In this document: positions 1 through 59,926 of the stretch, piece by piece
Layout of the letters: every line of letters starts with the position of its first letter
Numbering within the stretch: the first letter of the stretch is position 1
IMG/VR virus record: IMGVR_UViG_3300025671_000040
Source: an uncultured virus (IMG/VR IMGVR_UViG_3300025671_000040)
Lineage: Duplodnaviria; Heunggongvirae; Uroviricota; Caudoviricetes
Direction: 5' to 3' (one strand)
Length of the DNA stretch: 59,926 nt
Notes under the pieces: generated by a model
The model's input: only the letters and a program-made list of their open reading frames with translations
What the model was told of the DNA's origin: nothing
The model's database searches: none
Made by a program: the position numbers and the translations under genes

Positions 1-3000
1 TGTGGAATACTGACCTCTAACCCAAGCATCAATAAACGGTGTCAGAAGTTCTTGAATTTCAAAAATTTCTTCTATACCGGCATCAATCTCTGAGGGTTCA
101 TGAGAAACATCAATATCAAACTCTTCTCCCAAAACTGTTTTAACACGTTCAGATAAGAAGTCCCAATGGAACACTTCACTTCGCGCTTCACCCCAATGGA
201 TTTGAATAGCTTTAGCAATCCGACTCCCCACCCATGCTTCATTCTCAGTCACTTCTTTTTCATACTCTCTCATTTGTGAAGGAGTAAAACCAGTAGTATC
301 TCGTTGACGTGAAGTAATTAAATCATTTATTGCAGCAAAAATTTCATACGTTGCATCAGTACGTTGTTTACCAGAAAGAGAACCACCAAGCTCAAACGCT
401 TCCTCTAGCTTTTTCTGCAACGGCAACAAATCATCCTCAGTAGACAATTCCGCCACCACCGTTTTTAATGCTTTCTGATCTTCCCTTAAATGCACACCAT
501 CCACAACATCAGCCACAGGACGAGGCTTTCCTTCATGAATATCTGGAACAGAAGAGCCAGTCAAACGATCTTTATCCCAACCCGTCAGTTTTTCAGGCCC
601 TGGAGGAAGCCCAAAATCTGGCGCAGACGAACGAACCGTATCCAACTCATCAAGCGTGGCAGTCATATCATCCACAATCGTGGGACGAGCTTCGCTTTGA
701 ACAATTTCTACAGCTTCAGGAATAGTACGCCACTCGCCCATTCCCGAAACCTGCCAACCGCGTGCCCCGTCAACTGACGGATTCACCGTAACGACACCAA
801 CTTCATTAGGGTCAAGATCAGCGTACGCCTGATAATTAGGAGTCCAAAACAGAGGGTCGGGACGGTTCGGAACATTGTACTGCCGCCAATACGAATATTC
901 TCTATAGAAATCTCCACGCTCTTCCATCGTAGACGGCGTAGCTGATAAAAGTCTCTTTCTCTCATTTTCTGGCATGCTCTTAGTCCAGGCAGCGATCTCC
1001 GACTTCATTCGCTCCACGGCAGCTGGCCCCGTATCGTCACGGACAGCTTCACGCATTTCATGAATACCACGAACGATCGAATCCGCAACCAACGGGTCAG
1101 TCGTAAAGCTAATAGCGTCGGATACGCCGCCGCCCAACCCTGCAGGAACTTCACCTGATTCGTCTCTTAACTGGGCACGAGTTTTAAACCCTCCATCTTG
1201 CAAACCACTCAAACCTGTAGTTACATGTAACAATCCTTGTGGAAGGTTTTCCCACATGCCTCTCTCAGCCCTAGCGGAATAACCATACCGCTGCCACGCC
1301 TCCGACCTCTCATCATTTTCAGTACCCCAAACCTCTCTAGGGTTACCTATGTCAATCTTATTTAGTACGATAGCCCGAGTGATTTCAGCTTGCCAAGCCT
1401 TTTCGATTTCACGCCTAACTGTCATAGCCGCATCAGCGTCATCCGATGGCAGGGCATCGTAAACTGATCCAATATCAGCAAGGCCGGGTCGCTCATCTCT
1501 AGGCACGGGTAAACCATCATCAGCAATAACTTGCGTCTTAAACAACTCAGGACGCTCTCTCAATAATTCAACACCACGCTCCCATGTTACCTTCCCCTCT
1601 TCAGTATAGCCGACAGGAGGAGGCCCAGGCACCCAAAAACCGCCATCATCAGTTTCGACAACACCTCCCCCAGGAATCTCCGTAGACTCTGGAACGATAT
1701 CATCAACCGACCGGGCCATAACCGAAGCCACTTCATCCTCAGCATCATCCAAATCATCAATCATTTCAGAAACAGCATCATCCCGATCAGAACGCAACTG
1801 ATCAGACAAACCACGCAACTCAGCCAAACGCTCCTTCTGCCGCAAAAACTCAGGAATCTTACCCTCATACTCGGCAAACTCTTCACGCTGACGCTCCAAC
1901 CCCGCAACAGGATCAAGACCATCCAACGGCACATCATTCTCATCCATATAATCCAACAAACGCCACAACACCTGACCCGTCATCTCCGAATCAGCATCAG
2001 CCGTATGCCACGAGAAATCCTCCAACCCGAAAAACTCCTGCAACTTCTTCAACGAAGCACTACCCGGACCATCCTCAACCCCAGCACGCTTAGCAATATT
2101 GCCCAAACCCATCGTGTCAAAATACGTCACCTCATCCAAATCAAACGACGGCACACCATCAGGATCATGACGCTGACGCTCCAACTCCATACGCTTCAAA
2201 TCAAACGCAGCATTATGCGCCATAAACACCACATCAGAACCATCAGAATCGCCATTAGCAAAACGCATAAACTCCTGCAACACCGTAGGCATATCAGGCT
2301 GCTTCGCCAAAAACTCCGGAGACATAGGCTTACCATCAGCATCAATCAAATTCGCTTGAGACCAATCAGACAACTCATCATACTCCACATTCACATACAT
2401 GGAGAAACGATCAACAATCACACCATCAACATAAACCACGCCACCCAACTGAACAATACGGTCCTCATCAACCTCATCCGGATCCATACGCCCAGCAGTC
2501 TCCGTATCAAAAACCACCACACGCTTACCCTTAAGAAGCTGCGACACCTCTCTCCACGAAGTCGCCTCAGCCAACTCATCACGCAAACCAGAACCAGCAA
2601 GATGCGGAGGAGGAGAGAACGGTGCCCACACCTTATCTACAAGAACACCATCTCTAAACAACTCAGGTTCGTCTACCTGTGCCTGAGCTAACTCGCCAAG
2701 AATTCTATTCTTCCGATCTTCCGACTCGGCATCAGAAAGCATTTGAGACGTGGCTGAAGGATCACTCGCAACCCTAGGAAGCAAGCTGCCACGCTGCTTC
2801 CCCTGATCTACATCCCTCACCACTCGACGGGCTTCGTAAGTGGAGTAGGCAGTATCTGCTTCTTGTCTACCTGCCAAAGCAGTCAAAGGAGGAAGGTCGT
2901 CTTCAGACCAGTCACGGTCCGTCAAAATAAACTTAAGCTCCTCAGGAATAATCTGCTTCGAATACTTGTCAAACATCTGAGGAAGATTGCTTTCTTCTCC

Positions 3001-5343
3001 GTCTGTACCTGCCGGAATTCTTCGCCTTCCTGTAACGTGAGCCGAAATTACTTCCGCTAAAACTTCCATGCTTTCAGTCCGCTCCATCCGCCTCTTGAGT
3101 AACGGATCTAAGCCGGGAGTGTTTTGTGAGACACCATACTTTATTTGAATATAATCATTAGGCGTATAACCCAAAATAGAAGATACGTAAGCATGGTCAG
3201 TGCTCCTCGTCCGTAATTCAAAATCTCTATTGTAAGTCTCAAGCCACGGCCTATTTTCACTTATCCACTGTTGGGGAGCTTGACGAATAGGTGAATCATT
3301 TCTAAAAATGTAATCACCATTTCTTTCTTGTCTGTCAAGCTCACGAAGAGCTTCTTGCCTACGACTTAACGTCTCTGTTAAAATAGTAACTCTACGAGCA
3401 TTCTCAGGATCGTCTATCTGTTTCTGAATATTTTCGATCTCGCCCTCAAGACGTATCTTCTCTCTAAAGAAAGCATCTGCAGCCAACAAAGAATCAATCC
3501 GGTGAACCGCTTCATGCACAGCAACTTGGTCTAGAGGTGTTTCAGATAAGCCCACCTCCTGAAAATCATTACGCAACCTTCCAAGCGTAGCTAAACTCTT
3601 TAACCCCAAAGGAATATCTACACCATCAGGCCCATCATCAGGATTAAACCTCTTAATGGTACCGGCTTTCCGATCAATAACTAAATGCTCATCTAAGCCC
3701 AACATTTGCGGAGTGAGGACTAACACGCCAGTTGCAGAATTAAACGTACCACCAATTTTATTGTCATCAAGCAGTTCAATACGAAGTTCTGTTGGACGAT
3801 ACTCAGGACTTAGACCATCTGTAGACTTTCTAATTTTACGCAACAAATCTTCATTCTCTGCACCGCCAGGAATGAAACGTAAAATGCCCTGCATTTTTTT
3901 ATCTTTCAGGGTTTCCTCCGTAAACACGACTTTGATATCTTGTGGCTTAGTAACTTCTTTAAGCTCAGTTTTCAACTCAGCTAAACGTTCACGAAGCTGA
4001 GAAGCTAATGGATGTTCGCCGTCAGCCTCAAGTCTCTGAATTGCAATCTCACCTGTTTCAATGTCTCTCAAAACCTGACTAATAACATCAAAATTCTGAT
4101 ACTGTCCACTTAACTCACCGGCACGTTCAACTAACCGATTCTCAGGAATTATCCCCAAAGTAGAACTAAGCTCAGTAGCCTCATCAGCACGCCGTGCAGC
4201 TAAATCCGACTTTGCGCTAGCTACCGTCTGACCAATACTATCGCTACGACGCCTAAAAGCATGGCCTGTATAATATTCGTAATCTTTAAATCCGGCATTC
4301 TGTAAAAATAGCCTATCTATCAATTCGGGATTATCAGCCATGTACTGCAGCTGGTTTGCAAGACCCAAATGGGTTTCAGTGCTGCCCGTAGAAGCTGTAT
4401 TCCTATCTAACCAATCAGCATGGTAACGAACCTTATCAAAATCATCAGCAGCATAAGCATTAATTAATTCTTTTATATGATGATCGTGCCAAGTCGTCAC
4501 AGGCAACGCAGCGGCCATCGCTTGTAAGAACCGAACGTCATCCTCGTCAACTGTCTCGATCATGTCTGCTACAGATCGCCTCCGTCTGCGTGCTTCATCT
4601 TCTAAAAACTTTAAGCGAGAACGAAAACGGCTAATAGATTGTCTATCGCCATCACGAAGCATAGCAGCCATACTTTCACCCAAAGTAAAGTTCGCATAGC
4701 GGTAAGAAGGAGACTCCCCGCTTCGGCCCGTAGGCTTGCCGTGTAACCGCTCTTCCATGTACTGAAACAGTGTGATGCGGTTACGACGCTCCGCAATATC
4801 TATTGCAGCTGCCCGCTTAACAGGAATATTATTTAAACCCCGTAGCCGATCTTGAGACGCTTGAGTTATTAAACCACTTTCAACAGCTTCATCCGATAAA
4901 AGGTACTCAATCTTCGGACGAAAAGCGGCAAGGGCAGCGGAACCTTTATCAGTTGACACATCCACTACATCCACATCATCAACCGCATCATCAAAACGAG
5001 CCGACTCAGCCAACGACGGCCCCAAAACCCCACGAGGCAAAATGCCCTGAGACTCCAAAAGCGAAGGCGAATCATCAGCCAACGTCCCCAAAGATCCACC
5101 CAACGTAGTAGAATCAGTATCTCTAAACGACGGCGTAAAATCCCAAACAGACCCGTCAGCACGAACAAACTCTACACGACCACGATCAACCTGACCGTAC
5201 TCGCTCCAAATCTCACCCGTATCAATAAAGCGCAAATACGCCCCTTTAGGGCGCTCCCAAATCGTTCCATCCTGAACAAGACCATCAAGGTCACCGTCAC
5301 GAGGAAACGGCACAAAAGGTACAACACGAGGTTTCCTAGCCAT
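1..5343 (-). CDS. Giant multidomain (polyvalent-like) protein, >1781 aa, 3' end outside the window; zincin metallopeptidase, DEDDh 3'-5' exonuclease and ART-like domains
   Basis: Hand translation from ATG at 5343 (MARKPRVVPFVPFPRDGDLDGLVQDGTIWERP). The same frame gives HEAVH (3502-3516), VVFDTETAG/AHNAAFD/HTADAD (~2520-1990) and LLHVTT/ISFTTD/GEWR (~1230-730), and is still open at base 1. It is absent from the ORF track, consistent with no in-window stop. TATAAT lies 7 nt upstream of the ATG. Confidence 0.85.
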   Translation of the reverse strand, partial: MARKPRVVPFVPFPRDGDLDGLVQDGTIWERPKGAYLRFIDTGEIWSEYGQVDRGRVEFVRADGSVWDFTPSFRDTDSTTLGGSLGTLADDSPSLLESQGILPRGVLGPSLAESARFDDAVDDVDVVDVSTDKGSAALAAFRPKIEYLLSDEAVESGLITQASQDRLRGLNNIPVKRAAAIDIAERRNRITLFQYMEERLHGKPTGRSGESPSYRYANFTLGESMAAMLRDGDRQSISRFRSRLKFLEDEARRRRRSVADMIETVDEDDVRFLQAMAAALPVTTWHDHHIKELINAYAADDFDKVRYHADWLDRNTASTGSTETHLGLANQLQYMADNPELIDRLFLQNAGFKDYEYYTGHAFRRRSDSIGQTVASAKSDLAARRADEATELSSTLGIIPENRLVERAGELSGQYQNFDVISQVLRDIETGEIAIQRLEADGEHPLASQLRERLAELKTELKEVTKPQDIKVVFTEETLKDKKMQGILRFIPGGAENEDLLRKIRKSTDGLSPEYRPTELRIELLDDNKIGGTFNSATGVLVLTPQMLGLDEHLVIDRKAGTIKRFNPDDGPDGVDIPLGLKSLATLGRLRNDFQEVGLSETPLDQVAVHEAVHRIDSLLAADAFFREKIRLEGEIENIQKQIDDPENARRVTILTETLSRRQEALRELDRQERNGDYIFRNDSPIRQAPQQWISENRPWLETYNRDFELRTRSTDHAYVSSILGYTPNDYIQIKYGVSQNTPGLDPLLKRRMERTESMEVLAEVISAHVTGRRRIPAGTDGEESNLPQMFDKYSKQIIPEELKFILTDRDWSEDDLPPLTALAGRQEADTAYSTYEARRVVRDVDQGKQRGSLLPRVASDPSATSQMLSDAESEDRKNRILGELAQAQVDEPELFRDGVLVDKVWAPFSPPPHLAGSGLRDELAEATSWREVSQLLKGKRVVVFDTETAGRMDPDEVDEDRIVQLGGVVYVDGVIVDRFSMYVNVEYDELSDWSQANLIDADGKPMSPEFLAKQPDMPTVLQEFMRFANGDSDGSDVVFMAHNAAFDLKRMELERQRHDPDGVPSFDLDEVTYFDTMGLGNIAKRAGVEDGPGSASLKKLQEFFGLEDFSWHTADADSEMTGQVLWRLLDYMDENDVPLDGLDPVAGLERQREEFAEYEGKIPEFLRQKERLAELRGLSDQLRSDRDDAVSEMIDDLDDAEDEVASVMARSVDDIVPESTEIPGGGVVETDDGGFWVPGPPPVGYTEEGKVTWERGVELLRERPELFKTQVIADDGLPVPRDERPGLADIGSVYDALPSDDADAAMTVRREIEKAWQAEITRAIVLNKIDIGNPREVWGTENDERSEAWQRYGYSARAERGMWENLPQGLLHVTTGLSGLQDGGFKTRAQLRDESGEVPAGLGGGVSDAISFTTDPLVADSIVRGIHEMREAVRDDTGPAAVERMKSEIAAWTKSMPENERKRLLSATPSTMEERGDFYREYSYWRQYNVPNRPDPLFWTPNYQAYADLDPNEVGVVTVNPSVDGARGWQVSGMGEWRTIPEAVEIVQSEARPTIVDDMTATLDELDTVRSSAPDFGLPPGPEKLTGWDKDRLTGSSVPDIHEGKPRPVADVVDGVHLREDQKALKTVVAELSTEDDLLPLQKKLEEAFELGGSLSGKQRTDATYEIFAAINDLITSRQRDTTGFTPSQMREYEKEVTENEAWVGSRIAKAIQIHWGEARSEVFHWDFLSERVKTVLGEEFDIDVSHEPSEIDAGIEEIFEIQELLTPFIDAWVRGQYST

Positions 5344-5350
5344 ACTATCT

Positions 5351-5356
5351 ATTATA
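5351..5356 (-). promoter_or_regulatory. -10 box (TATAAT) of a probable leaderless promoter for the giant ORF
   Basis: TATAAT on the minus strand 7 nt before ATG 5343; no SD. Confidence 0.55.
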
Positions 5357-5368
5357 GCTCAACCGGAC

Positions 5369-6241
5369 CTACGAAGACGGCGTGACCTCTAACGAACTTG
5401 CAGAATATGCGCCAGTACCGCCAGCATTCAAAGCAGCCACCCGGAACTTGTAACCAGTCCCGTTCGTCAAACCAGTCACCCGATAGAAACCCTCGACCGA
5501 ACTTGTATCGGCAACAGCAGTAGACCACGTGTCACCATCATCAGTGCTTTGCTGAATCTTGTAACCAGTGATCTCATGAACACCACCATTCCACGTGGCC
5601 TCAAGCCAAGACAGCGTAACTTCAGTATCGCCCGCAACCGCTACAAGGTTTGTGGGGGCATTCGGAGTAGCCGCCATCTTTTCTACAGTAATCTCAGAGG
5701 ACTGCATAGTGCCTAGTGCAGTGCGGGTCAGAGTTTCTTCAAGGGTCAAAGAGTAACCTATGTATGACCCTGCCAGTAGTCGCTCACCTTTAATCAAAGT
5801 TAAATCAGAGAACTGCTCTACAATAGTCCCCTCATCAATCTTTGGCGAGCACGATACGTCAGTATCGTAAGCAGAAAGCGAGGGATGATCCATCAATGCT
5901 TCACGAACAACAGTTGTCAAGTTATCTCGCTGATCGGTGACAGTCTGAGCACCCGCATCCCGAACCCAAACATAGGTACGCATATCGTACACAACCTGCA
6001 AATCCGGATCAAACCCCGCCGTATAACCAGCTCGATTAATAGAATCAGTGCTCATGACAATAGTAATAATCGTCGGCCATCTATCAAGCTGAAACGGCTC
6101 ATGGCTAACATACAAACGAGGATCAGGCAACTGACTGGCGCTCAGGTTCCAATGGTTCCTGTAAGCAACCAGCCTAGAAGGCAGATCTGCTGCTAAATAA
6201 TTGGTAACAAACTGTTTAGCCAAACGGCTTCCACTCATCAT
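5369..6241 (-). CDS. Putative tail terminator/neck protein with C-terminal fibronectin type III domain
   Basis: Third gene of the connector trio; Fn3 signature PNAPTNL..VTLSW..ITGYKIQ..VTGLTNGTGYKFRVAALNAGGTG. Confidence 0.6.
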   Translation of the reverse strand: MMSGSRLAKQFVTNYLAADLPSRLVAYRNHWNLSASQLPDPRLYVSHEPFQLDRWPTIITIVMSTDSINRAGYTAGFDPDLQVVYDMRTYVWVRDAGAQTVTDQRDNLTTVVREALMDHPSLSAYDTDVSCSPKIDEGTIVEQFSDLTLIKGERLLAGSYIGYSLTLEETLTRTALGTMQSSEITVEKMAATPNAPTNLVAVAGDTEVTLSWLEATWNGGVHEITGYKIQQSTDDGDTWSTAVADTSSVEGFYRVTGLTNGTGYKFRVAALNAGGTGAYSASSLEVTPSS

Positions 6242-6252
6242 AATTCAAACAC

Positions 6253-6873
6253 CTACTGTCCTAACAAATCGTTGCCTCTGTACGTCTTGCTCCAATACGG
6301 AACATTAGCACCAGCCATACCCGTCTTCTTCAACCAAGCATAGTACTTGCCTACCGAACCACCGTAAATAACTCTCTCGGCAATAGCAGAACCCAGCTTT
6401 GAAGAGAACTGACGGCCCTTCGGCTCGCCAAACTTAAACAAGAACGGTCGAGCAGGCATCTTCCTTGTACCGTATTGAATGAAACTTGCATACGGAACAA
6501 CTCGACCATCAATCCCATCGCTCGTTAAATCCGTACCAAACTTCATACTATGCGACTTATACTCTCTAACCGCTCCTCGTGCATTGTCAACAGTAAGGCT
6601 GCGTCTTAAATCGCCAGTTCTAACAAGCACACCTTTATTACCATATCCCTCTTCTATTTTCCATGCAACAGTTTCAGGCGCAAGTACGGTCCATCTACCG
6701 CGACCATTATTACGAAAATCTTCCCGAATCTGACGTTTGACCTCTTTAGCTGCCCACTTAAACTGCGACTTGAAACCTTTTGCAGAACGGCGACGCATAG
6801 CATTAAAATGCTTAGTCATTTCCCGCTTGTCAACTTTGACACTAATACTAAGAGCTGGTTGCCTTCTCCGAGC
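6253..6873 (-). CDS. Phage virion morphogenesis / HK97 gp10-like tail completion protein
   Basis: LVRTGDLRRSL and YASFIQYGTRKMPARPFL motifs; start taken at MARRRQ. Confidence 0.75.
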   Translation of the reverse strand, partial: ARRRQPALSISVKVDKREMTKHFNAMRRRSAKGFKSQFKWAAKEVKRQIREDFRNNGRGRWTVLAPETVAWKIEEGYGNKGVLVRTGDLRRSLTVDNARGAVREYKSHSMKFGTDLTSDGIDGRVVPYASFIQYGTRKMPARPFLFKFGEPKGRQFSSKLGSAIAERVIYGGSVGKYYAWLKKTGMAGANVPYWSKTYRGNDLLGQ

Positions 6874-6877
6874 CATC

Positions 6878-7519
6878 TTAAGCAACCCTCACACGGCGAT
6901 ACTTTCTAAGAGTAAACAATTCCCTATCAGAAAAACCAGTCTCCAAAGGCGCAACATTCCTCGTCGTCAAATCCTTCAAACCAACCACATCATCATGCAT
7001 ATTCTGCATCTCACGAGTAGCTGCACGCAACATCAAAATCTTAAACGCCTTAATGTTCGGACCATCCAACCCCGCCGTATACGTCACCTCAATACGATCA
7101 TTCGCAAACGCATTAAACAAATCAATACCATAATCCCGAGTCACATAATCACGCTCCGCAACCTGAGCCGTCGCCGTAGCAGACGCAGAAGCAGGCGTAA
7201 TCGAAACAGAAGACACCGAAACAACCGGACTATTATCCAAATACAACGTATACATAGGCGTATAAATAATGCCAGGAGAAGTCAACGTGGAAGCAGGATC
7301 AGTAGTGTAATTGTAATAGTACTGCTGGTTTACAACGCCCCTGCCCACATCGGGCACACGATACGTTTCCGTAAACTCTGTCTGTTCAACAGGGCGACGC
7401 AAATACGCCTCTAACTCAGACTGCAAGCCTTCAATAATAAATGCTGCGGCGTCTTCCTGAGTGTTCGTGAGCGTAATGTCCATATAGGTAGTAATATCAG
7501 AGACTGTAATAAGAGCCAT
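6878..7519 (-). CDS. Head-tail connector/adaptor protein (HK97 gp6-like)
   Basis: ALITVSDITTYM N-terminus, LEAYLRRP, IEVTYTAG, LRKYRRVRV C-terminus; position in module. Confidence 0.75.
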   Translation of the reverse strand: MALITVSDITTYMDITLTNTQEDAAAFIIEGLQSELEAYLRRPVEQTEFTETYRVPDVGRGVVNQQYYYNYTTDPASTLTSPGIIYTPMYTLYLDNSPVVSVSSVSITPASASATATAQVAERDYVTRDYGIDLFNAFANDRIEVTYTAGLDGPNIKAFKILMLRAATREMQNMHDDVVGLKDLTTRNVAPLETGFSDRELFTLRKYRRVRVA

Positions 7520-7534
7520 TGTTACCTACTCCCT

Positions 7535-7900
7535 CTAGAACGGCTCGCCAGAAGGCGGTGAAGGATTTCTACGACCACGCCCAGGAGGACGTGAGGCTTT
7601 CTGACCTTCTTTGAGCTTCTGAAGAAAGGCGGCAACATTGCTTCTAGCCGCTCTAAGCTGAGCTAGTGTAGCGCCAGTCAAGTTAGCGCCCTTCACATTG
7701 TATTTCTCCCGAAAAGCTTTACGGGCATTTTTCATCTTGATGGCGTTATCAAAAATTCTCTGCTGAGTGTCTGTAAGCTTCCCATTGTCCTTTCGCTTTT
7801 GTCTCAGACCTTTAAGAATGCTATTAAGTTGCCGGTCGCTTTTACCTTCCAACATGTCGTCAGGTTTAACTTTACCGACACCTTCAAGAACTACAGCCAT
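7535..7900 (-). CDS. Hypothetical basic protein
   Basis: 121-aa ORF, co-oriented with neighbours. Confidence 0.6.
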   Translation of the reverse strand: MAVVLEGVGKVKPDDMLEGKSDRQLNSILKGLRQKRKDNGKLTDTQQRIFDNAIKMKNARKAFREKYNVKGANLTGATLAQLRAARSNVAAFLQKLKEGQKASRPPGRGRRNPSPPSGEPF

Positions 7901-7962
7901 AACAGCCCCAATCAGAAAACAATACTGATACTATGATACCGTATCCGACAACAGCATTAATC

Positions 7963-8433
7963 CTAATCTGCCATTTGCTTCAAAAAGCTACCGTCCAACA
8001 GCATCAAACCAATCGTGGAATAGCCAACAATGTCCAGATAGGTGTCCTCCACCGCCTCATTCTCTGGCAGACGGCCAGAATCTAGCAGATTTTCCAAACG
8101 TGCAACCTTGTCATGGAGACGCACAATCAGACCACGGTGCCCGAACCTGAGAATGTTTTCAGAACCATAATCTCGCTGCTTATTACAGAGCGTTTGCCAC
8201 ACAAAATCCTTGTCTAGCGAAATATCGGCATGCTTGGTCATTGCCGCTAGCTGAAACCAAACCTCAGGATCAACCAACTCCTTATTGCCGACAAAATAAG
8301 TCTCAATCAGCGAATCAATATACTCCCGAATGTCTTCAACCGTAGTTACCTGAGACGACTCGGCCACCCACACGCTGTCAATATGTGTCAACGCATGATC
8401 TTCCCACGTCAACAAATCGTCAATTACGGTCAT
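7963..8433 (-). CDS. Nucleotide modification associated domain 1 (DUF1599-like, MazG/dUTPase-like all-helical fold)
   Basis: KQRDYG..GLIVRLHDKVARLENL..EAVEDTYLDIVGYS. Confidence 0.75.
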   Translation of the reverse strand: MTVIDDLLTWEDHALTHIDSVWVAESSQVTTVEDIREYIDSLIETYFVGNKELVDPEVWFQLAAMTKHADISLDKDFVWQTLCNKQRDYGSENILRFGHRGLIVRLHDKVARLENLLDSGRLPENEAVEDTYLDIVGYSTIGLMLLDGSFLKQMAD

Positions 8434-8744
8434 GACTTCGCACCCTTCGACATGCTGAGCTTAATTGAAAACAGAATCCAGAGAATAGATGAAACTAGAA
8501 AAGCGTCCGTGTAGCCGATGCCGGGGCGGAACGCCATCAAGTTAGGCCACGCAGAATTAGCAATGCTGTTCAAAAACATCAGACCCAAAGCGCCCGTGCC
8601 TGCAAGAAAAGCAAAACCGAAAATACTCTGCAAAACCGTGATAAGCACTGCCTGCTTGACTACCTGCTGAACATTCTCCTCCAACTCTGTCGAAAGCTTA
8701 CCGGTGAACCGGCCCCAATCTTCAGCGCCTTGCCTATTTACCAT
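8430..8744 (-). CDS. Small membrane protein
   Basis: Two hydrophobic segments; overlaps neighbours. Confidence 0.65.
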   Translation of the reverse strand: MVNRQGAEDWGRFTGKLSTELEENVQQVVKQAVLITVLQSIFGFAFLAGTGALGLMFLNSIANSAWPNLMAFRPGIGYTDAFLVSSILWILFSIKLSMSKGAKS

Positions 8745-9123
8745 TTTCGTATTCCTTTACTATCTGGTGAACCCGCTGACGGGACAACCTATACCGAGCA
8801 CCGATCTTAGCTAACGTCTCACCGTTATAGTACTCGCTATAAATCTGACTATTTCTTTCTGCAATAAAATCCTTCGACTTCGGTCCCGGTCTGACAGGAC
8901 CCCAAGTCCAAGAAGAAAGACTTTCTAACAACTGAATCCGGTTAGTAGCCAATGCGTTCTGCTTATATCTCGTCCGCATATAACTAACCCAATTGCCTAA
9001 ACTGATACATTCCCCCGAGTCTAAAAACTCTACGTGATCTGTAGGCACAATAGCGTCACCATAGCGTTTCTCATATGCGCATAGGGCCTCGTAATGCTTA
9101 TGCCATCGCTGTTCATGCCTCAT
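8734..9123 (-). CDS. Helicase-associated (HA) domain fused to sigma-70 region 4-like HTH
   Basis: WHKHYEAL..YG...VP..LGNWVSYMR..RIQLLESL..WTW (HA); TLAKIGARYRLSRQRVHQI (HTH). Confidence 0.75.
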   Translation of the reverse strand: MRHEQRWHKHYEALCAYEKRYGDAIVPTDHVEFLDSGECISLGNWVSYMRTRYKQNALATNRIQLLESLSSWTWGPVRPGPKSKDFIAERNSQIYSEYYNGETLAKIGARYRLSRQRVHQIVKEYENGK

Positions 9124-9129
9124 AGTGGT

Positions 9130-9158
9130 ATCTTAGTAAAGCCCCACCGCCATGTCAA
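9130..9158 (-). promoter_or_regulatory. Sigma-A promoter, leaderless
   Basis: TTGACA-17-TAAGAT-6-ATG(9123). Confidence 0.75.
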
Positions 9159-9172
9159 GTAAACCCCATAAA

Positions 9173-9547
9173 CTAACGTGGCTTATACAAGCTAGCGTTA
9201 GCTACCTCACCAGCTAAAGACTTAATAGTCTTGTACGCATCTTGACTGCCAACCCGTTCGGACCAATCCACGATGTCTTCCCCAACAAACATCTCAATAG
9301 CTTCCCAACACCTGATAAAGTTAGCTCTTTTGTTAGCAGGGATATTATCTAAAAGTTCGTCAAAATTATTAGACAGGTTGCGCTCGGGCATCAAACCAAC
9401 AAAGACAGCAATCGCTGCAGGCAAAGAAAGCCGCTTCTCATCATCTATCGGAACAGTCTCCGCTAAGCCATGCTTACAACAAGCTGCAACCATAAGCAAC
9501 TCATGCTGCACACCATGAAGCCTTAAATCTCTCAAAGAAAAAGCCAT
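9173..9547 (-). CDS. Hypothetical protein
   Basis: Start reassigned to MAFSLRD (9547) because TTGACT-18-TATGAT-6-ATG lies directly upstream. Confidence 0.6.
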   Translation of the reverse strand: MAFSLRDLRLHGVQHELLMVAACCKHGLAETVPIDDEKRLSLPAAIAVFVGLMPERNLSNNFDELLDNIPANKRANFIRCWEAIEMFVGEDIVDWSERVGSQDAYKTIKSLAGEVANASLYKPR

Positions 9548-9747
9548 ATGCATATCATAACGTAAAAAGCGGGGTTCAGTCAAACTGACCAAACCCCGCC
9601 CTAGACGTGCGATTGCTTTTACGGCTACCGGCACGTTAGCCGATAATCACAATCTCCTCCTTCGGGGTTAGTCAAATTTGCCGGTACACAAATACTTTAA
9701 CTTCCCAAATTACGCCAGATTGCAACTTTGCATATTATAATATCCCG

Positions 9748-9873
9748 TTATCTACCGCACCATGTTAGGAGTTTGTCGATATCCATTGCAGGCGTCTTCT
9801 CAATGCCGCCCACAACAATATTACAAATGTGGCACAGCAGTCCACGCACCTCGCCAGTATCGTGGTATAGCAT
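9748..9873 (-). pseudogene. Truncated endonuclease VII-family (homing endonuclease) remnant
   Basis: Hand translation MLYHDTGEVRGLLCHICNIVVGGIEK...; C-terminal half of EndoVII only, lacks the N-terminal CxxC and intact DH motif. Confidence 0.65.
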
Positions 9874-9908
9874 CAGAATGTACTGGTGGCGCTTACTACG
9901 CCACTAGG

Positions 9909-11858
9909 TCATCTCACGGGACAACTTCCCGTTGAGCATTCGGCGTCAAACTCATCGTCCGACATGATCGTGGAACCTGACAGCTTCTCACCAAGCTGTG
10001 ACGTAGTGCTGAGCACATGCTCGTACTCTTCCTTAGTCAACTCGCCCATCGGGGCCTGATCGAAACCATGCTCGCTGTGCAGCAAGAACGAAACGGACTT
10101 CATCTCGCTCCAATGCTCCGCAAGGTACTCACGAATACCATCAAGTTCTTCGCTCTTGTAGTAGACAGTCACCGAAATGGCGTTGTCTGACCACACCTTC
10201 TGGAGACGACGAACAAGGTCCATCTGCTCAATCGCAGTCATGTCCTTAGCTTCGATCGTCCCGTCAGGGAACGCACACGGGAACTCTACAACAACAGTCC
10301 GGTCATCTTCTGAGCCATCAAAGTTGCGGAGAGGCTCAACGTAGAAGCCCTTCGACTTGCAGTAGTTGACAAGAACGTCGGTGGAAGCCATACGCATACG
10401 CTTCACAAAGTACTGGCTAAAGCCGGGGTGAACGCCAGGGGTTACACCCGGAAGAAGGCTCAGCGTGCCAGAAGGCTTGATCGTGGTAAGACGTACAGAC
10501 TCAGGCCAGCCACGCTCTTCTGACCACTCGGCATCAAACTCACGCAGAGCGACATAGGTGTCGTCCAGCCAATCAATCTTTTCCATGGCCTGCGTCACGC
10601 CAGTGATACCTAGGCCGAGACGCATGTTTGTTGACGTGATCTTGTCTGAAGCAGGGTCAAGGTAAGACAGCGCCGCTGTCGCCTTCTGGACCTTGTACAG
10701 CAACTGAGACACGTCCTGAAGCTCTTCCGACGAGTCAATCATCGGCAAGAAAATCTCAGACAAGTTACAAGACTCACGGTTAGCCAACGGGATTTCAGCG
10801 CAAGGGTTGACGCCCACAATCGACGGATCGGGACGCTCTTCGCCCATACGCCCAAACTGGCGTGAAGCTTCGAGGTTGAAGAACCCGTACGGCTCACCAT
10901 TACCCTTGTAGCCTTCCCAAATAAGCTCCGGCATGTCCTGCATCTGTTCCGGAGAAACGAAAACAGTGTTGTTTGACATGGCTCGCTCAATCGGAATATC
11001 GCCAAGGTCCCAACGCTTCGCCATCAGGTAATCTTCATCGTCTAGACGGCCAACAGCAATTTCAGCGCTGCGGCGAACGTTACCGGCGACAACGATAGAG
11101 CCAATGATGTTCATGCAGTCAAGAACCTCAACTGAAGTCATCGTGCGACCAACCGCACCGTCAAGAACGGCACAAATCTTCTCAATACCCGAAACGAGAA
11201 TATCGGGACCTGAAGCAGTGCCGCCGAACGTCTTAATAGGTACACCCGCCTTGCGGATCAGGTGAGTAGCGTACGTCATCTTACGAGGATTGTCGTCGTC
11301 GCCCAAGTAGCACTCAAAGACCTTCCGGACTGCTTCGCCCCAACCCTCACGGGTATCAGGCACTATGAAATCAGAATCGTCAGCGTCATGATGCTCAACC
11401 CAAGCTGAACGAACAACACCCAGACGCTCAGGCTTATCGCAAGAGAAGCCCACACCGCCGCCAAGCATCAGCCGCTCTACGGCCCAAGAAAAATCCGTGG
11501 GCTTCTGAACATCAACAAACCAGCAGTTGACCAGACTATCGCCACCCAAACGCTTGTTGTTCGGGGTACCCATCTGCCAAAGCATTCGGCCAGCAACGGA
11601 AGCCTTCAAGTTGAACAGATAGTCATAGAGGCGGACAGCCTCATCTTCCGACAACTGCGCCCCAATATCCTGAGCGCCGTTAACGACACGCTGAATCGTT
11701 TCGTGCCATTCCTCAGTACGAACAATTGTGTCGCCCTCAAAAATAGGGCGAGCATAGGTCCGCTTGTAAACAATATAGCCTAATCCGTTAAATCCCCACG
11801 GAGGCATCTTATCAGCATATGAGGCGGCATGGTCGTCGGAAATAAAAAAGGGGTCCAC
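9909..11858 (-). CDS. nrdJ: Class II (adenosylcobalamin-dependent) ribonucleotide reductase, monomeric RTPR type
   Basis: YKRTYAR, LVNCWF, GNVRRSAEI, NPCAEI, TIKPSGTLSLL, C-terminal CSTGSCPVR; no beta subunit nearby. Confidence 0.93.
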   Translation of the reverse strand: MDPFFISDDHAASYADKMPPWGFNGLGYIVYKRTYARPIFEGDTIVRTEEWHETIQRVVNGAQDIGAQLSEDEAVRLYDYLFNLKASVAGRMLWQMGTPNNKRLGGDSLVNCWFVDVQKPTDFSWAVERLMLGGGVGFSCDKPERLGVVRSAWVEHHDADDSDFIVPDTREGWGEAVRKVFECYLGDDDNPRKMTYATHLIRKAGVPIKTFGGTASGPDILVSGIEKICAVLDGAVGRTMTSVEVLDCMNIIGSIVVAGNVRRSAEIAVGRLDDEDYLMAKRWDLGDIPIERAMSNNTVFVSPEQMQDMPELIWEGYKGNGEPYGFFNLEASRQFGRMGEERPDPSIVGVNPCAEIPLANRESCNLSEIFLPMIDSSEELQDVSQLLYKVQKATAALSYLDPASDKITSTNMRLGLGITGVTQAMEKIDWLDDTYVALREFDAEWSEERGWPESVRLTTIKPSGTLSLLPGVTPGVHPGFSQYFVKRMRMASTDVLVNYCKSKGFYVEPLRNFDGSEDDRTVVVEFPCAFPDGTIEAKDMTAIEQMDLVRRLQKVWSDNAISVTVYYKSEELDGIREYLAEHWSEMKSVSFLLHSEHGFDQAPMGELTKEEYEHVLSTTSQLGEKLSGSTIMSDDEFDAECSTGSCPVR

Positions 11859-11985
11859 AGTACGTTCTCCTTGTGGTGTAGTGATGTTCTGAAAAGAGGT
11901 GGTTTTAGTATTCTAGGGGGGTTGACGTATCTTCCGGCGTCAAGTTATCACGAGATTGGAAGAAATCAAACCTATTTGTCACAGA

Positions 11986-12720
11986 TTATTCTGTCAGTTC
12001 AGCTAGCCGCCTAGCTAAATCTTCTCTGTTGGAGAACAACAAGAAGATGCCCGCCGCTTGAGTATTTATGGAAAGAACTCCATCTGATTCGTTATCTAAA
12101 TAGATGTTAAACAAACCAACTTCTGCAAGCTTTAACAAAATTCCAATCAGTAACAAATCATCTAGAGGGATATTCTTACTAGCCTTCAAGTATTCGACTA
12201 GGAACCCTATCTTAGTGGATGTCTGCCCCATAGTCAACAAGGCTTTCAATATCTCTCCAGAAATAGTTTCCCACTCACCAAACAAAGCCAACGAAGGCCG
12301 AACAGCGGCGTATCTAAACATGGAAGAAGACCTTGCCGACAAGCACACAGCCGCATCCAACGCAGCACCATTCGACTCGTTCACAGCAAGAAATAACACC
12401 CCATTGTCCTGCAACTCTAACGCTTCCAGAGACTGACGATCATACAAACAGTCAACCAAACAAAACTCGCTCGCCACACCAATAACAGCCTCAGTTTCAC
12501 CCAACGAATACATATCTTCTCTGGAATCTTTATTCGCAACAGCATGCATCAACAACAACAGATCAAACTTTTCGTTGTCAACCAGACCATTGCGGGTAAC
12601 AAGATATTCCACAACATTCGTCAACCCGTACAAAAGAAACGGATCAATCGCCTCCAACAAATCAACATCATGCTGAGTCCACACAGGAAACGGAATGTCG
12701 TCGTCATCGAATATAGGCAT
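11986..12720 (-). CDS. Hypothetical protein
   Basis: 244-aa ORF; TGnTATAAT 6 nt upstream of ATG (leaderless). Confidence 0.7.
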   Translation of the reverse strand: MPIFDDDDIPFPVWTQHDVDLLEAIDPFLLYGLTNVVEYLVTRNGLVDNEKFDLLLLMHAVANKDSREDMYSLGETEAVIGVASEFCLVDCLYDRQSLEALELQDNGVLFLAVNESNGAALDAAVCLSARSSSMFRYAAVRPSLALFGEWETISGEILKALLTMGQTSTKIGFLVEYLKASKNIPLDDLLLIGILLKLAEVGLFNIYLDNESDGVLSINTQAAGIFLLFSNREDLARRLAELTE

Positions 12721-12770
12721 GCCCTTATTATAACAAAGGACCCCTCAACCAAAGCCGAAAGGTAAATAAG

Positions 12771-12800
12771 AAAACCCCCGGCCCAAACGGACCGGGGGTT
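12771..12800 (-). terminator. Intrinsic terminator after the major capsid gene
   Basis: Minus strand AACCCCCGG-TCCGTTTGGG-CCGGGGGTTTT hairpin followed by a U tract. Confidence 0.75.
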
Positions 12801-12834
12801 CTCAACTTATCCAACTACCCCGAAGGGACTAGGA

Positions 12835-14124
12835 TCAGCTCGGTTCGGCGTCGAAGGTGACCTTGACGAACGCTTCCGGACGCTTGACAGCGAGGGCCAG
12901 ACGCTCTTCAGCAAGCACCACGATGGCGTTGCGGACGAAGAAGTCTGAGTGCTGCTCCGAAATACGGATCGTAGCCGCCTCACGGTCGTAAAGCTGAGCG
13001 CCAGTGCCGAAAGCGCCGACAAGAGCGGTGCCTGAAGCAATAGCAGGAGTGTCGATGACGGGGATACGCCAAACACGTGACTCAGCGCCACCGGCAACTG
13101 ACATCGCAAGCAGGTAGGTGCCCTGCGAGTTCTTGGTCAGCTCGATGTCTTCCCAATCTGACGGGTGGACGATGATGCCGGTCGGCTCGTAGTAGGCAAG
13201 GTATGCCAGAGTAGCCGCACGACGGAGAGCATCGGCCTTGGTGTCAGCGACAGGTGAAGTTTCACCAGCAGACCATGCGTAGGTCTGAACGTCGGTGGTG
13301 TTGAGGATACCAGTAAGGTCCTCGCCAGTACCGGCACCGTTCAGGATCTGCTCGTCCTCGTGAAGACGGAGACCGTAAAGAAGCTCGTTGTCGATGATTG
13401 AACGCAGCTGCGGCTCATCGGCAAGAACGTTACGGTGGGCAGCTTCCCAGTGAGCGATGGTACGGACCGGAGCCTGCTCACCAACGAAGGTCATCGTTGA
13501 CTGAGGCTTCGCACCAAAGTTACCGCTGGAGTACTCCGGAACAACTGAAGCGTTGTTCGTGAAGCCAGTCTGGCGGAAGTACTCAACCACGGCGGCGTTA
13601 GTAGTACGTGCCGGGAACAGGTCACGGACACGGCTACGACGCTGAGCAATCGGGACAATGCCGTCACGCTCAACCGCACCGAAGGAAGCAGGATCACCCG
13701 TGGGCAGCCCTGAGTAAAGGTCCTTCTGGGAAAGTGACTTGGCCTGGAAAGGCGAAACCATGTTTACGCCAGCCTTGCCGCCCTGAAGTGACTTAAACTC
13801 GTCAGAAGCAAGGAAAGCCTCACCAACTGACTTGGCGTGGGTAGCGACTTCGCGCTCAACACCAGCAGCTACCTCAGCGGCAACTGACTTGTACTCGGCC
13901 TCTGAGGACCAAGCCGAAACGTCACGAAGTGAAGTAATGCCCTCAATGAGGCCCTTCATCTCGTTAATCTCAGCCATGTTTGACTGGAAAGCAGCCTTCT
14001 TTTCCGCATCAGCGATAACTGTGGTGCCTTCCACCTGCATCGAATCAACGATCTCCTGCTGCTCAGCCATCTTAGCTGACAGAGCAGTCTTGACCTCGTT
14101 GAGCCGACTCTCATCAAAACTCAT
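12835..14124 (-). CDS. Major capsid protein, HK97 family, with N-terminal delta (scaffold) domain
   Basis: VRTIAHW..LADEPQLRSIID..EDEQILNGAGTGEDLTGILN; FVRNAIVVLAEERLALAVKRPEAFVK; SD AAGGAG. Confidence 0.95.
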   Translation of the reverse strand: MSFDESRLNEVKTALSAKMAEQQEIVDSMQVEGTTVIADAEKKAAFQSNMAEINEMKGLIEGITSLRDVSAWSSEAEYKSVAAEVAAGVEREVATHAKSVGEAFLASDEFKSLQGGKAGVNMVSPFQAKSLSQKDLYSGLPTGDPASFGAVERDGIVPIAQRRSRVRDLFPARTTNAAVVEYFRQTGFTNNASVVPEYSSGNFGAKPQSTMTFVGEQAPVRTIAHWEAAHRNVLADEPQLRSIIDNELLYGLRLHEDEQILNGAGTGEDLTGILNTTDVQTYAWSAGETSPVADTKADALRRAATLAYLAYYEPTGIIVHPSDWEDIELTKNSQGTYLLAMSVAGGAESRVWRIPVIDTPAIASGTALVGAFGTGAQLYDREAATIRISEQHSDFFVRNAIVVLAEERLALAVKRPEAFVKVTFDAEPS

Positions 14125-14310
14125 GTTTATCTCCTTAAGGTATTTAACATGTTTTACTGTTTAATGACAGGCGACCCAACACAATGTGGTAACACCGGTC
14201 AAATATTATGCTATCATCAACGTAAAGTAAACCACGGGAACTTTTCTAAGTTTCTGCAGCTACTGTTACAAGCAATAGTCTATTGTATAGCAAAAATGAA
14301 ATCCACTAGC

Positions 14311-15828
14311 TTACGATTTAGTTCTACGTGGATGCTTCTTAGGGAGAAGGTCATTATCGGTTGTATACTTAGGATTCGACGGTTTACCGCTAGACACGAG
14401 TTTCAAGAATGCGTTGACACGACCCATAGCCCACTGCTGACGACCCATCTTTGGGCGGTGAGTAGCCGAGAAAGCACCGGCACCTCTACGCCAAACAGCC
14501 TTAAGCATACCTAACGTCACCTTGCGTTCAGGCTTGTTACGCTTCTCCATCTTCTCATTATGCTCTTTGACCTTGTTTTTCAAGGAAGTCTCAACCGCAG
14601 CCGAAAGCTTAATCCCTCCACGGGTACTAGCCGCCGTTCCCGGCTTGTTTCGTCTAGACCCCCGGATACGTTCCGAAGGCTTCGCTGGCGTCTTAGGATC
14701 GTTTGGCCCATAACGTCTAGCTGCTTTTTGACGAGTCTTCCAATTCTCAGGAATCAACTCGGTGCGTCCTAAAGCCCTGGCACGCTTCATGATATGCTTT
14801 TTGGTAGCCTCACGATTCTTGCCCAAACCATAAGCCTGGATAGCGTTACGCAAATCCCCGACATCCCGAATCGGGAACGAACCGTCAGGTAACGCCCAAC
14901 CACGCTTCGCATACTCCATCCGGCGAGCACGCGTGTAGTAACGTTTTTCTTCAATTGAGTTAAACGACTTTTCGGTACCTTCGACACGGGCAACAATATT
15001 CTTGGCCCATGTATATCCGGTATCGCCACCCCACAAAGCATGAGCAATTCTACCATTAGAAGGGAAACCTTTTTCACCCGGTCTAAACCCGTCAGCGTTT
15101 GCATCAGACTGATGTCTATCGAAAAACGCCTTCATCCTCTTTACAGTCTTGTACGGAAGATTCTTGCCATTCGCAATGTCCCTAGCACGAGCGATACCTA
15201 CAGCAGTACCCCCACGTTTAAACTCTTTACGCCACGCCAATGCTCGCTTCGCTTCTTCTACCATACCCTTCGTGGGGGTAAACGAATCAGAAGCCGTAAC
15301 AGATTTAGCCGAAACCAAGCCACCACCCGGCAACGTCTCAATGCCTCGTGGCCCACGCTCACGAAGTTTTTCCCACGCACGTAAATCTGTAGCAACACGA
15401 CGAGTTGGTCTTTGCAACCTCAAAACCGGTGAACCGCCGATACTCAAATGGCCGTGAGCCGCATTGTAATCTTCAGGAGTCATGCACGGCGCCCAAACCC
15501 CTTGCCGGGTCTGATGCGCACCGGCACACCCCATCTTGCTTGCGGCCTGTTCTGCAGCTTCACGAGTCGGGAACTTGTTCTTCCCTTTACCCTTCGCTTT
15601 CAACTCTAAAAAGTCGTAGAAGTTTTTCTTCTTCTGTTGCCGCTTCTTCCACTCACGAAAAGCAGGGTTACCGACCCGGATCAGCTTCTTCAGATCCTTA
15701 GGTGACTCACACGGACCCCAAGCATCGTCGCCCACTTTGTGTGCTCCCGAACAACCCAAAATCTTCGACAGCTCTTTTGCCATCTCTTCTGTAGGAACTG
15801 TCTGACCTTCCAAAGGATCTTTAGCCAT
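14311..15828 (-). CDS. Modular head-associated protein: two DUF3721-like Cys/His modules, a GGTAVG..ALWGG domain, a DUF6582-like and a DUF5824-like domain
   Basis: GCSGAH..WGPC and GCAGAH..WAPC; ALPDGSFPI..DLRNAIQAYG; LKAVWRRGAGAF..HRP..QQWAMGRVNAF..DNDL; start MAKDPL with SD. Confidence 0.7.
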   Translation of the reverse strand: MAKDPLEGQTVPTEEMAKELSKILGCSGAHKVGDDAWGPCESPKDLKKLIRVGNPAFREWKKRQQKKKNFYDFLELKAKGKGKNKFPTREAAEQAASKMGCAGAHQTRQGVWAPCMTPEDYNAAHGHLSIGGSPVLRLQRPTRRVATDLRAWEKLRERGPRGIETLPGGGLVSAKSVTASDSFTPTKGMVEEAKRALAWRKEFKRGGTAVGIARARDIANGKNLPYKTVKRMKAFFDRHQSDANADGFRPGEKGFPSNGRIAHALWGGDTGYTWAKNIVARVEGTEKSFNSIEEKRYYTRARRMEYAKRGWALPDGSFPIRDVGDLRNAIQAYGLGKNREATKKHIMKRARALGRTELIPENWKTRQKAARRYGPNDPKTPAKPSERIRGSRRNKPGTAASTRGGIKLSAAVETSLKNKVKEHNEKMEKRNKPERKVTLGMLKAVWRRGAGAFSATHRPKMGRQQWAMGRVNAFLKLVSSGKPSNPKYTTDNDLLPKKHPRRTKS

Positions 15829-15832
15829 GTTA

Positions 15833-16408
15833 CTATCCTTGCTCTTCGCTAGGAACAACCCCGCCACTTAATTTGATAAAATCTTGAACATACTTAGGGT
15901 CTTTCTCTTTCTCGACCTTGTTAAGTATCGCATAACTATATTCTAGTATCTCTCGCTGCGTTGCATCGTCAATATCCGCTTCTGCACCGGGCATGTTGAT
16001 ATTAATACCCCACCCGAAAAATACAGCCTCCATAAAGGCATCAACATCGGCAGGAATAAGCAAGCCAGTGTTAGATGAAAAGAAAAAGATGTAATCTGCC
16101 AACTCGCCGTCAGACATGGCCTCAATGCGCTGCTTTGTTAACATCGCCTTAGCGTTGAACTCATCAATAGCTGTGTACGCCTCAGAGTATTCTGACCTGT
16201 CAATCTCGGACAGCTCAGGAAAGAAGAACCTGAGGCGCTGCTCGGTGAACATGGGAGTATCAATCTCACGAAGCTTCTCTATCTCAGCAAACACACGATC
16301 AACCTTGGCTTGACTGTGCATAGTTGAATGCGCCTCAGCAGACCGAGGATCCTGCACCCGAATAATGACGAAAGCATCATCTGTCGTCTTGTAGTACGTC
16401 TCGTTCAT
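15833..16408 (-). CDS. Hypothetical protein
   Basis: 191-aa ORF overlapping the upstream stop. Confidence 0.7.
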   Translation of the reverse strand: MNETYYKTTDDAFVIIRVQDPRSAEAHSTMHSQAKVDRVFAEIEKLREIDTPMFTEQRLRFFFPELSEIDRSEYSEAYTAIDEFNAKAMLTKQRIEAMSDGELADYIFFFSSNTGLLIPADVDAFMEAVFFGWGININMPGAEADIDDATQREILEYSYAILNKVEKEKDPKYVQDFIKLSGGVVPSEEQG

Positions 16409-16611
16409 ACGTCAACTTCCTCAATTCGCCACATGGCCGCAGAACGACCAAGCATATCACTAATGCTCCTAAACTCTTTACCGTCAGCCCACCGCACCAT
16501 GTCTAAGTGGAGCTGAGGGTCAGCAAACTGCATATCAATCATTTTTTCGTTCTCAAAAACCACGTATCCGTAGTTCTTGCCGTTGAAGTAGAAATTATGC
16601 CGCTTCGCCAT
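16405..16611 (-). CDS. Hypothetical protein
   Basis: Small ORF in a tightly packed operon. Confidence 0.55.
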   Translation of the reverse strand: MAKRHNFYFNGKNYGYVVFENEKMIDMQFADPQLHLDMVRWADGKEFRSISDMLGRSAAMWRIEEVDV

Positions 16612-16837
16612 TTGAATCACCTGTAGTTATATTAGCATCATTCGGGTTTTCAGTCTGTGCCTGAATAGTCTTCTCGAACGCATCTGCCAGAGAACTAAAA
16701 CCAGCTTCTCTTAAAAATGGGATGAGATCAACATAATCTGATATCGACAAAACATCTTCTTCACCGGGGTCATCAAAATCAGGGTCACCCGGATCATCAA
16801 AATCAACATCTAGAAGCGAATCTTCAAAATTACTCAT
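16595..16837 (-). CDS. Small acidic hypothetical protein
   Basis: DFDDPG repeated; follows the 857-aa gene directly. Confidence 0.55.
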   Translation of the reverse strand: MSNFEDSLLDVDFDDPGDPDFDDPGEEDVLSISDYVDLIPFLREAGFSSLADAFEKTIQAQTENPNDANITTGDSNGEAA

Positions 16838-16842
16838 CGTTA

Positions 16843-19416
16843 TCACTTATCCAAATCAACTAAGAAGTCGCCAGGGTCACCATCAAAGATGGCAACATCT
16901 GGGACTTTCGCTCCAGCATACACTTCCTCGTACAGATTCCACAACGTGCGCCTATACCATTCTTCAGTTTGCTCTGTTTTAGGAATCCGCTCCATGGCCT
17001 CACGAAGACCTTCCATTACTTTAGCTTTTCTACGAGCATAATCCGTAGGATAATTCCACAGGCGGCGCTGCGCTTCCCACACAATAGACTGTACCTCACG
17101 AGGATTCAATCCATATTTCTCAGCTATCCGAATAGCTGCTTCCCTGGCTGCCCAATAGTTTCCATTGAACCCGCCCGACCCCGGCTTTGGTTTAAACGAA
17201 GTCTTCATTATCTCATCGTTGGAACCAATAAGCATCAACAGAGATGCGTTAAAATGGTGCGTGTCTGCAGTCAAACTCTTGAACCTAGTATCGTTAGGAT
17301 CAACAATGTTGTTATAGAAAGATCTAACTTTTGACTGCGTGCTCAAGTTATCAGTGATAAACCGCTGCACGAATTCCCCTGTACCCAAATCAGGATTCTC
17401 TTTATCTGCCTTAAGAATACGAGCAACTTTAGTCCAAGGATCATTTTCAGCATTAGCAGCATGAGAAGTAGTTCCCTTCGCTTTTTTCAAAACAAAAGAA
17501 AATGAGCCATCAGCGTTCGGAGACATTCCAACTTCTCGAATAACATCCCCATCCAAACCAAACGATTCTGAAGCTTTTAGAACTTTACCCAAAACAATAT
17601 CTGGCTGATCAGAAATTCTACCCGCCATATTTCCGCCCATAGACTCGACCCACTCGGCAGCTGTCGTGGTATTAAACACAGACAGTTCTTCTGTTAAGCG
17701 ATCAACACGGGCCTGTGCCGTTTTAACTGAAGCTAAATGCTTTTTCGCTCTACTCTTCTTCTGTTTTAACTCGCTTAATCTTTTTTGAGCAGCCATCAAC
17801 GAGTTTGCTTTTGTGGCAGCAGCGGACGCAAACATACGCTCCGCCACATCAGCCATAGGGGGATCTTCTTTAAAAATCCTAACAGCATTAATTGCCGAAG
17901 GTACATTGCGCTCCCAGGAAGTACCAGCAGACAAAACCGCCATTGCTGCTGCAGCGGTCTCTACCCGCACGCCATGCTTATCAGCCGTATTGTTAGCCAA
18001 ACGATTAGCCGCATCATACCAAACCTGCGTAAGTCTAGCATCATCAGTCAAATTGCCATCAGCATCAACCATGCTTCCACGCCGCATAGTTTCTTCAAGA
18101 TTAGCCTCCATGTGACCAATCACCCAATCAAGCTTCTCCTCATCAGAAGCATCAGGACCAATTCCAGCATTCTCCATCAAATCATTTAGATGCGGATAGC
18201 CTTTAAAAATATCCGCAACAATAGACTTGCGTTCAGCATCAGTAACATCAGCAAGACGTTGAGTCTCTGCAGCAACTCTGGGAGTAGCACCCGGATTTCC
18301 TACGACAACACCCGCACGTTCTCTAGCCGCATCACCACGAAGCAAACCAACAATCTCATCCGCATCAGCCTGCCTCAAAGTAATAAGCCGATCCGTAACA
18401 GAATCCTGCTTACCACGCATCGTATCATAATCCGAAGTAGGTAAACGACCAGTATCAGCCATAAACCGTTTAACCCCAACAGAGTTACCCTGCTCCGACA
18501 ACTCCGCAACCAACGAAGTAACCGACGCCGCAACCTCATCAGCACGGCCATCATCCAAACGGCGACGCAACTCAACAACAGCAGGATGATTCGACTCAGA
18601 AGCCTTTTCAAGGAAATCAGCAAGCGCCTCTTGATCTCTCAAATTCACGCCATCAACCAAAACACCCGAATGCGAAACCGGATGCAAACTCATCCCATCA
18701 TCATCCGAAGAACCCATAATGTCCAAAGGACTCCGAGACGGATTAGACAAAACAAAATCCATCAAAGCCAAACGAACCACATCATCAGTATCCGCCTGCG
18801 ACACACTCATCTCCGGACGCAAATCACGAGTATCCCCAACCACAACCGAATCAGGCATCTCCATCAAAACCGCAAACGAACCATTCTCCCCAACGTTACT
18901 AGCCACACGCATACGGCCCTGAGCAAAACCAAACTCCTCAGCAACACGAGAAGCCAAAATCTCTACACGGCCAGCATCTTCCAAAGCATCCTCACCATCA
19001 TGATGCTTCAAACCATACACCACGCCAGTAGACGTATCCCGAAACTTCAACATACCGTCCGGAGTTGTACGATCCGCAATAACCTCAAACCGGCCACCAC
19101 CATCAGCAATATCCCGAACAATCGTTTCACCTAAAAACTCGTCAGGCACCGCAGACAACGAACCGCCATCAACAACATGATAAACCGCCGACTCAACATC
19201 ACCAATCGACGTATTTCCGTTCTCTCTACTAACAACCGTGGGCGCACCAGTAACCACACGCTTCGGATCAAGATCAGAACGATAATCTGGATTATACCGC
19301 TGCGCCACACCATTAGGGGTACGTGGACGAGTAGGATGAACTTCGCAGAACATCTTCTCAGCAATCTGTTCAATTATTTTGTTAGTAATAAAACTCTGTG
19401 TAGAAAAATCAGACAT
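16843..19416 (-). CDS. Multidomain protein: degenerate HipA/PI3-4-kinase-like domain plus C-terminal DUF7178-like (HhH-glycosylase-like) domain
   Basis: YGLK..EILASRVAEEFG..LMDFVLSNPSRSPLDIM..LHPVSHS; WYDAA..AMAVLS...SWERN..KVRSFYNNI..TADTH..PREVQSIVW. Confidence 0.65.
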   Translation of the reverse strand: MSDFSTQSFITNKIIEQIAEKMFCEVHPTRPRTPNGVAQRYNPDYRSDLDPKRVVTGAPTVVSRENGNTSIGDVESAVYHVVDGGSLSAVPDEFLGETIVRDIADGGGRFEVIADRTTPDGMLKFRDTSTGVVYGLKHHDGEDALEDAGRVEILASRVAEEFGFAQGRMRVASNVGENGSFAVLMEMPDSVVVGDTRDLRPEMSVSQADTDDVVRLALMDFVLSNPSRSPLDIMGSSDDDGMSLHPVSHSGVLVDGVNLRDQEALADFLEKASESNHPAVVELRRRLDDGRADEVAASVTSLVAELSEQGNSVGVKRFMADTGRLPTSDYDTMRGKQDSVTDRLITLRQADADEIVGLLRGDAARERAGVVVGNPGATPRVAAETQRLADVTDAERKSIVADIFKGYPHLNDLMENAGIGPDASDEEKLDWVIGHMEANLEETMRRGSMVDADGNLTDDARLTQVWYDAANRLANNTADKHGVRVETAAAAMAVLSAGTSWERNVPSAINAVRIFKEDPPMADVAERMFASAAATKANSLMAAQKRLSELKQKKSRAKKHLASVKTAQARVDRLTEELSVFNTTTAAEWVESMGGNMAGRISDQPDIVLGKVLKASESFGLDGDVIREVGMSPNADGSFSFVLKKAKGTTSHAANAENDPWTKVARILKADKENPDLGTGEFVQRFITDNLSTQSKVRSFYNNIVDPNDTRFKSLTADTHHFNASLLMLIGSNDEIMKTSFKPKPGSGGFNGNYWAAREAAIRIAEKYGLNPREVQSIVWEAQRRLWNYPTDYARRKAKVMEGLREAMERIPKTEQTEEWYRRTLWNLYEEVYAGAKVPDVAIFDGDPGDFLVDLDK

Positions 19417-19417
19417 A

Positions 19418-22400
19418 CTAACACCCTATCTCGTTAATGTCTGCCGAAGAAAGATCAATAACACCTTCATCAATAGTAAAATCACCAAGCTTCTGATTGC
19501 TTCTATCTGCATAACTACCCAAAGCATTAATCTCATCAACAGATGTTATTCTACTAACAGAACCTGCCGGAATGAAGTCATTGACTTCATCCATCAAAGC
19601 GAGGGCCTCAGCATTGTTAAATGATAGATAAGAGTCTTTGAACAACTTCACAACGTGGCCCTCATGCTTGCTGCCAGTCTTAGCCCGCAAAGCTTGTACG
19701 AATTCAGGATACTGCGCCCAGTCTTTAAATTTATCATCACCGAGCTGCAAATTTTGATTCAGTAGCGAGGCTACACGATCTCGCTTACTGTCGTCTCCGT
19801 CGAAAACCAGCAACGCAGTAATCTGGTAACGAGACAACGACTGGCCTTTATCTATAGCGTCTTTAGCCCCGTCATAATTCTTAACCAAATCCCTAAACGC
19901 TAAATTCAAATTTTTAATCTTATACTCTGTGTTAGAACGGACACCTTTCTTCGGCCAAACATATTTACCGTCCCAACCCACATCAAGATTATGATTTTCT
20001 TTAAAGCCCGCAGCAAACGCCATGCCCAAATATCTAGCGTTGAGCAAATCAGAAATTCCACGCTTTCTATTGTCCAGCTTTAGAATACTGCCATCAGGTA
20101 AGGGCACTGAAAAAGGAAACTCTGGATCATCTCTACTGTTTACAACCACATAGTCGTGCTGTACGCTATAACTTCCATCAGATGAGAAAGCTAAAGTACG
20201 TACCACATTACCCGTGGGGCTGACCTTCTGACGAGTTAACTCATTTCCGTCCTCATCAAATACCGTCACATACAGATCAGAAACCAAACCCAATTCATCG
20301 AATGTGGAGATATAAACACTGTCTGCATTTGACACGTTATCAATCTCAACCATTACTGGTCTATCGTCATCTGTTCTAGCATCATACGCAGCTACGATCG
20401 TACGCTTGCTACGATCTTTAGCACCCTTTGGATCAGACGCATTTAAAAGCTTCAACGCCCACTCGCCTAGCTTTCCTTCAGACTGAAGCCGATATAAAGT
20501 GTCATAAGGTGTTTCGCCCGGAAGCGAAACATCATATTCCTCTGGTGTTAGCCCCGAAAGCCCCAACGTCAGAATTCCCTGCGTGCTTGCTTTCTTCCTT
20601 TCCCGGATAGCAACCTGCCAGACAGGAACATCGTTTGGTCCAGGCAGCAAATCAGGGTCATTCACAACATAATTAATTTTTCCAGCAACATCGCCTATTG
20701 TTTTGGCACGGGCATCTCTAAATTCTGTTTTGAAAGCAATCAAAGCCGCCAAATTTTGTTCTGCGCCGTCCACCCCATACAAGTTATCAATAGACATCTG
20801 CAAAGATGCCATAGCGACCACAAACTCACGATCGCTAATACTTCTGACAAGTCTCTCAATATCTCGATCGTTATCTAAGAACTGACTATACAATCTGTCC
20901 AGATCCTCGCCCGCTCTGGACATGTTTGAGCTAACACGCTGCAGTTCAAAACCACGCTTCATATGAGAGATCGTGTCTTTCAGAACTCTTTCAGTCACTG
21001 CTTTATCTTCTGCCGAATAAGTTAATCCAGCAGCATCAGCACGCCTAAACATATCATTAATCATGGCATCAGCAACTGATTCATACATGCTCACGTTGTG
21101 TATATCCTTAACAGAACGTCCCAACATTCTCTCAAGCTCTTTTTCCATAACAACGTTCTTAGTGAAAAGATCGTACGCATCGCCTTCCGAAGCATTTAAC
21201 TGAGCGTAAACACGATCAACCATACGTGCCGCATAATCTTCAACATTATCAAGATACTCGTTTTCTGAAGTAGACAAGATGAGGTAAATCAAAGCCTCTT
21301 CAGATCTTTCAGAACTTGGGCGATCCAACTGACCTAACTCTCGCCTTCTTCTATCTGCCGTTAAATTGTAAATGGTGTCATACGCCATGCTTAACATTCT
21401 ACGATCCGGGCCGTATCCTTCAGTCTCAGCAATCCGCCCTAACGCATAAGACAAATACGAGTACTCTTCCAAAGAAAGACTATCCGGATCCTCACCAACT
21501 TTCGCCACATACTTCGACACCTGATTTACCATGGCATCACGGAACTGCTCCTGCGTAAGCCCCAACCTGCGATCTTCCTCATCAGTCTCGGGCATCGGTA
21601 ACTGGTCAAGCAGATCAGCATAATCAACCATGCTTGCCACATCCCACAAACCGTCTTGATCGTTCAAATCTATCAAAGCTTCAATGCGTTCTTCTGCACG
21701 CTCACCTACAGACAGGGCCGTCACACCCTCTTCTGCGACTTCATCAACCGTAGTCGCTACACGTCGATTCTCTGCAATACCAACAAGACGACCAGCAAAC
21801 TCATCAATATCGCTATCAAGTCGAGCAGCAGACTCCAAACCCGGCGACCGAATGCCGTAAAAATCTAGATACGCCTGACGCTGCGCCTCAACCGTGGCGA
21901 TATCCTGCAACCGTGAAGCCAACGCCTCCCAAGACGGCTCATCCAACTCATCAGCCCCACTAAACTGAACACGACGCAAAGCAGCAGATAAATCATTACC
22001 GATGTTATCCAAAGCTGCACGCACATCATCAGTCAACGGAGGCATATTCACAGGAGTCAGCCTATCCAACTGATCAACAGGAGGAAGCCGCTCTGACAAC
22101 TTATCAAAGTCAGCAATAACCTCATCGAAAGCAGCCTGAGTCTCAAAGACACCTTGCCTGAAACTTCCCTCTTCGATATCATCTACAATGACACCAGCCA
22201 AGCGACCTGAGCCGGGTCTGTTGCGGGCAAACTTACCACGAGCATCCTGCAAATTACCCAAGCTTAACATCGTGGAAGACCTCAAACTACGGCCACAAGT
22301 AGTGCCACGCATATTCGTTAACTGACCGCCCCCAGTAAAACCAGGGGGACAACGATAACGACTGATCGACGGATCAAAGAACGCTAATGCCGAAGCAAAC

Positions 22401-24241
22401 CCGCCCAACGCCCGACGCAAAGGAACACCGCCAGGACGGACACGCTTAAAGTTCACCCCGCCCAAATACGCCTGATCCTTATAGGCATCTATCTTAAACG
22501 CAATATCCGCCTGATACTCTTTATAGAGTGTATCGGGTTGGACCGCCTTTGCGGTTATGAAAAAAGGGTTTACGGACTTGCCCTCCGGAACAAGCTCAAA
22601 GATCGGATCGTCCTTAGCACGACGTGGTGCAGAACGAGACAAAAACGTTTCATAAACCCACTGAGGAACCTGACGAACCGTGCCCCCCGGCCCCTGTACT
22701 TTAACTAGTTTGTTGTCGGCCTGTTCAACATTAAAGCGGCCCTGCTCATTAAGATTGCCGAACTCGACAACGAACTTACCGCCAGAATCGTCAGCAAACC
22801 CTCGCAGACCGGCAGTCGGATCCGGAAGATCAGCATCACGAGAAATGCGAGTAGGTAGAGTACGACTTAAAGACGCACGATCTGCAGGACTAAGCTCACC
22901 GCCCTCTCTACCGAAACGAACAACACCGACCTCAGGAATCGCAAAGTACACATCCCTAAAGCCCGCATTGATAGACTGAACAGCCTCAACGATTTCAGGA
23001 GAATCAAACGAAGCATCAGGATTCTTGATAATCAACGAGCCGTCCACAACATCGTCAAAGTCGCCGGTCTGATTAGCGAAGAAACTCAAACCTGCAACAG
23101 GCTCAAGAATAACACCATCTCGTTTAGAAACCCGAATGCTCCAACGATCATCATCAATAGCGTTCAGAACCGTGTTAACACCAGCGGCACGAGCAGTGAC
23201 ATTGACTTTCTTCGGAGTGGTCGGAATCTGGGCAGCACGAATAAAGACGCCAGGATTTCTTTGAGAGCGCAAATCGCCAATACTCGAAATAAGTTCAGCG
23301 TTTCTAGCTAACCTAGCCAGCGCCCGACCCGTACCACCGATGAGAGATCCCGGACCAACCCCCGGAATACCCAAAACCTGGGCACCACAAGTACTGAAAC
23401 GACGATCAGTGAACGTACCGCCATTCTCAAACCCAGGCGGACAACGGAACCGGTTACGGGCACCACGACCCGAACGGCCCAATAAGCGACGACCAGCGCC
23501 CGCCAAACGACGGCCACGACCGCTACCTCCACCCGGAGTTAGCGCACGATAAATCCCTGAACGCACAGGACTTCTGACAACACTAACATTGCCAGGAAGA
23601 GCACTGGAGCCGACAGCCTGAGCTACCTGACCAAAGCGACTGTTAGAACCAAACAAGCCTACACGCTTAACAGAAAACTCATCATGCTCAACAGCAATTG
23701 GTGTATCCAAATACTGCCTAAAAATAGCAGCCTTCATATCAACAACATTCTGACGACCCGCAATCGGCTGAACCAAAATGCCGCCATAAGCACGAGACTC
23801 GCTCACAGCATAACGCAAAGAAGAACCAGAATACTCTGGCTGACTCAAATCAACAGACTTTGCTTTTCGAGCAGCAGAACGAACACGACGAGTCAACTTG
23901 CCACGCCGCTTCCGGTTCCCCTTACCAGCGCCACGCTTACCCTTGCCCTCATTCGGCCACTTACCAGTCAACTCGTGGTGAAGCCAAGCACAAATACGCT
24001 GCGGCTTACCACCAAACTGCGGCTTGTCCATCAAAATAACGACACACCGACGAAAGCCACCCGGCTTCTTCATGATCGGACGCCAATACTTCAGCAGATC
24101 TTCAAGATTGCCACGACGAGGACCACGGCCACGAGTTAAAGCAGTTAACTGGTCGGCGTTAGGCCCAATTTCAGGACCAACCTTAGAAAAATAAGGTCCG
24201 ATTTCAGGAGTTTCAGTTTCCATCATCAGAAGCCTTTCCAT
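19418..24241 (-). CDS. 1607-aa head-module protein with N-terminal Cys/His domain, two RCPPG..GG..T..CG repeats and a C-terminal GNAT-like domain
   Basis: PGGFRRCV..CAWLHHELTGKWP; RFRCPPGFENGGTFTDRRFSTCG and RYRCPPGFTGGGQLTNMRGTTCG; NRKRGISDLL..GWDGKYVWPKKG. Confidence 0.7.
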   Translation of the reverse strand: MERLLMMETETPEIGPYFSKVGPEIGPNADQLTALTRGRGPRRGNLEDLLKYWRPIMKKPGGFRRCVVILMDKPQFGGKPQRICAWLHHELTGKWPNEGKGKRGAGKGNRKRRGKLTRRVRSAARKAKSVDLSQPEYSGSSLRYAVSESRAYGGILVQPIAGRQNVVDMKAAIFRQYLDTPIAVEHDEFSVKRVGLFGSNSRFGQVAQAVGSSALPGNVSVVRSPVRSGIYRALTPGGGSGRGRRLAGAGRRLLGRSGRGARNRFRCPPGFENGGTFTDRRFSTCGAQVLGIPGVGPGSLIGGTGRALARLARNAELISSIGDLRSQRNPGVFIRAAQIPTTPKKVNVTARAAGVNTVLNAIDDDRWSIRVSKRDGVILEPVAGLSFFANQTGDFDDVVDGSLIIKNPDASFDSPEIVEAVQSINAGFRDVYFAIPEVGVVRFGREGGELSPADRASLSRTLPTRISRDADLPDPTAGLRGFADDSGGKFVVEFGNLNEQGRFNVEQADNKLVKVQGPGGTVRQVPQWVYETFLSRSAPRRAKDDPIFELVPEGKSVNPFFITAKAVQPDTLYKEYQADIAFKIDAYKDQAYLGGVNFKRVRPGGVPLRRALGGFASALAFFDPSISRYRCPPGFTGGGQLTNMRGTTCGRSLRSSTMLSLGNLQDARGKFARNRPGSGRLAGVIVDDIEEGSFRQGVFETQAAFDEVIADFDKLSERLPPVDQLDRLTPVNMPPLTDDVRAALDNIGNDLSAALRRVQFSGADELDEPSWEALASRLQDIATVEAQRQAYLDFYGIRSPGLESAARLDSDIDEFAGRLVGIAENRRVATTVDEVAEEGVTALSVGERAEERIEALIDLNDQDGLWDVASMVDYADLLDQLPMPETDEEDRRLGLTQEQFRDAMVNQVSKYVAKVGEDPDSLSLEEYSYLSYALGRIAETEGYGPDRRMLSMAYDTIYNLTADRRRRELGQLDRPSSERSEEALIYLILSTSENEYLDNVEDYAARMVDRVYAQLNASEGDAYDLFTKNVVMEKELERMLGRSVKDIHNVSMYESVADAMINDMFRRADAAGLTYSAEDKAVTERVLKDTISHMKRGFELQRVSSNMSRAGEDLDRLYSQFLDNDRDIERLVRSISDREFVVAMASLQMSIDNLYGVDGAEQNLAALIAFKTEFRDARAKTIGDVAGKINYVVNDPDLLPGPNDVPVWQVAIRERKKASTQGILTLGLSGLTPEEYDVSLPGETPYDTLYRLQSEGKLGEWALKLLNASDPKGAKDRSKRTIVAAYDARTDDDRPVMVEIDNVSNADSVYISTFDELGLVSDLYVTVFDEDGNELTRQKVSPTGNVVRTLAFSSDGSYSVQHDYVVVNSRDDPEFPFSVPLPDGSILKLDNRKRGISDLLNARYLGMAFAAGFKENHNLDVGWDGKYVWPKKGVRSNTEYKIKNLNLAFRDLVKNYDGAKDAIDKGQSLSRYQITALLVFDGDDSKRDRVASLLNQNLQLGDDKFKDWAQYPEFVQALRAKTGSKHEGHVVKLFKDSYLSFNNAEALALMDEVNDFIPAGSVSRITSVDEINALGSYADRSNQKLGDFTIDEGVIDLSSADINEIGC

Positions 24242-24404
24242 CGTCCAAGGGAACGTACTCTACAAGCACATCATCCTGATAAAAGTATTTTACCGTATCT
24301 TTGTGCCAACTATCGCCTACAACAGCATTGCTGCCTACATTAAATAATGCCTCATTTGCCTGACTGATCACTTGCTCTAAGCGAGCGGGTCTCATAAGCT
24401 GCAA
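24213..24404 (-). CDS. Hypothetical protein
   Basis: 63-aa ORF filling the gap in the operon; start uncertain. Confidence 0.45.
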   Translation of the reverse strand: MQLMRPARLEQVISQANEALFNVGSNAVVGDSWHKDTVKYFYQDDVLVEYVPLDDGKASDDGN

Positions 24405-24415
24405 CCCCTTCCGGA

Positions 24416-26308
24416 TCAGGCCAAATCTTCACCATCGAGCATGTTCTGGAATTCGGCCAAAGCGTTGATAAGCTCAACGTCTTCTTCCTTCTCCGCAGGC
24501 GCATCAGCCTCCGCTTCAGGTGCCTCTGGCTCTTCCTCGTTCCAATCCGCAGGAATCATGTCTTCCTTGCCAAGCTCCTTAGCACGCTTCATGATGTGCT
24601 CCTTAGCCGCAGCCTTATCCTTGGCACGACCGTAAGCCTGGATAGCGTTATCCAGATCCGCAGCATCAGCAATTGGGAAAGAACCGTCAGGAAGAGCGTC
24701 GCCAGACTCAGCCATGGCCTCACGCTGTTCACGAGAGTACATGCGCTTGATCTCAAGCTCAGCCTCAAGAGCCTTCAGTTCATCTTCCTCGTCCATGTCG
24801 TAGTCGAAAGGATTCTCAACTTCGTACTCATCGAAGCCAAGGACCTTGCCCTCAGGAGAAACGAACACATCGTAGCTCTTCTCGTTGGTATCAACCTCAA
24901 CGACGTACACGTCCTGATTAGCAAACACATCGACCAGAACGCCCATCACGTCGCCCTTGATGTCGAGATCCTCAAGAGCCTTAACGGCAGCGTCTTCGGC
25001 GTCGGCCTGAGATACAATGTCCTGCATCTCACCAGACTTGGCATCCATCTCATCTTCATCAATACGCAGCCAGCCCATCTCCTCGCCCTCGCCGGACAGG
25101 AAGACCTGAATGCACGAACCATCGGCACGCTTCACATCGACAACGAAAATGTCGTCTGCTGTTGAGTAACCAGAACCAACAATCTCTGAACCTTGATGTA
25201 GTGACTTGACCTGGGACTCAATATCTCCTAAACCGGGGAGATCTTCGGTAGGCATACACCCTCCTTGACAAAACTCGCATGGTTGATTAACTGACTTACG
25301 GCTAAATCCGCACAGGAAGTCATCTGACTTCATGCCCTCTGCGGGCATTCCTGCAGGAGCATCTTCCTGTGCCTGCTGCTGAGCAGCCTGCCGAGCTTCA
25401 CGAGCAGCTTCAGCCTGTTCGGCTTCACGCTCTTTCTTGGCAGCCATTTCTTTCTTGCTCAGATCCATCCACTCATCGTGGGAAGCGCAAGGCATGAACA
25501 TCTTACCTGCACGGTGCATGCCTTCGCAACCAAGAGCTTCAGCACGTTCCATCGCTTCTTCAGCAGTTTCAAATACGTCTTCAACAGCGTTCTCGTCTTC
25601 TGCCTTCCGCATAGCGTTCAGCTCAAGGGGACTGCGACGACGATAGCGTCTACCATAGCCCTTGCTGGTGCCCTCTTCGTAAACATCGACAGCCTCAAAA
25701 GCTCCCTTAGCGTCTTCGTCAAGACCATCGTAGTCTTCATCGGAAACTAGCTCACCGTCTTCCATCATTTCCTTAAACCGAGAGTCGGTCAAGAAAATTG
25801 AAGGCTTGTCACTCTTAGGCGCACGCATCATTGACATGATGACTGCGGCCTTTTCGCTCACATCATCATCTTCGTCGTCTTCGGCGTCTTCGTCGGCTTC
25901 TTCTTCGTCGGCTTCCTCGCCATCTTCGTCGGCTTCCTCGCCATCTTCGTCGGCTTCCTCGGCGTCCTCGTCATCCTCGTCATCCTCGTCCGCCTCATCA
26001 GCTTCGTCTTCGTCAGCCTCGTCCTCGTCATCTTCTGACTTGAAACGGAACATCCAACCCATAGGAGTATCACCCTTCTCGTCCATGACAAGAACCTTCT
26101 CCATGAGCAGCTGATCTTCTTCAGAAAGCTCAGCAAACTCCTCTTCAGAAATTAGCTCACCAGCATCCTGCATCTCCTTGAAACGGATATCGGTCATGAA
26201 AACAGAAGGCGCACCCTTCTCGTCCTCATGCATGCCCTTCTCTTCACCGTCCAGCATCGCCTGAATTTCTTCAAACTTCTGAAGGTCTTCGTTAAGATTT
26301 TCACTCAT
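24416..26308 (-). CDS. Acidic scaffold-like head protein with internal repeat, DUF3721-like, Cys4, PepSY-like and DUF6582-like modules
   Basis: D/E tract; duplicated PSxFxTDxRFKEM; GCEGMH..FMPC; CGF..CEFCQGGC; VSQADAEDAA..VYVVEV..YDVFVSPEGKVL; ALPDGSFPI; directly after the protease; SD AGGAG. Confidence 0.75.
   Translation of the reverse strand: MSENLNEDLQKFEEIQAMLDGEEKGMHEDEKGAPSVFMTDIRFKEMQDAGELISEEEFAELSEEDQLLMEKVLVMDEKGDTPMGWMFRFKSEDDEDEADEDEADEADEDDEDDEDAEEADEDGEEADEDGEEADEEEADEDAEDDEDDDVSEKAAVIMSMMRAPKSDKPSIFLTDSRFKEMMEDGELVSDEDYDGLDEDAKGAFEAVDVYEEGTSKGYGRRYRRRSPLELNAMRKAEDENAVEDVFETAEEAMERAEALGCEGMHRAGKMFMPCASHDEWMDLSKKEMAAKKEREAEQAEAAREARQAAQQQAQEDAPAGMPAEGMKSDDFLCGFSRKSVNQPCEFCQGGCMPTEDLPGLGDIESQVKSLHQGSEIVGSGYSTADDIFVVDVKRADGSCIQVFLSGEGEEMGWLRIDEDEMDAKSGEMQDIVSQADAEDAAVKALEDLDIKGDVMGVLVDVFANQDVYVVEVDTNEKSYDVFVSPEGKVLGFDEYEVENPFDYDMDEEDELKALEAELEIKRMYSREQREAMAESGDALPDGSFPIADAADLDNAIQAYGRAKDKAAAKEHIMKRAKELGKEDMIPADWNEEEPEAPEAEADAPAEKEEDVELINALAEFQNMLDGEDLA
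25902..25961. repeat. 21-bp in-frame tandem repeat (~2.9 copies) encoding GEEADED
   Basis: tcttcgtcggcttcctcgcca repeated. Confidence 0.8.
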
Positions 26309-26338
26309 TATAAACTCCTAAATCCTTTATAGAGTATC

Positions 26339-27916
26339 TTATTGAGCACCCTCATCGGTGTCAATGGGTTCTGTAATGCTAATGCTAGGAACAAATTCCA
26401 AAGTAGCCAAAGAATCCGCTACCTTAACCATAAGTTCATCATGATCCATCTTCGTAGAGAAGTGAACATCCACGCCCTCATCTGTCTTGAAGGAGAAAAC
26501 AGGCACAGCCGAAAGCGCAGACGAAACATCAAGAGCCTCATCATCAGAGCACTTAACGTGTACCACGAAACCAGAAACAGCCTTTTCGCCCTGCTCCATT
26601 GGACGAGACATCGGAGCCTCCGTCAGATAATCCTCAACGCCAGCAATAAGCTCAAGCGTGGCTTCACGTAGTGTGCCTGCACCACGAAGCTTCAACATCT
26701 CGTTGTAAGCCATCAAAAGAAGCGCCATGGGGTCTTTGAGATACTCAGGTGTCTTTGACTCCCCGTACCCATGACCCTTTTCTTCGGTACCGCAAGAACA
26801 GCCGCCAGTAGCATCCTTTGCCTCTTCGACCTCCACACCGGCCAAGTAGTTGTTGTGAACATTGATGTTAGCATTACCATCAAAACGTTTCAGTGCCTCA
26901 AGGTACTCCTCGTGCGTGTCACAAGGAAGATAGCCACCACCATGTGAGTGGGTGCCAGAACAACCAAATGTTTTCGACCATGCTAAAGCAATATCAGGAG
27001 TCGCCCAAGTACCGTGCTCGTCCTCTGCGTCACGGATACCTTCAGGCTCTTCAGCGTCCTTCTCGTCAGGGTCCTTAACCATCATCGAAGGAGGAGCCGA
27101 ATCACCAACCGGCGTATACGACATCGTAGGCTTCACTCTCGTAGGCTTCCCAACCATGATGTTGCCTTCGTCCATTGAGAACGTGGCCATCCATGTCATG
27201 TCTTCGCCTGTCTCAAAGATTACCGAGTTTCCGTCAACACTGATAATTTTTACCGGCTTACGAAGAGCTTGAGAAAGCGCATTGCCAATCATTGATGACA
27301 TTGCGTCGGCTCTATTTGACGGCTTACCCATTCCGTTGTCATCCATATGCATTTTTGTCACTGTGCCTTCTTCATCGTCTTTTACAGAAATAGTACCGGT
27401 TAGCTGATTAGCGCCGTGTAGTACGGGAGAAATCTCGTATAGTTCAACTTCTTTAAGCATGTTTGCTTTTTGCATAGCATCGTAATCGGCGGTTAGTGTT
27501 TTGTAACCAATCGACCACTCTTGATCATTTCCATAAAATGCAACATTTGCGAACGCCTCACGACCACGCTCAGTATTGAGGTTAAACTGAACTTTTGCGT
27601 AAAGTCCGCCAATCTTAGCATTCTTCATCTTCTCAGGCAGTCTTGGATCATTTCTAGAAACTTCGTAAATCTCCAGAACCTTACCGATGGGCTGATTCCA
27701 ATCGTGGCCCCAAACAACTCGGGGCTTACGGCGCTTTAAAGATTCGTTAAAAGCCCCAGAAATAACAACATCGCCAACTGAATCGCGATTGCCAATACCT
27801 GAAACAAATGCTTCGACAATACCTTCGGCTTTATCAATGCCAATCTGGCCTGAAATGGCCTTAAAAGTGAAGTCTTCTTCCTTTTCAGATGCATTTTCCA
27901 TAACGACAGAAGTCAT
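26339..27916 (-). CDS. Prohead maturation protease (HK97 family) with long C-terminal extension
   Basis: DSVGDVVISGAF, WGHDWNQPIG, WSIGY, LKEVELYEISPVLHGAN. Confidence 0.92.
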   Translation of the reverse strand: MTSVVMENASEKEEDFTFKAISGQIGIDKAEGIVEAFVSGIGNRDSVGDVVISGAFNESLKRRKPRVVWGHDWNQPIGKVLEIYEVSRNDPRLPEKMKNAKIGGLYAKVQFNLNTERGREAFANVAFYGNDQEWSIGYKTLTADYDAMQKANMLKEVELYEISPVLHGANQLTGTISVKDDEEGTVTKMHMDDNGMGKPSNRADAMSSMIGNALSQALRKPVKIISVDGNSVIFETGEDMTWMATFSMDEGNIMVGKPTRVKPTMSYTPVGDSAPPSMMVKDPDEKDAEEPEGIRDAEDEHGTWATPDIALAWSKTFGCSGTHSHGGGYLPCDTHEEYLEALKRFDGNANINVHNNYLAGVEVEEAKDATGGCSCGTEEKGHGYGESKTPEYLKDPMALLLMAYNEMLKLRGAGTLREATLELIAGVEDYLTEAPMSRPMEQGEKAVSGFVVHVKCSDDEALDVSSALSAVPVFSFKTDEGVDVHFSTKMDHDELMVKVADSLATLEFVPSISITEPIDTDEGAQ

Positions 27917-28018
27917 GTCTCTCCTTAAGGTCTAAGAGCGCCCTGAGTATATGTTATCGGGGCGAGGGTTGTTACTTTAGCGTATTTATATAAACTGAAA
28001 AACGGGTAATTATATAAA

Positions 28019-29521
28019 CTATAGTGCAGATTCGCTAGGAACTCTTGATGCAGGAGCTTCAATATTATCAGTACCCTGCACAGTGCCAGCAGGAACAAAC
28101 CCGCCAACCTCAGGACTAAACTCAGCAACATCCTGACTAAACGCAGCAGACCTCTGCGCATCCAATGATTCACCAACACCTGCACCGGGAGCACCGCCGC
28201 CAGGAGCAATACTGGTCGGAACTGCACCGCCCTCAGCCGCCGCTGCTTCCTCCTGCTCAGCAGCAATCTCCTCCTGCGTTTTCTCAGTATTCGCAATCGG
28301 CGTCTGATTCGGGTTAGCCAACAACGAATCAGCAATATCGCCATCAACACGCTTACGGCTCACCGCTTGACGATACTCATTAACACTAATTAGACCTTGC
28401 TGGAACTCTGACAAATAGTGCATCGCCCGCTCCTGACTAGCTAAAACCAGCGTGGGAACATTACCGGTATCGAAATCAATGTAGTAAGTAGGATCAATCT
28501 TGTCGAACGATCGTGCAATCAAGTCCAAGTGCGGAGACATGGTTTCCATCCAGAAAACCTTCCCCTCTTCAGAAGCGTTAGCGAAAGTACGGTTAGAAGA
28601 GTTGCCGATAATCGACTCAGGTACACCAAATGCTGCCAAAATCTCTTCTTTGGTGATTGTTCGCATCTGGATATACGCAGCATCACGAGGACTGGCTGCA
28701 GTATCAACGAAATCTGCACCATCATCGGCGGAAATTACACCTACAGCGCCTGCTCTACCGATATTGCCACGGAAACGGGAACGTAACTCCTCTTTATCCT
28801 CGTCAGCGATCTCGCTGCGTAGAACAAGTAGACCGCCGGGACGACCGTCGTTAATCAAGAAGTTCCTGTTGTAGATTTTAGCCAAACTTTCGACTTCGAT
28901 AGCAACCCCAGAAGCTTCCATTGGGGTCATCGACAAGTAAGGATCCAAAGGATGCGGACGGCGAATCCAGATGACATTCTCTGGACGCAACGTACGCTTC
29001 TCATGTGCACTAATCTTGACTTCAAAACCCTTCACAAACTTCTGAACATCAGGAATAGGTGACGTATTCTGAGGCGGCAAAAGGTGAAGCGCAATGGGTA
29101 CACCACCTCTACCTCGTACAACCTCAACAAAAACACCACGACTACTCATGAGAAGCTGAGCAGACAAACGATACCTAAACGCAAACGCATTCTCGCCCTG
29201 GTTGGCAGTGTTATTGAAGATTTTCAACAAATCAGCGTCTTGGACAATCTCACCAAAGGGATTGTTGTCTTTGCGTAAAATCATGGGAAGGCGTGCTTGG
29301 TTTGAAGCGATCACATCAATGCTTCTAAACACCCAAGTGACCTTAGCGACGCCCTCTTTATAAGCCTTAACAATGTCCCACCCATCATGATAACCACGAT
29401 TATCCGCCAAAGAAGGGCTGTACGAAACTGGGGCGCCAACAGAAATAGGAGCAGCTTTCTGCTCCTCTGGCCCTACAGCAATGTTGCGAAGTGATTTGTT
29501 AGATGTGGAATTCCATGCCAT
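28019..29521 (-). CDS. Portal protein, HK97 family
   Basis: WVFRSIDVIASNQARLP, NDGRPGGLL, EEILAAFGVPESIIG..TFANA, ISVNEYRQ. Confidence 0.93.
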   Translation of the reverse strand: MAWNSTSNKSLRNIAVGPEEQKAAPISVGAPVSYSPSLADNRGYHDGWDIVKAYKEGVAKVTWVFRSIDVIASNQARLPMILRKDNNPFGEIVQDADLLKIFNNTANQGENAFAFRYRLSAQLLMSSRGVFVEVVRGRGGVPIALHLLPPQNTSPIPDVQKFVKGFEVKISAHEKRTLRPENVIWIRRPHPLDPYLSMTPMEASGVAIEVESLAKIYNRNFLINDGRPGGLLVLRSEIADEDKEELRSRFRGNIGRAGAVGVISADDGADFVDTAASPRDAAYIQMRTITKEEILAAFGVPESIIGNSSNRTFANASEEGKVFWMETMSPHLDLIARSFDKIDPTYYIDFDTGNVPTLVLASQERAMHYLSEFQQGLISVNEYRQAVSRKRVDGDIADSLLANPNQTPIANTEKTQEEIAAEQEEAAAAEGGAVPTSIAPGGGAPGAGVGESLDAQRSAAFSQDVAEFSPEVGGFVPAGTVQGTDNIEAPASRVPSESAL

Positions 29522-29679
29522 TATTCAGCCCCTAAGAGATACCCATAAATACCGCACGCAAGGCCAGCACTTGCCAAACCCCACCCTAAACTTAGTATAC
29601 TAAGACCAAGCCCAATTAGAATCACAGAAAAACACATAAGTAGATGGGCGCACGTTGATCGGCTAAAAAAATTCATCAT
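29521..29679 (-). CDS. Small two-helix membrane protein upstream of portal (52 aa)
   Basis: Hand translation MMNFFSRSTCAHLLMCFSVILIGLGLSILSLGWGLASAGLACGIYGYLLGAE; TAATG overlap with the portal start. Confidence 0.7.
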   Translation of the reverse strand: MMNFFSRSTCAHLLMCFSVILIGLGLSILSLGWGLASAGLACGIYGYLLGAE

Positions 29680-29720
29680 GTTTATACTTTACAGCTAAAT
29701 AGTCAAGGATTCAAGCAGAT

Positions 29721-31037
29721 ATGTCTAACGAAGCTCCAGACTGGAACAAAATTCGGCAATACCTAGAACCAAAACGTTCCGAATATTGGATCGAAGAACC
29801 GTCGATGACACAAAAAGTCTTCCTAAAAAGCACTGCACAAGAAGTTCTCTTCGGTGGAGCCGCAGGCGGTGGAAAATCTAGTGCTCTAATCATGGCAGCC
29901 CTACAATACGTAGACGTACCCGGTTACAGCGCAATCCTGTTTAGGCGTACATACGCTGACCTTGCACTACCCGGCGCCCTCATGGACCGCTTCAGAGACT
30001 GGACTATGCAATACGACGACGTTCACTGGAATGCCAACAGCTACACAGCAACTTTCCCTAGCGGTGCAAGAGTCACATTCGGTTACCTCAACAACGTCAA
30101 CGACTACCTCAGATACAAGGGTTCGGAATTCCAATTCATCGGAATGGACGAGGTAACAGAAATTAGAGAATCTGACTACCGTTACATGTTCTCTCGTCTT
30201 CGTCGTCCAGCATCAGGACCGCTAGCTCAAGTACCGCTGAGAATGCGGGCAGCTACAAACCCTGCACCTAACTGGGTCAGACAGCGATTCCTTGTTGAAG
30301 GAAAAAATCGTGGACGAATCTTTATTCCTTCGATGCTGACCGATAACCCTGGTATTGATCCGGCTTCTTACCGTGCAGTTTTGCAGGAGCTAGATCCTGT
30401 TGAAAGAAAACGTTTGGAGTTTGGTGACTGGTGGTCAACTGCTTTAGGATCACTTTTCAACCGTGAAAGTTTTGAGGTTATCGACCATAACGAGATCCCA
30501 TCATTCTCGAACGATACACAAATCGTCAGATTCTGGGACCTCGCTGGCTCAGAACCAACACAATCAAACCCGGACCCTGACTGGACCGTTGGCTGTCTCG
30601 GAGCGTTTGACAATGGCGTGTTCTATATCTTGGATATCCGTAGAATTAGGGCGAAGGGCGATAAAGTTGAAAAGTTCATTAGAGCCACCGCTGCGGAAGA
30701 TGGTCCCGAAATCCCGATCATGATGGAGCAAGAGCCAGGGTCTGCAGGTAAAAACCTTATTGACCAATACGCTAGATATGTGCTACCCGGCTATGACTTC
30801 AAAGGCCAACGCGCTACTGGTGATAAAGTCACCAGAGCCAAGCCACTTGCGGCAGCTGTAGCCAACGGAAATGTTCGCCTTATGATGGCAGAGTGGAACA
30901 CAGACTTTTTGGACGAAATCTCTTCGTTCCCGGAAGCACGAGTACACGACGATCAAGTTGACGCTGCAGTACACGCTTTCAACTATTGTGCAGGACTTGG
31001 TATGGGGCGTCGCAAAAAGATTGAGATTATAATCTGA
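29721..31037 (+). CDS. terL: Terminase large subunit
   Basis: Walker A GGAAGGGKS, Walker B FIGMDE, ATNP, nuclease WDLAG and HDDQVDA. Confidence 0.93.
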   Translation: MSNEAPDWNKIRQYLEPKRSEYWIEEPSMTQKVFLKSTAQEVLFGGAAGGGKSSALIMAALQYVDVPGYSAILFRRTYADLALPGALMDRFRDWTMQYDDVHWNANSYTATFPSGARVTFGYLNNVNDYLRYKGSEFQFIGMDEVTEIRESDYRYMFSRLRRPASGPLAQVPLRMRAATNPAPNWVRQRFLVEGKNRGRIFIPSMLTDNPGIDPASYRAVLQELDPVERKRLEFGDWWSTALGSLFNRESFEVIDHNEIPSFSNDTQIVRFWDLAGSEPTQSNPDPDWTVGCLGAFDNGVFYILDIRRIRAKGDKVEKFIRATAAEDGPEIPIMMEQEPGSAGKNLIDQYARYVLPGYDFKGQRATGDKVTRAKPLAAAVANGNVRLMMAEWNTDFLDEISSFPEARVHDDQVDAAVHAFNYCAGLGMGRRKKIEIII

Positions 31038-31979
31038 CTAAGCGTCTCTTACCGCATTAAAGACATTTACTTTAAGCCGATGACTGAAGTTGTCTAACTC
31101 TAACGAGTGCTGTGCTGCTTCAATCGGTGGAATATCTCTGTGGAAATCTATGTATTCCGTAATAGCGTTATACGCCGCCCACTTCGTTTCACCGAACCGG
31201 CCAAGATTATGAGGCTGACGGTAAATAGTATTGATCTTCTCGTGCACATCTTCAGCGTTGGAACGCTTCTTAGCAGAAGAAGCTCCTTGAGTGGACCAGA
31301 ACTTTTCCATCACCTTGAACATTTTATCAGCAGACATGTGAGAAGATGTAAACTCGCTGATGATAAGGTCAAGCTTCTCCGACCAAATCTGACGCATCGT
31401 GAGAGCTTCTGTCGCATCCATAGGATCAATCGTCTCATTCGGTGTGTGTCGCTTACGCAAACTAAAATCTGCATCAGCAGAAAAACGATAAACAGAATTT
31501 GTTTCAGCCCGAACATCTAGGTTGTAATAGCAAATAGGGATACTGCCATCGTGGGAAGTAATGACAACGATATAGTTATCTACAGAATCCTCACCCATGG
31601 TAGACAGGATCTTTGTGCTACTATGCTTAACGGCCACGAAAAACTTACGACCTTCCTCAAGCACCCCGCAACTATGCAAAGAGGCTGCGCCGTTTGCTTT
31701 TGCCACGATATCTCTAGCTCTATCTAAAATGCTAGAGTTGGGTACAACCGAGTAACGTTCTTTCACGACCTCCCACATGATGCGGTGAGTCTGATCCAAA
31801 CTAACTCGGTTAATGATAAAGCGGTTAGGGAACGTGGCGATCTTGCCCATAACGTCGTCATGCATCAAGACCGGGCTTAGTGTAACAGTATAGTCGCCTT
31901 TGGACTTGAGTAAAATCTCGTTGTTCGATTGCTCAGACGAAATCCTAGTCCCAAGGTCAAGCCATGACTTATCGCTCAT
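31038..31979 (-). CDS. DUF932/DUF945-family phage/plasmid protein
   Basis: VVKERYSVVPN, CGVLEEGRKFFV, YIVVITSHDGS, TKWAAYNAITEYIDF; real start MSDKSW at 31979. Confidence 0.75.
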   Translation of the reverse strand: MSDKSWLDLGTRISSEQSNNEILLKSKGDYTVTLSPVLMHDDVMGKIATFPNRFIINRVSLDQTHRIMWEVVKERYSVVPNSSILDRARDIVAKANGAASLHSCGVLEEGRKFFVAVKHSSTKILSTMGEDSVDNYIVVITSHDGSIPICYYNLDVRAETNSVYRFSADADFSLRKRHTPNETIDPMDATEALTMRQIWSEKLDLIISEFTSSHMSADKMFKVMEKFWSTQGASSAKKRSNAEDVHEKINTIYRQPHNLGRFGETKWAAYNAITEYIDFHRDIPPIEAAQHSLELDNFSHRLKVNVFNAVRDA

Positions 31980-32112
31980 ATCCGGACCCCGGCTCAGACG
32001 AAATCCTAGTCCCAAGGTCAAGCCATGACTTATCGCTCATATCCGGACCCCGGCTCAGACGAAATCCTAGTCCCAAGGTCAAGCCATGACTTATCGCTCA
32101 TCCCCGGACCCC
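31931..32112. repeat. 61-bp tandem repeat, ~3 copies, spanning the mazG stop / DUF932 start junction
   Basis: Unit gctcagacgaaatcctagtcccaaggtcaagccatgacttatcgctcatatccggaccccg starting at 31931, 31992 and 32053. Confidence 0.95.
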
Positions 32113-32441
32113 TGAATCACGTTCCGATCGTATCGGTCAAAAAGCTTTTCGATATTTTCTTTAGCAATGTCGTTGAGATCAATACCAAGCTCCCAGGCGA
32201 GCACGGCAGCATACCAAAGCACATCACCGATTTCTTTACTGATAGCAGAGCGGAATACCGAATCAGTATAGTCCCCGTCACTGTCTCTAATGTGCTTCTT
32301 TACCTTGTCAGCAACTTCGCCTGCTTCGCTAGCGAGACCAAGAGTCAGGTACTCAACCGCTGATTCCTTCGGATAAATAGCGGTCGTCTTAGCACCAACC
32401 TGATACGCATTAAATTCCATTCCCATTTTATCTCCTGTCAC
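32091..32441 (-). CDS. mazG: MazG-like nucleoside triphosphate pyrophosphohydrolase
   Basis: LGLASEAGEVADKVKK..KEIGDVLWY..NIEKL..R..RNVIQGSGD. Confidence 0.88.
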   Translation of the reverse strand: MTGDKMGMEFNAYQVGAKTTAIYPKESAVEYLTLGLASEAGEVADKVKKHIRDSDGDYTDSVFRSAISKEIGDVLWYAAVLAWELGIDLNDIAKENIEKLFDRYDRNVIQGSGDER

Positions 32442-32965
32442 AGCGACTCGGGATCGCCCGTCGGTCGCTCAATCTTAACGCTCTCTCCTGTTGCCGATTC
32501 AATCGGCACCCAGGCAGGCGAATACTTATGTGCTTTAATCTTACGCATCTTGATTAAAGAACCTTCCATGAGCAACATAAACTCATCATCATCTAAGCCT
32601 AGCTGATCTTGGAAATCTTCACCATCAATATCGTTATCTAAAAACAACTCTCGCAAAAGCTCTGACAAGAACTTATTGACTACAACGCCACGGTTCCGGT
32701 TCAGGTTCACGTGGAGTATCGCTGCCTCAACATCATCCACGTCTACCTTTACAATAGGGACTTCTTCTAGCTCTAGAAGCTTAGCAATCTCCCAACGATG
32801 GAACCCATCAATGATACATGCAGTAGATGCTTGACATACAATTGGTTGAAGTATGCCAAACTTTTCAACAGAGGTACGCAATCTATTGAAGTCCGGTGAA
32901 ACAACATAGTTCACTGAACCCCAAAAAGAAGGCTGCAATTTATTTGGAGAAACTGAAATGTACAT
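32438..32965 (-). CDS. ParB/Srx-like N-terminal domain protein (IbrB-like)
   Basis: SVEKFGILQPIV, IIDGFHRW, LNRNRG. Confidence 0.82.
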   Translation of the reverse strand: MYISVSPNKLQPSFWGSVNYVVSPDFNRLRTSVEKFGILQPIVCQASTACIIDGFHRWEIAKLLELEEVPIVKVDVDDVEAAILHVNLNRNRGVVVNKFLSELLRELFLDNDIDGEDFQDQLGLDDDEFMLLMEGSLIKMRKIKAHKYSPAWVPIESATGESVKIERPTGDPESL

Positions 32966-32969
32966 TTAC

Positions 32970-34139
32970 TTAACTTAACCTAAAATCGTCGTGCAAGTCA
33001 AGGCTATCGGCATCAGCTATATCTTGATAGAGAGCCTGCATCCTCTTCTTGTGTGCAATCGTTTGCGGACCAACTGGGGAAGGGTTCCCCACAACGGAAT
33101 TCAGAAGCAAGGTTCGAACTAGATGATCAATCGGATATGCAAAAGGGTCTTTCTTATGTGATGTTCTAAACTTATCTGCAAAAGAAAAAGCTAGACGCTT
33201 ATAGTCGGCATCAATAAAATGCATTTCGATACATTCCTTAACGCCATCCCACCCATCTGCAACAAAATCATCTATGAGCGCTTCTATATCGTACTCTCCC
33301 CAGAGCTGACGCTGAGTATCTATCTCAGGGAACGTTTCAACTAGCCGATCGTAAAACTCTGGCTCGGTCTTGATTACGTCAGTCAACCTTCTAGCTGCAG
33401 TAGAAAACAAGGGCGTACCAACTCGTTGATTTGCTCCACCCAACATAGCGTAATCATAGTACTTGCAATAAGGAGCACCATGCTCTTCTGTGATAAACTT
33501 AAGAACATCATCAGAAGTCCAATCGTATAGAACTTTTGCAAACCGTAGTGGAATTGACTTGGGTAAACCCTGAGGACGATTGATGTAATTTTCGTGAAGC
33601 TTCTGAGTAACAGATCGGTACCGGACCATTGACTCATTCGCCCTTACTCCGGTAATAAACGCAGTTCGGCCACGCTTGCCCTGCATTGTATACTCATCTA
33701 TTCGTTTAGGGAGGGGTAGATTACCAGACAATCCAAAATGCTCGGCCCGAATAGAGTTTGGCGGAAAGTCCCGGACCAGCAAGCCACACTCTTCCCTAAA
33801 CGCCGACCACAACAAAACTAGCTCACGGGTACCCATGGACCAAACTTCTTGCAGCTGAGGGAGACAGTACCATTCCATGTCAACCCAATCGTAGTTACTT
33901 ACTTCAGTAACAAACTCTTCTGCTGCAGGAGAAATGATCTCTTCGTCACGGAAAATCGTTTTGACAGGTCCAAGCCCACGCTCTTCATGAACCTCTTTCG
34001 CAAGATACAGCGCAGCCGTACTGTCTTTACCGCCACTAAACTGAACGCAAACTGTATCAAAGATATCATAAACGTGACGAATTCGCTGCCTAGCAGCCTC
34101 TACACAATTTATATCCAAATACATTTGCTTACGAGGCAC
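32970..34139 (-). CDS. PAPS reductase-family PP-loop protein (IbrA/YbdN-like)
   Basis: VQFSGGKDS, FRDEE, ITGVRANES, LYDWTSDDV, RVGTP. Confidence 0.85.
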   Translation of the reverse strand: MPRKQMYLDINCVEAARQRIRHVYDIFDTVCVQFSGGKDSTAALYLAKEVHEERGLGPVKTIFRDEEIISPAAEEFVTEVSNYDWVDMEWYCLPQLQEVWSMGTRELVLLWSAFREECGLLVRDFPPNSIRAEHFGLSGNLPLPKRIDEYTMQGKRGRTAFITGVRANESMVRYRSVTQKLHENYINRPQGLPKSIPLRFAKVLYDWTSDDVLKFITEEHGAPYCKYYDYAMLGGANQRVGTPLFSTAARRLTDVIKTEPEFYDRLVETFPEIDTQRQLWGEYDIEALIDDFVADGWDGVKECIEMHFIDADYKRLAFSFADKFRTSHKKDPFAYPIDHLVRTLLLNSVVGNPSPVGPQTIAHKKRMQALYQDIADADSLDLHDDFRLS

Positions 34140-34144
34140 GAGAC

Positions 34145-34927
34145 TTACTCCAGATGCTGGTCAAAGAAATCAAACAAAAGTTCTGTCGTTGTAGCGCCTT
34201 CGTACACAGGACTCTCCTTCAACTTGTGAAGAATGCGGTACCAGCCCGCCTGTTGATCGGTGTTCTCGAAAACAAGAGTAAACTGAATAGCGACGTTCTT
34301 GCTACCAGCCGCACCGACTGTGGTGCTTCCTTGAGTCACAATCGTATCAGTGCTTACACCTTCAGGGTTGAACGTTTGAGTTGGGGCCTCATCTGTACTG
34401 TCACTCACGAAAGCAGGAACGTTGTTCTCTTCAGGAACCCTGTTTACCGTGATCTCTGGGGCAGTCCAACCGTCATTAGGCGCACTTGATACCTGCGAAG
34501 AAATTACATTGTTTTCAATCGTGGCAATCGAAAAATCGTCCCAACCAAGGGTGCTGTAAAAATCTTCGTCCAAGCTAACAGCATCCGATAGCAAGTCGAT
34601 AAGAGCGCTTTCATCAGTCTCACCAAGCTCAGAAATCCTATTGTCTGCCAGCGAGAAAGCAAGAGCGTCTTCTGAATCTAAATCAACGATGGACACAGCA
34701 ATTTCTTGCCAACCTAAACGCTTAGCAGCTTCTAACTGATGATTGCCAGCGATAACTAAAAGTTTATCGCCATCCTCTACGGCCACAATGGGCTTCACTT
34801 GTCCAAACTTGTTGTAAGACGCCATGATTGCATCAACATTACCACGACGTGCGTTAACCTCAAGAGGCTTCAGTAGCTCAATGTCTACAGCCAACGACTG
34901 AATATTTGAAGCGATGTTATGGATCAT
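34145..34927 (-). CDS. ParB-like N-terminal domain protein of the type fused or linked to phage DNA-modification enzymes
   Basis: NARRGNVDAI..S..KFGQVKPIV..VIAGNHQLEAAKRLGW..LADNRISELG; ATGA overlap with the upstream gene. Confidence 0.82.
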   Translation of the reverse strand: MIHNIASNIQSLAVDIELLKPLEVNARRGNVDAIMASYNKFGQVKPIVAVEDGDKLLVIAGNHQLEAAKRLGWQEIAVSIVDLDSEDALAFSLADNRISELGETDESALIDLLSDAVSLDEDFYSTLGWDDFSIATIENNVISSQVSSAPNDGWTAPEITVNRVPEENNVPAFVSDSTDEAPTQTFNPEGVSTDTIVTQGSTTVGAAGSKNVAIQFTLVFENTDQQAGWYRILHKLKESPVYEGATTTELLFDFFDQHLE

Positions 34928-35547
34928 GACGGCGCATACCCCATAACTGCACATTGCCACCACCAGTACCCGACCGTAGGCCAGCGCATGTTTGTGCGTG
35001 AGTCATACCAATCATGTCGGTTGCCGGGTAGGTCCCGCTCAATGTAAGGAGAGTAAACCTGTACATTCTCGAAGTGTGTATTCATGACCAGCTCTAAGCG
35101 ATCTTCATAGCAATTCCAATGGTGCGCTGCTCCATCCCACCACTCCGGCGGAGTCTTAGTAAGATATTGACCATCGTCGGACATGTGATAAATTTGCGAG
35201 TCAACATCCTGATGCTCCATCGTAGAAACAACCATGTCCCAAGGCTCTAGTTTCTCAGCCCACCGCTTAATACACTTATGAACATCAGGACCGACAGCAA
35301 GGACCGGGGCACCCGGCTTAGCGATGCGAACCATATCTGTCAAAAAGACACCCAGCTTCGGCCACGCAATATGCTCAAGCACATGGCCGAGATAGATCGC
35401 ATCAAATGTGTCATCCTCAAACGGATACGGTTCATCCATCTTTACCAAAACATCAGGTGTTGTGGAATGATCTTCCCACACATCTGTGTTGACCCATCCG
35501 TCGATATAGTGGGTACCGCACCCCACATTGAGTAACTGCTTTTCCAT
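34924..35547 (-). CDS. Class I SAM-dependent methyltransferase
   Basis: LNVGCGT..GWVNTD; YPFEDDTFDAIYLGHVLEHI; RIAKPGA. Confidence 0.85.
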   Translation of the reverse strand: MEKQLLNVGCGTHYIDGWVNTDVWEDHSTTPDVLVKMDEPYPFEDDTFDAIYLGHVLEHIAWPKLGVFLTDMVRIAKPGAPVLAVGPDVHKCIKRWAEKLEPWDMVVSTMEHQDVDSQIYHMSDDGQYLTKTPPEWWDGAAHHWNCYEDRLELVMNTHFENVQVYSPYIERDLPGNRHDWYDSRTNMRWPTVGYWWWQCAVMGYAPS

Positions 35548-35556
35548 AGTGTTCTC

Positions 35557-35907
35557 CTAAAACTTTACTTGCGATCTGACATTTGCTGCAATCGTGCGCA
35601 AGGCATCGCAGGCAGTGCGTAATGAATGAAGACGTTCACGCTTCGCTTTAACCAACGCTTCAGCGATCATAGAATCGTACTGAAGATCGCTTGTCTTGTA
35701 ACCCGCCCAGCTTTCTTTCTGCTTCACGGCACCTTCCGCTGCTAGATATTCCTTATACCAAGCGCTCTTGTAAGACGCTTCTTTTTGGGCATGATCCTTG
35801 CACAGGATCTCAAATGCTTCAGTTTCTTGCTCAATTTCACCAATCAAGCGGACAAGTTCAGACTCAACTTCAACCTGACTGATTGGCGCAGTTCTCGTAC
35901 TATTCAT
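35557..35907 (-). CDS. Helical hypothetical protein (possibly UvsY-like recombination mediator)
   Basis: Coiled-coil character; TAGAAT-6-ATG; function speculative. Confidence 0.55.
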   Translation of the reverse strand: MNSTRTAPISQVEVESELVRLIGEIEQETEAFEILCKDHAQKEASYKSAWYKEYLAAEGAVKQKESWAGYKTSDLQYDSMIAEALVKAKRERLHSLRTACDALRTIAANVRSQVKF

Positions 35908-35916
35908 GTCGCTATT

Positions 35917-36297
35917 CTATCCATTTCCATTCATCTCGTCAATAATAGACTGTAGGCGTTCGGCTTCACTGCCCCAGTCAACCTTCACCCCCGAAACGCC
36001 ACGTTCCAGCAGATCGTCTAAATGCTCTCTACCTAGCTCATCTTCAAGCCATCTCGCCCAAACCAGCGGGTTTTTAGACTGCTTCCAATGGCACGACGCA
36101 CACAAGGCAACCGCATTCTTTTCATCAGTCCTAGTAGCCGAGATAGACCGACTGATTATATGAGCGCACTGTATCTGCTTGCCGTCATCTTTGTGAACCC
36201 CGCACCAGCGACAGCGAAACCCATCACGAGTCCTCACAAGTAGACTGTGTAACTTTGTGGCTTTAGCTTTAGCCGCTGTCCCGTAATTGGCAGCCAT
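35917..36297 (-). CDS. ninG: NinG/Rap-like HNH recombination endonuclease
   Basis: VRTRD..CRWCG..QCAHIISR...TRTDEKNAVALCASCH. Confidence 0.75.
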   Translation of the reverse strand: MAANYGTAAKAKATKLHSLLVRTRDGFRCRWCGVHKDDGKQIQCAHIISRSISATRTDEKNAVALCASCHWKQSKNPLVWARWLEDELGREHLDDLLERGVSGVKVDWGSEAERLQSIIDEMNGNG

Positions 36298-36298
36298 C

Positions 36299-37198
36299 TC
36301 ACAAAGGAATGTTTTGATTGATTGGGAAGAACCATCCACCGTCCTGATACTGGTACCCTTGTGGCATATCGGGACGATGATTCACACCTGAATAGTGGAG
36401 AATTGCTGTCTCTCTCCACAAGTCTGGATTGTTTGGAATTGCGCCTCGATGCATCAAGCGTGCATGCCAAATTAATACATCACCCTTCTTGGCGATAAAC
36501 TTTTCAGTCGAAAGGTTGCCACGATGTAAGATGTCTTCAAACATGGGAGTAAGGAAGCGCTCCGAGTACTTAGGCCAGTTAGGATCATCTCGCTCATGAG
36601 GCTCTAACCTAGACTTTGTTGCATCTTGCGTAATAACCGGAAGAACATGACTACCCGGAACATACTCAAATGGGCCAGCATCTTCATGCACATCATCCAA
36701 TGCAACCCACACAGCCAAGTAATGATCCTTATTCGTGTCAGGATTCAAATACCCGTCTTGGTGCCAGTTCCGTTCTGTGGACTTCCAACCAGTCAAGTTC
36801 AAATGAATACCCATCTGATCGCCAATAAGATGCTCAAGGATATTACTTAATGGAGCATAGGTAGCGATATTCATTAGACTTTCTACCTGAAAGTAAGCAC
36901 ACTCGCCAGGGTAGCCCAAAGGACGATCATGGTTGACACGATTATGCTGAATCCAGTCTTGACGGTATGCTTCAATCATGTCGTCGGGAATCAACGAGTC
37001 AACAATTACAACACCGTTATGCCTCCATCCCTTCTGGATATCAGAAAGAAACGATTCGTTAACTTCCTCTCTATCTAAAAATGGAAGATCGCTATCAGCG
37101 AACCCTCCAGATAGGCTGTTGATTTCGTCTAGTAGATCGGGATGCTCAGTTAGAGCTGAACCAATAAGGTTCTGCAGGAGTTCCGTTTTTCCAGGCAT
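36299..37198 (-). CDS. Phytanoyl-CoA dioxygenase (PhyH) family 2OG-Fe(II) oxygenase
   Basis: WHQD, VWVALDDVHEDAGPFEYVPGSH, KGDVLIWHARLMHRG. Confidence 0.88.
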   Translation of the reverse strand: MPGKTELLQNLIGSALTEHPDLLDEINSLSGGFADSDLPFLDREEVNESFLSDIQKGWRHNGVVIVDSLIPDDMIEAYRQDWIQHNRVNHDRPLGYPGECAYFQVESLMNIATYAPLSNILEHLIGDQMGIHLNLTGWKSTERNWHQDGYLNPDTNKDHYLAVWVALDDVHEDAGPFEYVPGSHVLPVITQDATKSRLEPHERDDPNWPKYSERFLTPMFEDILHRGNLSTEKFIAKKGDVLIWHARLMHRGAIPNNPDLWRETAILHYSGVNHRPDMPQGYQYQDGGWFFPINQNIPL

Positions 37199-37622
37199 TT
37201 CTTACCCTTTCTGCTTCGAGGAAATGCGACATTTTGTTTGACGTGCTTTTTAAATGAAGGCCAAGCATTTCAGAAATTAAAGGTTCTGTAGTTATTCTAC
37301 TGTGACATGGCCTGCACACAGCCAGTAGATTCTCATACTCCAAGATGCTTCCGCCTTGTGACCTATTCACAAGTTCGTGAATGTCTTTACTTTTATTATG
37401 CTTAACGAAAAGAGAATCACTATTGCCGGTCTGATAATCGTAAGAAGCCCACACCAAACAAGCTTCACAATGCGGGCGTTCAGACAGAAGTTGCTTAACA
37501 ATGCTTCGACGGCCCACATACTTTTCCGACATCTTATCGGAACGCTTCTTTAAAGGAGTTCTCTTCAACTGACTACTACCACGCTTCAACGGTGTTCTCT
37601 TTAGAGGCTTACCTCGCTTCAT
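37146..37622 (-). CDS. HNH endonuclease with basic N-terminal repeats
   Basis: CEAC..DIHELVNRSQGG..NLLAVCRPCH; KRTPLK repeats. Confidence 0.8.
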   Translation of the reverse strand: MKRGKPLKRTPLKRGSSQLKRTPLKKRSDKMSEKYVGRRSIVKQLLSERPHCEACLVWASYDYQTGNSDSLFVKHNKSKDIHELVNRSQGGSILEYENLLAVCRPCHSRITTEPLISEMLGLHLKSTSNKMSHFLEAERVRNAWKNGTPAEPYWFSSN

Positions 37623-38716
37623 CTCGCACGCTTCACTAGGTTCTTGATCGTCTTGATAAGACGAGTCGCCCCAATTTTTACATCAAATTTCTTGACCCGC
37701 TTCCAATTCAAATCTGAAATTTCTTGTCGATAATCAACGTCTTGGTACTTCTTTAAAAGCTTTACGAAATCCTTCGGGTCACGAGCAATCTCACCGATGC
37801 CGTGCTCTTCCGCTAGCTCTTCATACTGGGGTGACCAAGAAGCAACAAATGGAACGCCGCCACAAGCATACTCCAGACCTTTGATATAAGACTTGGCATG
37901 GTTGAAAGGAATGTTTGTAAGCGGCACGATCCCTACATCAAAGAGGAACCCCTTCTCCAGCTCATAAGGAGCTAAGAAGGGATGGGTCGTCACACAGCCC
38001 GCACTAACTTTAATTTCCTTATGGAACAAAGGAATATTAGGAGCCTGCATGTGTCCAGTGTGATGCCACGTAGCAAACTTGCTAATAGCATCTGAATAAG
38101 GCTGAAGAATCTCCAAATCACCGCTTCTATGAGCAGTGGACCCCATCCACCCTACAACCATCTTACCGCTATGTATTTCATGAATGCGACGAGTGGTGTA
38201 CTTTGAACGATTCACATAGTTACCATGCAGCATAGTATTTGGATTCCACTCCTTCATTTTTTGATGAAGAAATGGAGTAGACGTAATGATTCCGTCACAC
38301 TGCTCCAAAATGTTCTTATACCACAAAACGTTTTCGCTCTTGTTCACCTCAGGATCTGACGCCGACTTGGCCTGATTCTTATCACTAAGACCCCAGTACC
38401 AGTCATCTACATCATTCAAAATGATCTGACCTGCAGCCTGCGCACGTTTCATGTCAGGAAGCACCTGCATGTGCATGTAACGTTGCATAACAATCACATC
38501 ACAATCAAATGAGTCAACACCATCCCACGAATGAACACCGAACGTTCCGGTCAACTTGTTCTGTGCCAAAATGCCAATCACGACATTATAACCAGCTTCA
38601 CGCAAAGGCTTAATGTACTGACCGATGCGAATAAAACCAGAACCGCCAATCACGGGATGACCCATAGCATCCGTAGCACTACGAGACCAGTCGTTCGTAG
38701 CAAACCCAATCTTCAT
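37619..38716 (-). CDS. Glycosyltransferase (GT-B, GT4-like)
   Basis: IVMQR..DVDDWYW, VGWMGSTAHRSGDL, DVGIVPL..FNHAKSYIKGLEYACGGVPFVAS. Confidence 0.85.
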   Translation of the reverse strand: MKIGFATNDWSRSATDAMGHPVIGGSGFIRIGQYIKPLREAGYNVVIGILAQNKLTGTFGVHSWDGVDSFDCDVIVMQRYMHMQVLPDMKRAQAAGQIILNDVDDWYWGLSDKNQAKSASDPEVNKSENVLWYKNILEQCDGIITSTPFLHQKMKEWNPNTMLHGNYVNRSKYTTRRIHEIHSGKMVVGWMGSTAHRSGDLEILQPYSDAISKFATWHHTGHMQAPNIPLFHKEIKVSAGCVTTHPFLAPYELEKGFLFDVGIVPLTNIPFNHAKSYIKGLEYACGGVPFVASWSPQYEELAEEHGIGEIARDPKDFVKLLKKYQDVDYRQEISDLNWKRVKKFDVKIGATRLIKTIKNLVKRAR

Positions 38717-39174
38717 TAGAAACCCCAAACCCCGTCTAAAGCTTTATACAAGCAATCATCGCCTTCTGAATTAACCATGTCGTTATCTATATGCCACTGC
38801 TTGTGGGCTACAATTGCATTTCGCAAAAACGTGGCAAGCGACAGTTCAGGGTCGGCTTCTTCTCCGAGGGTAAGCAACCTGTCTACTTCGACCAAACGCT
38901 TTTCCGCATAAAACCGAAACCGTGCTGCTTTGTAGCGCTGTTCTTCTAACCCCGCAGCAGGGTCGATCGTGAAGGTAGTATATGTTCCACGAAGGCGAGA
39001 AATCTCTTCGTCTAGACTTGCGATCTTTGCAGTGACCGTCTCAACGATAGTGATTAGTGCATCTCTCCATTTTACCTGATTCTCTGGGAGGCGAAGAAAA
39101 TCTTTATCCTGCTGAGAAGCGTTGTTCTTGATGTCTTCAGACACCAACATTGCAAAGTTATCGGTCTGCGACAT
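38716..39174 (-). CDS. Hypothetical protein
   Basis: 152-aa ORF with TAATG overlap. Confidence 0.7.
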   Translation of the reverse strand: MSQTDNFAMLVSEDIKNNASQQDKDFLRLPENQVKWRDALITIVETVTAKIASLDEEISRLRGTYTTFTIDPAAGLEEQRYKAARFRFYAEKRLVEVDRLLTLGEEADPELSLATFLRNAIVAHKQWHIDNDMVNSEGDDCLYKALDGVWGF

Positions 39175-39177
39175 GAC

Positions 39178-39972
39178 TCAGATGCCTCCAAACTCAGGAC
39201 AGATATGCTGATAATCACACCAGTTGCAAAGAGGGCCAGTCCGGGTTTCAAACTCGCCCGACTCACACATGGACTTTACTTGATCCCATGTGTTACGAAC
39301 CTCAACACGAACAGCGTTCTCAAGCTCTTCGTCTACATCATACCGTGCAAACTGGCCAGATTTGACATAAAGCAACTCTGCACGTTTAACGTCCATACCT
39401 GTCATCTCTTTGAGAAGAATGCTGTAGATCGTGATCTGCATCTTCTTCTCCCACTCGTACTGCTTGCGAGGCTTCTTACCTGTCTTGTAATCCGAGATTA
39501 CTAGCTTGCCGTCCTCAATCGTGTAACGGTCAATGATGCCAAAGATGGGTACACCGTCAATATCGCCGTCCATCTTGGCTTCAATGCCTTCAGCGTCAAA
39601 CTTCGTGGGATCTTCCATACCGAAGTAGTTTTCGATGCACCACCACGCCTTCCACTTGAAGTTGTTGGGATCATCGTCACGGTCATCTAATCCAAAATAC
39701 TCATCAGCCCACTTCGACTCCCACAAGCTCTTCGCAAGGCTGCTCGCAGCTTTTTCCGTCCGCTCTTCCGCAGGAAGCTTAAATAACTCCTCTAGCACCT
39801 CATGCACAAAAGAGCCAAGGACTTGAGGTTCTGTGGAAACACTTGGGAGTTTGTCTAGCTTGGCATACTTGTACTTCAGAGGACACTGCTGAAAGGTACT
39901 AATCGAACTTGGCGACATATACTTCGGGAACTCATAAGGTACCGGATCAATCGGTAGAGGACTCTGCATCAT
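39178..39972 (-). CDS. PD-(D/E)XK RecB/AddB/Cas4-like exonuclease with 4-Cys Fe-S motif
   Basis: SPSSISTFQQCP, GSFVHEVLE, GIIDR, ISDYKTGK, LCNWCDYQHIC. Confidence 0.9.
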   Translation of the reverse strand: MMQSPLPIDPVPYEFPKYMSPSSISTFQQCPLKYKYAKLDKLPSVSTEPQVLGSFVHEVLEELFKLPAEERTEKAASSLAKSLWESKWADEYFGLDDRDDDPNNFKWKAWWCIENYFGMEDPTKFDAEGIEAKMDGDIDGVPIFGIIDRYTIEDGKLVISDYKTGKKPRKQYEWEKKMQITIYSILLKEMTGMDVKRAELLYVKSGQFARYDVDEELENAVRVEVRNTWDQVKSMCESGEFETRTGPLCNWCDYQHICPEFGGI

Positions 39973-40610
39973 TGTGCTTCAGCGTTACGTAGCGACTTTA
40001 CAAAAACCAAAATCTTCTGAAGAAGATCGTTGGTGACGTTTTCGTTCACAAACTCTTTGCCTTCCGAAATGGTCGCCCAATATTCCTTGCACTTTGCAGC
40101 ATGTTCCTGATCTAGTGAGTTAAGAAGTTCTCGTAGCTTTGTAAAATGCTCTTCCGCCACAGGCTGATCAGACATCTCTTCAACGTATTCGAGATTCATT
40201 GCCTCTTCAGAACGTGCGAGATAAATGCCGACGCCGAGATGCTGCGCCGCTTTCTTGAGGGCGTCGGAAACGGCACCTTTCATTTCGTCGCCCAGATCAA
40301 CAATGTCTCCAGCCCGTGTGCGCTTAATCTTCTGCCCACCGATGCCGTCCTTGACGACGGTAAGGGCAGGAGCGCTGTCTGTGGGAACAAACGTGGTCGT
40401 CAGACGGACATGAGCCACAATATAGTCAGGGTCTAGTGAGTCTCTCGCACAAGAGACAACCTCATACGACCACATGTCTACACCCAGTACCTTGTTTAGG
40501 CGCGTGATGACTTCACTAACCGGGATGTATGTTAGAGAAGCGCCGCCCTTCTTTAGCTGGCGCTCAACTTCTCGCGGAAAAGGCTCCGACAATGCTTGCA
40601 AAATACTCAC
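39969..40610 (-). CDS. Rad52/Rad22-family single-strand annealing protein
   Basis: LTYIPVSEVITRLNKVLG..WSYEV; KGAVSDALKKAAQHLGVGIYL. Confidence 0.85.
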   Translation of the reverse strand: MSILQALSEPFPREVERQLKKGGASLTYIPVSEVITRLNKVLGVDMWSYEVVSCARDSLDPDYIVAHVRLTTTFVPTDSAPALTVVKDGIGGQKIKRTRAGDIVDLGDEMKGAVSDALKKAAQHLGVGIYLARSEEAMNLEYVEEMSDQPVAEEHFTKLRELLNSLDQEHAAKCKEYWATISEGKEFVNENVTNDLLQKILVFVKSLRNAEAQ

Positions 40611-41125
40611 TTATCTCTCCTAATAACTAGACTCTTCTTCGGTTCTCCAACTTCGCAGTAGTCGTCTGCGTCAATGTGGAGATCTTTCAAGTTACCGACC
40701 TTCCAATAAGAAACACCCATGTACTCCATAGCGTGCTGAATCATTTCCTGCGACGACATGGTAATTTCGCCGGTCTCCATATCCACACTCTTATCAACGA
40801 TCCGGCGACTAACTTCGTTCATCAGCGCCTTATGATCCCACGTTTTGCGAGCAGAACCAGACTTAATCTCTACCGTGCCCCCATCAACGGTCACGGGAGT
40901 TGGTAGACTGCCAATCTTTTCAGTCAGCATAGACTGAAGCTCATTAAACAACTCAGTAGCGTACGACTTAACTAGGTGAGCGTCGCTAGCAAGCTGCATC
41001 ATCTCTTCAACAGATGCGTAATCCAAGTTTGAGATGCCACCCATCTCTCGGATGTCGCTCTCAAAACTTCGCAATGCCGTGAAAGCTTCTTGCAGTGAGT
41101 GCGTCGGATTCTCTAATACAGACAT
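40607..41125 (-). CDS. Hypothetical protein of the recombination operon
   Basis: 172-aa ORF with SD AAGGA. Confidence 0.7.
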   Translation of the reverse strand: MSVLENPTHSLQEAFTALRSFESDIREMGGISNLDYASVEEMMQLASDAHLVKSYATELFNELQSMLTEKIGSLPTPVTVDGGTVEIKSGSARKTWDHKALMNEVSRRIVDKSVDMETGEITMSSQEMIQHAMEYMGVSYWKVGNLKDLHIDADDYCEVGEPKKSLVIRRDK

Positions 41126-41136
41126 TATGTTTCCTT

Positions 41137-41176
41137 AGTAAATAGTAACAAGCCTAAGTAAATAGTAACAAGCCTA
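41137..41176. repeat. Perfect 20-bp tandem duplication, intergenic
   Basis: agtaaatagtaacaagccta x2. Confidence 0.9.
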
Positions 41177-41178
41177 TT

Positions 41179-41571
41179 TTAGTCTTCTTCCAAGAGCTTG
41201 TCAATCAAAATGTCAATGTTGGTGGTCTCTGTAGGGGCATCTTCTGCAAGTATCAAAGCATCAATAATGTTTTCTAAAGCTTCAATCAATAACTCTTTAG
41301 AACGTTCACGAACATACTCTTTTTGATCGACTTGGTTGGGTTCTAGCTCATCAAGCTCCCGAATGATGTCCGAAACAATTTTTGAATCAAACTCTGAATT
41401 TAAAAACTCGTCAGCAAGACCAATCAGCATGTAATCTTCGTCCCACAACAACACTTTGTAATCTTTGCTATCAAGAGTAACAGCTTTGCTGACAACAAAC
41501 TGGATTCTGGTGCCGCTGCGTTCAAGCACGGCTAAAGTATCGTGGGAAATAGCCTCGTCATCCAGCATCAT
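41179..41571 (-). CDS. Acidic hypothetical protein
   Basis: 130-aa ORF overlapping the whiB end. Confidence 0.65.
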   Translation of the reverse strand: MMLDDEAISHDTLAVLERSGTRIQFVVSKAVTLDSKDYKVLLWDEDYMLIGLADEFLNSEFDSKIVSDIIRELDELEPNQVDQKEYVRERSKELLIEALENIIDALILAEDAPTETTNIDILIDKLLEED

Positions 41572-41794
41572 GTTCCACCAGCCTTGCTAACTCCGGTCCT
41601 GTTTTACCTCCCCAAACACCGATGGTAATTCCTTCTGAAACCGCAAACTTCAGACACTCAGAACGATTATCGCATTCAGAATTACATACCTTGACAGCAA
41701 GACGCCGATTCGAGGACTTACTTGAGAAAAATAAACGATCTTGCCCAGAACACGGAGAATTTTTGAACCAATACGGTGACTTAACTGAAAACAT
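41558..41794 (-). CDS. whiB: WhiB-family transcriptional regulator
   Basis: W...PC...LFF..A.KVCNSEC...ECL.FA...GVWGG; SD GGAG. Confidence 0.88.
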   Translation of the reverse strand: MFSVKSPYWFKNSPCSGQDRLFFSSKSSNRRLAVKVCNSECDNRSECLKFAVSEGITIGVWGGKTGPELARLVEHDAG

Positions 41795-41865
41795 TCGACT
41801 CCTTTTCGATCAGTAACAAAAATATTATAAATGTTTCGTGTCAAGCAAACCAGAAGAAACGTGGC

Positions 41866-41894
41866 TTGACCGACACCAACCAGAACGGTAGGCT
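41866..41894 (+). promoter_or_regulatory. Sigma-A promoter reading into a ~420-nt largely non-coding region
   Basis: TTGACC-17-TAGGCT. Confidence 0.6.
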
Positions 41895-41900
41895 ACCTGC

Positions 41901-42320
41901 AAACTACAGAAGGAGCCTCACGCCACAAGACTGACGCCGGGAAATCCCGATGACATAAACGTTCACTACAGGACCGGTGGGTTACACTCGTTACGCAACT
42001 GGTACTAACACTTAAGAAAAAGAGGGCACGCCTGCCCAAAGAGGAACGATATGGATCACACGATAAACTGGAACCCCGTACCTGCTAGTACGCCAGTCCC
42101 TGCACGTAGAACATCAAGCCTTGAGGAACAGGTTCGGAACAAGCAAACGCCCATGCGGTTCCGGCACACGGGCTACTAGAGCCATATCTAGGGAGAGTGG
42201 GCATCGCTGAAAAAATAGGCGGTGCTTGGGGTCGATGCAGTGAACAGACCTGAGAATGAAGATACGGGTTCGCCTATGCCGTTTGTGAGTAGCAGCAACT
42301 ACCACACGAACGGGAGGGAC
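41901..42320 (+). ncRNA. Candidate structured non-coding RNA
   Basis: Own promoter, several hairpins, no convincing long ORF, and the next gene has a separate promoter. Confidence 0.35.
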
Positions 42321-42324
42321 CTTA

Positions 42325-42353
42325 TTGCCTAAATACAGCCCCCAGGATACAAT
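42325..42353 (+). promoter_or_regulatory. Sigma-A promoter, leaderless, for the glycan-modification cassette
   Basis: TTGCCT-17-TACAAT-6-ATG(42360). Confidence 0.7.
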
Positions 42354-42359
42354 AAGACC

Positions 42360-42854
42360 ATGCAGACTAAGCAAGAACTCGAAAACTGGTACGAAGACAG
42401 TGACCCCTGGAACTACCAGCAAGACCCCGAAGATCTTTACCGTAAGAACTTCTATATGGCCGTCCTAGAAGACGTAGGCCCAGTCTTTAGCCGAGCACTT
42501 GATATTGGGGCTGGAGAAGGCTGGATAACCAAGGACCTTCCAGCGATCGAAAAGCACGCTTTTGAAATAAGCGACGCTGCTGCCAAGCGTCTTCCTGACG
42601 GGGTAGAACGGGTAACAGAAATCGACAGCAAGTACGATCTGGTTATTGCTACAGGTGTTCTCTACGAGCAGTATGATCATGCGGCGATGGCTAACTTGAT
42701 TCATGAAGCAGCGTCCGACACGCACGAAACGTTGGTCATGATTGCCGGAATCAAAAGCTGGTTGAAACCTTACAACTTTGGCACCCGCATACGTCACTTT
42801 GAAATTCAGTACCGTGAATACTTACATGTAATTGATATTTGGGAGTACCGATGA
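42360..42854 (+). CDS. NodS-like SAM-dependent methyltransferase
   Basis: YEDSDPWNY..RK; RALDIGAGEG; EISDAA; YDLVIATGVLY. Confidence 0.75.
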   Translation: MQTKQELENWYEDSDPWNYQQDPEDLYRKNFYMAVLEDVGPVFSRALDIGAGEGWITKDLPAIEKHAFEISDAAAKRLPDGVERVTEIDSKYDLVIATGVLYEQYDHAAMANLIHEAASDTHETLVMIAGIKSWLKPYNFGTRIRHFEIQYREYLHVIDIWEYR

Positions 42855-43372
42855 GACTTGCCCACAACATTGGGACAGAAAAGCACTCTAACTATCACAC
42901 ACGGGAGCAAATCCTGGCGTGCGGTGAACCGATCGGTTTCGACGGCGTATACTTAAACGTTTTTGAAAACCAAGACATTTTAGAAGGCAAGTCAGGGATC
43001 ATGTTCGTAATGGGAAACGAAATGGGGAAAGATAACACTTTCGACCTAGAACATGTACCAAAGCTAGAGAGGTACTGCACACTATCTCAAGTGAAGCAGT
43101 TGTGTTCTTTGTACAACTTTGAGATTGGTTGGCATACGTGGTCGCATAGAGACTTGACGAAGCTTTCCGATCGAGATATCATCAAAGAAATTACCGCACC
43201 CTTTCCTACAAAATATTTGAGGTATCCTTACGGCGAGTACGATGACAGAGTTGTAGCCCTTGTGAAAGCTGCAGGCTATGAGAAAGCGTATTCCGTAACG
43301 CAGGGTGTCCGTAACGAATTTGCTGAAGACGCCGATTACAAAATTTACAGTGACTATGTATCGTTCGACTAG
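42851..43372 (+). CDS. Polysaccharide deacetylase (CE4/NodB-like)
   Basis: GFDG, EIGWHTWSHRDLTKL, LRYPYGEYD; ATGA overlap. Confidence 0.82.
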   Translation: MRLAHNIGTEKHSNYHTREQILACGEPIGFDGVYLNVFENQDILEGKSGIMFVMGNEMGKDNTFDLEHVPKLERYCTLSQVKQLCSLYNFEIGWHTWSHRDLTKLSDRDIIKEITAPFPTKYLRYPYGEYDDRVVALVKAAGYEKAYSVTQGVRNEFAEDADYKIYSDYVSFD

Positions 43373-44105
43373 GTTAAACGAATTATACGAAAAGGGTGAA
43401 TTATACGAAAAGGGTATTGTCAAAATCCCTTCTGTGTTCACGCCCGCAGAGTGCGATGCTATTAAGAGCGCAGCGTATGCTGTTTCAGATGAGCAGATAC
43501 AATCATCCGGCTATCCCCACGTTCCTAGCGAACAGGCACACAACAAAAAGTCATTAATCTTCTTTCCGGCATTAGCTAGCGATTACTTAAACTCTATCCG
43601 CATTGACCCGAGAATGGTATCGCTTGTAAAAGAGCTTTTAGGTCGGAACGTTAGACAAATCAACAATCAAGTTTACTTCAGGGAAGCCGGAGACAAAGAT
43701 ACTTTTGCTTGGCATAGAGATACGATCTTCCGCGAAAGCTCACAGTTTGCAAAGACGGTGGAAACTGATTACTTACAAACCGTTATTGCCGTAGATGACA
43801 TAACAGAGACTAACGGGGCCGTGGAGTTTATAGAAGGCTCACATCTTTGGCCGGAGTTTGATCGCCCACCAGACTTACGTCAGTTTGAGCGCGGAAACCT
43901 TTCAGGAACTAAGTACACGGCAAATAAAGGTGACGTGCTAATCTGGTCAGTAAAAATTGTTCACGGCAGCGAGGCTAATGTTTCAGATAGTCCAAGAATG
44001 ACGTACATGAACGGCTTCTGTAAATCTGATAGTGTAAAAGACTACCCTGACTATCTGTCAGATGGAAGTGTTGTAGAACAAATCGACCCAACTAGGATTC
44101 CCTAA
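43356..44105 (+). CDS. PhyH-family 2OG-Fe(II) dioxygenase
   Basis: WHRD, IAVDDITETNGAVEFIEGSH, KGDVLIWS..VHGSEAN.S..PR. Confidence 0.88.
   Translation: MYRSTRLNELYEKGELYEKGIVKIPSVFTPAECDAIKSAAYAVSDEQIQSSGYPHVPSEQAHNKKSLIFFPALASDYLNSIRIDPRMVSLVKELLGRNVRQINNQVYFREAGDKDTFAWHRDTIFRESSQFAKTVETDYLQTVIAVDDITETNGAVEFIEGSHLWPEFDRPPDLRQFERGNLSGTKYTANKGDVLIWSVKIVHGSEANVSDSPRMTYMNGFCKSDSVKDYPDYLSDGSVVEQIDPTRIP
43380..43415 (+). repeat. Perfect 18-bp in-frame duplication (ELYEKG x2)
   Basis: gaattatacgaaaagggt x2. Confidence 0.9.
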
Positions 44106-44106
44106 T

Positions 44107-44727
44107 ATGTTAACTGTAGTAATCGCATCATATTATTATGGGCACTTAGCCGCTCATTGTATCGAAAGCATTCTGTCCCAGACAGTTCAGCCTGCAAAGA
44201 TCCTATTTGTAGACGACGGCGTAGGCGACTGCAAGCACCTGCCCGCTGTTTACCCTGAAGTCGAATACACCCTACGAGAGAAAAACCTCGGCACCGTAGA
44301 CAACTTTCAAGACATGTTGATGAAAGTAGACACCGAATACACCATGTTCATCGGTGCAGACAACTGGCTACGTTCAGACGCAGTGGAAACATTACTGAAG
44401 CAAGATACAGATATTGTCACGTATCACATTATGGTGACTGGTGAACACAAGATGGGTCATCGAGACGCAAAGCTTCCAGATGTTATGAGACAAGGAGATG
44501 TCTACTGGCGGTGGGAAGGTCACCACGGATCAATGATGTATCGTACATCTATCGGTCAAGAAGCAGGCTACGTGGCACACGAGCAGTTCGCTGTAGGCAA
44601 CGCCGCATGTGAAGATTGGGCGCTGTGGGACAGGATGCTAGCCCTCGGGGCTACGGTATCAAATGTGCCTGAACCTCTACTGTATTACCGCAGGCACCGA
44701 GAAAACTTTATCGACTGCAAAATTTAA
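44107..44727 (+). CDS. Glycosyltransferase family 2 (GT-A)
   Basis: LTVVIASYYYG..CIESILSQT..FVDDG; GADNW; CEDWALW; PEPLLYYRRH. Confidence 0.88.
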   Translation: MLTVVIASYYYGHLAAHCIESILSQTVQPAKILFVDDGVGDCKHLPAVYPEVEYTLREKNLGTVDNFQDMLMKVDTEYTMFIGADNWLRSDAVETLLKQDTDIVTYHIMVTGEHKMGHRDAKLPDVMRQGDVYWRWEGHHGSMMYRTSIGQEAGYVAHEQFAVGNAACEDWALWDRMLALGATVSNVPEPLLYYRRHRENFIDCKI

Positions 44728-44730
44728 CTG

Positions 44731-45453
44731 TCAAGGCGTCTCTATGACAAACCCTCGACGCACATCCGACAAATGACCATGCGCAGAGTACTTTTCTAAG
44801 TCTTCATGCAGGTTCGGCATAAACACGCCACCTTCAGGAATATCCATGTCCTGCCAAATAGGCGTAATTCGTGTACCGACCGGAAGAGTTTCAAACGGGT
44901 CGTTGCCATGGCGTAAATGAATCTCAGTAATAAAGCCTTCCCGAGTTTCAATATTGATACCGTTGACAGGCAAATCAACAAGATTTATGAAATGTGAGCA
45001 TTGGTTAATATCAGGAACATCTGTTTCGGGAAGTCTTTCCCAATGACTAAACCTAGTTAAGTTATCATCGCTCGAATGGAATCCTTCCCATACCGACACT
45101 GTATGCCAATCACCCTGGGAGTCCTTTTGAAAGTCAATAGATAGGTGTGGACCCTCTAGCCACTCACACCAAAAGCTACCGGGAGGTACTACGGCATTGT
45201 TCAAAAAGTCTTCCTCCATCTGCGACTCATAAACAAACTTTGATGCTTCAATACCCATACCAAATAAATTGTAAACAGGGCGATGAATGTAAAAACCTTC
45301 ATACCGTGGAGCACATCCAGCCGGTCCAGCTTCCAGCCCTTGACGTAAAGCGACTTCCAACTTATTGAACACCCAACGAACTTCCGGGTTATCCCTAAAT
45401 CGCTCCCAAGTTGCAAAGTCCTCATCTTCCTCAACAGGTAAAAAATCAGTCAT
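44731..45453 (-). CDS. Phage protein with probable ATP-grasp-like fold
   Basis: YIHRPVYNLFGMG, FWCEWLEGPHLSIDF, INIE...ITEIHLR. Confidence 0.55.
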   Translation of the reverse strand: MTDFLPVEEDEDFATWERFRDNPEVRWVFNKLEVALRQGLEAGPAGCAPRYEGFYIHRPVYNLFGMGIEASKFVYESQMEEDFLNNAVVPPGSFWCEWLEGPHLSIDFQKDSQGDWHTVSVWEGFHSSDDNLTRFSHWERLPETDVPDINQCSHFINLVDLPVNGINIETREGFITEIHLRHGNDPFETLPVGTRITPIWQDMDIPEGGVFMPNLHEDLEKYSAHGHLSDVRRGFVIETP

Positions 45454-45809
45454 CTCAAAATATTCCTCAACTGTTGAGCATCAATAAATATAGTCGCAGT
45501 ACTGCCCCTCAGCTCAATCTGGTCCAAAGACACATCAAAATGCGAAGCAATCGTGGCCTTTGCCTTCAACTCTGCCATAGGATCTTCAGGATCAAGTAAA
45601 TCATAGACAAGCTCTGCGGGAGCCGTTACAACAGCAAGTGATTCAGAGGAAATACACTTCTTGCAGCAAACTTTGTCTTCACCCACCTTCGGCTTCCGTT
45701 TACTATCTAGCTCATGAGAACACGACAGCACTAAGCGCCAATGAGTATCACCATACTCACCGACACGGATCGCATCTTTGACAAGTCGCTTTGGGCCGCG
45801 TTTCTCCAT
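45450..45809 (-). CDS. Hypothetical Zn-binding protein
   Basis: LSCSH..CCKKC; TAGAAT-6-ATG. Confidence 0.65.
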
Positions 45810-45830
45810 ACATTTATTCTACAAGCACAC

Positions 45831-45859
45831 TTGACGTGCATCCACTAGACACATACAAT
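45831..45859 (+). promoter_or_regulatory. Leaderless sigma-A promoter of recA
   Basis: TTGACG-17-TACAAT-6-ATG(45866). Confidence 0.8.
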
Positions 45860-45865
45860 AGAAAC

Positions 45866-46855
45866 ATGGTAGATAGAGAAAAACTTTTAGAAGATGCCTT
45901 AGGGCAAATTGAAAAACAGTTCGGTGCTGGCACAGTAATGCGCCTAGGCGACGCAGCATCTATGGAAATCGAAACCGTCTCAACTGGCTCCATTGCCCTA
46001 GACCTTGCACTAGGCGCAGGCGGGCTGCCCAAGGGACGAGTCACTGAAATTTACGGTCCAGAGTCATCAGGCAAGACCACTATTGCTCTGCATGTTATCG
46101 CAGAAGCGCAGAAGCTTGGAGGCAAGTGCGCTTTCATTGACGCAGAACACGCACTAGACCCGATCTATGCTAAAGCTATTGGATGCGACGTAGACAACCT
46201 CTTGGTTAGCCAGCCAGATACCGGCGAGCAAGCCCTTACAATTACAAACAAGCTTATTGAGTCAGGTGCTCTAGATGTGGTCGTCGTTGACTCAGTTGCG
46301 GCCCTTACTCCCCGAGCCGAGATCGAAGGAGAGATGGGCGACAGCCACGTTGGTCTTCACGCCCGCCTTATGTCTCAGGCCATGCGTAAGATTGTCGCAA
46401 ACCTAAACCATTCAAACACCATCCTGATTATGATCAATCAGCTGCGTGAAAAAATTGGTGTCATGTTCGGGTCCCCAGAAGTTACGACAGGCGGCAAGGC
46501 GCTGAAGTTTTATGCGTCAGTCCGTTTGGATATTCGACGCATTGAAACTCTCAAAGACGGTGGCGAAGCATCCGGAAATAAGACCCGAGTAAAAGTTGTC
46601 AAAAACAAGGTTGCTCCCCCGTTCCGTCAGGCCGAATTTGAAATCACCTACGGCGAAGGAATCAACCGTACCGGCGACATCGTTGACATCGCCACAGAGA
46701 TGGGAATCATCGACAAGAAGGGCGCATGGTACGCATACAAGGGCGAAAACATCGGCCAGGGTCGAGCCAACACCAAGACGTACCTTGATGAAAACCCCGA
46801 TGTTAGAGAAACGATTGCAGACACAATCTACTCTGCTCTTCCAAATATTTCCTAG
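45866..46855 (+). CDS. recA: Recombinase RecA (bacterial type)
   Basis: [64 protein letters not shown]. Confidence 0.97.
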
Positions 46856-46915
46856 ACAGATTGGTGTTTACCTTCTTTCGCTATACACTACGTATTACGA
46901 AAAGGAGATAGCAAC

Positions 46916-47236
46916 ATGCCTAAAGTTAAGAAAGCAAAGGTTCCGGTCCAGCCGCCAGAGGGATGGGTGATTGAAAATCATTTCACCATCTCTCCTCAGG
47001 TCACGTTGTACTCTGGCGACAAGTGCAGGGTGAGGGGCGAGCGCGGAGTCTTCACGTTCAAACGCCACGTCGTCAACACCAAGTTTAACCCGATCTCAGA
47101 ATGGGTTGATGTGTACGGCGGCTCCTACGGGCGTGAACAATATCGTTCGCTGCCCGTGGAGCGGATCAAGCACATTCCTAAGCGACGCACAAAGAAGAAG
47201 TCCCCGACCAAAAAGCCGGGGACCTCCACTCGTTAA
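46916..47236 (+). CDS. Hypothetical basic SH3-like protein
   Basis: GERGVFTF..EWVDVYGG..RSLPVERIK; SD AAGGAG. Confidence 0.7.
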   Translation: MPKVKKAKVPVQPPEGWVIENHFTISPQVTLYSGDKCRVRGERGVFTFKRHVVNTKFNPISEWVDVYGGSYGREQYRSLPVERIKHIPKRRTKKKSPTKKPGTSTR

Positions 47237-47327
47237 GGATAAGTACAAAAGGAGCTAAAAACTTACCGCTCAACTTTATCTATATTAACACCTGCTAGAT
47301 AGCTCCGTCAAGCGGTGCTGTCTACTT

Positions 47328-47525
47328 TCAGACGAGTGAAGCAGAGGACTTGTCGCCAACCTTGGTGGCGACAAATGACTTCAGTACTGAAAGTGCGGCA
47401 GCCACACCGGCAGTCGCAGCACCTTTGGCTGAGGCCATGTCGGTAACAACAAACATTGAGACAAAAGTCTGAATGAATGTCATAGCGGCACGTTCTGCAA
47501 CCTGCTTGTACATGTTCATATCCAT
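47328..47525 (-). CDS. Holin-like protein (r1t type)
   Basis: AERAAMTFIQTF..AALSVLKS..GDKSSASLV. Confidence 0.7.
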   Translation of the reverse strand: MDMNMYKQVAERAAMTFIQTFVSMFVVTDMASAKGAATAGVAAALSVLKSFVATKVGDKSSASLV

Positions 47526-47630
47526 TTACATTTCTCCTTATTAGGGAATAGTTTTAGAAGGAATTCCTTCTACATATATTGTACTGCATAATCTTTTGGC
47601 GCTCAGATGCAGATTTATGTAAACGTTACC

Positions 47631-47885
47631 TTAGTGTTTCTTAGGCTGTGTCATGCTAAATGCTGCATCAATCTCATCAGCAGTAACCTTTCCGTCATCA
47701 GCATACGCTGCTGCGAGCTTCTGAATAACAGTCGCAGCCGACGTAGCGCCCGCCAACACGGCAGCCTTCCACGGATCAATACCACCAATAAGACTAGAGC
47801 TACCAACAATAGCCATAGCATTCATACAGAACACTGCAGCAATACGGCCTACCGTGTTCCACACAAGTTGATTAGTTGCTTTCAT
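47631..47885 (-). CDS. Holin-like membrane protein
   Basis: Two hydrophobic helices; DDGKVTADEIDAAF tail. Confidence 0.6.
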   Translation of the reverse strand: MKATNQLVWNTVGRIAAVFCMNAMAIVGSSSLIGGIDPWKAAVLAGATSAATVIQKLAAAYADDGKVTADEIDAAFSMTQPKKH

Positions 47886-48093
47886 TTTCTCTCTCATCAT
47901 CCACATAGTCTAATACAGTACCCATCAAATGTAGTGCAAGACCGGCAAGAGAAATATATATTCCCTGCGTTAACGTGGTTGATGACAAAGTGATTAGCAC
48001 CAACCCGGTGCCTGCTAAAGTCCACCCAAGATAGAGCATTTCTCTACCCATACGACGGACGGCCCCTACTGTTACTTTGATTATGTTTTTCAT
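47872..48093 (-). CDS. Small membrane protein
   Basis: WTLAGTGLVLITLS..; SD AAGGAGG. Confidence 0.7.
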   Translation of the reverse strand: MKNIIKVTVGAVRRMGREMLYLGWTLAGTGLVLITLSSTTLTQGIYISLAGLALHLMGTVLDYVDDERENESN

Positions 48094-48104
48094 GGTGCCT
48101 CCTT

Positions 48105-50369
48105 TCACCGAGACCTTCTTCTAGAATTACCCTTTTTACCTTTACCGCCACCAGAGTCACCGCCTGGGCCTCCTCCACCTCCCCCACCGGAAGAGCCACC
48201 ACCTCCACCAGCAGGACCAGCAGATGTCGCAGCAGCGGCTACAGATACCGCTGCGGCAGCCGCAACAACGGTACGCCGAGTTTCCGTATCGACTACAGAC
48301 CCCTCAGCGACATATTCGTTAAAAGCTTCATCGTCAAAGATATCTACAGTCTCTTCAAACTCTGCCTTTACTTCGTCGTCGGCTTCGTTAACGGCAGCGA
48401 CGAGAACAACTTTGGCATCGTCAGAGATGTTGTCAAAGTTTTCGTCAGTGACAAGGCTTTCGATTTCTTCCGTGGTGATTTCACCGTCAACGACATTCAA
48501 GAAATCTTCCGCAAGTTTCTCATCAAGCTCGTCTAGTTGTTCCACAACTTTGACTTCTGCTTCATCAACCTCAAGCAATTCAACGCCTTGAGTATCAATA
48601 CCGAGTTCCTCAAACTCCACTTTAGTTTCAGCGGCTTTTTCTTCTTCAGGTGTCGGTGGAATGGTCGTTATTACCGGCAGCGTCGTCGTTGTCGGCGTTG
48701 GCGGCAGCGTTGTTGTCGTGCTTGTGGTAGTTGTGGTACTTGTCGTTGAAGAAGTACTCGTAGTTGGGGTTACCGTAGTCGTCGTAGGCGGTAGGGTTGT
48801 AGTCGTTGATGTTGTCGTCGTAGTGGTAGATGGCGGTGCCTCCGTCGTTGTAGTTGTAGGCGCTACCGTCGTCGTAGTTGTAGGCGGCAACGTCGTTGTT
48901 GTCGTTACAGGTATTGTAGTAGTAGTTGTTGTCGTCGGAGGCAACGTTGTTGTGGTAGTAGTGGTGGTTGTGGCCGTGGTAGTTGTTGTAGGCGGAACGG
49001 GTTCTGAAACAGTAAGTGTTACTTGAGTAGACCATCCTGAATAAAGTGCAAGCGTGTCATTGTCAGATCGAACGTCAAACACATAATCTTCACCAAGACC
49101 GCCCGTCTGCTCAAAGAGGCTAAAAGGAAGTGTGTATTCCGTATTAAGGGCATTCTCATCCCCCACGTTCCCTGTTGCGACACCCCATCCAGCGTCAGGT
49201 GGGATTCTAAACGAAATAGCGTAACGCTCAGGGTCAACATTACCGGTGTCGGGTGCGTCCCAATCTAGAAACACTCCATCTGCAGTAATTTCACCGGTTA
49301 GATTCATAGGTGGGCCGATTGATTGCGGAACTGTTGTGGTAGTTGTAGTTGTAGTTGTGGTCGTTGTTGTGGTTACTGGTGTAGCCCACGTCCAAGTGTT
49401 TTGAACAAAACCACAAAGTGTAGAAGAATCCAAACCTTGGCATGTGTCCCACGAAGCATTAGACGACCAGCCATTCGGGGCAGAGTTACTGTTAATAGAG
49501 TTGAACTGAGGATTAGTGAGCAGGTTGGTGAGGTCTGTCCATTCGGTGCTCCCATCAAGTTTTGCTTTGAAAGCGACTTCTTTGATTTCGGTTCCGTAGT
49601 TCCCTCCCCAACCTTCGCCATCTTTTGCCCAGATACGAATCTTTACTGTGTCCCACGATGTTGAATCTTGCACATTCGTAGAGGTAGACGCTGAGAACCA
49701 AAAGGAAGGAACCTCAACCCAAGATGTTGGAGCAGACGAAGTTATGTTGCCCTGAAGCACGTTCCCAGCAGAATCGTATGCGGCATATTGTGTCGCAACG
49801 TAGTCATTCACATCGTAGGACCGTTTAACAAGAGGGGTAACAATAATTGAATCAATCTCTCCTGCGTATGAAGAAACGTTAATAGTCTGCTCAATATATG
49901 CGGGCGTATAAGTGAAGCGGACACCGTTGTAGGTGCTGAAGTTTGTTGCAAGCGTCAGGTCAGTGATAAGTCCGTAGTCGTATCCGTCGTATCCCAAAGT
50001 CACCTGACTACAGCAATATCCCGCTCGAAGTCGATAAACGCCTGCATCCAGCGTGGTGTCGATCTTTGACGAAACACACTGATCTGTGCTGTTGTGATTG
50101 CCGTCGTCATTGTTGGCTAGAAGGGTTCCCGACAGGTCGTACACCCATAAATATGGATCAGCACCGGATTCCGTACAGGACCGGTTGGAGTTACCGTAGA
50201 TAACGACATCGGTATTGTCCTGCGAAACTTCGAAATACCAGTCAGATTCTTCGGTGACTGTGTATGTCGCTGCTGCTGCTGGCACCGGAGCCATCCATGC
50301 TGTGATTAAAAGTAGCGCAAAAGAAGCTTTAGCCATACGTTTAAATGACTTTGAAAATTTTTTCAACAC
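48105..50369 (-). CDS. Exported/surface protein: signal peptide, PPC-like and Fn3-like domains, long poly-Thr linkers, acidic region, Ala/Gly-rich basic tail
   Basis: N-terminal signal-like segment ending APVPAAA; DPYLWVYD..LANNDDG..LDAGVYRL; PPMNLTG..LDWDAP..YVFDVRS; T-rich tracts. Confidence 0.8.
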   Translation of the reverse strand: MLKKFSKSFKRMAKASFALLLITAWMAPVPAAAATYTVTEESDWYFEVSQDNTDVVIYGNSNRSCTESGADPYLWVYDLSGTLLANNDDGNHNSTDQCVSSKIDTTLDAGVYRLRAGYCCSQVTLGYDGYDYGLITDLTLATNFSTYNGVRFTYTPAYIEQTINVSSYAGEIDSIIVTPLVKRSYDVNDYVATQYAAYDSAGNVLQGNITSSAPTSWVEVPSFWFSASTSTNVQDSTSWDTVKIRIWAKDGEGWGGNYGTEIKEVAFKAKLDGSTEWTDLTNLLTNPQFNSINSNSAPNGWSSNASWDTCQGLDSSTLCGFVQNTWTWATPVTTTTTTTTTTTTTTVPQSIGPPMNLTGEITADGVFLDWDAPDTGNVDPERYAISFRIPPDAGWGVATGNVGDENALNTEYTLPFSLFEQTGGLGEDYVFDVRSDNDTLALYSGWSTQVTLTVSEPVPPTTTTTATTTTTTTTTLPPTTTTTTTIPVTTTTTLPPTTTTTVAPTTTTTEAPPSTTTTTTSTTTTLPPTTTTVTPTTSTSSTTSTTTTTSTTTTLPPTPTTTTLPVITTIPPTPEEEKAAETKVEFEELGIDTQGVELLEVDEAEVKVVEQLDELDEKLAEDFLNVVDGEITTEEIESLVTDENFDNISDDAKVVLVAAVNEADDEVKAEFEETVDIFDDEAFNEYVAEGSVVDTETRRTVVAAAAAVSVAAAATSAGPAGGGGGSSGGGGGGGPGGDSGGGKGKKGNSRRRSR

Positions 50370-50428
50370 AGCCGACCGCCCAAATACAAAAAGTAAAACA
50401 CACTACACTTATTGTATCTGGCCTCCGT

Positions 50429-50456
50429 TTGACCTTTCTGAGAGATTCGCTATAAT
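50429..50456 (+). promoter_or_regulatory. Leaderless sigma-A promoter
   Basis: TTGACC-16-TATAAT-7-ATG(50464). Confidence 0.65.
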
Positions 50457-50463
50457 AACGTTT

Positions 50464-50682
50464 ATGCCTACATACAATTACTCTTGCCCTCAATGCGGGC
50501 ACTTCGAAAAGTTTCAAAACATGTCCGAAGACTCCTTGACGGAGTGTCCAACATGCGGCGATTCAGTAAAAAAGGTCTACAGCGCCCCGGGCATCTCGGG
50601 ATTCACCCCCACCCCCGCAACAGTAAGCCCCAACTACAACCCCAACCGTTCAGCGGTGTGGAACTCTGCTCAGCAAGAATAA
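50464..50682 (+). CDS. FmdB-family zinc-ribbon protein
   Basis: MPTYNYSCPQCGHFE..CPTCG..KKVYSAPGI. Confidence 0.85.
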   Translation: MPTYNYSCPQCGHFEKFQNMSEDSLTECPTCGDSVKKVYSAPGISGFTPTPATVSPNYNPNRSAVWNSAQQE

Positions 50683-50717
50683 GGTAAAATAACCTTAACT
50701 TACAAAAGAGAGGCAAC

Positions 50718-51329
50718 ATGGGTGAGCTAGTATTTATGACAGGGACCATGGCGTCGGGCAAAACAACCCACCTACTGCAAGCCCATTTCAACATTGATAA
50801 CGCCTTCCCCTATCAAACCATACTATTGAGCAAAAACGACAGAGAAGGCGACTCTGTATGCACCAGCAGGCTCGGTCAAAGAGCATGGGCCATCAACATT
50901 AGAGACGATCAGTACATTTCTGACCTCATTGACAGTCAGGAACAAAGCACCAGCGAAACAATCAAATACATCTTTGTCGATGAAGCACAATTCCTGACAA
51001 TAGAACAGGTGGAAGAACTTGCTTTCTTAGCAGATATCCGCGGAGTCAACGTGTACGCATATGGCCTACTCACTACGTACAAAGGTGAGATGTTCCCTGC
51101 CTCTAAGCGTCTAATCGAACTCGCTGACAATGTTCACCATCTAAAAAACGGAATGAGATGTTGGTGTGGCAAACCCGCCACCCACAACGGACTGTTTATC
51201 GGTGGAGAAGAAGCAAATACCGGAAGTGACACAATCGTAGACAACACCGAACTCGTTGACTACCACGTTATGTGCAGACGCCACTTTCTAGAACACATCT
51301 CGTTTCAATCAAAACGTTACAGAAAATAA
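50718..51329 (+). CDS. tdk: Thymidine kinase
   Basis: GTMASGKTT, VDEAQFLT, YGLLT..FPASKRLIELAD, CWCG..CRRH. Confidence 0.92.
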   Translation: MGELVFMTGTMASGKTTHLLQAHFNIDNAFPYQTILLSKNDREGDSVCTSRLGQRAWAINIRDDQYISDLIDSQEQSTSETIKYIFVDEAQFLTIEQVEELAFLADIRGVNVYAYGLLTTYKGEMFPASKRLIELADNVHHLKNGMRCWCGKPATHNGLFIGGEEANTGSDTIVDNTELVDYHVMCRRHFLEHISFQSKRYRK

Positions 51330-51506
51330 AACCTGATTCGCATCTGACGAAACAACCTCAACACCGAGACCCTCAAAAATAATGTTCATGACGCCTTCCA
51401 TGTCGCCACGAACGTTTTCTTCCTCGGACGGCGACGGATCAGCTAGATCAACCAGCGTGTCTACAAAATATGCGTGCAATGCCTCTTGGGCTTTTTCAGG
51501 ACTCAT
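51309..51506 (-). CDS. Small acidic hypothetical protein
   Basis: MSPEKAQ start with TAGACT 7 nt upstream. Confidence 0.5.
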   Translation of the reverse strand: MSPEKAQEALHAYFVDTLVDLADPSPSEEENVRGDMEGVMNIIFEGLGVEVVSSDANQVLFSVTF

Positions 51507-51621
51507 AACAGATAGTCTACACCACAGAAAAACAAAATTCCACAAACTGGTCTTGACAAACCACGTCAACCACTATAATCTATCAATATCTGCTAAACAC
51601 TACCGATCTAAGGAGACGAAC

Positions 51622-52074
51622 ATGAGCAATGCAGACACAGTAATTACAGGTAACCTGACTTCTGACCCAGAAGTCAAGCATGCGAGTAACGGTGCAGCCC
51701 GATTGACTTTCTCAATCGCATCGAACCGCCGCTATCAAGTTAACGGAGAGTGGCAGGAAGAAACTTCTTTCTTCAACGTGGTCGCTTGGCGGAACACCGC
51801 CGAGCATGGCGCACGTGTTCTAGAGAAGGGACTACCTGTCGTCATCAAGGGTCGCCTTGAGCAGCGCTCTTGGGAAGACAAGGAGACTGGCCAGAAGCGG
51901 TCAACTGTTGAGGTTATTGCCGACACGATTGCGGTGAACTCGTACGGTATTGCTTCGCTTGAGCGTCAGCGTGGTGGGGCTTCTGGCGGTGGCGGTCAGC
52001 GAGTCCAGAATCAGCCGACGCCTGCAGCCGCAGGTGGAGGCTTCCCGTCCAACGACCCATTCGAAGACTTTTAG
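51622..52074 (+). CDS. ssb: Single-stranded DNA-binding protein
   Basis: ITGNLTSDPE, TSFFNVVAW, GRLEQRSWE, acidic C-terminus; SD AAGGAG; TTGACA promoter at 51553. Confidence 0.95.
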   Translation: MSNADTVITGNLTSDPEVKHASNGAARLTFSIASNRRYQVNGEWQEETSFFNVVAWRNTAEHGARVLEKGLPVVIKGRLEQRSWEDKETGQKRSTVEVIADTIAVNSYGIASLERQRGGASGGGGQRVQNQPTPAAAGGGFPSNDPFEDF

Positions 52075-52112
52075 AGCTTAATAGTAGAGTGATGGCTAAT
52101 CATTGAGCGGTG

Positions 52113-52139
52113 AAAGGCCCCCCGAAAGGGGGGCTTTTT
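52113..52139 (+). terminator. Intrinsic terminator after ssb
   Basis: GCCCCCC-GAAA-GGGGGGC-TTTTT. Confidence 0.85.
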
Positions 52140-52150
52140 GCTTTATCGTA

Positions 52151-52179
52151 TTGACATCCTCACCAAAGCGAGATAACCT
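52151..52179 (+). promoter_or_regulatory. Leaderless sigma-A promoter of the replication operon
   Basis: TTGACA-17-TAACCT-6-ATG(52186). Confidence 0.75.
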
Positions 52180-52185
52180 GTAACT

Positions 52186-52653
52186 ATGGAAAAGAGCGAG
52201 TGTAAAGAGATCGTAGAGCTACTGAGCGTCACATGGGACAAGCCCATTGACAACAACACCCTGCTTGTACGGTCACGAGGTTTCTGGGAGTACATCTCAG
52301 ATCTCCCATATGAAGAAACGAAGAGCAGAGTCAAAGAACTTGGGCTTGCTGGCCGAAAATGGATGCCACGCCCAGGCGAGCTTCGTATTCTTGTCCTAGC
52401 GAACATGCGTTCAGAAGAACTCCCTCCGGAGCCTGAACAAGCATGGACTATCCTTCAAGCAATCGGGCAAAAAATTTACAGCGGCACATACGATTACGAA
52501 AAGCCTCATCCGGTGCTGACAGAAACAATCAAAAAGTTAGGATCTAACGCCACGGCGTTGACAACCAACTCCGACCGTGCTATGTTTACGTCGCTCTACG
52601 AAAAGACACGTGAGGCTTACATTCTAGAAAGGTACGGCCATGGAGCCAATTGA
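52186..52653 (+). CDS. Replicative helicase loader/inhibitor-like protein (G39P-like)
   Basis: W...I.DLPYEE..WMPRPGELR..PEQAW; precedes primase-helicase. Confidence 0.6.
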   Translation: MEKSECKEIVELLSVTWDKPIDNNTLLVRSRGFWEYISDLPYEETKSRVKELGLAGRKWMPRPGELRILVLANMRSEELPPEPEQAWTILQAIGQKIYSGTYDYEKPHPVLTETIKKLGSNATALTTNSDRAMFTSLYEKTREAYILERYGHGAN

Positions 52654-54436
52654 TAACGTACTGTCACGTATCAACCACAAAAAGGCGGGCAAGAACCAGT
52701 GGGACGCTACATGCCCGTGTAGAAACGATGACGACAACCCATCTCTCCGAGTCTCTGTTGGCAAGCAGGGACAGGTACTTATGAAGTGCCTCAGGGGCGG
52801 AGGTTGTGAGCTAGACCAGATCTGTTCCGAGATCGGCGTAGAGATCGGTGATCTTTTTCCAAAAGACACTAAGCCGCCGAAAAAAGCAAAGCTAGAACTA
52901 CAGGACACTTACAAGTACTTTGATGAAGACGGCAGTCTCATCATGGAAGTGCTGCGTTTCGTGGACGAAAACGGAAAGAAGACGTTCCGTCAACGCCAGC
53001 CCGATAATCAGGGCGGATGGAATTGGAGCACGTCCAAGCTGAAGAAGCCGCTGTATCGACTTCCTCAAGTAATCGCAGCTAAAGCAGAAGGTATTCCGGT
53101 ATACGTCGTAGAGGGCGAGAAGGACGTACACGCTTTGGAATCTGTAGGTAAGGTTGCAACCACTAACCCTGGTGGCGCTGGAGCTGAAGGTCAGAACAAG
53201 TGGATGCCTCACCACACTGAAGCTCTAGCTGGCGGCAACGTAATCATCATTTGCGATAACGACCACGCCGGTTACATTCACGCCAGGTCTGTCAATAAGC
53301 AGCTAACCGATGCTGGATGCAACGTAAAGGTTTTTAAGCCAGGAAAGCACAAGGACGTAGCTGATCTGCTAGCTGCTGGAGAAACGCTAGCCGAATCACT
53401 AGTGCCGTTCGATAGTGAAAGCTACGAGGGAACCGAAGAAGCCAGCGCTGAGCCTAGCGCTCTCCAAAAGCTAATTACTGACCTTTCTTCGATCGAAGAA
53501 GACAAGCTGTCAGAATCGCTAGTGTTGGGCAAAATCAACTCAAGCCTAGATGCGTTCCTGTCAGACGGAGAATCCGAAAACCGTGACAAGGGCAGCCTTG
53601 TTGAATGGACGCCGTTCCTAGAAACAGACGTAGACCTATCTTACGATTGGGTTATTCCTAACGTCCTAGAACGCCAAGAGCGAGTCATCGTTGTAGCTGC
53701 CGAAGGCGCAGGTAAAACAACACTCGCACGACAGGTAGCGCTCATGTCTGCCGCAGGTATTCACCCGTTCCGGCGGGACGCAATGAAGCCCGCACGCACA
53801 CTCATGATCGACCTTGAAAACCCTGAACGCATTATCCGTAGAACGTCTATGCGTATCTACGACAAGATCAAGTGGTATGACAAGCACGAAAGCATGGACG
53901 CCCATCTGATGATGAAGCCGGATGGAGTAAACTTGCTGACCGCAAGCGACCGCTCTCTAGTCGAAGAATATGTGGCCACGATCGAACCCGACATTGTGTT
54001 CTTCGGTCCGCTCTACAAGGCATTCATTGACCCCGGTGGGCGTACAGCAGAATCAGTCTCAATCGAAATCGCAAAGTTCCTAGACTACATCCGGCACACC
54101 TACAACTGTGCACTATGGATTGAACATCACGCCCCACTAGGATCAGGCGGTCAACGAGACTTGCGTCCGTTCGGCTCAGCCGTCTGGTCCCGCTGGTCCG
54201 AGTTTGGTATTGCGCTAGCACCGGACCCTACCGATCCTGAACTGATCGAATTCAAGCATTACCGTGGTCAGCGCGAAGCACGAGAGTGGCCTGCACTCTG
54301 CAAGCGAGGCACCACATGGCCGTTTGAGGTTGTCGAATTCTCGCAGTACAACGATTCGCAACAGACCCGCAGCGATGAAGAACTCAACGAAGCGTTGGAA
54401 AACGACGACTTTGATGATGATGTCACGCCCTGGTGA
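52640..54436 (+). CDS. Primase-helicase (Zn-binding, TOPRIM and RecA-like AAA_25 helicase domains)
   Basis: CPC..PSL..C...C; VVEGEKDV; ICDNDHAG; AAEGAGKTT; IDLEN; EHH; FGSAVW. Confidence 0.9.
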   Translation: MEPIDNVLSRINHKKAGKNQWDATCPCRNDDDNPSLRVSVGKQGQVLMKCLRGGGCELDQICSEIGVEIGDLFPKDTKPPKKAKLELQDTYKYFDEDGSLIMEVLRFVDENGKKTFRQRQPDNQGGWNWSTSKLKKPLYRLPQVIAAKAEGIPVYVVEGEKDVHALESVGKVATTNPGGAGAEGQNKWMPHHTEALAGGNVIIICDNDHAGYIHARSVNKQLTDAGCNVKVFKPGKHKDVADLLAAGETLAESLVPFDSESYEGTEEASAEPSALQKLITDLSSIEEDKLSESLVLGKINSSLDAFLSDGESENRDKGSLVEWTPFLETDVDLSYDWVIPNVLERQERVIVVAAEGAGKTTLARQVALMSAAGIHPFRRDAMKPARTLMIDLENPERIIRRTSMRIYDKIKWYDKHESMDAHLMMKPDGVNLLTASDRSLVEEYVATIEPDIVFFGPLYKAFIDPGGRTAESVSIEIAKFLDYIRHTYNCALWIEHHAPLGSGGQRDLRPFGSAVWSRWSEFGIALAPDPTDPELIEFKHYRGQREAREWPALCKRGTTWPFEVVEFSQYNDSQQTRSDEELNEALENDDFDDDVTPW

Positions 54437-54437
54437 C

Positions 54438-54466
54438 TTGACACTTTCAAACACATCGCATATAGT
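54438..54466 (+). promoter_or_regulatory. Sigma-A promoter of rmlB-thyX
   Basis: TTGACA-17-TATAGT. Confidence 0.75.
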
Positions 54467-54576
54467 AAAAACACGCTTTTAAAAATACAAAAGTAAACAC
54501 ACAAACGGGTATTTTCAAAAGCAGGGGGTCAGTCCCAAACGGGGCTGATCCCCAACGAACTAACACAAAGGAAAAT

Positions 54577-55608
54577 ATGAGCAAGCGAGTACTACTAACC
54601 GGTGGCCTAGGTTTCATCGGATCACACACCGTTGAACATTGGCTGAAGAACACCGACTGGGACATTGTAGTAATGGACGCCTTGCGGTTCTCAGGCCGTA
54701 TTGAAAGGTTAACTGACATGGACGGCTACGACCCGAAACGGGTAGAAGTCGTCTGGCATGACCTTCGATCACCAGTGCACTCCCAGCTCATCGAAAAGCT
54801 AGGTGACATCGACTACATAGTAAATATGGCATCGGACTCTCACGTAGACCGGTCCATCACTCACCCGGTTGACTTTGTACAAAACAACGTAAACCTCGTT
54901 CTCAACATGTTAGAGTACGCCCGTTACGTTGAGCCAGAAAAGTTTATTCAAGTATCAACCGATGAAGTGTACGGCCCCGCCCCGCTAGGGCACGACCATG
55001 TTGAAGGGGAACCACACCGCCCCTCCAACCCGTACTCGGCATCTAAGGCGGCGCAGGAAGCAATCGCCTACTCTTACTGGCGCACCTACGGTGTCCCAAT
55101 CACTATCACCAACACCATGAACAACTTTGGTGAACGTCAGCACCCCGAGAAGTATGTGCCGATGGTGATCCGTCGAATCGTCAACAACGAAACCATTCAC
55201 GTCCACGGACGCCCCGGAGACGGCGACGAGTGGGCATGGGACATTGGATCAAGAGTGTGGCTCCACGCACGAAACCACGCCGATGCCGTTCAGTACCTGT
55301 TGGAAAACGTAGACCCCATAATGTACAGCGACGCTGAATTCACACCGGACATTCAGCGATTCAACGTTGCAGGTGAGCAGGAGATCAACAACCTAGAGAT
55401 CGTAAAGATGATCGGTGATATTCTTAATACCACACCAAAGTACGAGATGGTAGATTACCACACCAGCCGTCCCGGTCATGACCTGCGCTACTCTCTAGAC
55501 GGCAGCAAGCTCAAGGAGCACGGCTGGACCGCTCCGATCGGGCTAGAAGAATCATTCAAGCGAACTGTGCTCTGGACCATGGCGCACAAGGAGTGGCTAA
55601 CCGAATGA
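54577..55608 (+). CDS. rmlB: dTDP-glucose 4,6-dehydratase (extended SDR)
   Basis: TGGLGFIGS, SHVDRSI, VSTDEVYG, PYSASKA, RPGHDLRYSLD. Confidence 0.88.
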   Translation: MSKRVLLTGGLGFIGSHTVEHWLKNTDWDIVVMDALRFSGRIERLTDMDGYDPKRVEVVWHDLRSPVHSQLIEKLGDIDYIVNMASDSHVDRSITHPVDFVQNNVNLVLNMLEYARYVEPEKFIQVSTDEVYGPAPLGHDHVEGEPHRPSNPYSASKAAQEAIAYSYWRTYGVPITITNTMNNFGERQHPEKYVPMVIRRIVNNETIHVHGRPGDGDEWAWDIGSRVWLHARNHADAVQYLLENVDPIMYSDAEFTPDIQRFNVAGEQEINNLEIVKMIGDILNTTPKYEMVDYHTSRPGHDLRYSLDGSKLKEHGWTAPIGLEESFKRTVLWTMAHKEWLTE

Positions 55609-56282
55609 CGGAAATCCCGATCCTAGACAACGGGTTCATCCGTCTTGACGCAGCCTGCGCCGACGACCTAAGCGTAGTCAACGCCGCACGAGTCAGCTTC
55701 GGAATCCAAACCGAACAACTCAGCGAACGAGACAAGGGCCTCATCGGTTTCCTGATGCGAGAAAAGCACGGAACCCCGTTTGAACACAACTTCTTCAGGT
55801 TCCACATCAAGGCACCCATCTTCGTAGTGCGAGAATGGTTCCGTCACCGCATCGGCTGGTCCTACAACGAATACTCGGGCCGGTACTCCCAGATGACGAC
55901 TGAAGCGTATATTCCTGACGCAGAACAAATGCGGACACAGGTAGGAAAGCCCGGAGCGTACACATTCGAGCCGATGGACGACTACAAGCCTTCCATGGAG
56001 CAAATCAAGACCGCCTACAACAGAAGCTTTTACGCATATGAGAAGCTCCTAGAAGAAGGCGTGGCAAAAGAAGTAGCACGCATGGTACTCCCAGTAGCTA
56101 CCTACAGTGAGTTCTACGCCACGACCAACGCACGGGCACTGATGAACTTCATCAACCTCCGAGGTGACGAAACCGCTCAATGGGAAATCCGTCAGTACGC
56201 AGACGGGCTAGAACAATTCTTCCAAGCAGCCATGCCTATCACATACGGCCACTTTATCGACAATGGGCGAGTAGCCCCTTAA
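55605..56282 (+). CDS. thyX: FAD-dependent thymidylate synthase
   Basis: NAARVS, HGTPFEH, EWFRHR..SYNEYSGRY, EVARMVLP, AQWEIR. Confidence 0.95.
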   Translation: MTEIPILDNGFIRLDAACADDLSVVNAARVSFGIQTEQLSERDKGLIGFLMREKHGTPFEHNFFRFHIKAPIFVVREWFRHRIGWSYNEYSGRYSQMTTEAYIPDAEQMRTQVGKPGAYTFEPMDDYKPSMEQIKTAYNRSFYAYEKLLEEGVAKEVARMVLPVATYSEFYATTNARALMNFINLRGDETAQWEIRQYADGLEQFFQAAMPITYGHFIDNGRVAP

Positions 56283-56419
56283 GACACAAGCTGAGAAACG
56301 TCAAAAGGTTTACTAGACAAACCGGAGCGCAGCAAATACGCCGCCTTCTCCCAAAACACATCAGGAGAACACTGCTCAATCAAAAACAAAGATGCAATAA
56401 TACGATCCTTATCAGTCAT
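56279..56419 (-). CDS. Small hypothetical protein (46 aa)
   Basis: MTDKDRIIASLFLIEQCSPDVFWEKAAYLLRSG...; TATGCT-6-ATG. Confidence 0.45.
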   Translation of the reverse strand: MTDKDRIIASLFLIEQCSPDVFWEKAAYLLRSGLSSKPFDVSQLVS

Positions 56420-56496
56420 ACAAATAGCATAAACTCAACGAGTAACAACACTCAATAAAAACAGTGCTATAATAAACACCGACTCAAGGAACGGCC

Positions 56497-56628
56497 ATGA
56501 ACGACACAATGATCACATACAGATGCGAAAAATGCGACATCTCAATAGGTGGGCCTCCCGGCGCAAAAGCAACATGCCCCAAAGGTCACAAGATGCCGCC
56601 ACAAAAAAAGGAAAAAGAAAATGGCTAA
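56497..56628 (+). CDS. Small zinc-ribbon protein (43 aa)
   Basis: YRCEKC..TCPKGHKM; SD AAGGA. Confidence 0.55.
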   Translation: MNDTMITYRCEKCDISIGGPPGAKATCPKGHKMPPQKKEKENG

Positions 56629-56755
56629 GCTAGGAAGCAACACATACAATCCGAAGAACATCAGCCGAAAAGGGCAGCACTCAAAAAACAAGCAGTCCCG
56701 AAACAAGAATTCCAAACACTACAGCAAACGCTACAGAGGGCAAGGACGCCCATAA
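56621..56755 (+). CDS. Small basic protein ending YRGQGRP
   Basis: K/R/N-rich 44 aa; overlaps the upstream stop; followed by a terminator. Confidence 0.55.
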   Translation: MAKLGSNTYNPKNISRKGQHSKNKQSRNKNSKHYSKRYRGQGRP

Positions 56756-56759
56756 AGAC

Positions 56760-56788
56760 AAAACCCTCCCCTAAGCGGGAGGGTTTTT
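56760..56788 (+). terminator. Intrinsic terminator
   Basis: AAACCCTCCC-CTAAGC-GGGAGGGTTTTT. Confidence 0.8.
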
Positions 56789-56960
56789 CTGTTTACACCT
56801 AACCACGTCATCACGCTTCTTACCCGCCTTCTTAAAACCCTTACTCACCTCCCCCTGCGAACCCTTCATAACTTTGAAACGTTTAACATAACCAGAAGAA
56901 GTATGATTACGGTAGCTCACAGACAAAAACTCCTATCAAAAAGTGTAGTAAGATACAACT

Positions 56961-57233
56961 ATGGTACCTACACAAACAACACCCCAAACAAACAAACCAC
57001 CAAAAACCGGTGAAATAGCGTGGATAGGATTAATCGCATACATCGCCGCATACGACATCGTTGCGATGAAAACCAAAAACCCTACCCTGTCCGCAGCGTT
57101 CTACAAATTCTCCCAATCAAAAATTGGGCAACCAGCCCTCATCACCTTCTGGTTCTACCTCACCGCACACCTCTTCCGATGGATACCAAAACGCTACGAC
57201 CTTTTCAGACAAACGTTCGAAACCACACCTTGA
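56961..57233 (+). CDS. Small membrane protein
   Basis: AWIGLIAYIAAYD..TLS..YLTAHL..P.RYDLF; TAAGAT-6-ATG. Confidence 0.65.
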   Translation: MVPTQTTPQTNKPPKTGEIAWIGLIAYIAAYDIVAMKTKNPTLSAAFYKFSQSKIGQPALITFWFYLTAHLFRWIPKRYDLFRQTFETTP

Positions 57234-57264
57234 CAAAAAGCACACCCCCACCTATCATAGAAAC

Positions 57265-57579
57265 ATGCTCAAGTACAAGAAGATCCTTAAAGAACTAGAA
57301 GAAATCTACCCCGACACGATGATCGCAGACGGACTAGACGAAGCCCTCATCGGCATAACCGAACGAAAAGGCCACACCATCGCCGTCTACGAAAAAGCCG
57401 CCGTACACCAAATCCTGACCAACGACGGCCTCACCGACGACGAAGCCATCGAATACGCAGAATTCAACATCTACTGTGCGTGGATAGGCGAAGGAACACC
57501 AATGTACGTAGACACCTTCGCATGGCACAAACACAACCCCCTACCACCCGTACTCCCCGAAGACATGTACGAACTCTAA
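57265..57579 (+). CDS. Conserved phage hypothetical protein
   Basis: ADGLDEALIG..AVY..EAIEYAEFNI..AWIGEGTP; TTGACA-17-TATCAT-6-ATG. Confidence 0.75.
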   Translation: MLKYKKILKELEEIYPDTMIADGLDEALIGITERKGHTIAVYEKAAVHQILTNDGLTDDEAIEYAEFNIYCAWIGEGTPMYVDTFAWHKHNPLPPVLPEDMYEL

Positions 57580-57580
57580 C

Positions 57581-57745
57581 ATGACCGAAAAAGACCACAA
57601 CTGGGCAGTCCTAGACCCCCACGAACGATTCGTACTCTACAGCGGAACCAAACACGACTGCCAATACATCATCAACCACTCCAACACCCTCCTCCTCCTA
57701 CTCCCAACCGAAGAAGCAATCCAATACATCAAAAACACAACATGA
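57581..57745 (+). CDS. Small hypothetical protein (54 aa)
   Basis: Fills the gap; ATGA overlap with the helicase. Confidence 0.5.
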   Translation: MTEKDHNWAVLDPHERFVLYSGTKHDCQYIINHSNTLLLLLPTEEAIQYIKNTT

Positions 57746-59631
57746 AAAAACTCTACCTAGAAAACAACAAACTCATCCTCAAAACCCCCTACGACCAAAA
57801 CGAAATCGACGCGCTCAAAAACAGCTTCCCCCACGCCCGATGGGACAAACTCAACAAACACTGGACCCTACCCATCGCCAACCTCAAACGCTCAATCCGA
57901 TTCGCCAACGACTGGAACATCACCATAGACGACCAACTCCTCCACATCACCATGCCCGACCACCCAATCGGAGAAACAAACATCACCCTCAACAACGACA
58001 CAATCCAAATCACCATCCCCTACGACCCCGTACCCGTCAACCAACTCAAAACCATCCCCGGCACCAAATGGAACCCAACCACCAAAAAATGGCACGCCCC
58101 AACCACCTCACTCCCCGACATCATCAAATGGGCCAACCACCACCACATCCCCATCCCCGACCACATCCAACAACAACACGAAATCGAAACCAAAAAACAA
58201 CAACACCACCACACCCTCGCACACGCCACAACCGCCAACATCAACATCCCAACCCTCCAACTCGAACTCTACCCATACCAAAAAGCAGGCGTCGCCTACG
58301 CCACCGAAAAACAACGCACCTTCATCGCAGACGAAATGGGCCTCGGCAAATCACTCCAAGCCCTCGCAACCACAGAACACACAAACCAATACCCCGCCCT
58401 CATCATCTGCCCAACCAGCCTCACCGAAGACTGGAAAACAAAAATCCAACAAGCCCTACCCCACCGCACCACCCAAACCATCCAAGGCCGCAAAACCCCC
58501 ACACTGACCAAAACCGACTACACCATCATCGGCTACCCCAACATCCACACCCAAAAACAACACCTCAAAAACCAAAAACACCAAACCCTCATCCTAGACG
58601 AATCCCACTACTGCAAAAACCCCGACGCACAACGCACCAAAGCCGCCAAACACATCGCAAAAACCATCCCCACAAACGGCAACATCCTCCTCCTCACCGG
58701 CACACCAATCACCAACATGCCAGCCGAATACGCCCCACAACTCGAAATCCTCGGACACATCGACAAATTCGGAGGCCGCTGGAACTTCTACAAACGATAC
58801 TGCGGCGCATACAAAGACAACTGGGGACACTGGCAAACCCACGGAGCCACCAACACCACCGAACTCCGAAACAAACTCCAAACCCTCTGCTACATCCGCA
58901 GAGAAAAACAACACGTCCTCACCGACCTCCCACCAATCACCTACAACACCATCCACACCACAATGGACAAAAAACACCAAACCATGTACAACCACGCCCT
59001 CAACAACCTACAACAATGGTACACACAACAACAAGAACAACTAGCCCAACAAGAAGGCACCAACCCAACCGCCGCCCGAATCCGAGCACACTACGCCACC
59101 CAAAACCACGAAACCCTCATCCAACTCACAGAACTCAGAAAAATCACCGCCCAATCCAAAATACCCCACGCCCTAGAATGGATCCAAAACGCCAACAACT
59201 CCGGCCAAAAAATCGTAATCGCAGCACACCACCGCCACATAGTACAAACCCTAGCCAACGAACTCAACGCCCCAATGATCATCGGAGGCCAAACCCCCCA
59301 AACAACCGAAAACGCCAAACAAGAATTCATGAATAACACAAACTGCCAAAACATCATCATCTCAATAGACGCAGCCGCACACGGACACACCCTCACCGCC
59401 TCCAACAACATGCTATTCCTCGAAGCACCCTGGACCCCCGCCAAATACCACCAAACCTGCGCCCGAATCCACCGAATCGGACAAACCAAACCCGCCACCA
59501 TCCACAACCTCATCAACCCCACCACAATCGACACCCACATCCACAACACACTCCACAACAAAACCCAAAAAACACAACCAGCCATCACCCCCACCCAAAT
59601 ACAAAACATCCTCAACACCAAACCCACATAA
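57742..59631 (+). CDS. SNF2-family helicase, SMARCAL1/HARP-like, with two N-terminal HARP-like repeats
   Basis: LYPYQ, ADEMGLGKS, ILDESH, LTGTP, WTP, RIHRIGQ; repeats PYD..LK..P..RWD..K.W and PYD..LK.IPG.KWNP..K.W. Confidence 0.9.
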   Translation: MKKLYLENNKLILKTPYDQNEIDALKNSFPHARWDKLNKHWTLPIANLKRSIRFANDWNITIDDQLLHITMPDHPIGETNITLNNDTIQITIPYDPVPVNQLKTIPGTKWNPTTKKWHAPTTSLPDIIKWANHHHIPIPDHIQQQHEIETKKQQHHHTLAHATTANINIPTLQLELYPYQKAGVAYATEKQRTFIADEMGLGKSLQALATTEHTNQYPALIICPTSLTEDWKTKIQQALPHRTTQTIQGRKTPTLTKTDYTIIGYPNIHTQKQHLKNQKHQTLILDESHYCKNPDAQRTKAAKHIAKTIPTNGNILLLTGTPITNMPAEYAPQLEILGHIDKFGGRWNFYKRYCGAYKDNWGHWQTHGATNTTELRNKLQTLCYIRREKQHVLTDLPPITYNTIHTTMDKKHQTMYNHALNNLQQWYTQQQEQLAQQEGTNPTAARIRAHYATQNHETLIQLTELRKITAQSKIPHALEWIQNANNSGQKIVIAAHHRHIVQTLANELNAPMIIGGQTPQTTENAKQEFMNNTNCQNIIISIDAAAHGHTLTASNNMLFLEAPWTPAKYHQTCARIHRIGQTKPATIHNLINPTTIDTHIHNTLHNKTQKTQPAITPTQIQNILNTKPT

Positions 59632-59709
59632 TACAAACCAACAAACACCCAAAACACCAACACACAACTCGCGCCCGTGTGGGGGTGCGTCGAAAAAGTT
59701 CGGCATGTC

Positions 59710-59723
59710 CGAACATGTGTTCG
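59710..59723. promoter_or_regulatory. LexA (SOS) box, Gram-positive/actinobacterial type
   Basis: CGAAC-ATGT-GTTCG. Confidence 0.6.
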
Positions 59724-59742
59724 GTGTGGGTGCGTGTGGGTG

Positions 59743-59926
59743 CGCTCTCTCCGTCCCTCCCTCGCTCCCTCGCTCCCTCTCTGACTCTCTCCGGCTCTCG
59801 CTCTCCGTCGCTCTCCGGCTCCCTCCGTCGCTCTCCGCCCCTCTCCGGCTCCCTCCGTCCCTCTGTCGCTCTCCGACTCCCTCTCCGGCTCTCCGCCCCT
59901 CCCTCGCTCCCTCCGTCCCTCTCCGC
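59743..59926. repeat. Pyrimidine-rich degenerate short-unit repeat array, continuing past the window end
   Basis: Recurrent ctctccggct, ccctccgtc and cgctctcc units; almost no A on the + strand. Confidence 0.8.

Follow-up and report, generated by a model that had tools for sequence, protein, structure and literature searches.

Polyvalent proteins and MuF head-cargo proteins of phages join unrelated activity domains in one chain, are encoded in the neighbourhood of virion genes and are predicted to be delivered together with the DNA, according to the survey of this class (PMC5512222). Kinase domains have been described among polyvalent proteins there, as truncated domains of the Ser/Thr/Tyr type (Iyer et al. 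2017, PMC5512222), and the word "glycosylase" has 0 occurrences in the same text. Outside this class, the nearest known counterparts of the kinase-like module described here are the atypical kinases of the PI3/4-kinase, HipA, CotH and Fam20 type (PI4KIIalpha, 4pla; HipA, 5k98; CotH, 5jda). For the second module, they are members of the HhH-GPD superfamily, namely the Ogg2/AGOG and OGG1 8-oxoguanine DNA glycosylase/AP-lyases (Tm1821, 3n0u; Pa-AGOG, 1xqo; hOGG1, 2noh) as well as the queuosine hydrolase QNG1/DUF2419 (7u07). No paper naming DUF7178 or PF23802 was present in the literature searched, and searches on HipA/MuF phage proteins and virion pseudokinases returned nothing relevant at the level of titles and abstract openings.

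The 857-aa protein analysed here is encoded in a window (the whole stretch of DNA that was analysed, 59,926 nucleotides) of an uncultured tailed phage, and it combines a kinase-like domain with a DUF7178 module in a single chain. It is thus similar to the polyvalent proteins in having at least two unrelated activity domains, and DUF7178 also co-occurs with ART-PolyVal and LPD domains. Unlike those treated in PMC5512222, the protein has only two modules, and its kinase is of PI4K/HipA type and, judging from its residues, inactive. The reading favoured here, to which a probability of roughly 0.55 is assigned, is that of a two-module phage protein in which a pseudokinase is joined to an Ogg2/OGG1-like base-processing enzyme, expressed with the head genes and probably loaded into the capsid.

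Gene and head-module setting

The gene occupies positions 16843..19416 and, like all features given below, lies on the minus strand. It starts 1 base after the upstream 1607-aa ORF (19418..24241) ends, and its stop overlaps the start of a downstream 83-aa ORF. The 1607-aa ORF, which has no assigned family, adjoins the gene in every case, is itself variable (50-90% identity) and contains two R-C-P-P-G-F...G-G...T...C-G motifs. Both genes belong to a head module, in which two large ORFs precede the 857-aa gene, opened at 26339..29521 by the portal (28019-29521) and by an S78 prohead protease (26339-27916) encoded separately from the 857-aa protein, and closed by an HK97-type major capsid protein (12835..14124); a terminase is also present in the window. 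The order portal, protease, 630-aa ORF, 1607-aa ORF, 857-aa gene and, further on, capsid protein is kept in 11/11 viral loci with full-length relatives, judged as far as each contig extends. The gene would be expressed together with the head genes of this large phage.

Comparison with sister phages revealed that the flanking genes are 95-99% identical, whereas the 857-aa protein shares only 47-52% identity, with a break near residue 250. Residues 1-250 are 78-94% conserved, and the sharp drop in identity starts just past the motif H-P-V-S-H-S-G. Such a pattern of alleles suggests that the locus is under conflict-type pressure.

No match to the protein was obtained in 50,697 phage records (tblastn) or in PADLOC and NCBIfam, neither sequence nor profile comparison with the PDB rose above chance level, and BFVD yielded uncharacterised phage proteins only. 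The word-index homologue searches recovered only the 6 members of the clade and one further homologue bearing the catalytic motifs, P0156.

The kinase-like domain and its lost residues

An N-terminal leader (residues 1-59, 19240..19416), which the model renders as a helix at 4-22 and then a stretch of low confidence, is conserved across the clade and absent from the outgroup kinases in which the catalytic motifs are kept. The domain that follows (residues 60-362, 18331..19239) has a bilobal kinase fold of the PI4K/HipA/CotH type in the AF2 model, the confidence of which is moderate (pTM 0.62, pLDDT 58.6) and falls below 50 in the catalytic-loop region 228-260. The first-pass annotation had proposed a HipA/PI3-4-kinase-like order from the motifs YGLK (134-137), EILASRVAEEFG (152-163) and LMDFVLSN (218-225). 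These are real, they lie where they were placed, and the model and structure searches agree with the assignment. The Atlas structure search found HipA_2 clusters at TM 0.57-0.58, together with MuF "head morphogenesis" fusion proteins at TM 0.57-0.61, the latter to be taken as a lead only. Foldseek, which the annotation had recommended for each domain, gave a weak result for this module (E 2e-3). The motifs are also more than chance strings, as the N-terminal block can be aligned over 199 residues with P0069, an independent protein, at 31% identity (BLASTP E 1e-23). Residues 1-404 matched 0 Pfam families at E<=10 and are thus without a curated kinase profile (PF00454, PF07804, PF20613); the outgroups P0069 and P0156 scored 19.6 and 21 bits against such a profile, with a cut-off of 27.1.

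The lysine of YGLK, K137 (19006..19008), is located in strand 133-139 of the model and E152 in helix 142-161, and both are kept in 9/9 aligned sequences. From their position in the model, they may correspond to the strand lysine and helix glutamate that anchor ATP. The catalytic loop reads N-P-S-R-S-P-L-D (residues 225-232, 18721..18744) where outgroups have N-T/R-D-R-H-x-x-N, and the metal-binding motif reads H-P-V-S-H-S-G (residues 245-251, 18664..18684) where outgroups have x-P-I-D-H/N/P-G/S. P0069 carries NTDRHRKN and PIDHG at exactly these two positions. D-R-H-x-x-N and P-I-D are kept in all four outgroups (P0069, P0156 and the ORFs of loci L192 and L193), while all 11 clade loci have S/A-R-S-P-L-D and V-S/P-H/D, with V-S-H-S-G in the protein under study and V-P-D-S-G in sister alleles. 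The homologue alignment thus bears out the earlier statement that SRSPLD (227-232) and PVSH (246-249) mark the loss of both key aspartates.

Compared with the PI4K/HipA/CotH/Fam20 kinases, the clade has therefore replaced the catalytic Asp, His and Asn and the metal-binding Asp, as a result of which the module is most likely unable to transfer phosphate. It would probably act as a binding module whose partner is a nucleotide, a host protein or a component of the capsid. Fusion with a pseudokinase is found in this clade only, and it represents a rare case, for a bacterial virus, of a conserved kinase fold that is catalytically stripped. As single queries, P0069 and P0156 had no match in viral contigs, and P0156 had none in metagenome contigs; the two-sequence alignment A4 used as query found 2 loci.

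The DUF7178 module and the HhH-GPD fold

A linker whose length and sequence vary among relatives (residues 363-454, 18055..18330) leads to the second module (residues 455-805), which is followed by a C-terminal tail (residues 806-857, 16846..17001). The C-terminal block matches Pfam DUF7178 (PF23802) at 68.4 bits (cut-off 27, E 1e-18), the match being divided in two by an insert. The first half of DUF7178 (residues 455-520, 17857..18054) is followed by a long antiparallel coiled-coil hairpin (residues 521-582, 17671..17856; helices 117-148 and 154-178 of the model) and by the rest of the insert (residues 583-678, 17383..17670), with a beta hairpin at 629-643 and a low-confidence loop. The core then resumes with a helix-hairpin-helix, a Pro/Asp-rich loop and an Asp motif (residues 679-726, 17239..17382), and ends with the C-terminal helices (residues 727-805, 17002..17238). 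With respect to Ogg2, OGG1 and QNG1, the core is split by an insert of about 160 residues, comprising the coiled-coil and beta hairpins.

A search of 1.84 billion representatives yielded 1651 relatives of DUF7178 at E<=0.001. In a set of 153 DUF7178 representatives with pairwise identity <=50%, thirteen residues were invariant (153/153): W466, Y467, S496, W501 and N504 in the first half, K696, T716, D718, T719 and H720 around the helix-hairpin-helix, and Q776, S777 and W780 in the C-terminal helices. Every family-invariant polar residue is present in the protein, including K696 at the start of the second HhH helix and D718, which caps the next one. It differs at 7 positions conserved in 86-93% of the family, among them the hairpin glycine (93% of the family), which is replaced by serine (G692 -> S). 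The motifs singled out previously, WY..A (466-470), KVRSFYNNI (696-704), TADTH (716-720) and P.EVQSIVW (772-780), fall where they had been reported.

The C-terminal model (pLDDT 86.4, pTM 0.86) shows a two-lobed helical fold like that of HhH-GPD proteins. DSSP assigned a helix at 679-687, a hairpin, a helix at 695-705 starting at K696, a loop reading V-D-P-N-D-T-R-F-K-S-L-T-A, and D718-T-H capping helix 719-726; in the model, the HhH is thus followed by a loop and a conserved Asp as in the superfamily. Of the 50 structural matches listed, 17 span the core and all of these belong to the superfamily (OGG1, 14; Pa-AGOG, 2; QNG1, 1), which agrees with the earlier description of a helical glycosylase relative of DUF7178 type. 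The coiled-coil hairpin alone accounts for the other 33 of the 50, and for 48 of the 50 matches listed in a second structural search. Foldseek with the C-terminal model against the PDB, the other half of the recommended check, gave no hit (best E 0.2); trichodiene synthase, Rad50 and efflux channels headed its list and were dismissed as noise from helical proteins.

At the sequence level, the protein had no match to Pfam HhH-GPD or Ogg-HhH (PF00730/PF22175) at E<=10, and neither family was among the 25 most-matched of 54 Pfam families when 37 DUF7178 members were scanned. Comparison by hhalign gave P 0.27 against 33 Nth/MutY/AlkA sequences, with the template restricted to Nth columns, and P 0.32 against 7 Ogg-HhH sequences. 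In the latter alignment, which is not significant, K696 and D718 fall on G-x-G-P-K and L-D-x-H of the Ogg-HhH proteins. The best local profile alignment places D718 on the Asp of V-D-T-H in E. coli Nth, and in the Nth-based motif alignment K696 is shifted by 3 residues from the catalytic Lys; the Lys-to-Asp loop exceeds that of E. coli Nth by a few residues. Membership in the HhH-GPD superfamily is supported by the predicted fold, without sequence-level support. When contigs were scanned with E. coli Nth, all relatives returned were >=87% identical, too alike for a profile, and a diverse set was taken from genomes instead.

DUF7178 is widespread in virion-module giants of phages, unlike the stand-alone repair glycosylases. 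It occurs in proteins of 2-5 kaa with RNase_T, GNAT, ART-PolyVal and LPD22/23/38 domains. Of 13 other DUF7178 loci whose flanks are complete, 9 have a virion-structural gene no more than 10 kb away, and no recognisable structural neighbour was seen at the other 4.

Competing readings of the two modules

The earlier proposal of a pseudokinase fused to a glycosylase-like domain stands at the level of folds, while inactivity and base excision are what the residues suggest. For the second module, an interrupted Ogg2/OGG1-like HhH-GPD fold with K696 and D718 in place makes a DNA base-excision enzyme (a glycosylase with AP-lyase chemistry), or a related enzyme processing nucleic-acid bases, the most likely candidate. 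An unlikely alternative is that DUF7178 is non-catalytic, a DNA-binding or structural element holding or protecting the genome end in the capsid or at ejection, for instance, in which case the likeness to glycosylases would reflect a shared helical DNA-binding scaffold and nothing else. Against it, the 13 invariant residues are polar and aromatic, a pattern seen more typically in an active site than on a surface that binds the backbone, and K...D-T-H has the geometry of the HhH-GPD catalytic pair. For the first module, it would be surprising if the domain had been repurposed, so that K137 and E152 with D232 or H249 perform a non-canonical nucleotide-dependent reaction (e.g. AMPylation or glutamylation) and the protein contains two enzymes. 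SelO and SidJ, kinase-fold enzymes with odd active sites that catalyse reactions of this kind, are indeed among the structural matches. At the position of the former catalytic Asp, though, Ser is found in 10 of the 11 loci and Ala in 1, and that of the former metal-binding D-H has S-H in 8 and P-D in 3, variation that looks like relaxed constraint and argues against a new catalytic role at these sites. The invariance of the degenerate loop carries no information, since conservation reaches 78-94% throughout residues 1-250, and the loop itself is modelled with pLDDT below 50.

The favoured two-module reading also holds, from the place of the gene and the parallel with polyvalent and head-cargo proteins, that the capsid probably takes up the 857-aa protein and delivers it along with the DNA. 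Its packaging being argued from gene position, the protein might instead stay unpackaged and act late in the infected cell, processing phage or host DNA before packaging or helping head assembly, for instance, so that it would not reach the next host, and the phage does have many DNA-modification and repair genes whose products work inside the cell. This is quite improbable given the location of the gene between prohead protease and capsid protein, its tight coupling to its neighbours, the order kept in 11/11 loci and the virion-structural modules around 9/13 other DUF7178 loci; fusions of kinase-like domains to MuF head proteins also occur, as a lead. If capsids do carry such a base-excision enzyme, DNA-glycosylase activity would be brought in by phages along with the genome, an early-effector class outside the coverage of the polyvalent-protein survey (PMC5512222). 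A fuller scenario, in which the protein is a capsid-delivered weapon, is a long shot: the dead kinase domain would still bind a nucleotide or host protein and gate the attached glycosylase/lyase, which would remove bases from unmodified host DNA (or host defence nucleic acid) and nick it within minutes of the start of infection. The DNA of the phage itself, hypermodified as the modification genes of the window suggest, would be immune, and the allelic divergence of the C-terminal 600 residues would be the trace of an arms race against inhibitors or targets in the host.

The 1781-aa ORF at the left end of the window, considered as a DUF7178 carrier like P0012, was rejected as such and contains RNase_T only.

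Genomic setting in the head module

The window is a piece of a large tailed phage genome, with a terminase and many DNA-metabolism genes alongside a head module on the minus strand. In this module, genes for a portal protein (28019-29521, -), an S78 prohead protease (26339-27916, -), a 630-aa ORF (24416-26308, -) and a 1607-aa ORF (19418-24241, -) precede the gene under study (16843-19416, -; 857 aa), while three small ORFs and a 518-aa ORF (14311-15867, -) separate it from the gene of the HK97-type major capsid protein (12835-14124, -). A single base separates its start codon from the stop of the 1607-aa ORF, and its own stop overlaps the start that follows. An identical copy is present in the closest record, an IMG/VR contig.

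The best-supported reading is that the product is a head-module cargo protein, in which a PI4K/HipA-type kinase fold stripped of its catalytic residues is joined to a DUF7178 domain that is Ogg2-like and has an enzyme-like invariant core. Full-length relatives occur in 11 IMG/VR loci, four identical and seven at 47-52% identity, and the order portal, protease, 630-aa, 1607-aa, target, 71-aa, 191-aa and 518-aa ORFs, capsid protein, 244-aa ORF and ribonucleotide reductase (RNR) is retained as far as each contig reaches. Across the wider DUF7178 family, a virion-type gene (portal, tail, DNA-ejection, head-closure or virion-structural) lies within 10 kb in 9 of the 13 loci with full 10-kb flanks; no recognisable neighbour was found within that distance in the other 4/13. 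Packaging and delivery are predicted from gene neighbourhood; on a competing account the protein does its work inside the cell, unpackaged.

The short DUF3721 Cys motif (G-C-x-G-A-H...W-x-P-C) is found at the protease C-terminus, in the 630-aa ORF and twice in the 518-aa ORF, which also has a DUF5824 match; these proteins could share it as a tag for capsid targeting or metal binding. The motif R-C-P-P-G-F...G-G...T...C-G occurs in two copies in the 1607-aa ORF (19418-24241, -), at the start of the active-kinase homologues of the metagenomic loci L192 and L193, and also in the ORF lying upstream of the kinase gene of L193 (ORFs concerned: L192 1-2196 and 2411-3715; L193 2-1345 and 1346-4123), which suggests that these head-module giants share an anchoring element.

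The kinase-like module

No Pfam family matched residues 1-404, even at E<=10. Exhaustive HMMER searching of 1.84 billion representatives recovered P0069, a 763-aa protein whose C-terminal domain aligns with target residues 60-249 (31% identity, E 1e-23); a further search added the homologue P0156, and a metagenome scan one more outgroup ORF each in L192 and L193. All four outgroup proteins carry the loop N-T/R-D-R-H-x-x-N-Y/F-F and the motif P-I-D-H/N/P, whereas in the target and its clade the aligned columns hold N-P-S-R-S-P-L-D and P-V-S-H-S-G. P0069 and P0156 also gave weak matches, under cut-offs, to PI3_PI4_kinase and Fam20C around the catalytic loop. The first-pass annotation, whose quoted motifs all lie in the target at the positions it gave, had proposed a kinase-like region lacking both key Asp residues; the alignment upholds this, both being kept in the outgroups and lost in the window's clade.

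The fold itself is borne out by modelling. An AlphaFold2 model of residues 1-404, built on a 9-row alignment, reached pTM 0.62 and pLDDT 58.6, with the catalytic-loop stretch 228-260 below 50. Its best Foldseek rows were all PI3K, VPS34 or actin-fragmin kinase, albeit weak (E 2e-3 and up), while VIA-align against 48,161 chains listed a kinase-fold protein in all 50 rows (CotH 8.8, Fam20 8.7, MavQ 8.2, actin-fragmin kinase 8.2, CtkA 8.0, HipA 7.4). As leads only, the ESM Atlas model resembles HipA_2 clusters (TM 0.57-0.58) and MuF 'head morphogenesis' fusion proteins (TM 0.57-0.61).

All 9 aligned sequences retain the strand lysine K137 and the helix glutamate E152. In the 11 viral loci that hold full-length relatives, Ser (ten loci) or Ala (one) has taken the place of the catalytic Asp, and S-H (eight) or P-D (three) that of the metal-binding D-H, which is a pseudokinase signature. 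Loss of phosphotransfer is predicted accordingly in the stripped-kinase reading; the fold may instead have been repurposed, and the drift of the replaced positions among loci argues against a new catalytic role for them.

The DUF7178 module and its putative active site

Pfam places DUF7178 at residues 460-573 (68.4 bits against a cut-off of 27), with a second stretch beyond an insert. Among the HMMER matches listed, 146 of 150 are confined to target residues 389-852, and many matching proteins are 2,000-5,600 residues long. DUF7178 was present in 19 of 20 scanned relatives, with RNase_T, GNAT, ART-PolyVal, LPD22, LPD23 or LPD38 as partners; such partners are typical of polyvalent proteins as described by Iyer et al. 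(2017, PMC5512222). A literature search by the names 'DUF7178' and 'PF23802' found no paper using either.

Built on 37 aligned rows, the model of residues 405-857 is confident (pLDDT 86.4, pTM 0.86); its all-helical fold carries two insertions, a long coiled-coil hairpin (521-582) and a beta hairpin. It contains a helix-hairpin-helix (HhH; helices 679-687 and 695-705, with K696 at the start of the second), followed by a Pro/Asp-rich loop and D718-T-H capping helix 719-726. In bifunctional HhH-GPD glycosylases, the catalytic pair consists of a lysine at that place of the HhH and an aspartate some 20 residues further along. Across 153 domain segments from HMMER-search representatives (clusters at 50% identity), W466, Y467, S496, W501, N504, K696, T716, D718, T719, H720, Q776, S777 and W780 are invariant (153/153), and the target retains all 13; it deviates at seven positions where 86-93% of the family agree, one of them the hairpin glycine, which is Ser692 here.

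Sequence comparison gave no significant link to known glycosylases. HhH-GPD and Ogg-HhH were not matched by the target in Pfam at E<=10, nor were they among the 25 most-matched of 54 families in 37 scanned members; hhalign of the 153-sequence profile gave probability 0.2% (P 0.27) against 33 Nth/MutY/AlkA sequences and P 0.32 against seven bacterial Ogg-HhH sequences. With the structural model as query, Foldseek found no PDB match (best E 0.2). Though not significant, the best local alignments are colinear with the structural reading: slice 684-735 aligns to residues 122-145 of E. coli Nth, matching D718-T-H to V-D-T-H (P 0.064), and the 82-column Ogg-HhH alignment pairs K696 with the G-x-G-P-K lysine, D718/H720 with L-D-x-H and W780 with a conserved tryptophan. 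DUF7178 is therefore treated as HhH-GPD-like in its fold and in the geometry of its motifs, and not as a member proven by sequence; the earlier proposal of an HhH-glycosylase-like C-terminal half holds at that level. Glycosylase/lyase chemistry and a DNA substrate are predicted on this basis, the rival being that the domain only binds DNA.

Stand-alone DUF7178-like proteins of about 200 aa, G8EYE9 (198 aa) and A0A2I6UH43 (202 aa), were found in BFVD in Synechococcus phage S-CBP42 and a Salinibacter phage (TM by target 0.72-0.77); lacking the insert, they would be convenient for biochemistry. The 1020-aa alleles (P0007 and L130-L132) have some 100 extra residues within the insert, with a weak GNAT match (Acetyltransf_10, E 0.011), which may be a third nested module.

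Allele divergence and other genes

The pseudokinase partner and the allele pattern are what is specific to the window. Sister phages L129-L133 are near-identical to it outside variable genes (portal 93-99%, protease 96-97%, 518-aa ORF 95-97%, capsid protein 96-99%, RNR 98-99%), yet the target is only 47-49% identical. The 1607-aa ORF (50-91%) is likewise far below its flanks (95-99%), so the variable region covers two adjacent genes. Loci L127 and L128 are farther overall (portal 82-83%, protease 80%). Against the clade protein P0005, residues 1-250 are 78-94% identical and 251-857 18-64% per 50-residue bin, breaking directly after the degenerate metal-binding motif; either the C-terminal 600 residues have been swapped between alleles, or their evolution far outpaces that of the genome as a whole. 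Of 156 collected proteins, 10 contain the kinase-like domain (clade members, one fragment and the two outgroups) and no DUF7178 giant among them does, so the fusion is clade-specific. In the outgroups it is C-terminal, ending where the target's linker starts.

A giant ORF (1-5343, -; at least 1781 aa, running past the window end) resembles polyvalent giants such as P0012, an RNase_T and DUF7178 protein; a DEDDh/RNase_T exonuclease domain (residues 943-1125) was the only domain recognised, with no DUF7178 found. Likely DNA-modification and anti-restriction genes cluster at about 7963-8433 and 31038-45453: DUF1599 (nucleotide-modification-associated), DUF932, two ParB_N proteins, a PAPS-reductase-family protein, a methyltransferase, two PhyH dioxygenases and a GT2 glycosyltransferase. 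Hypermodification of the phage DNA is possible. Outside this cluster are the genes for ThyX, thymidine kinase and RNR, and the window further encodes a full-length RecA (45791-46855, +; Pfam E 4e-136), a Rad52-family protein, a Cas4-like PD-(D/E)XK nuclease, SSB, a primase-helicase and an SNF2 helicase.
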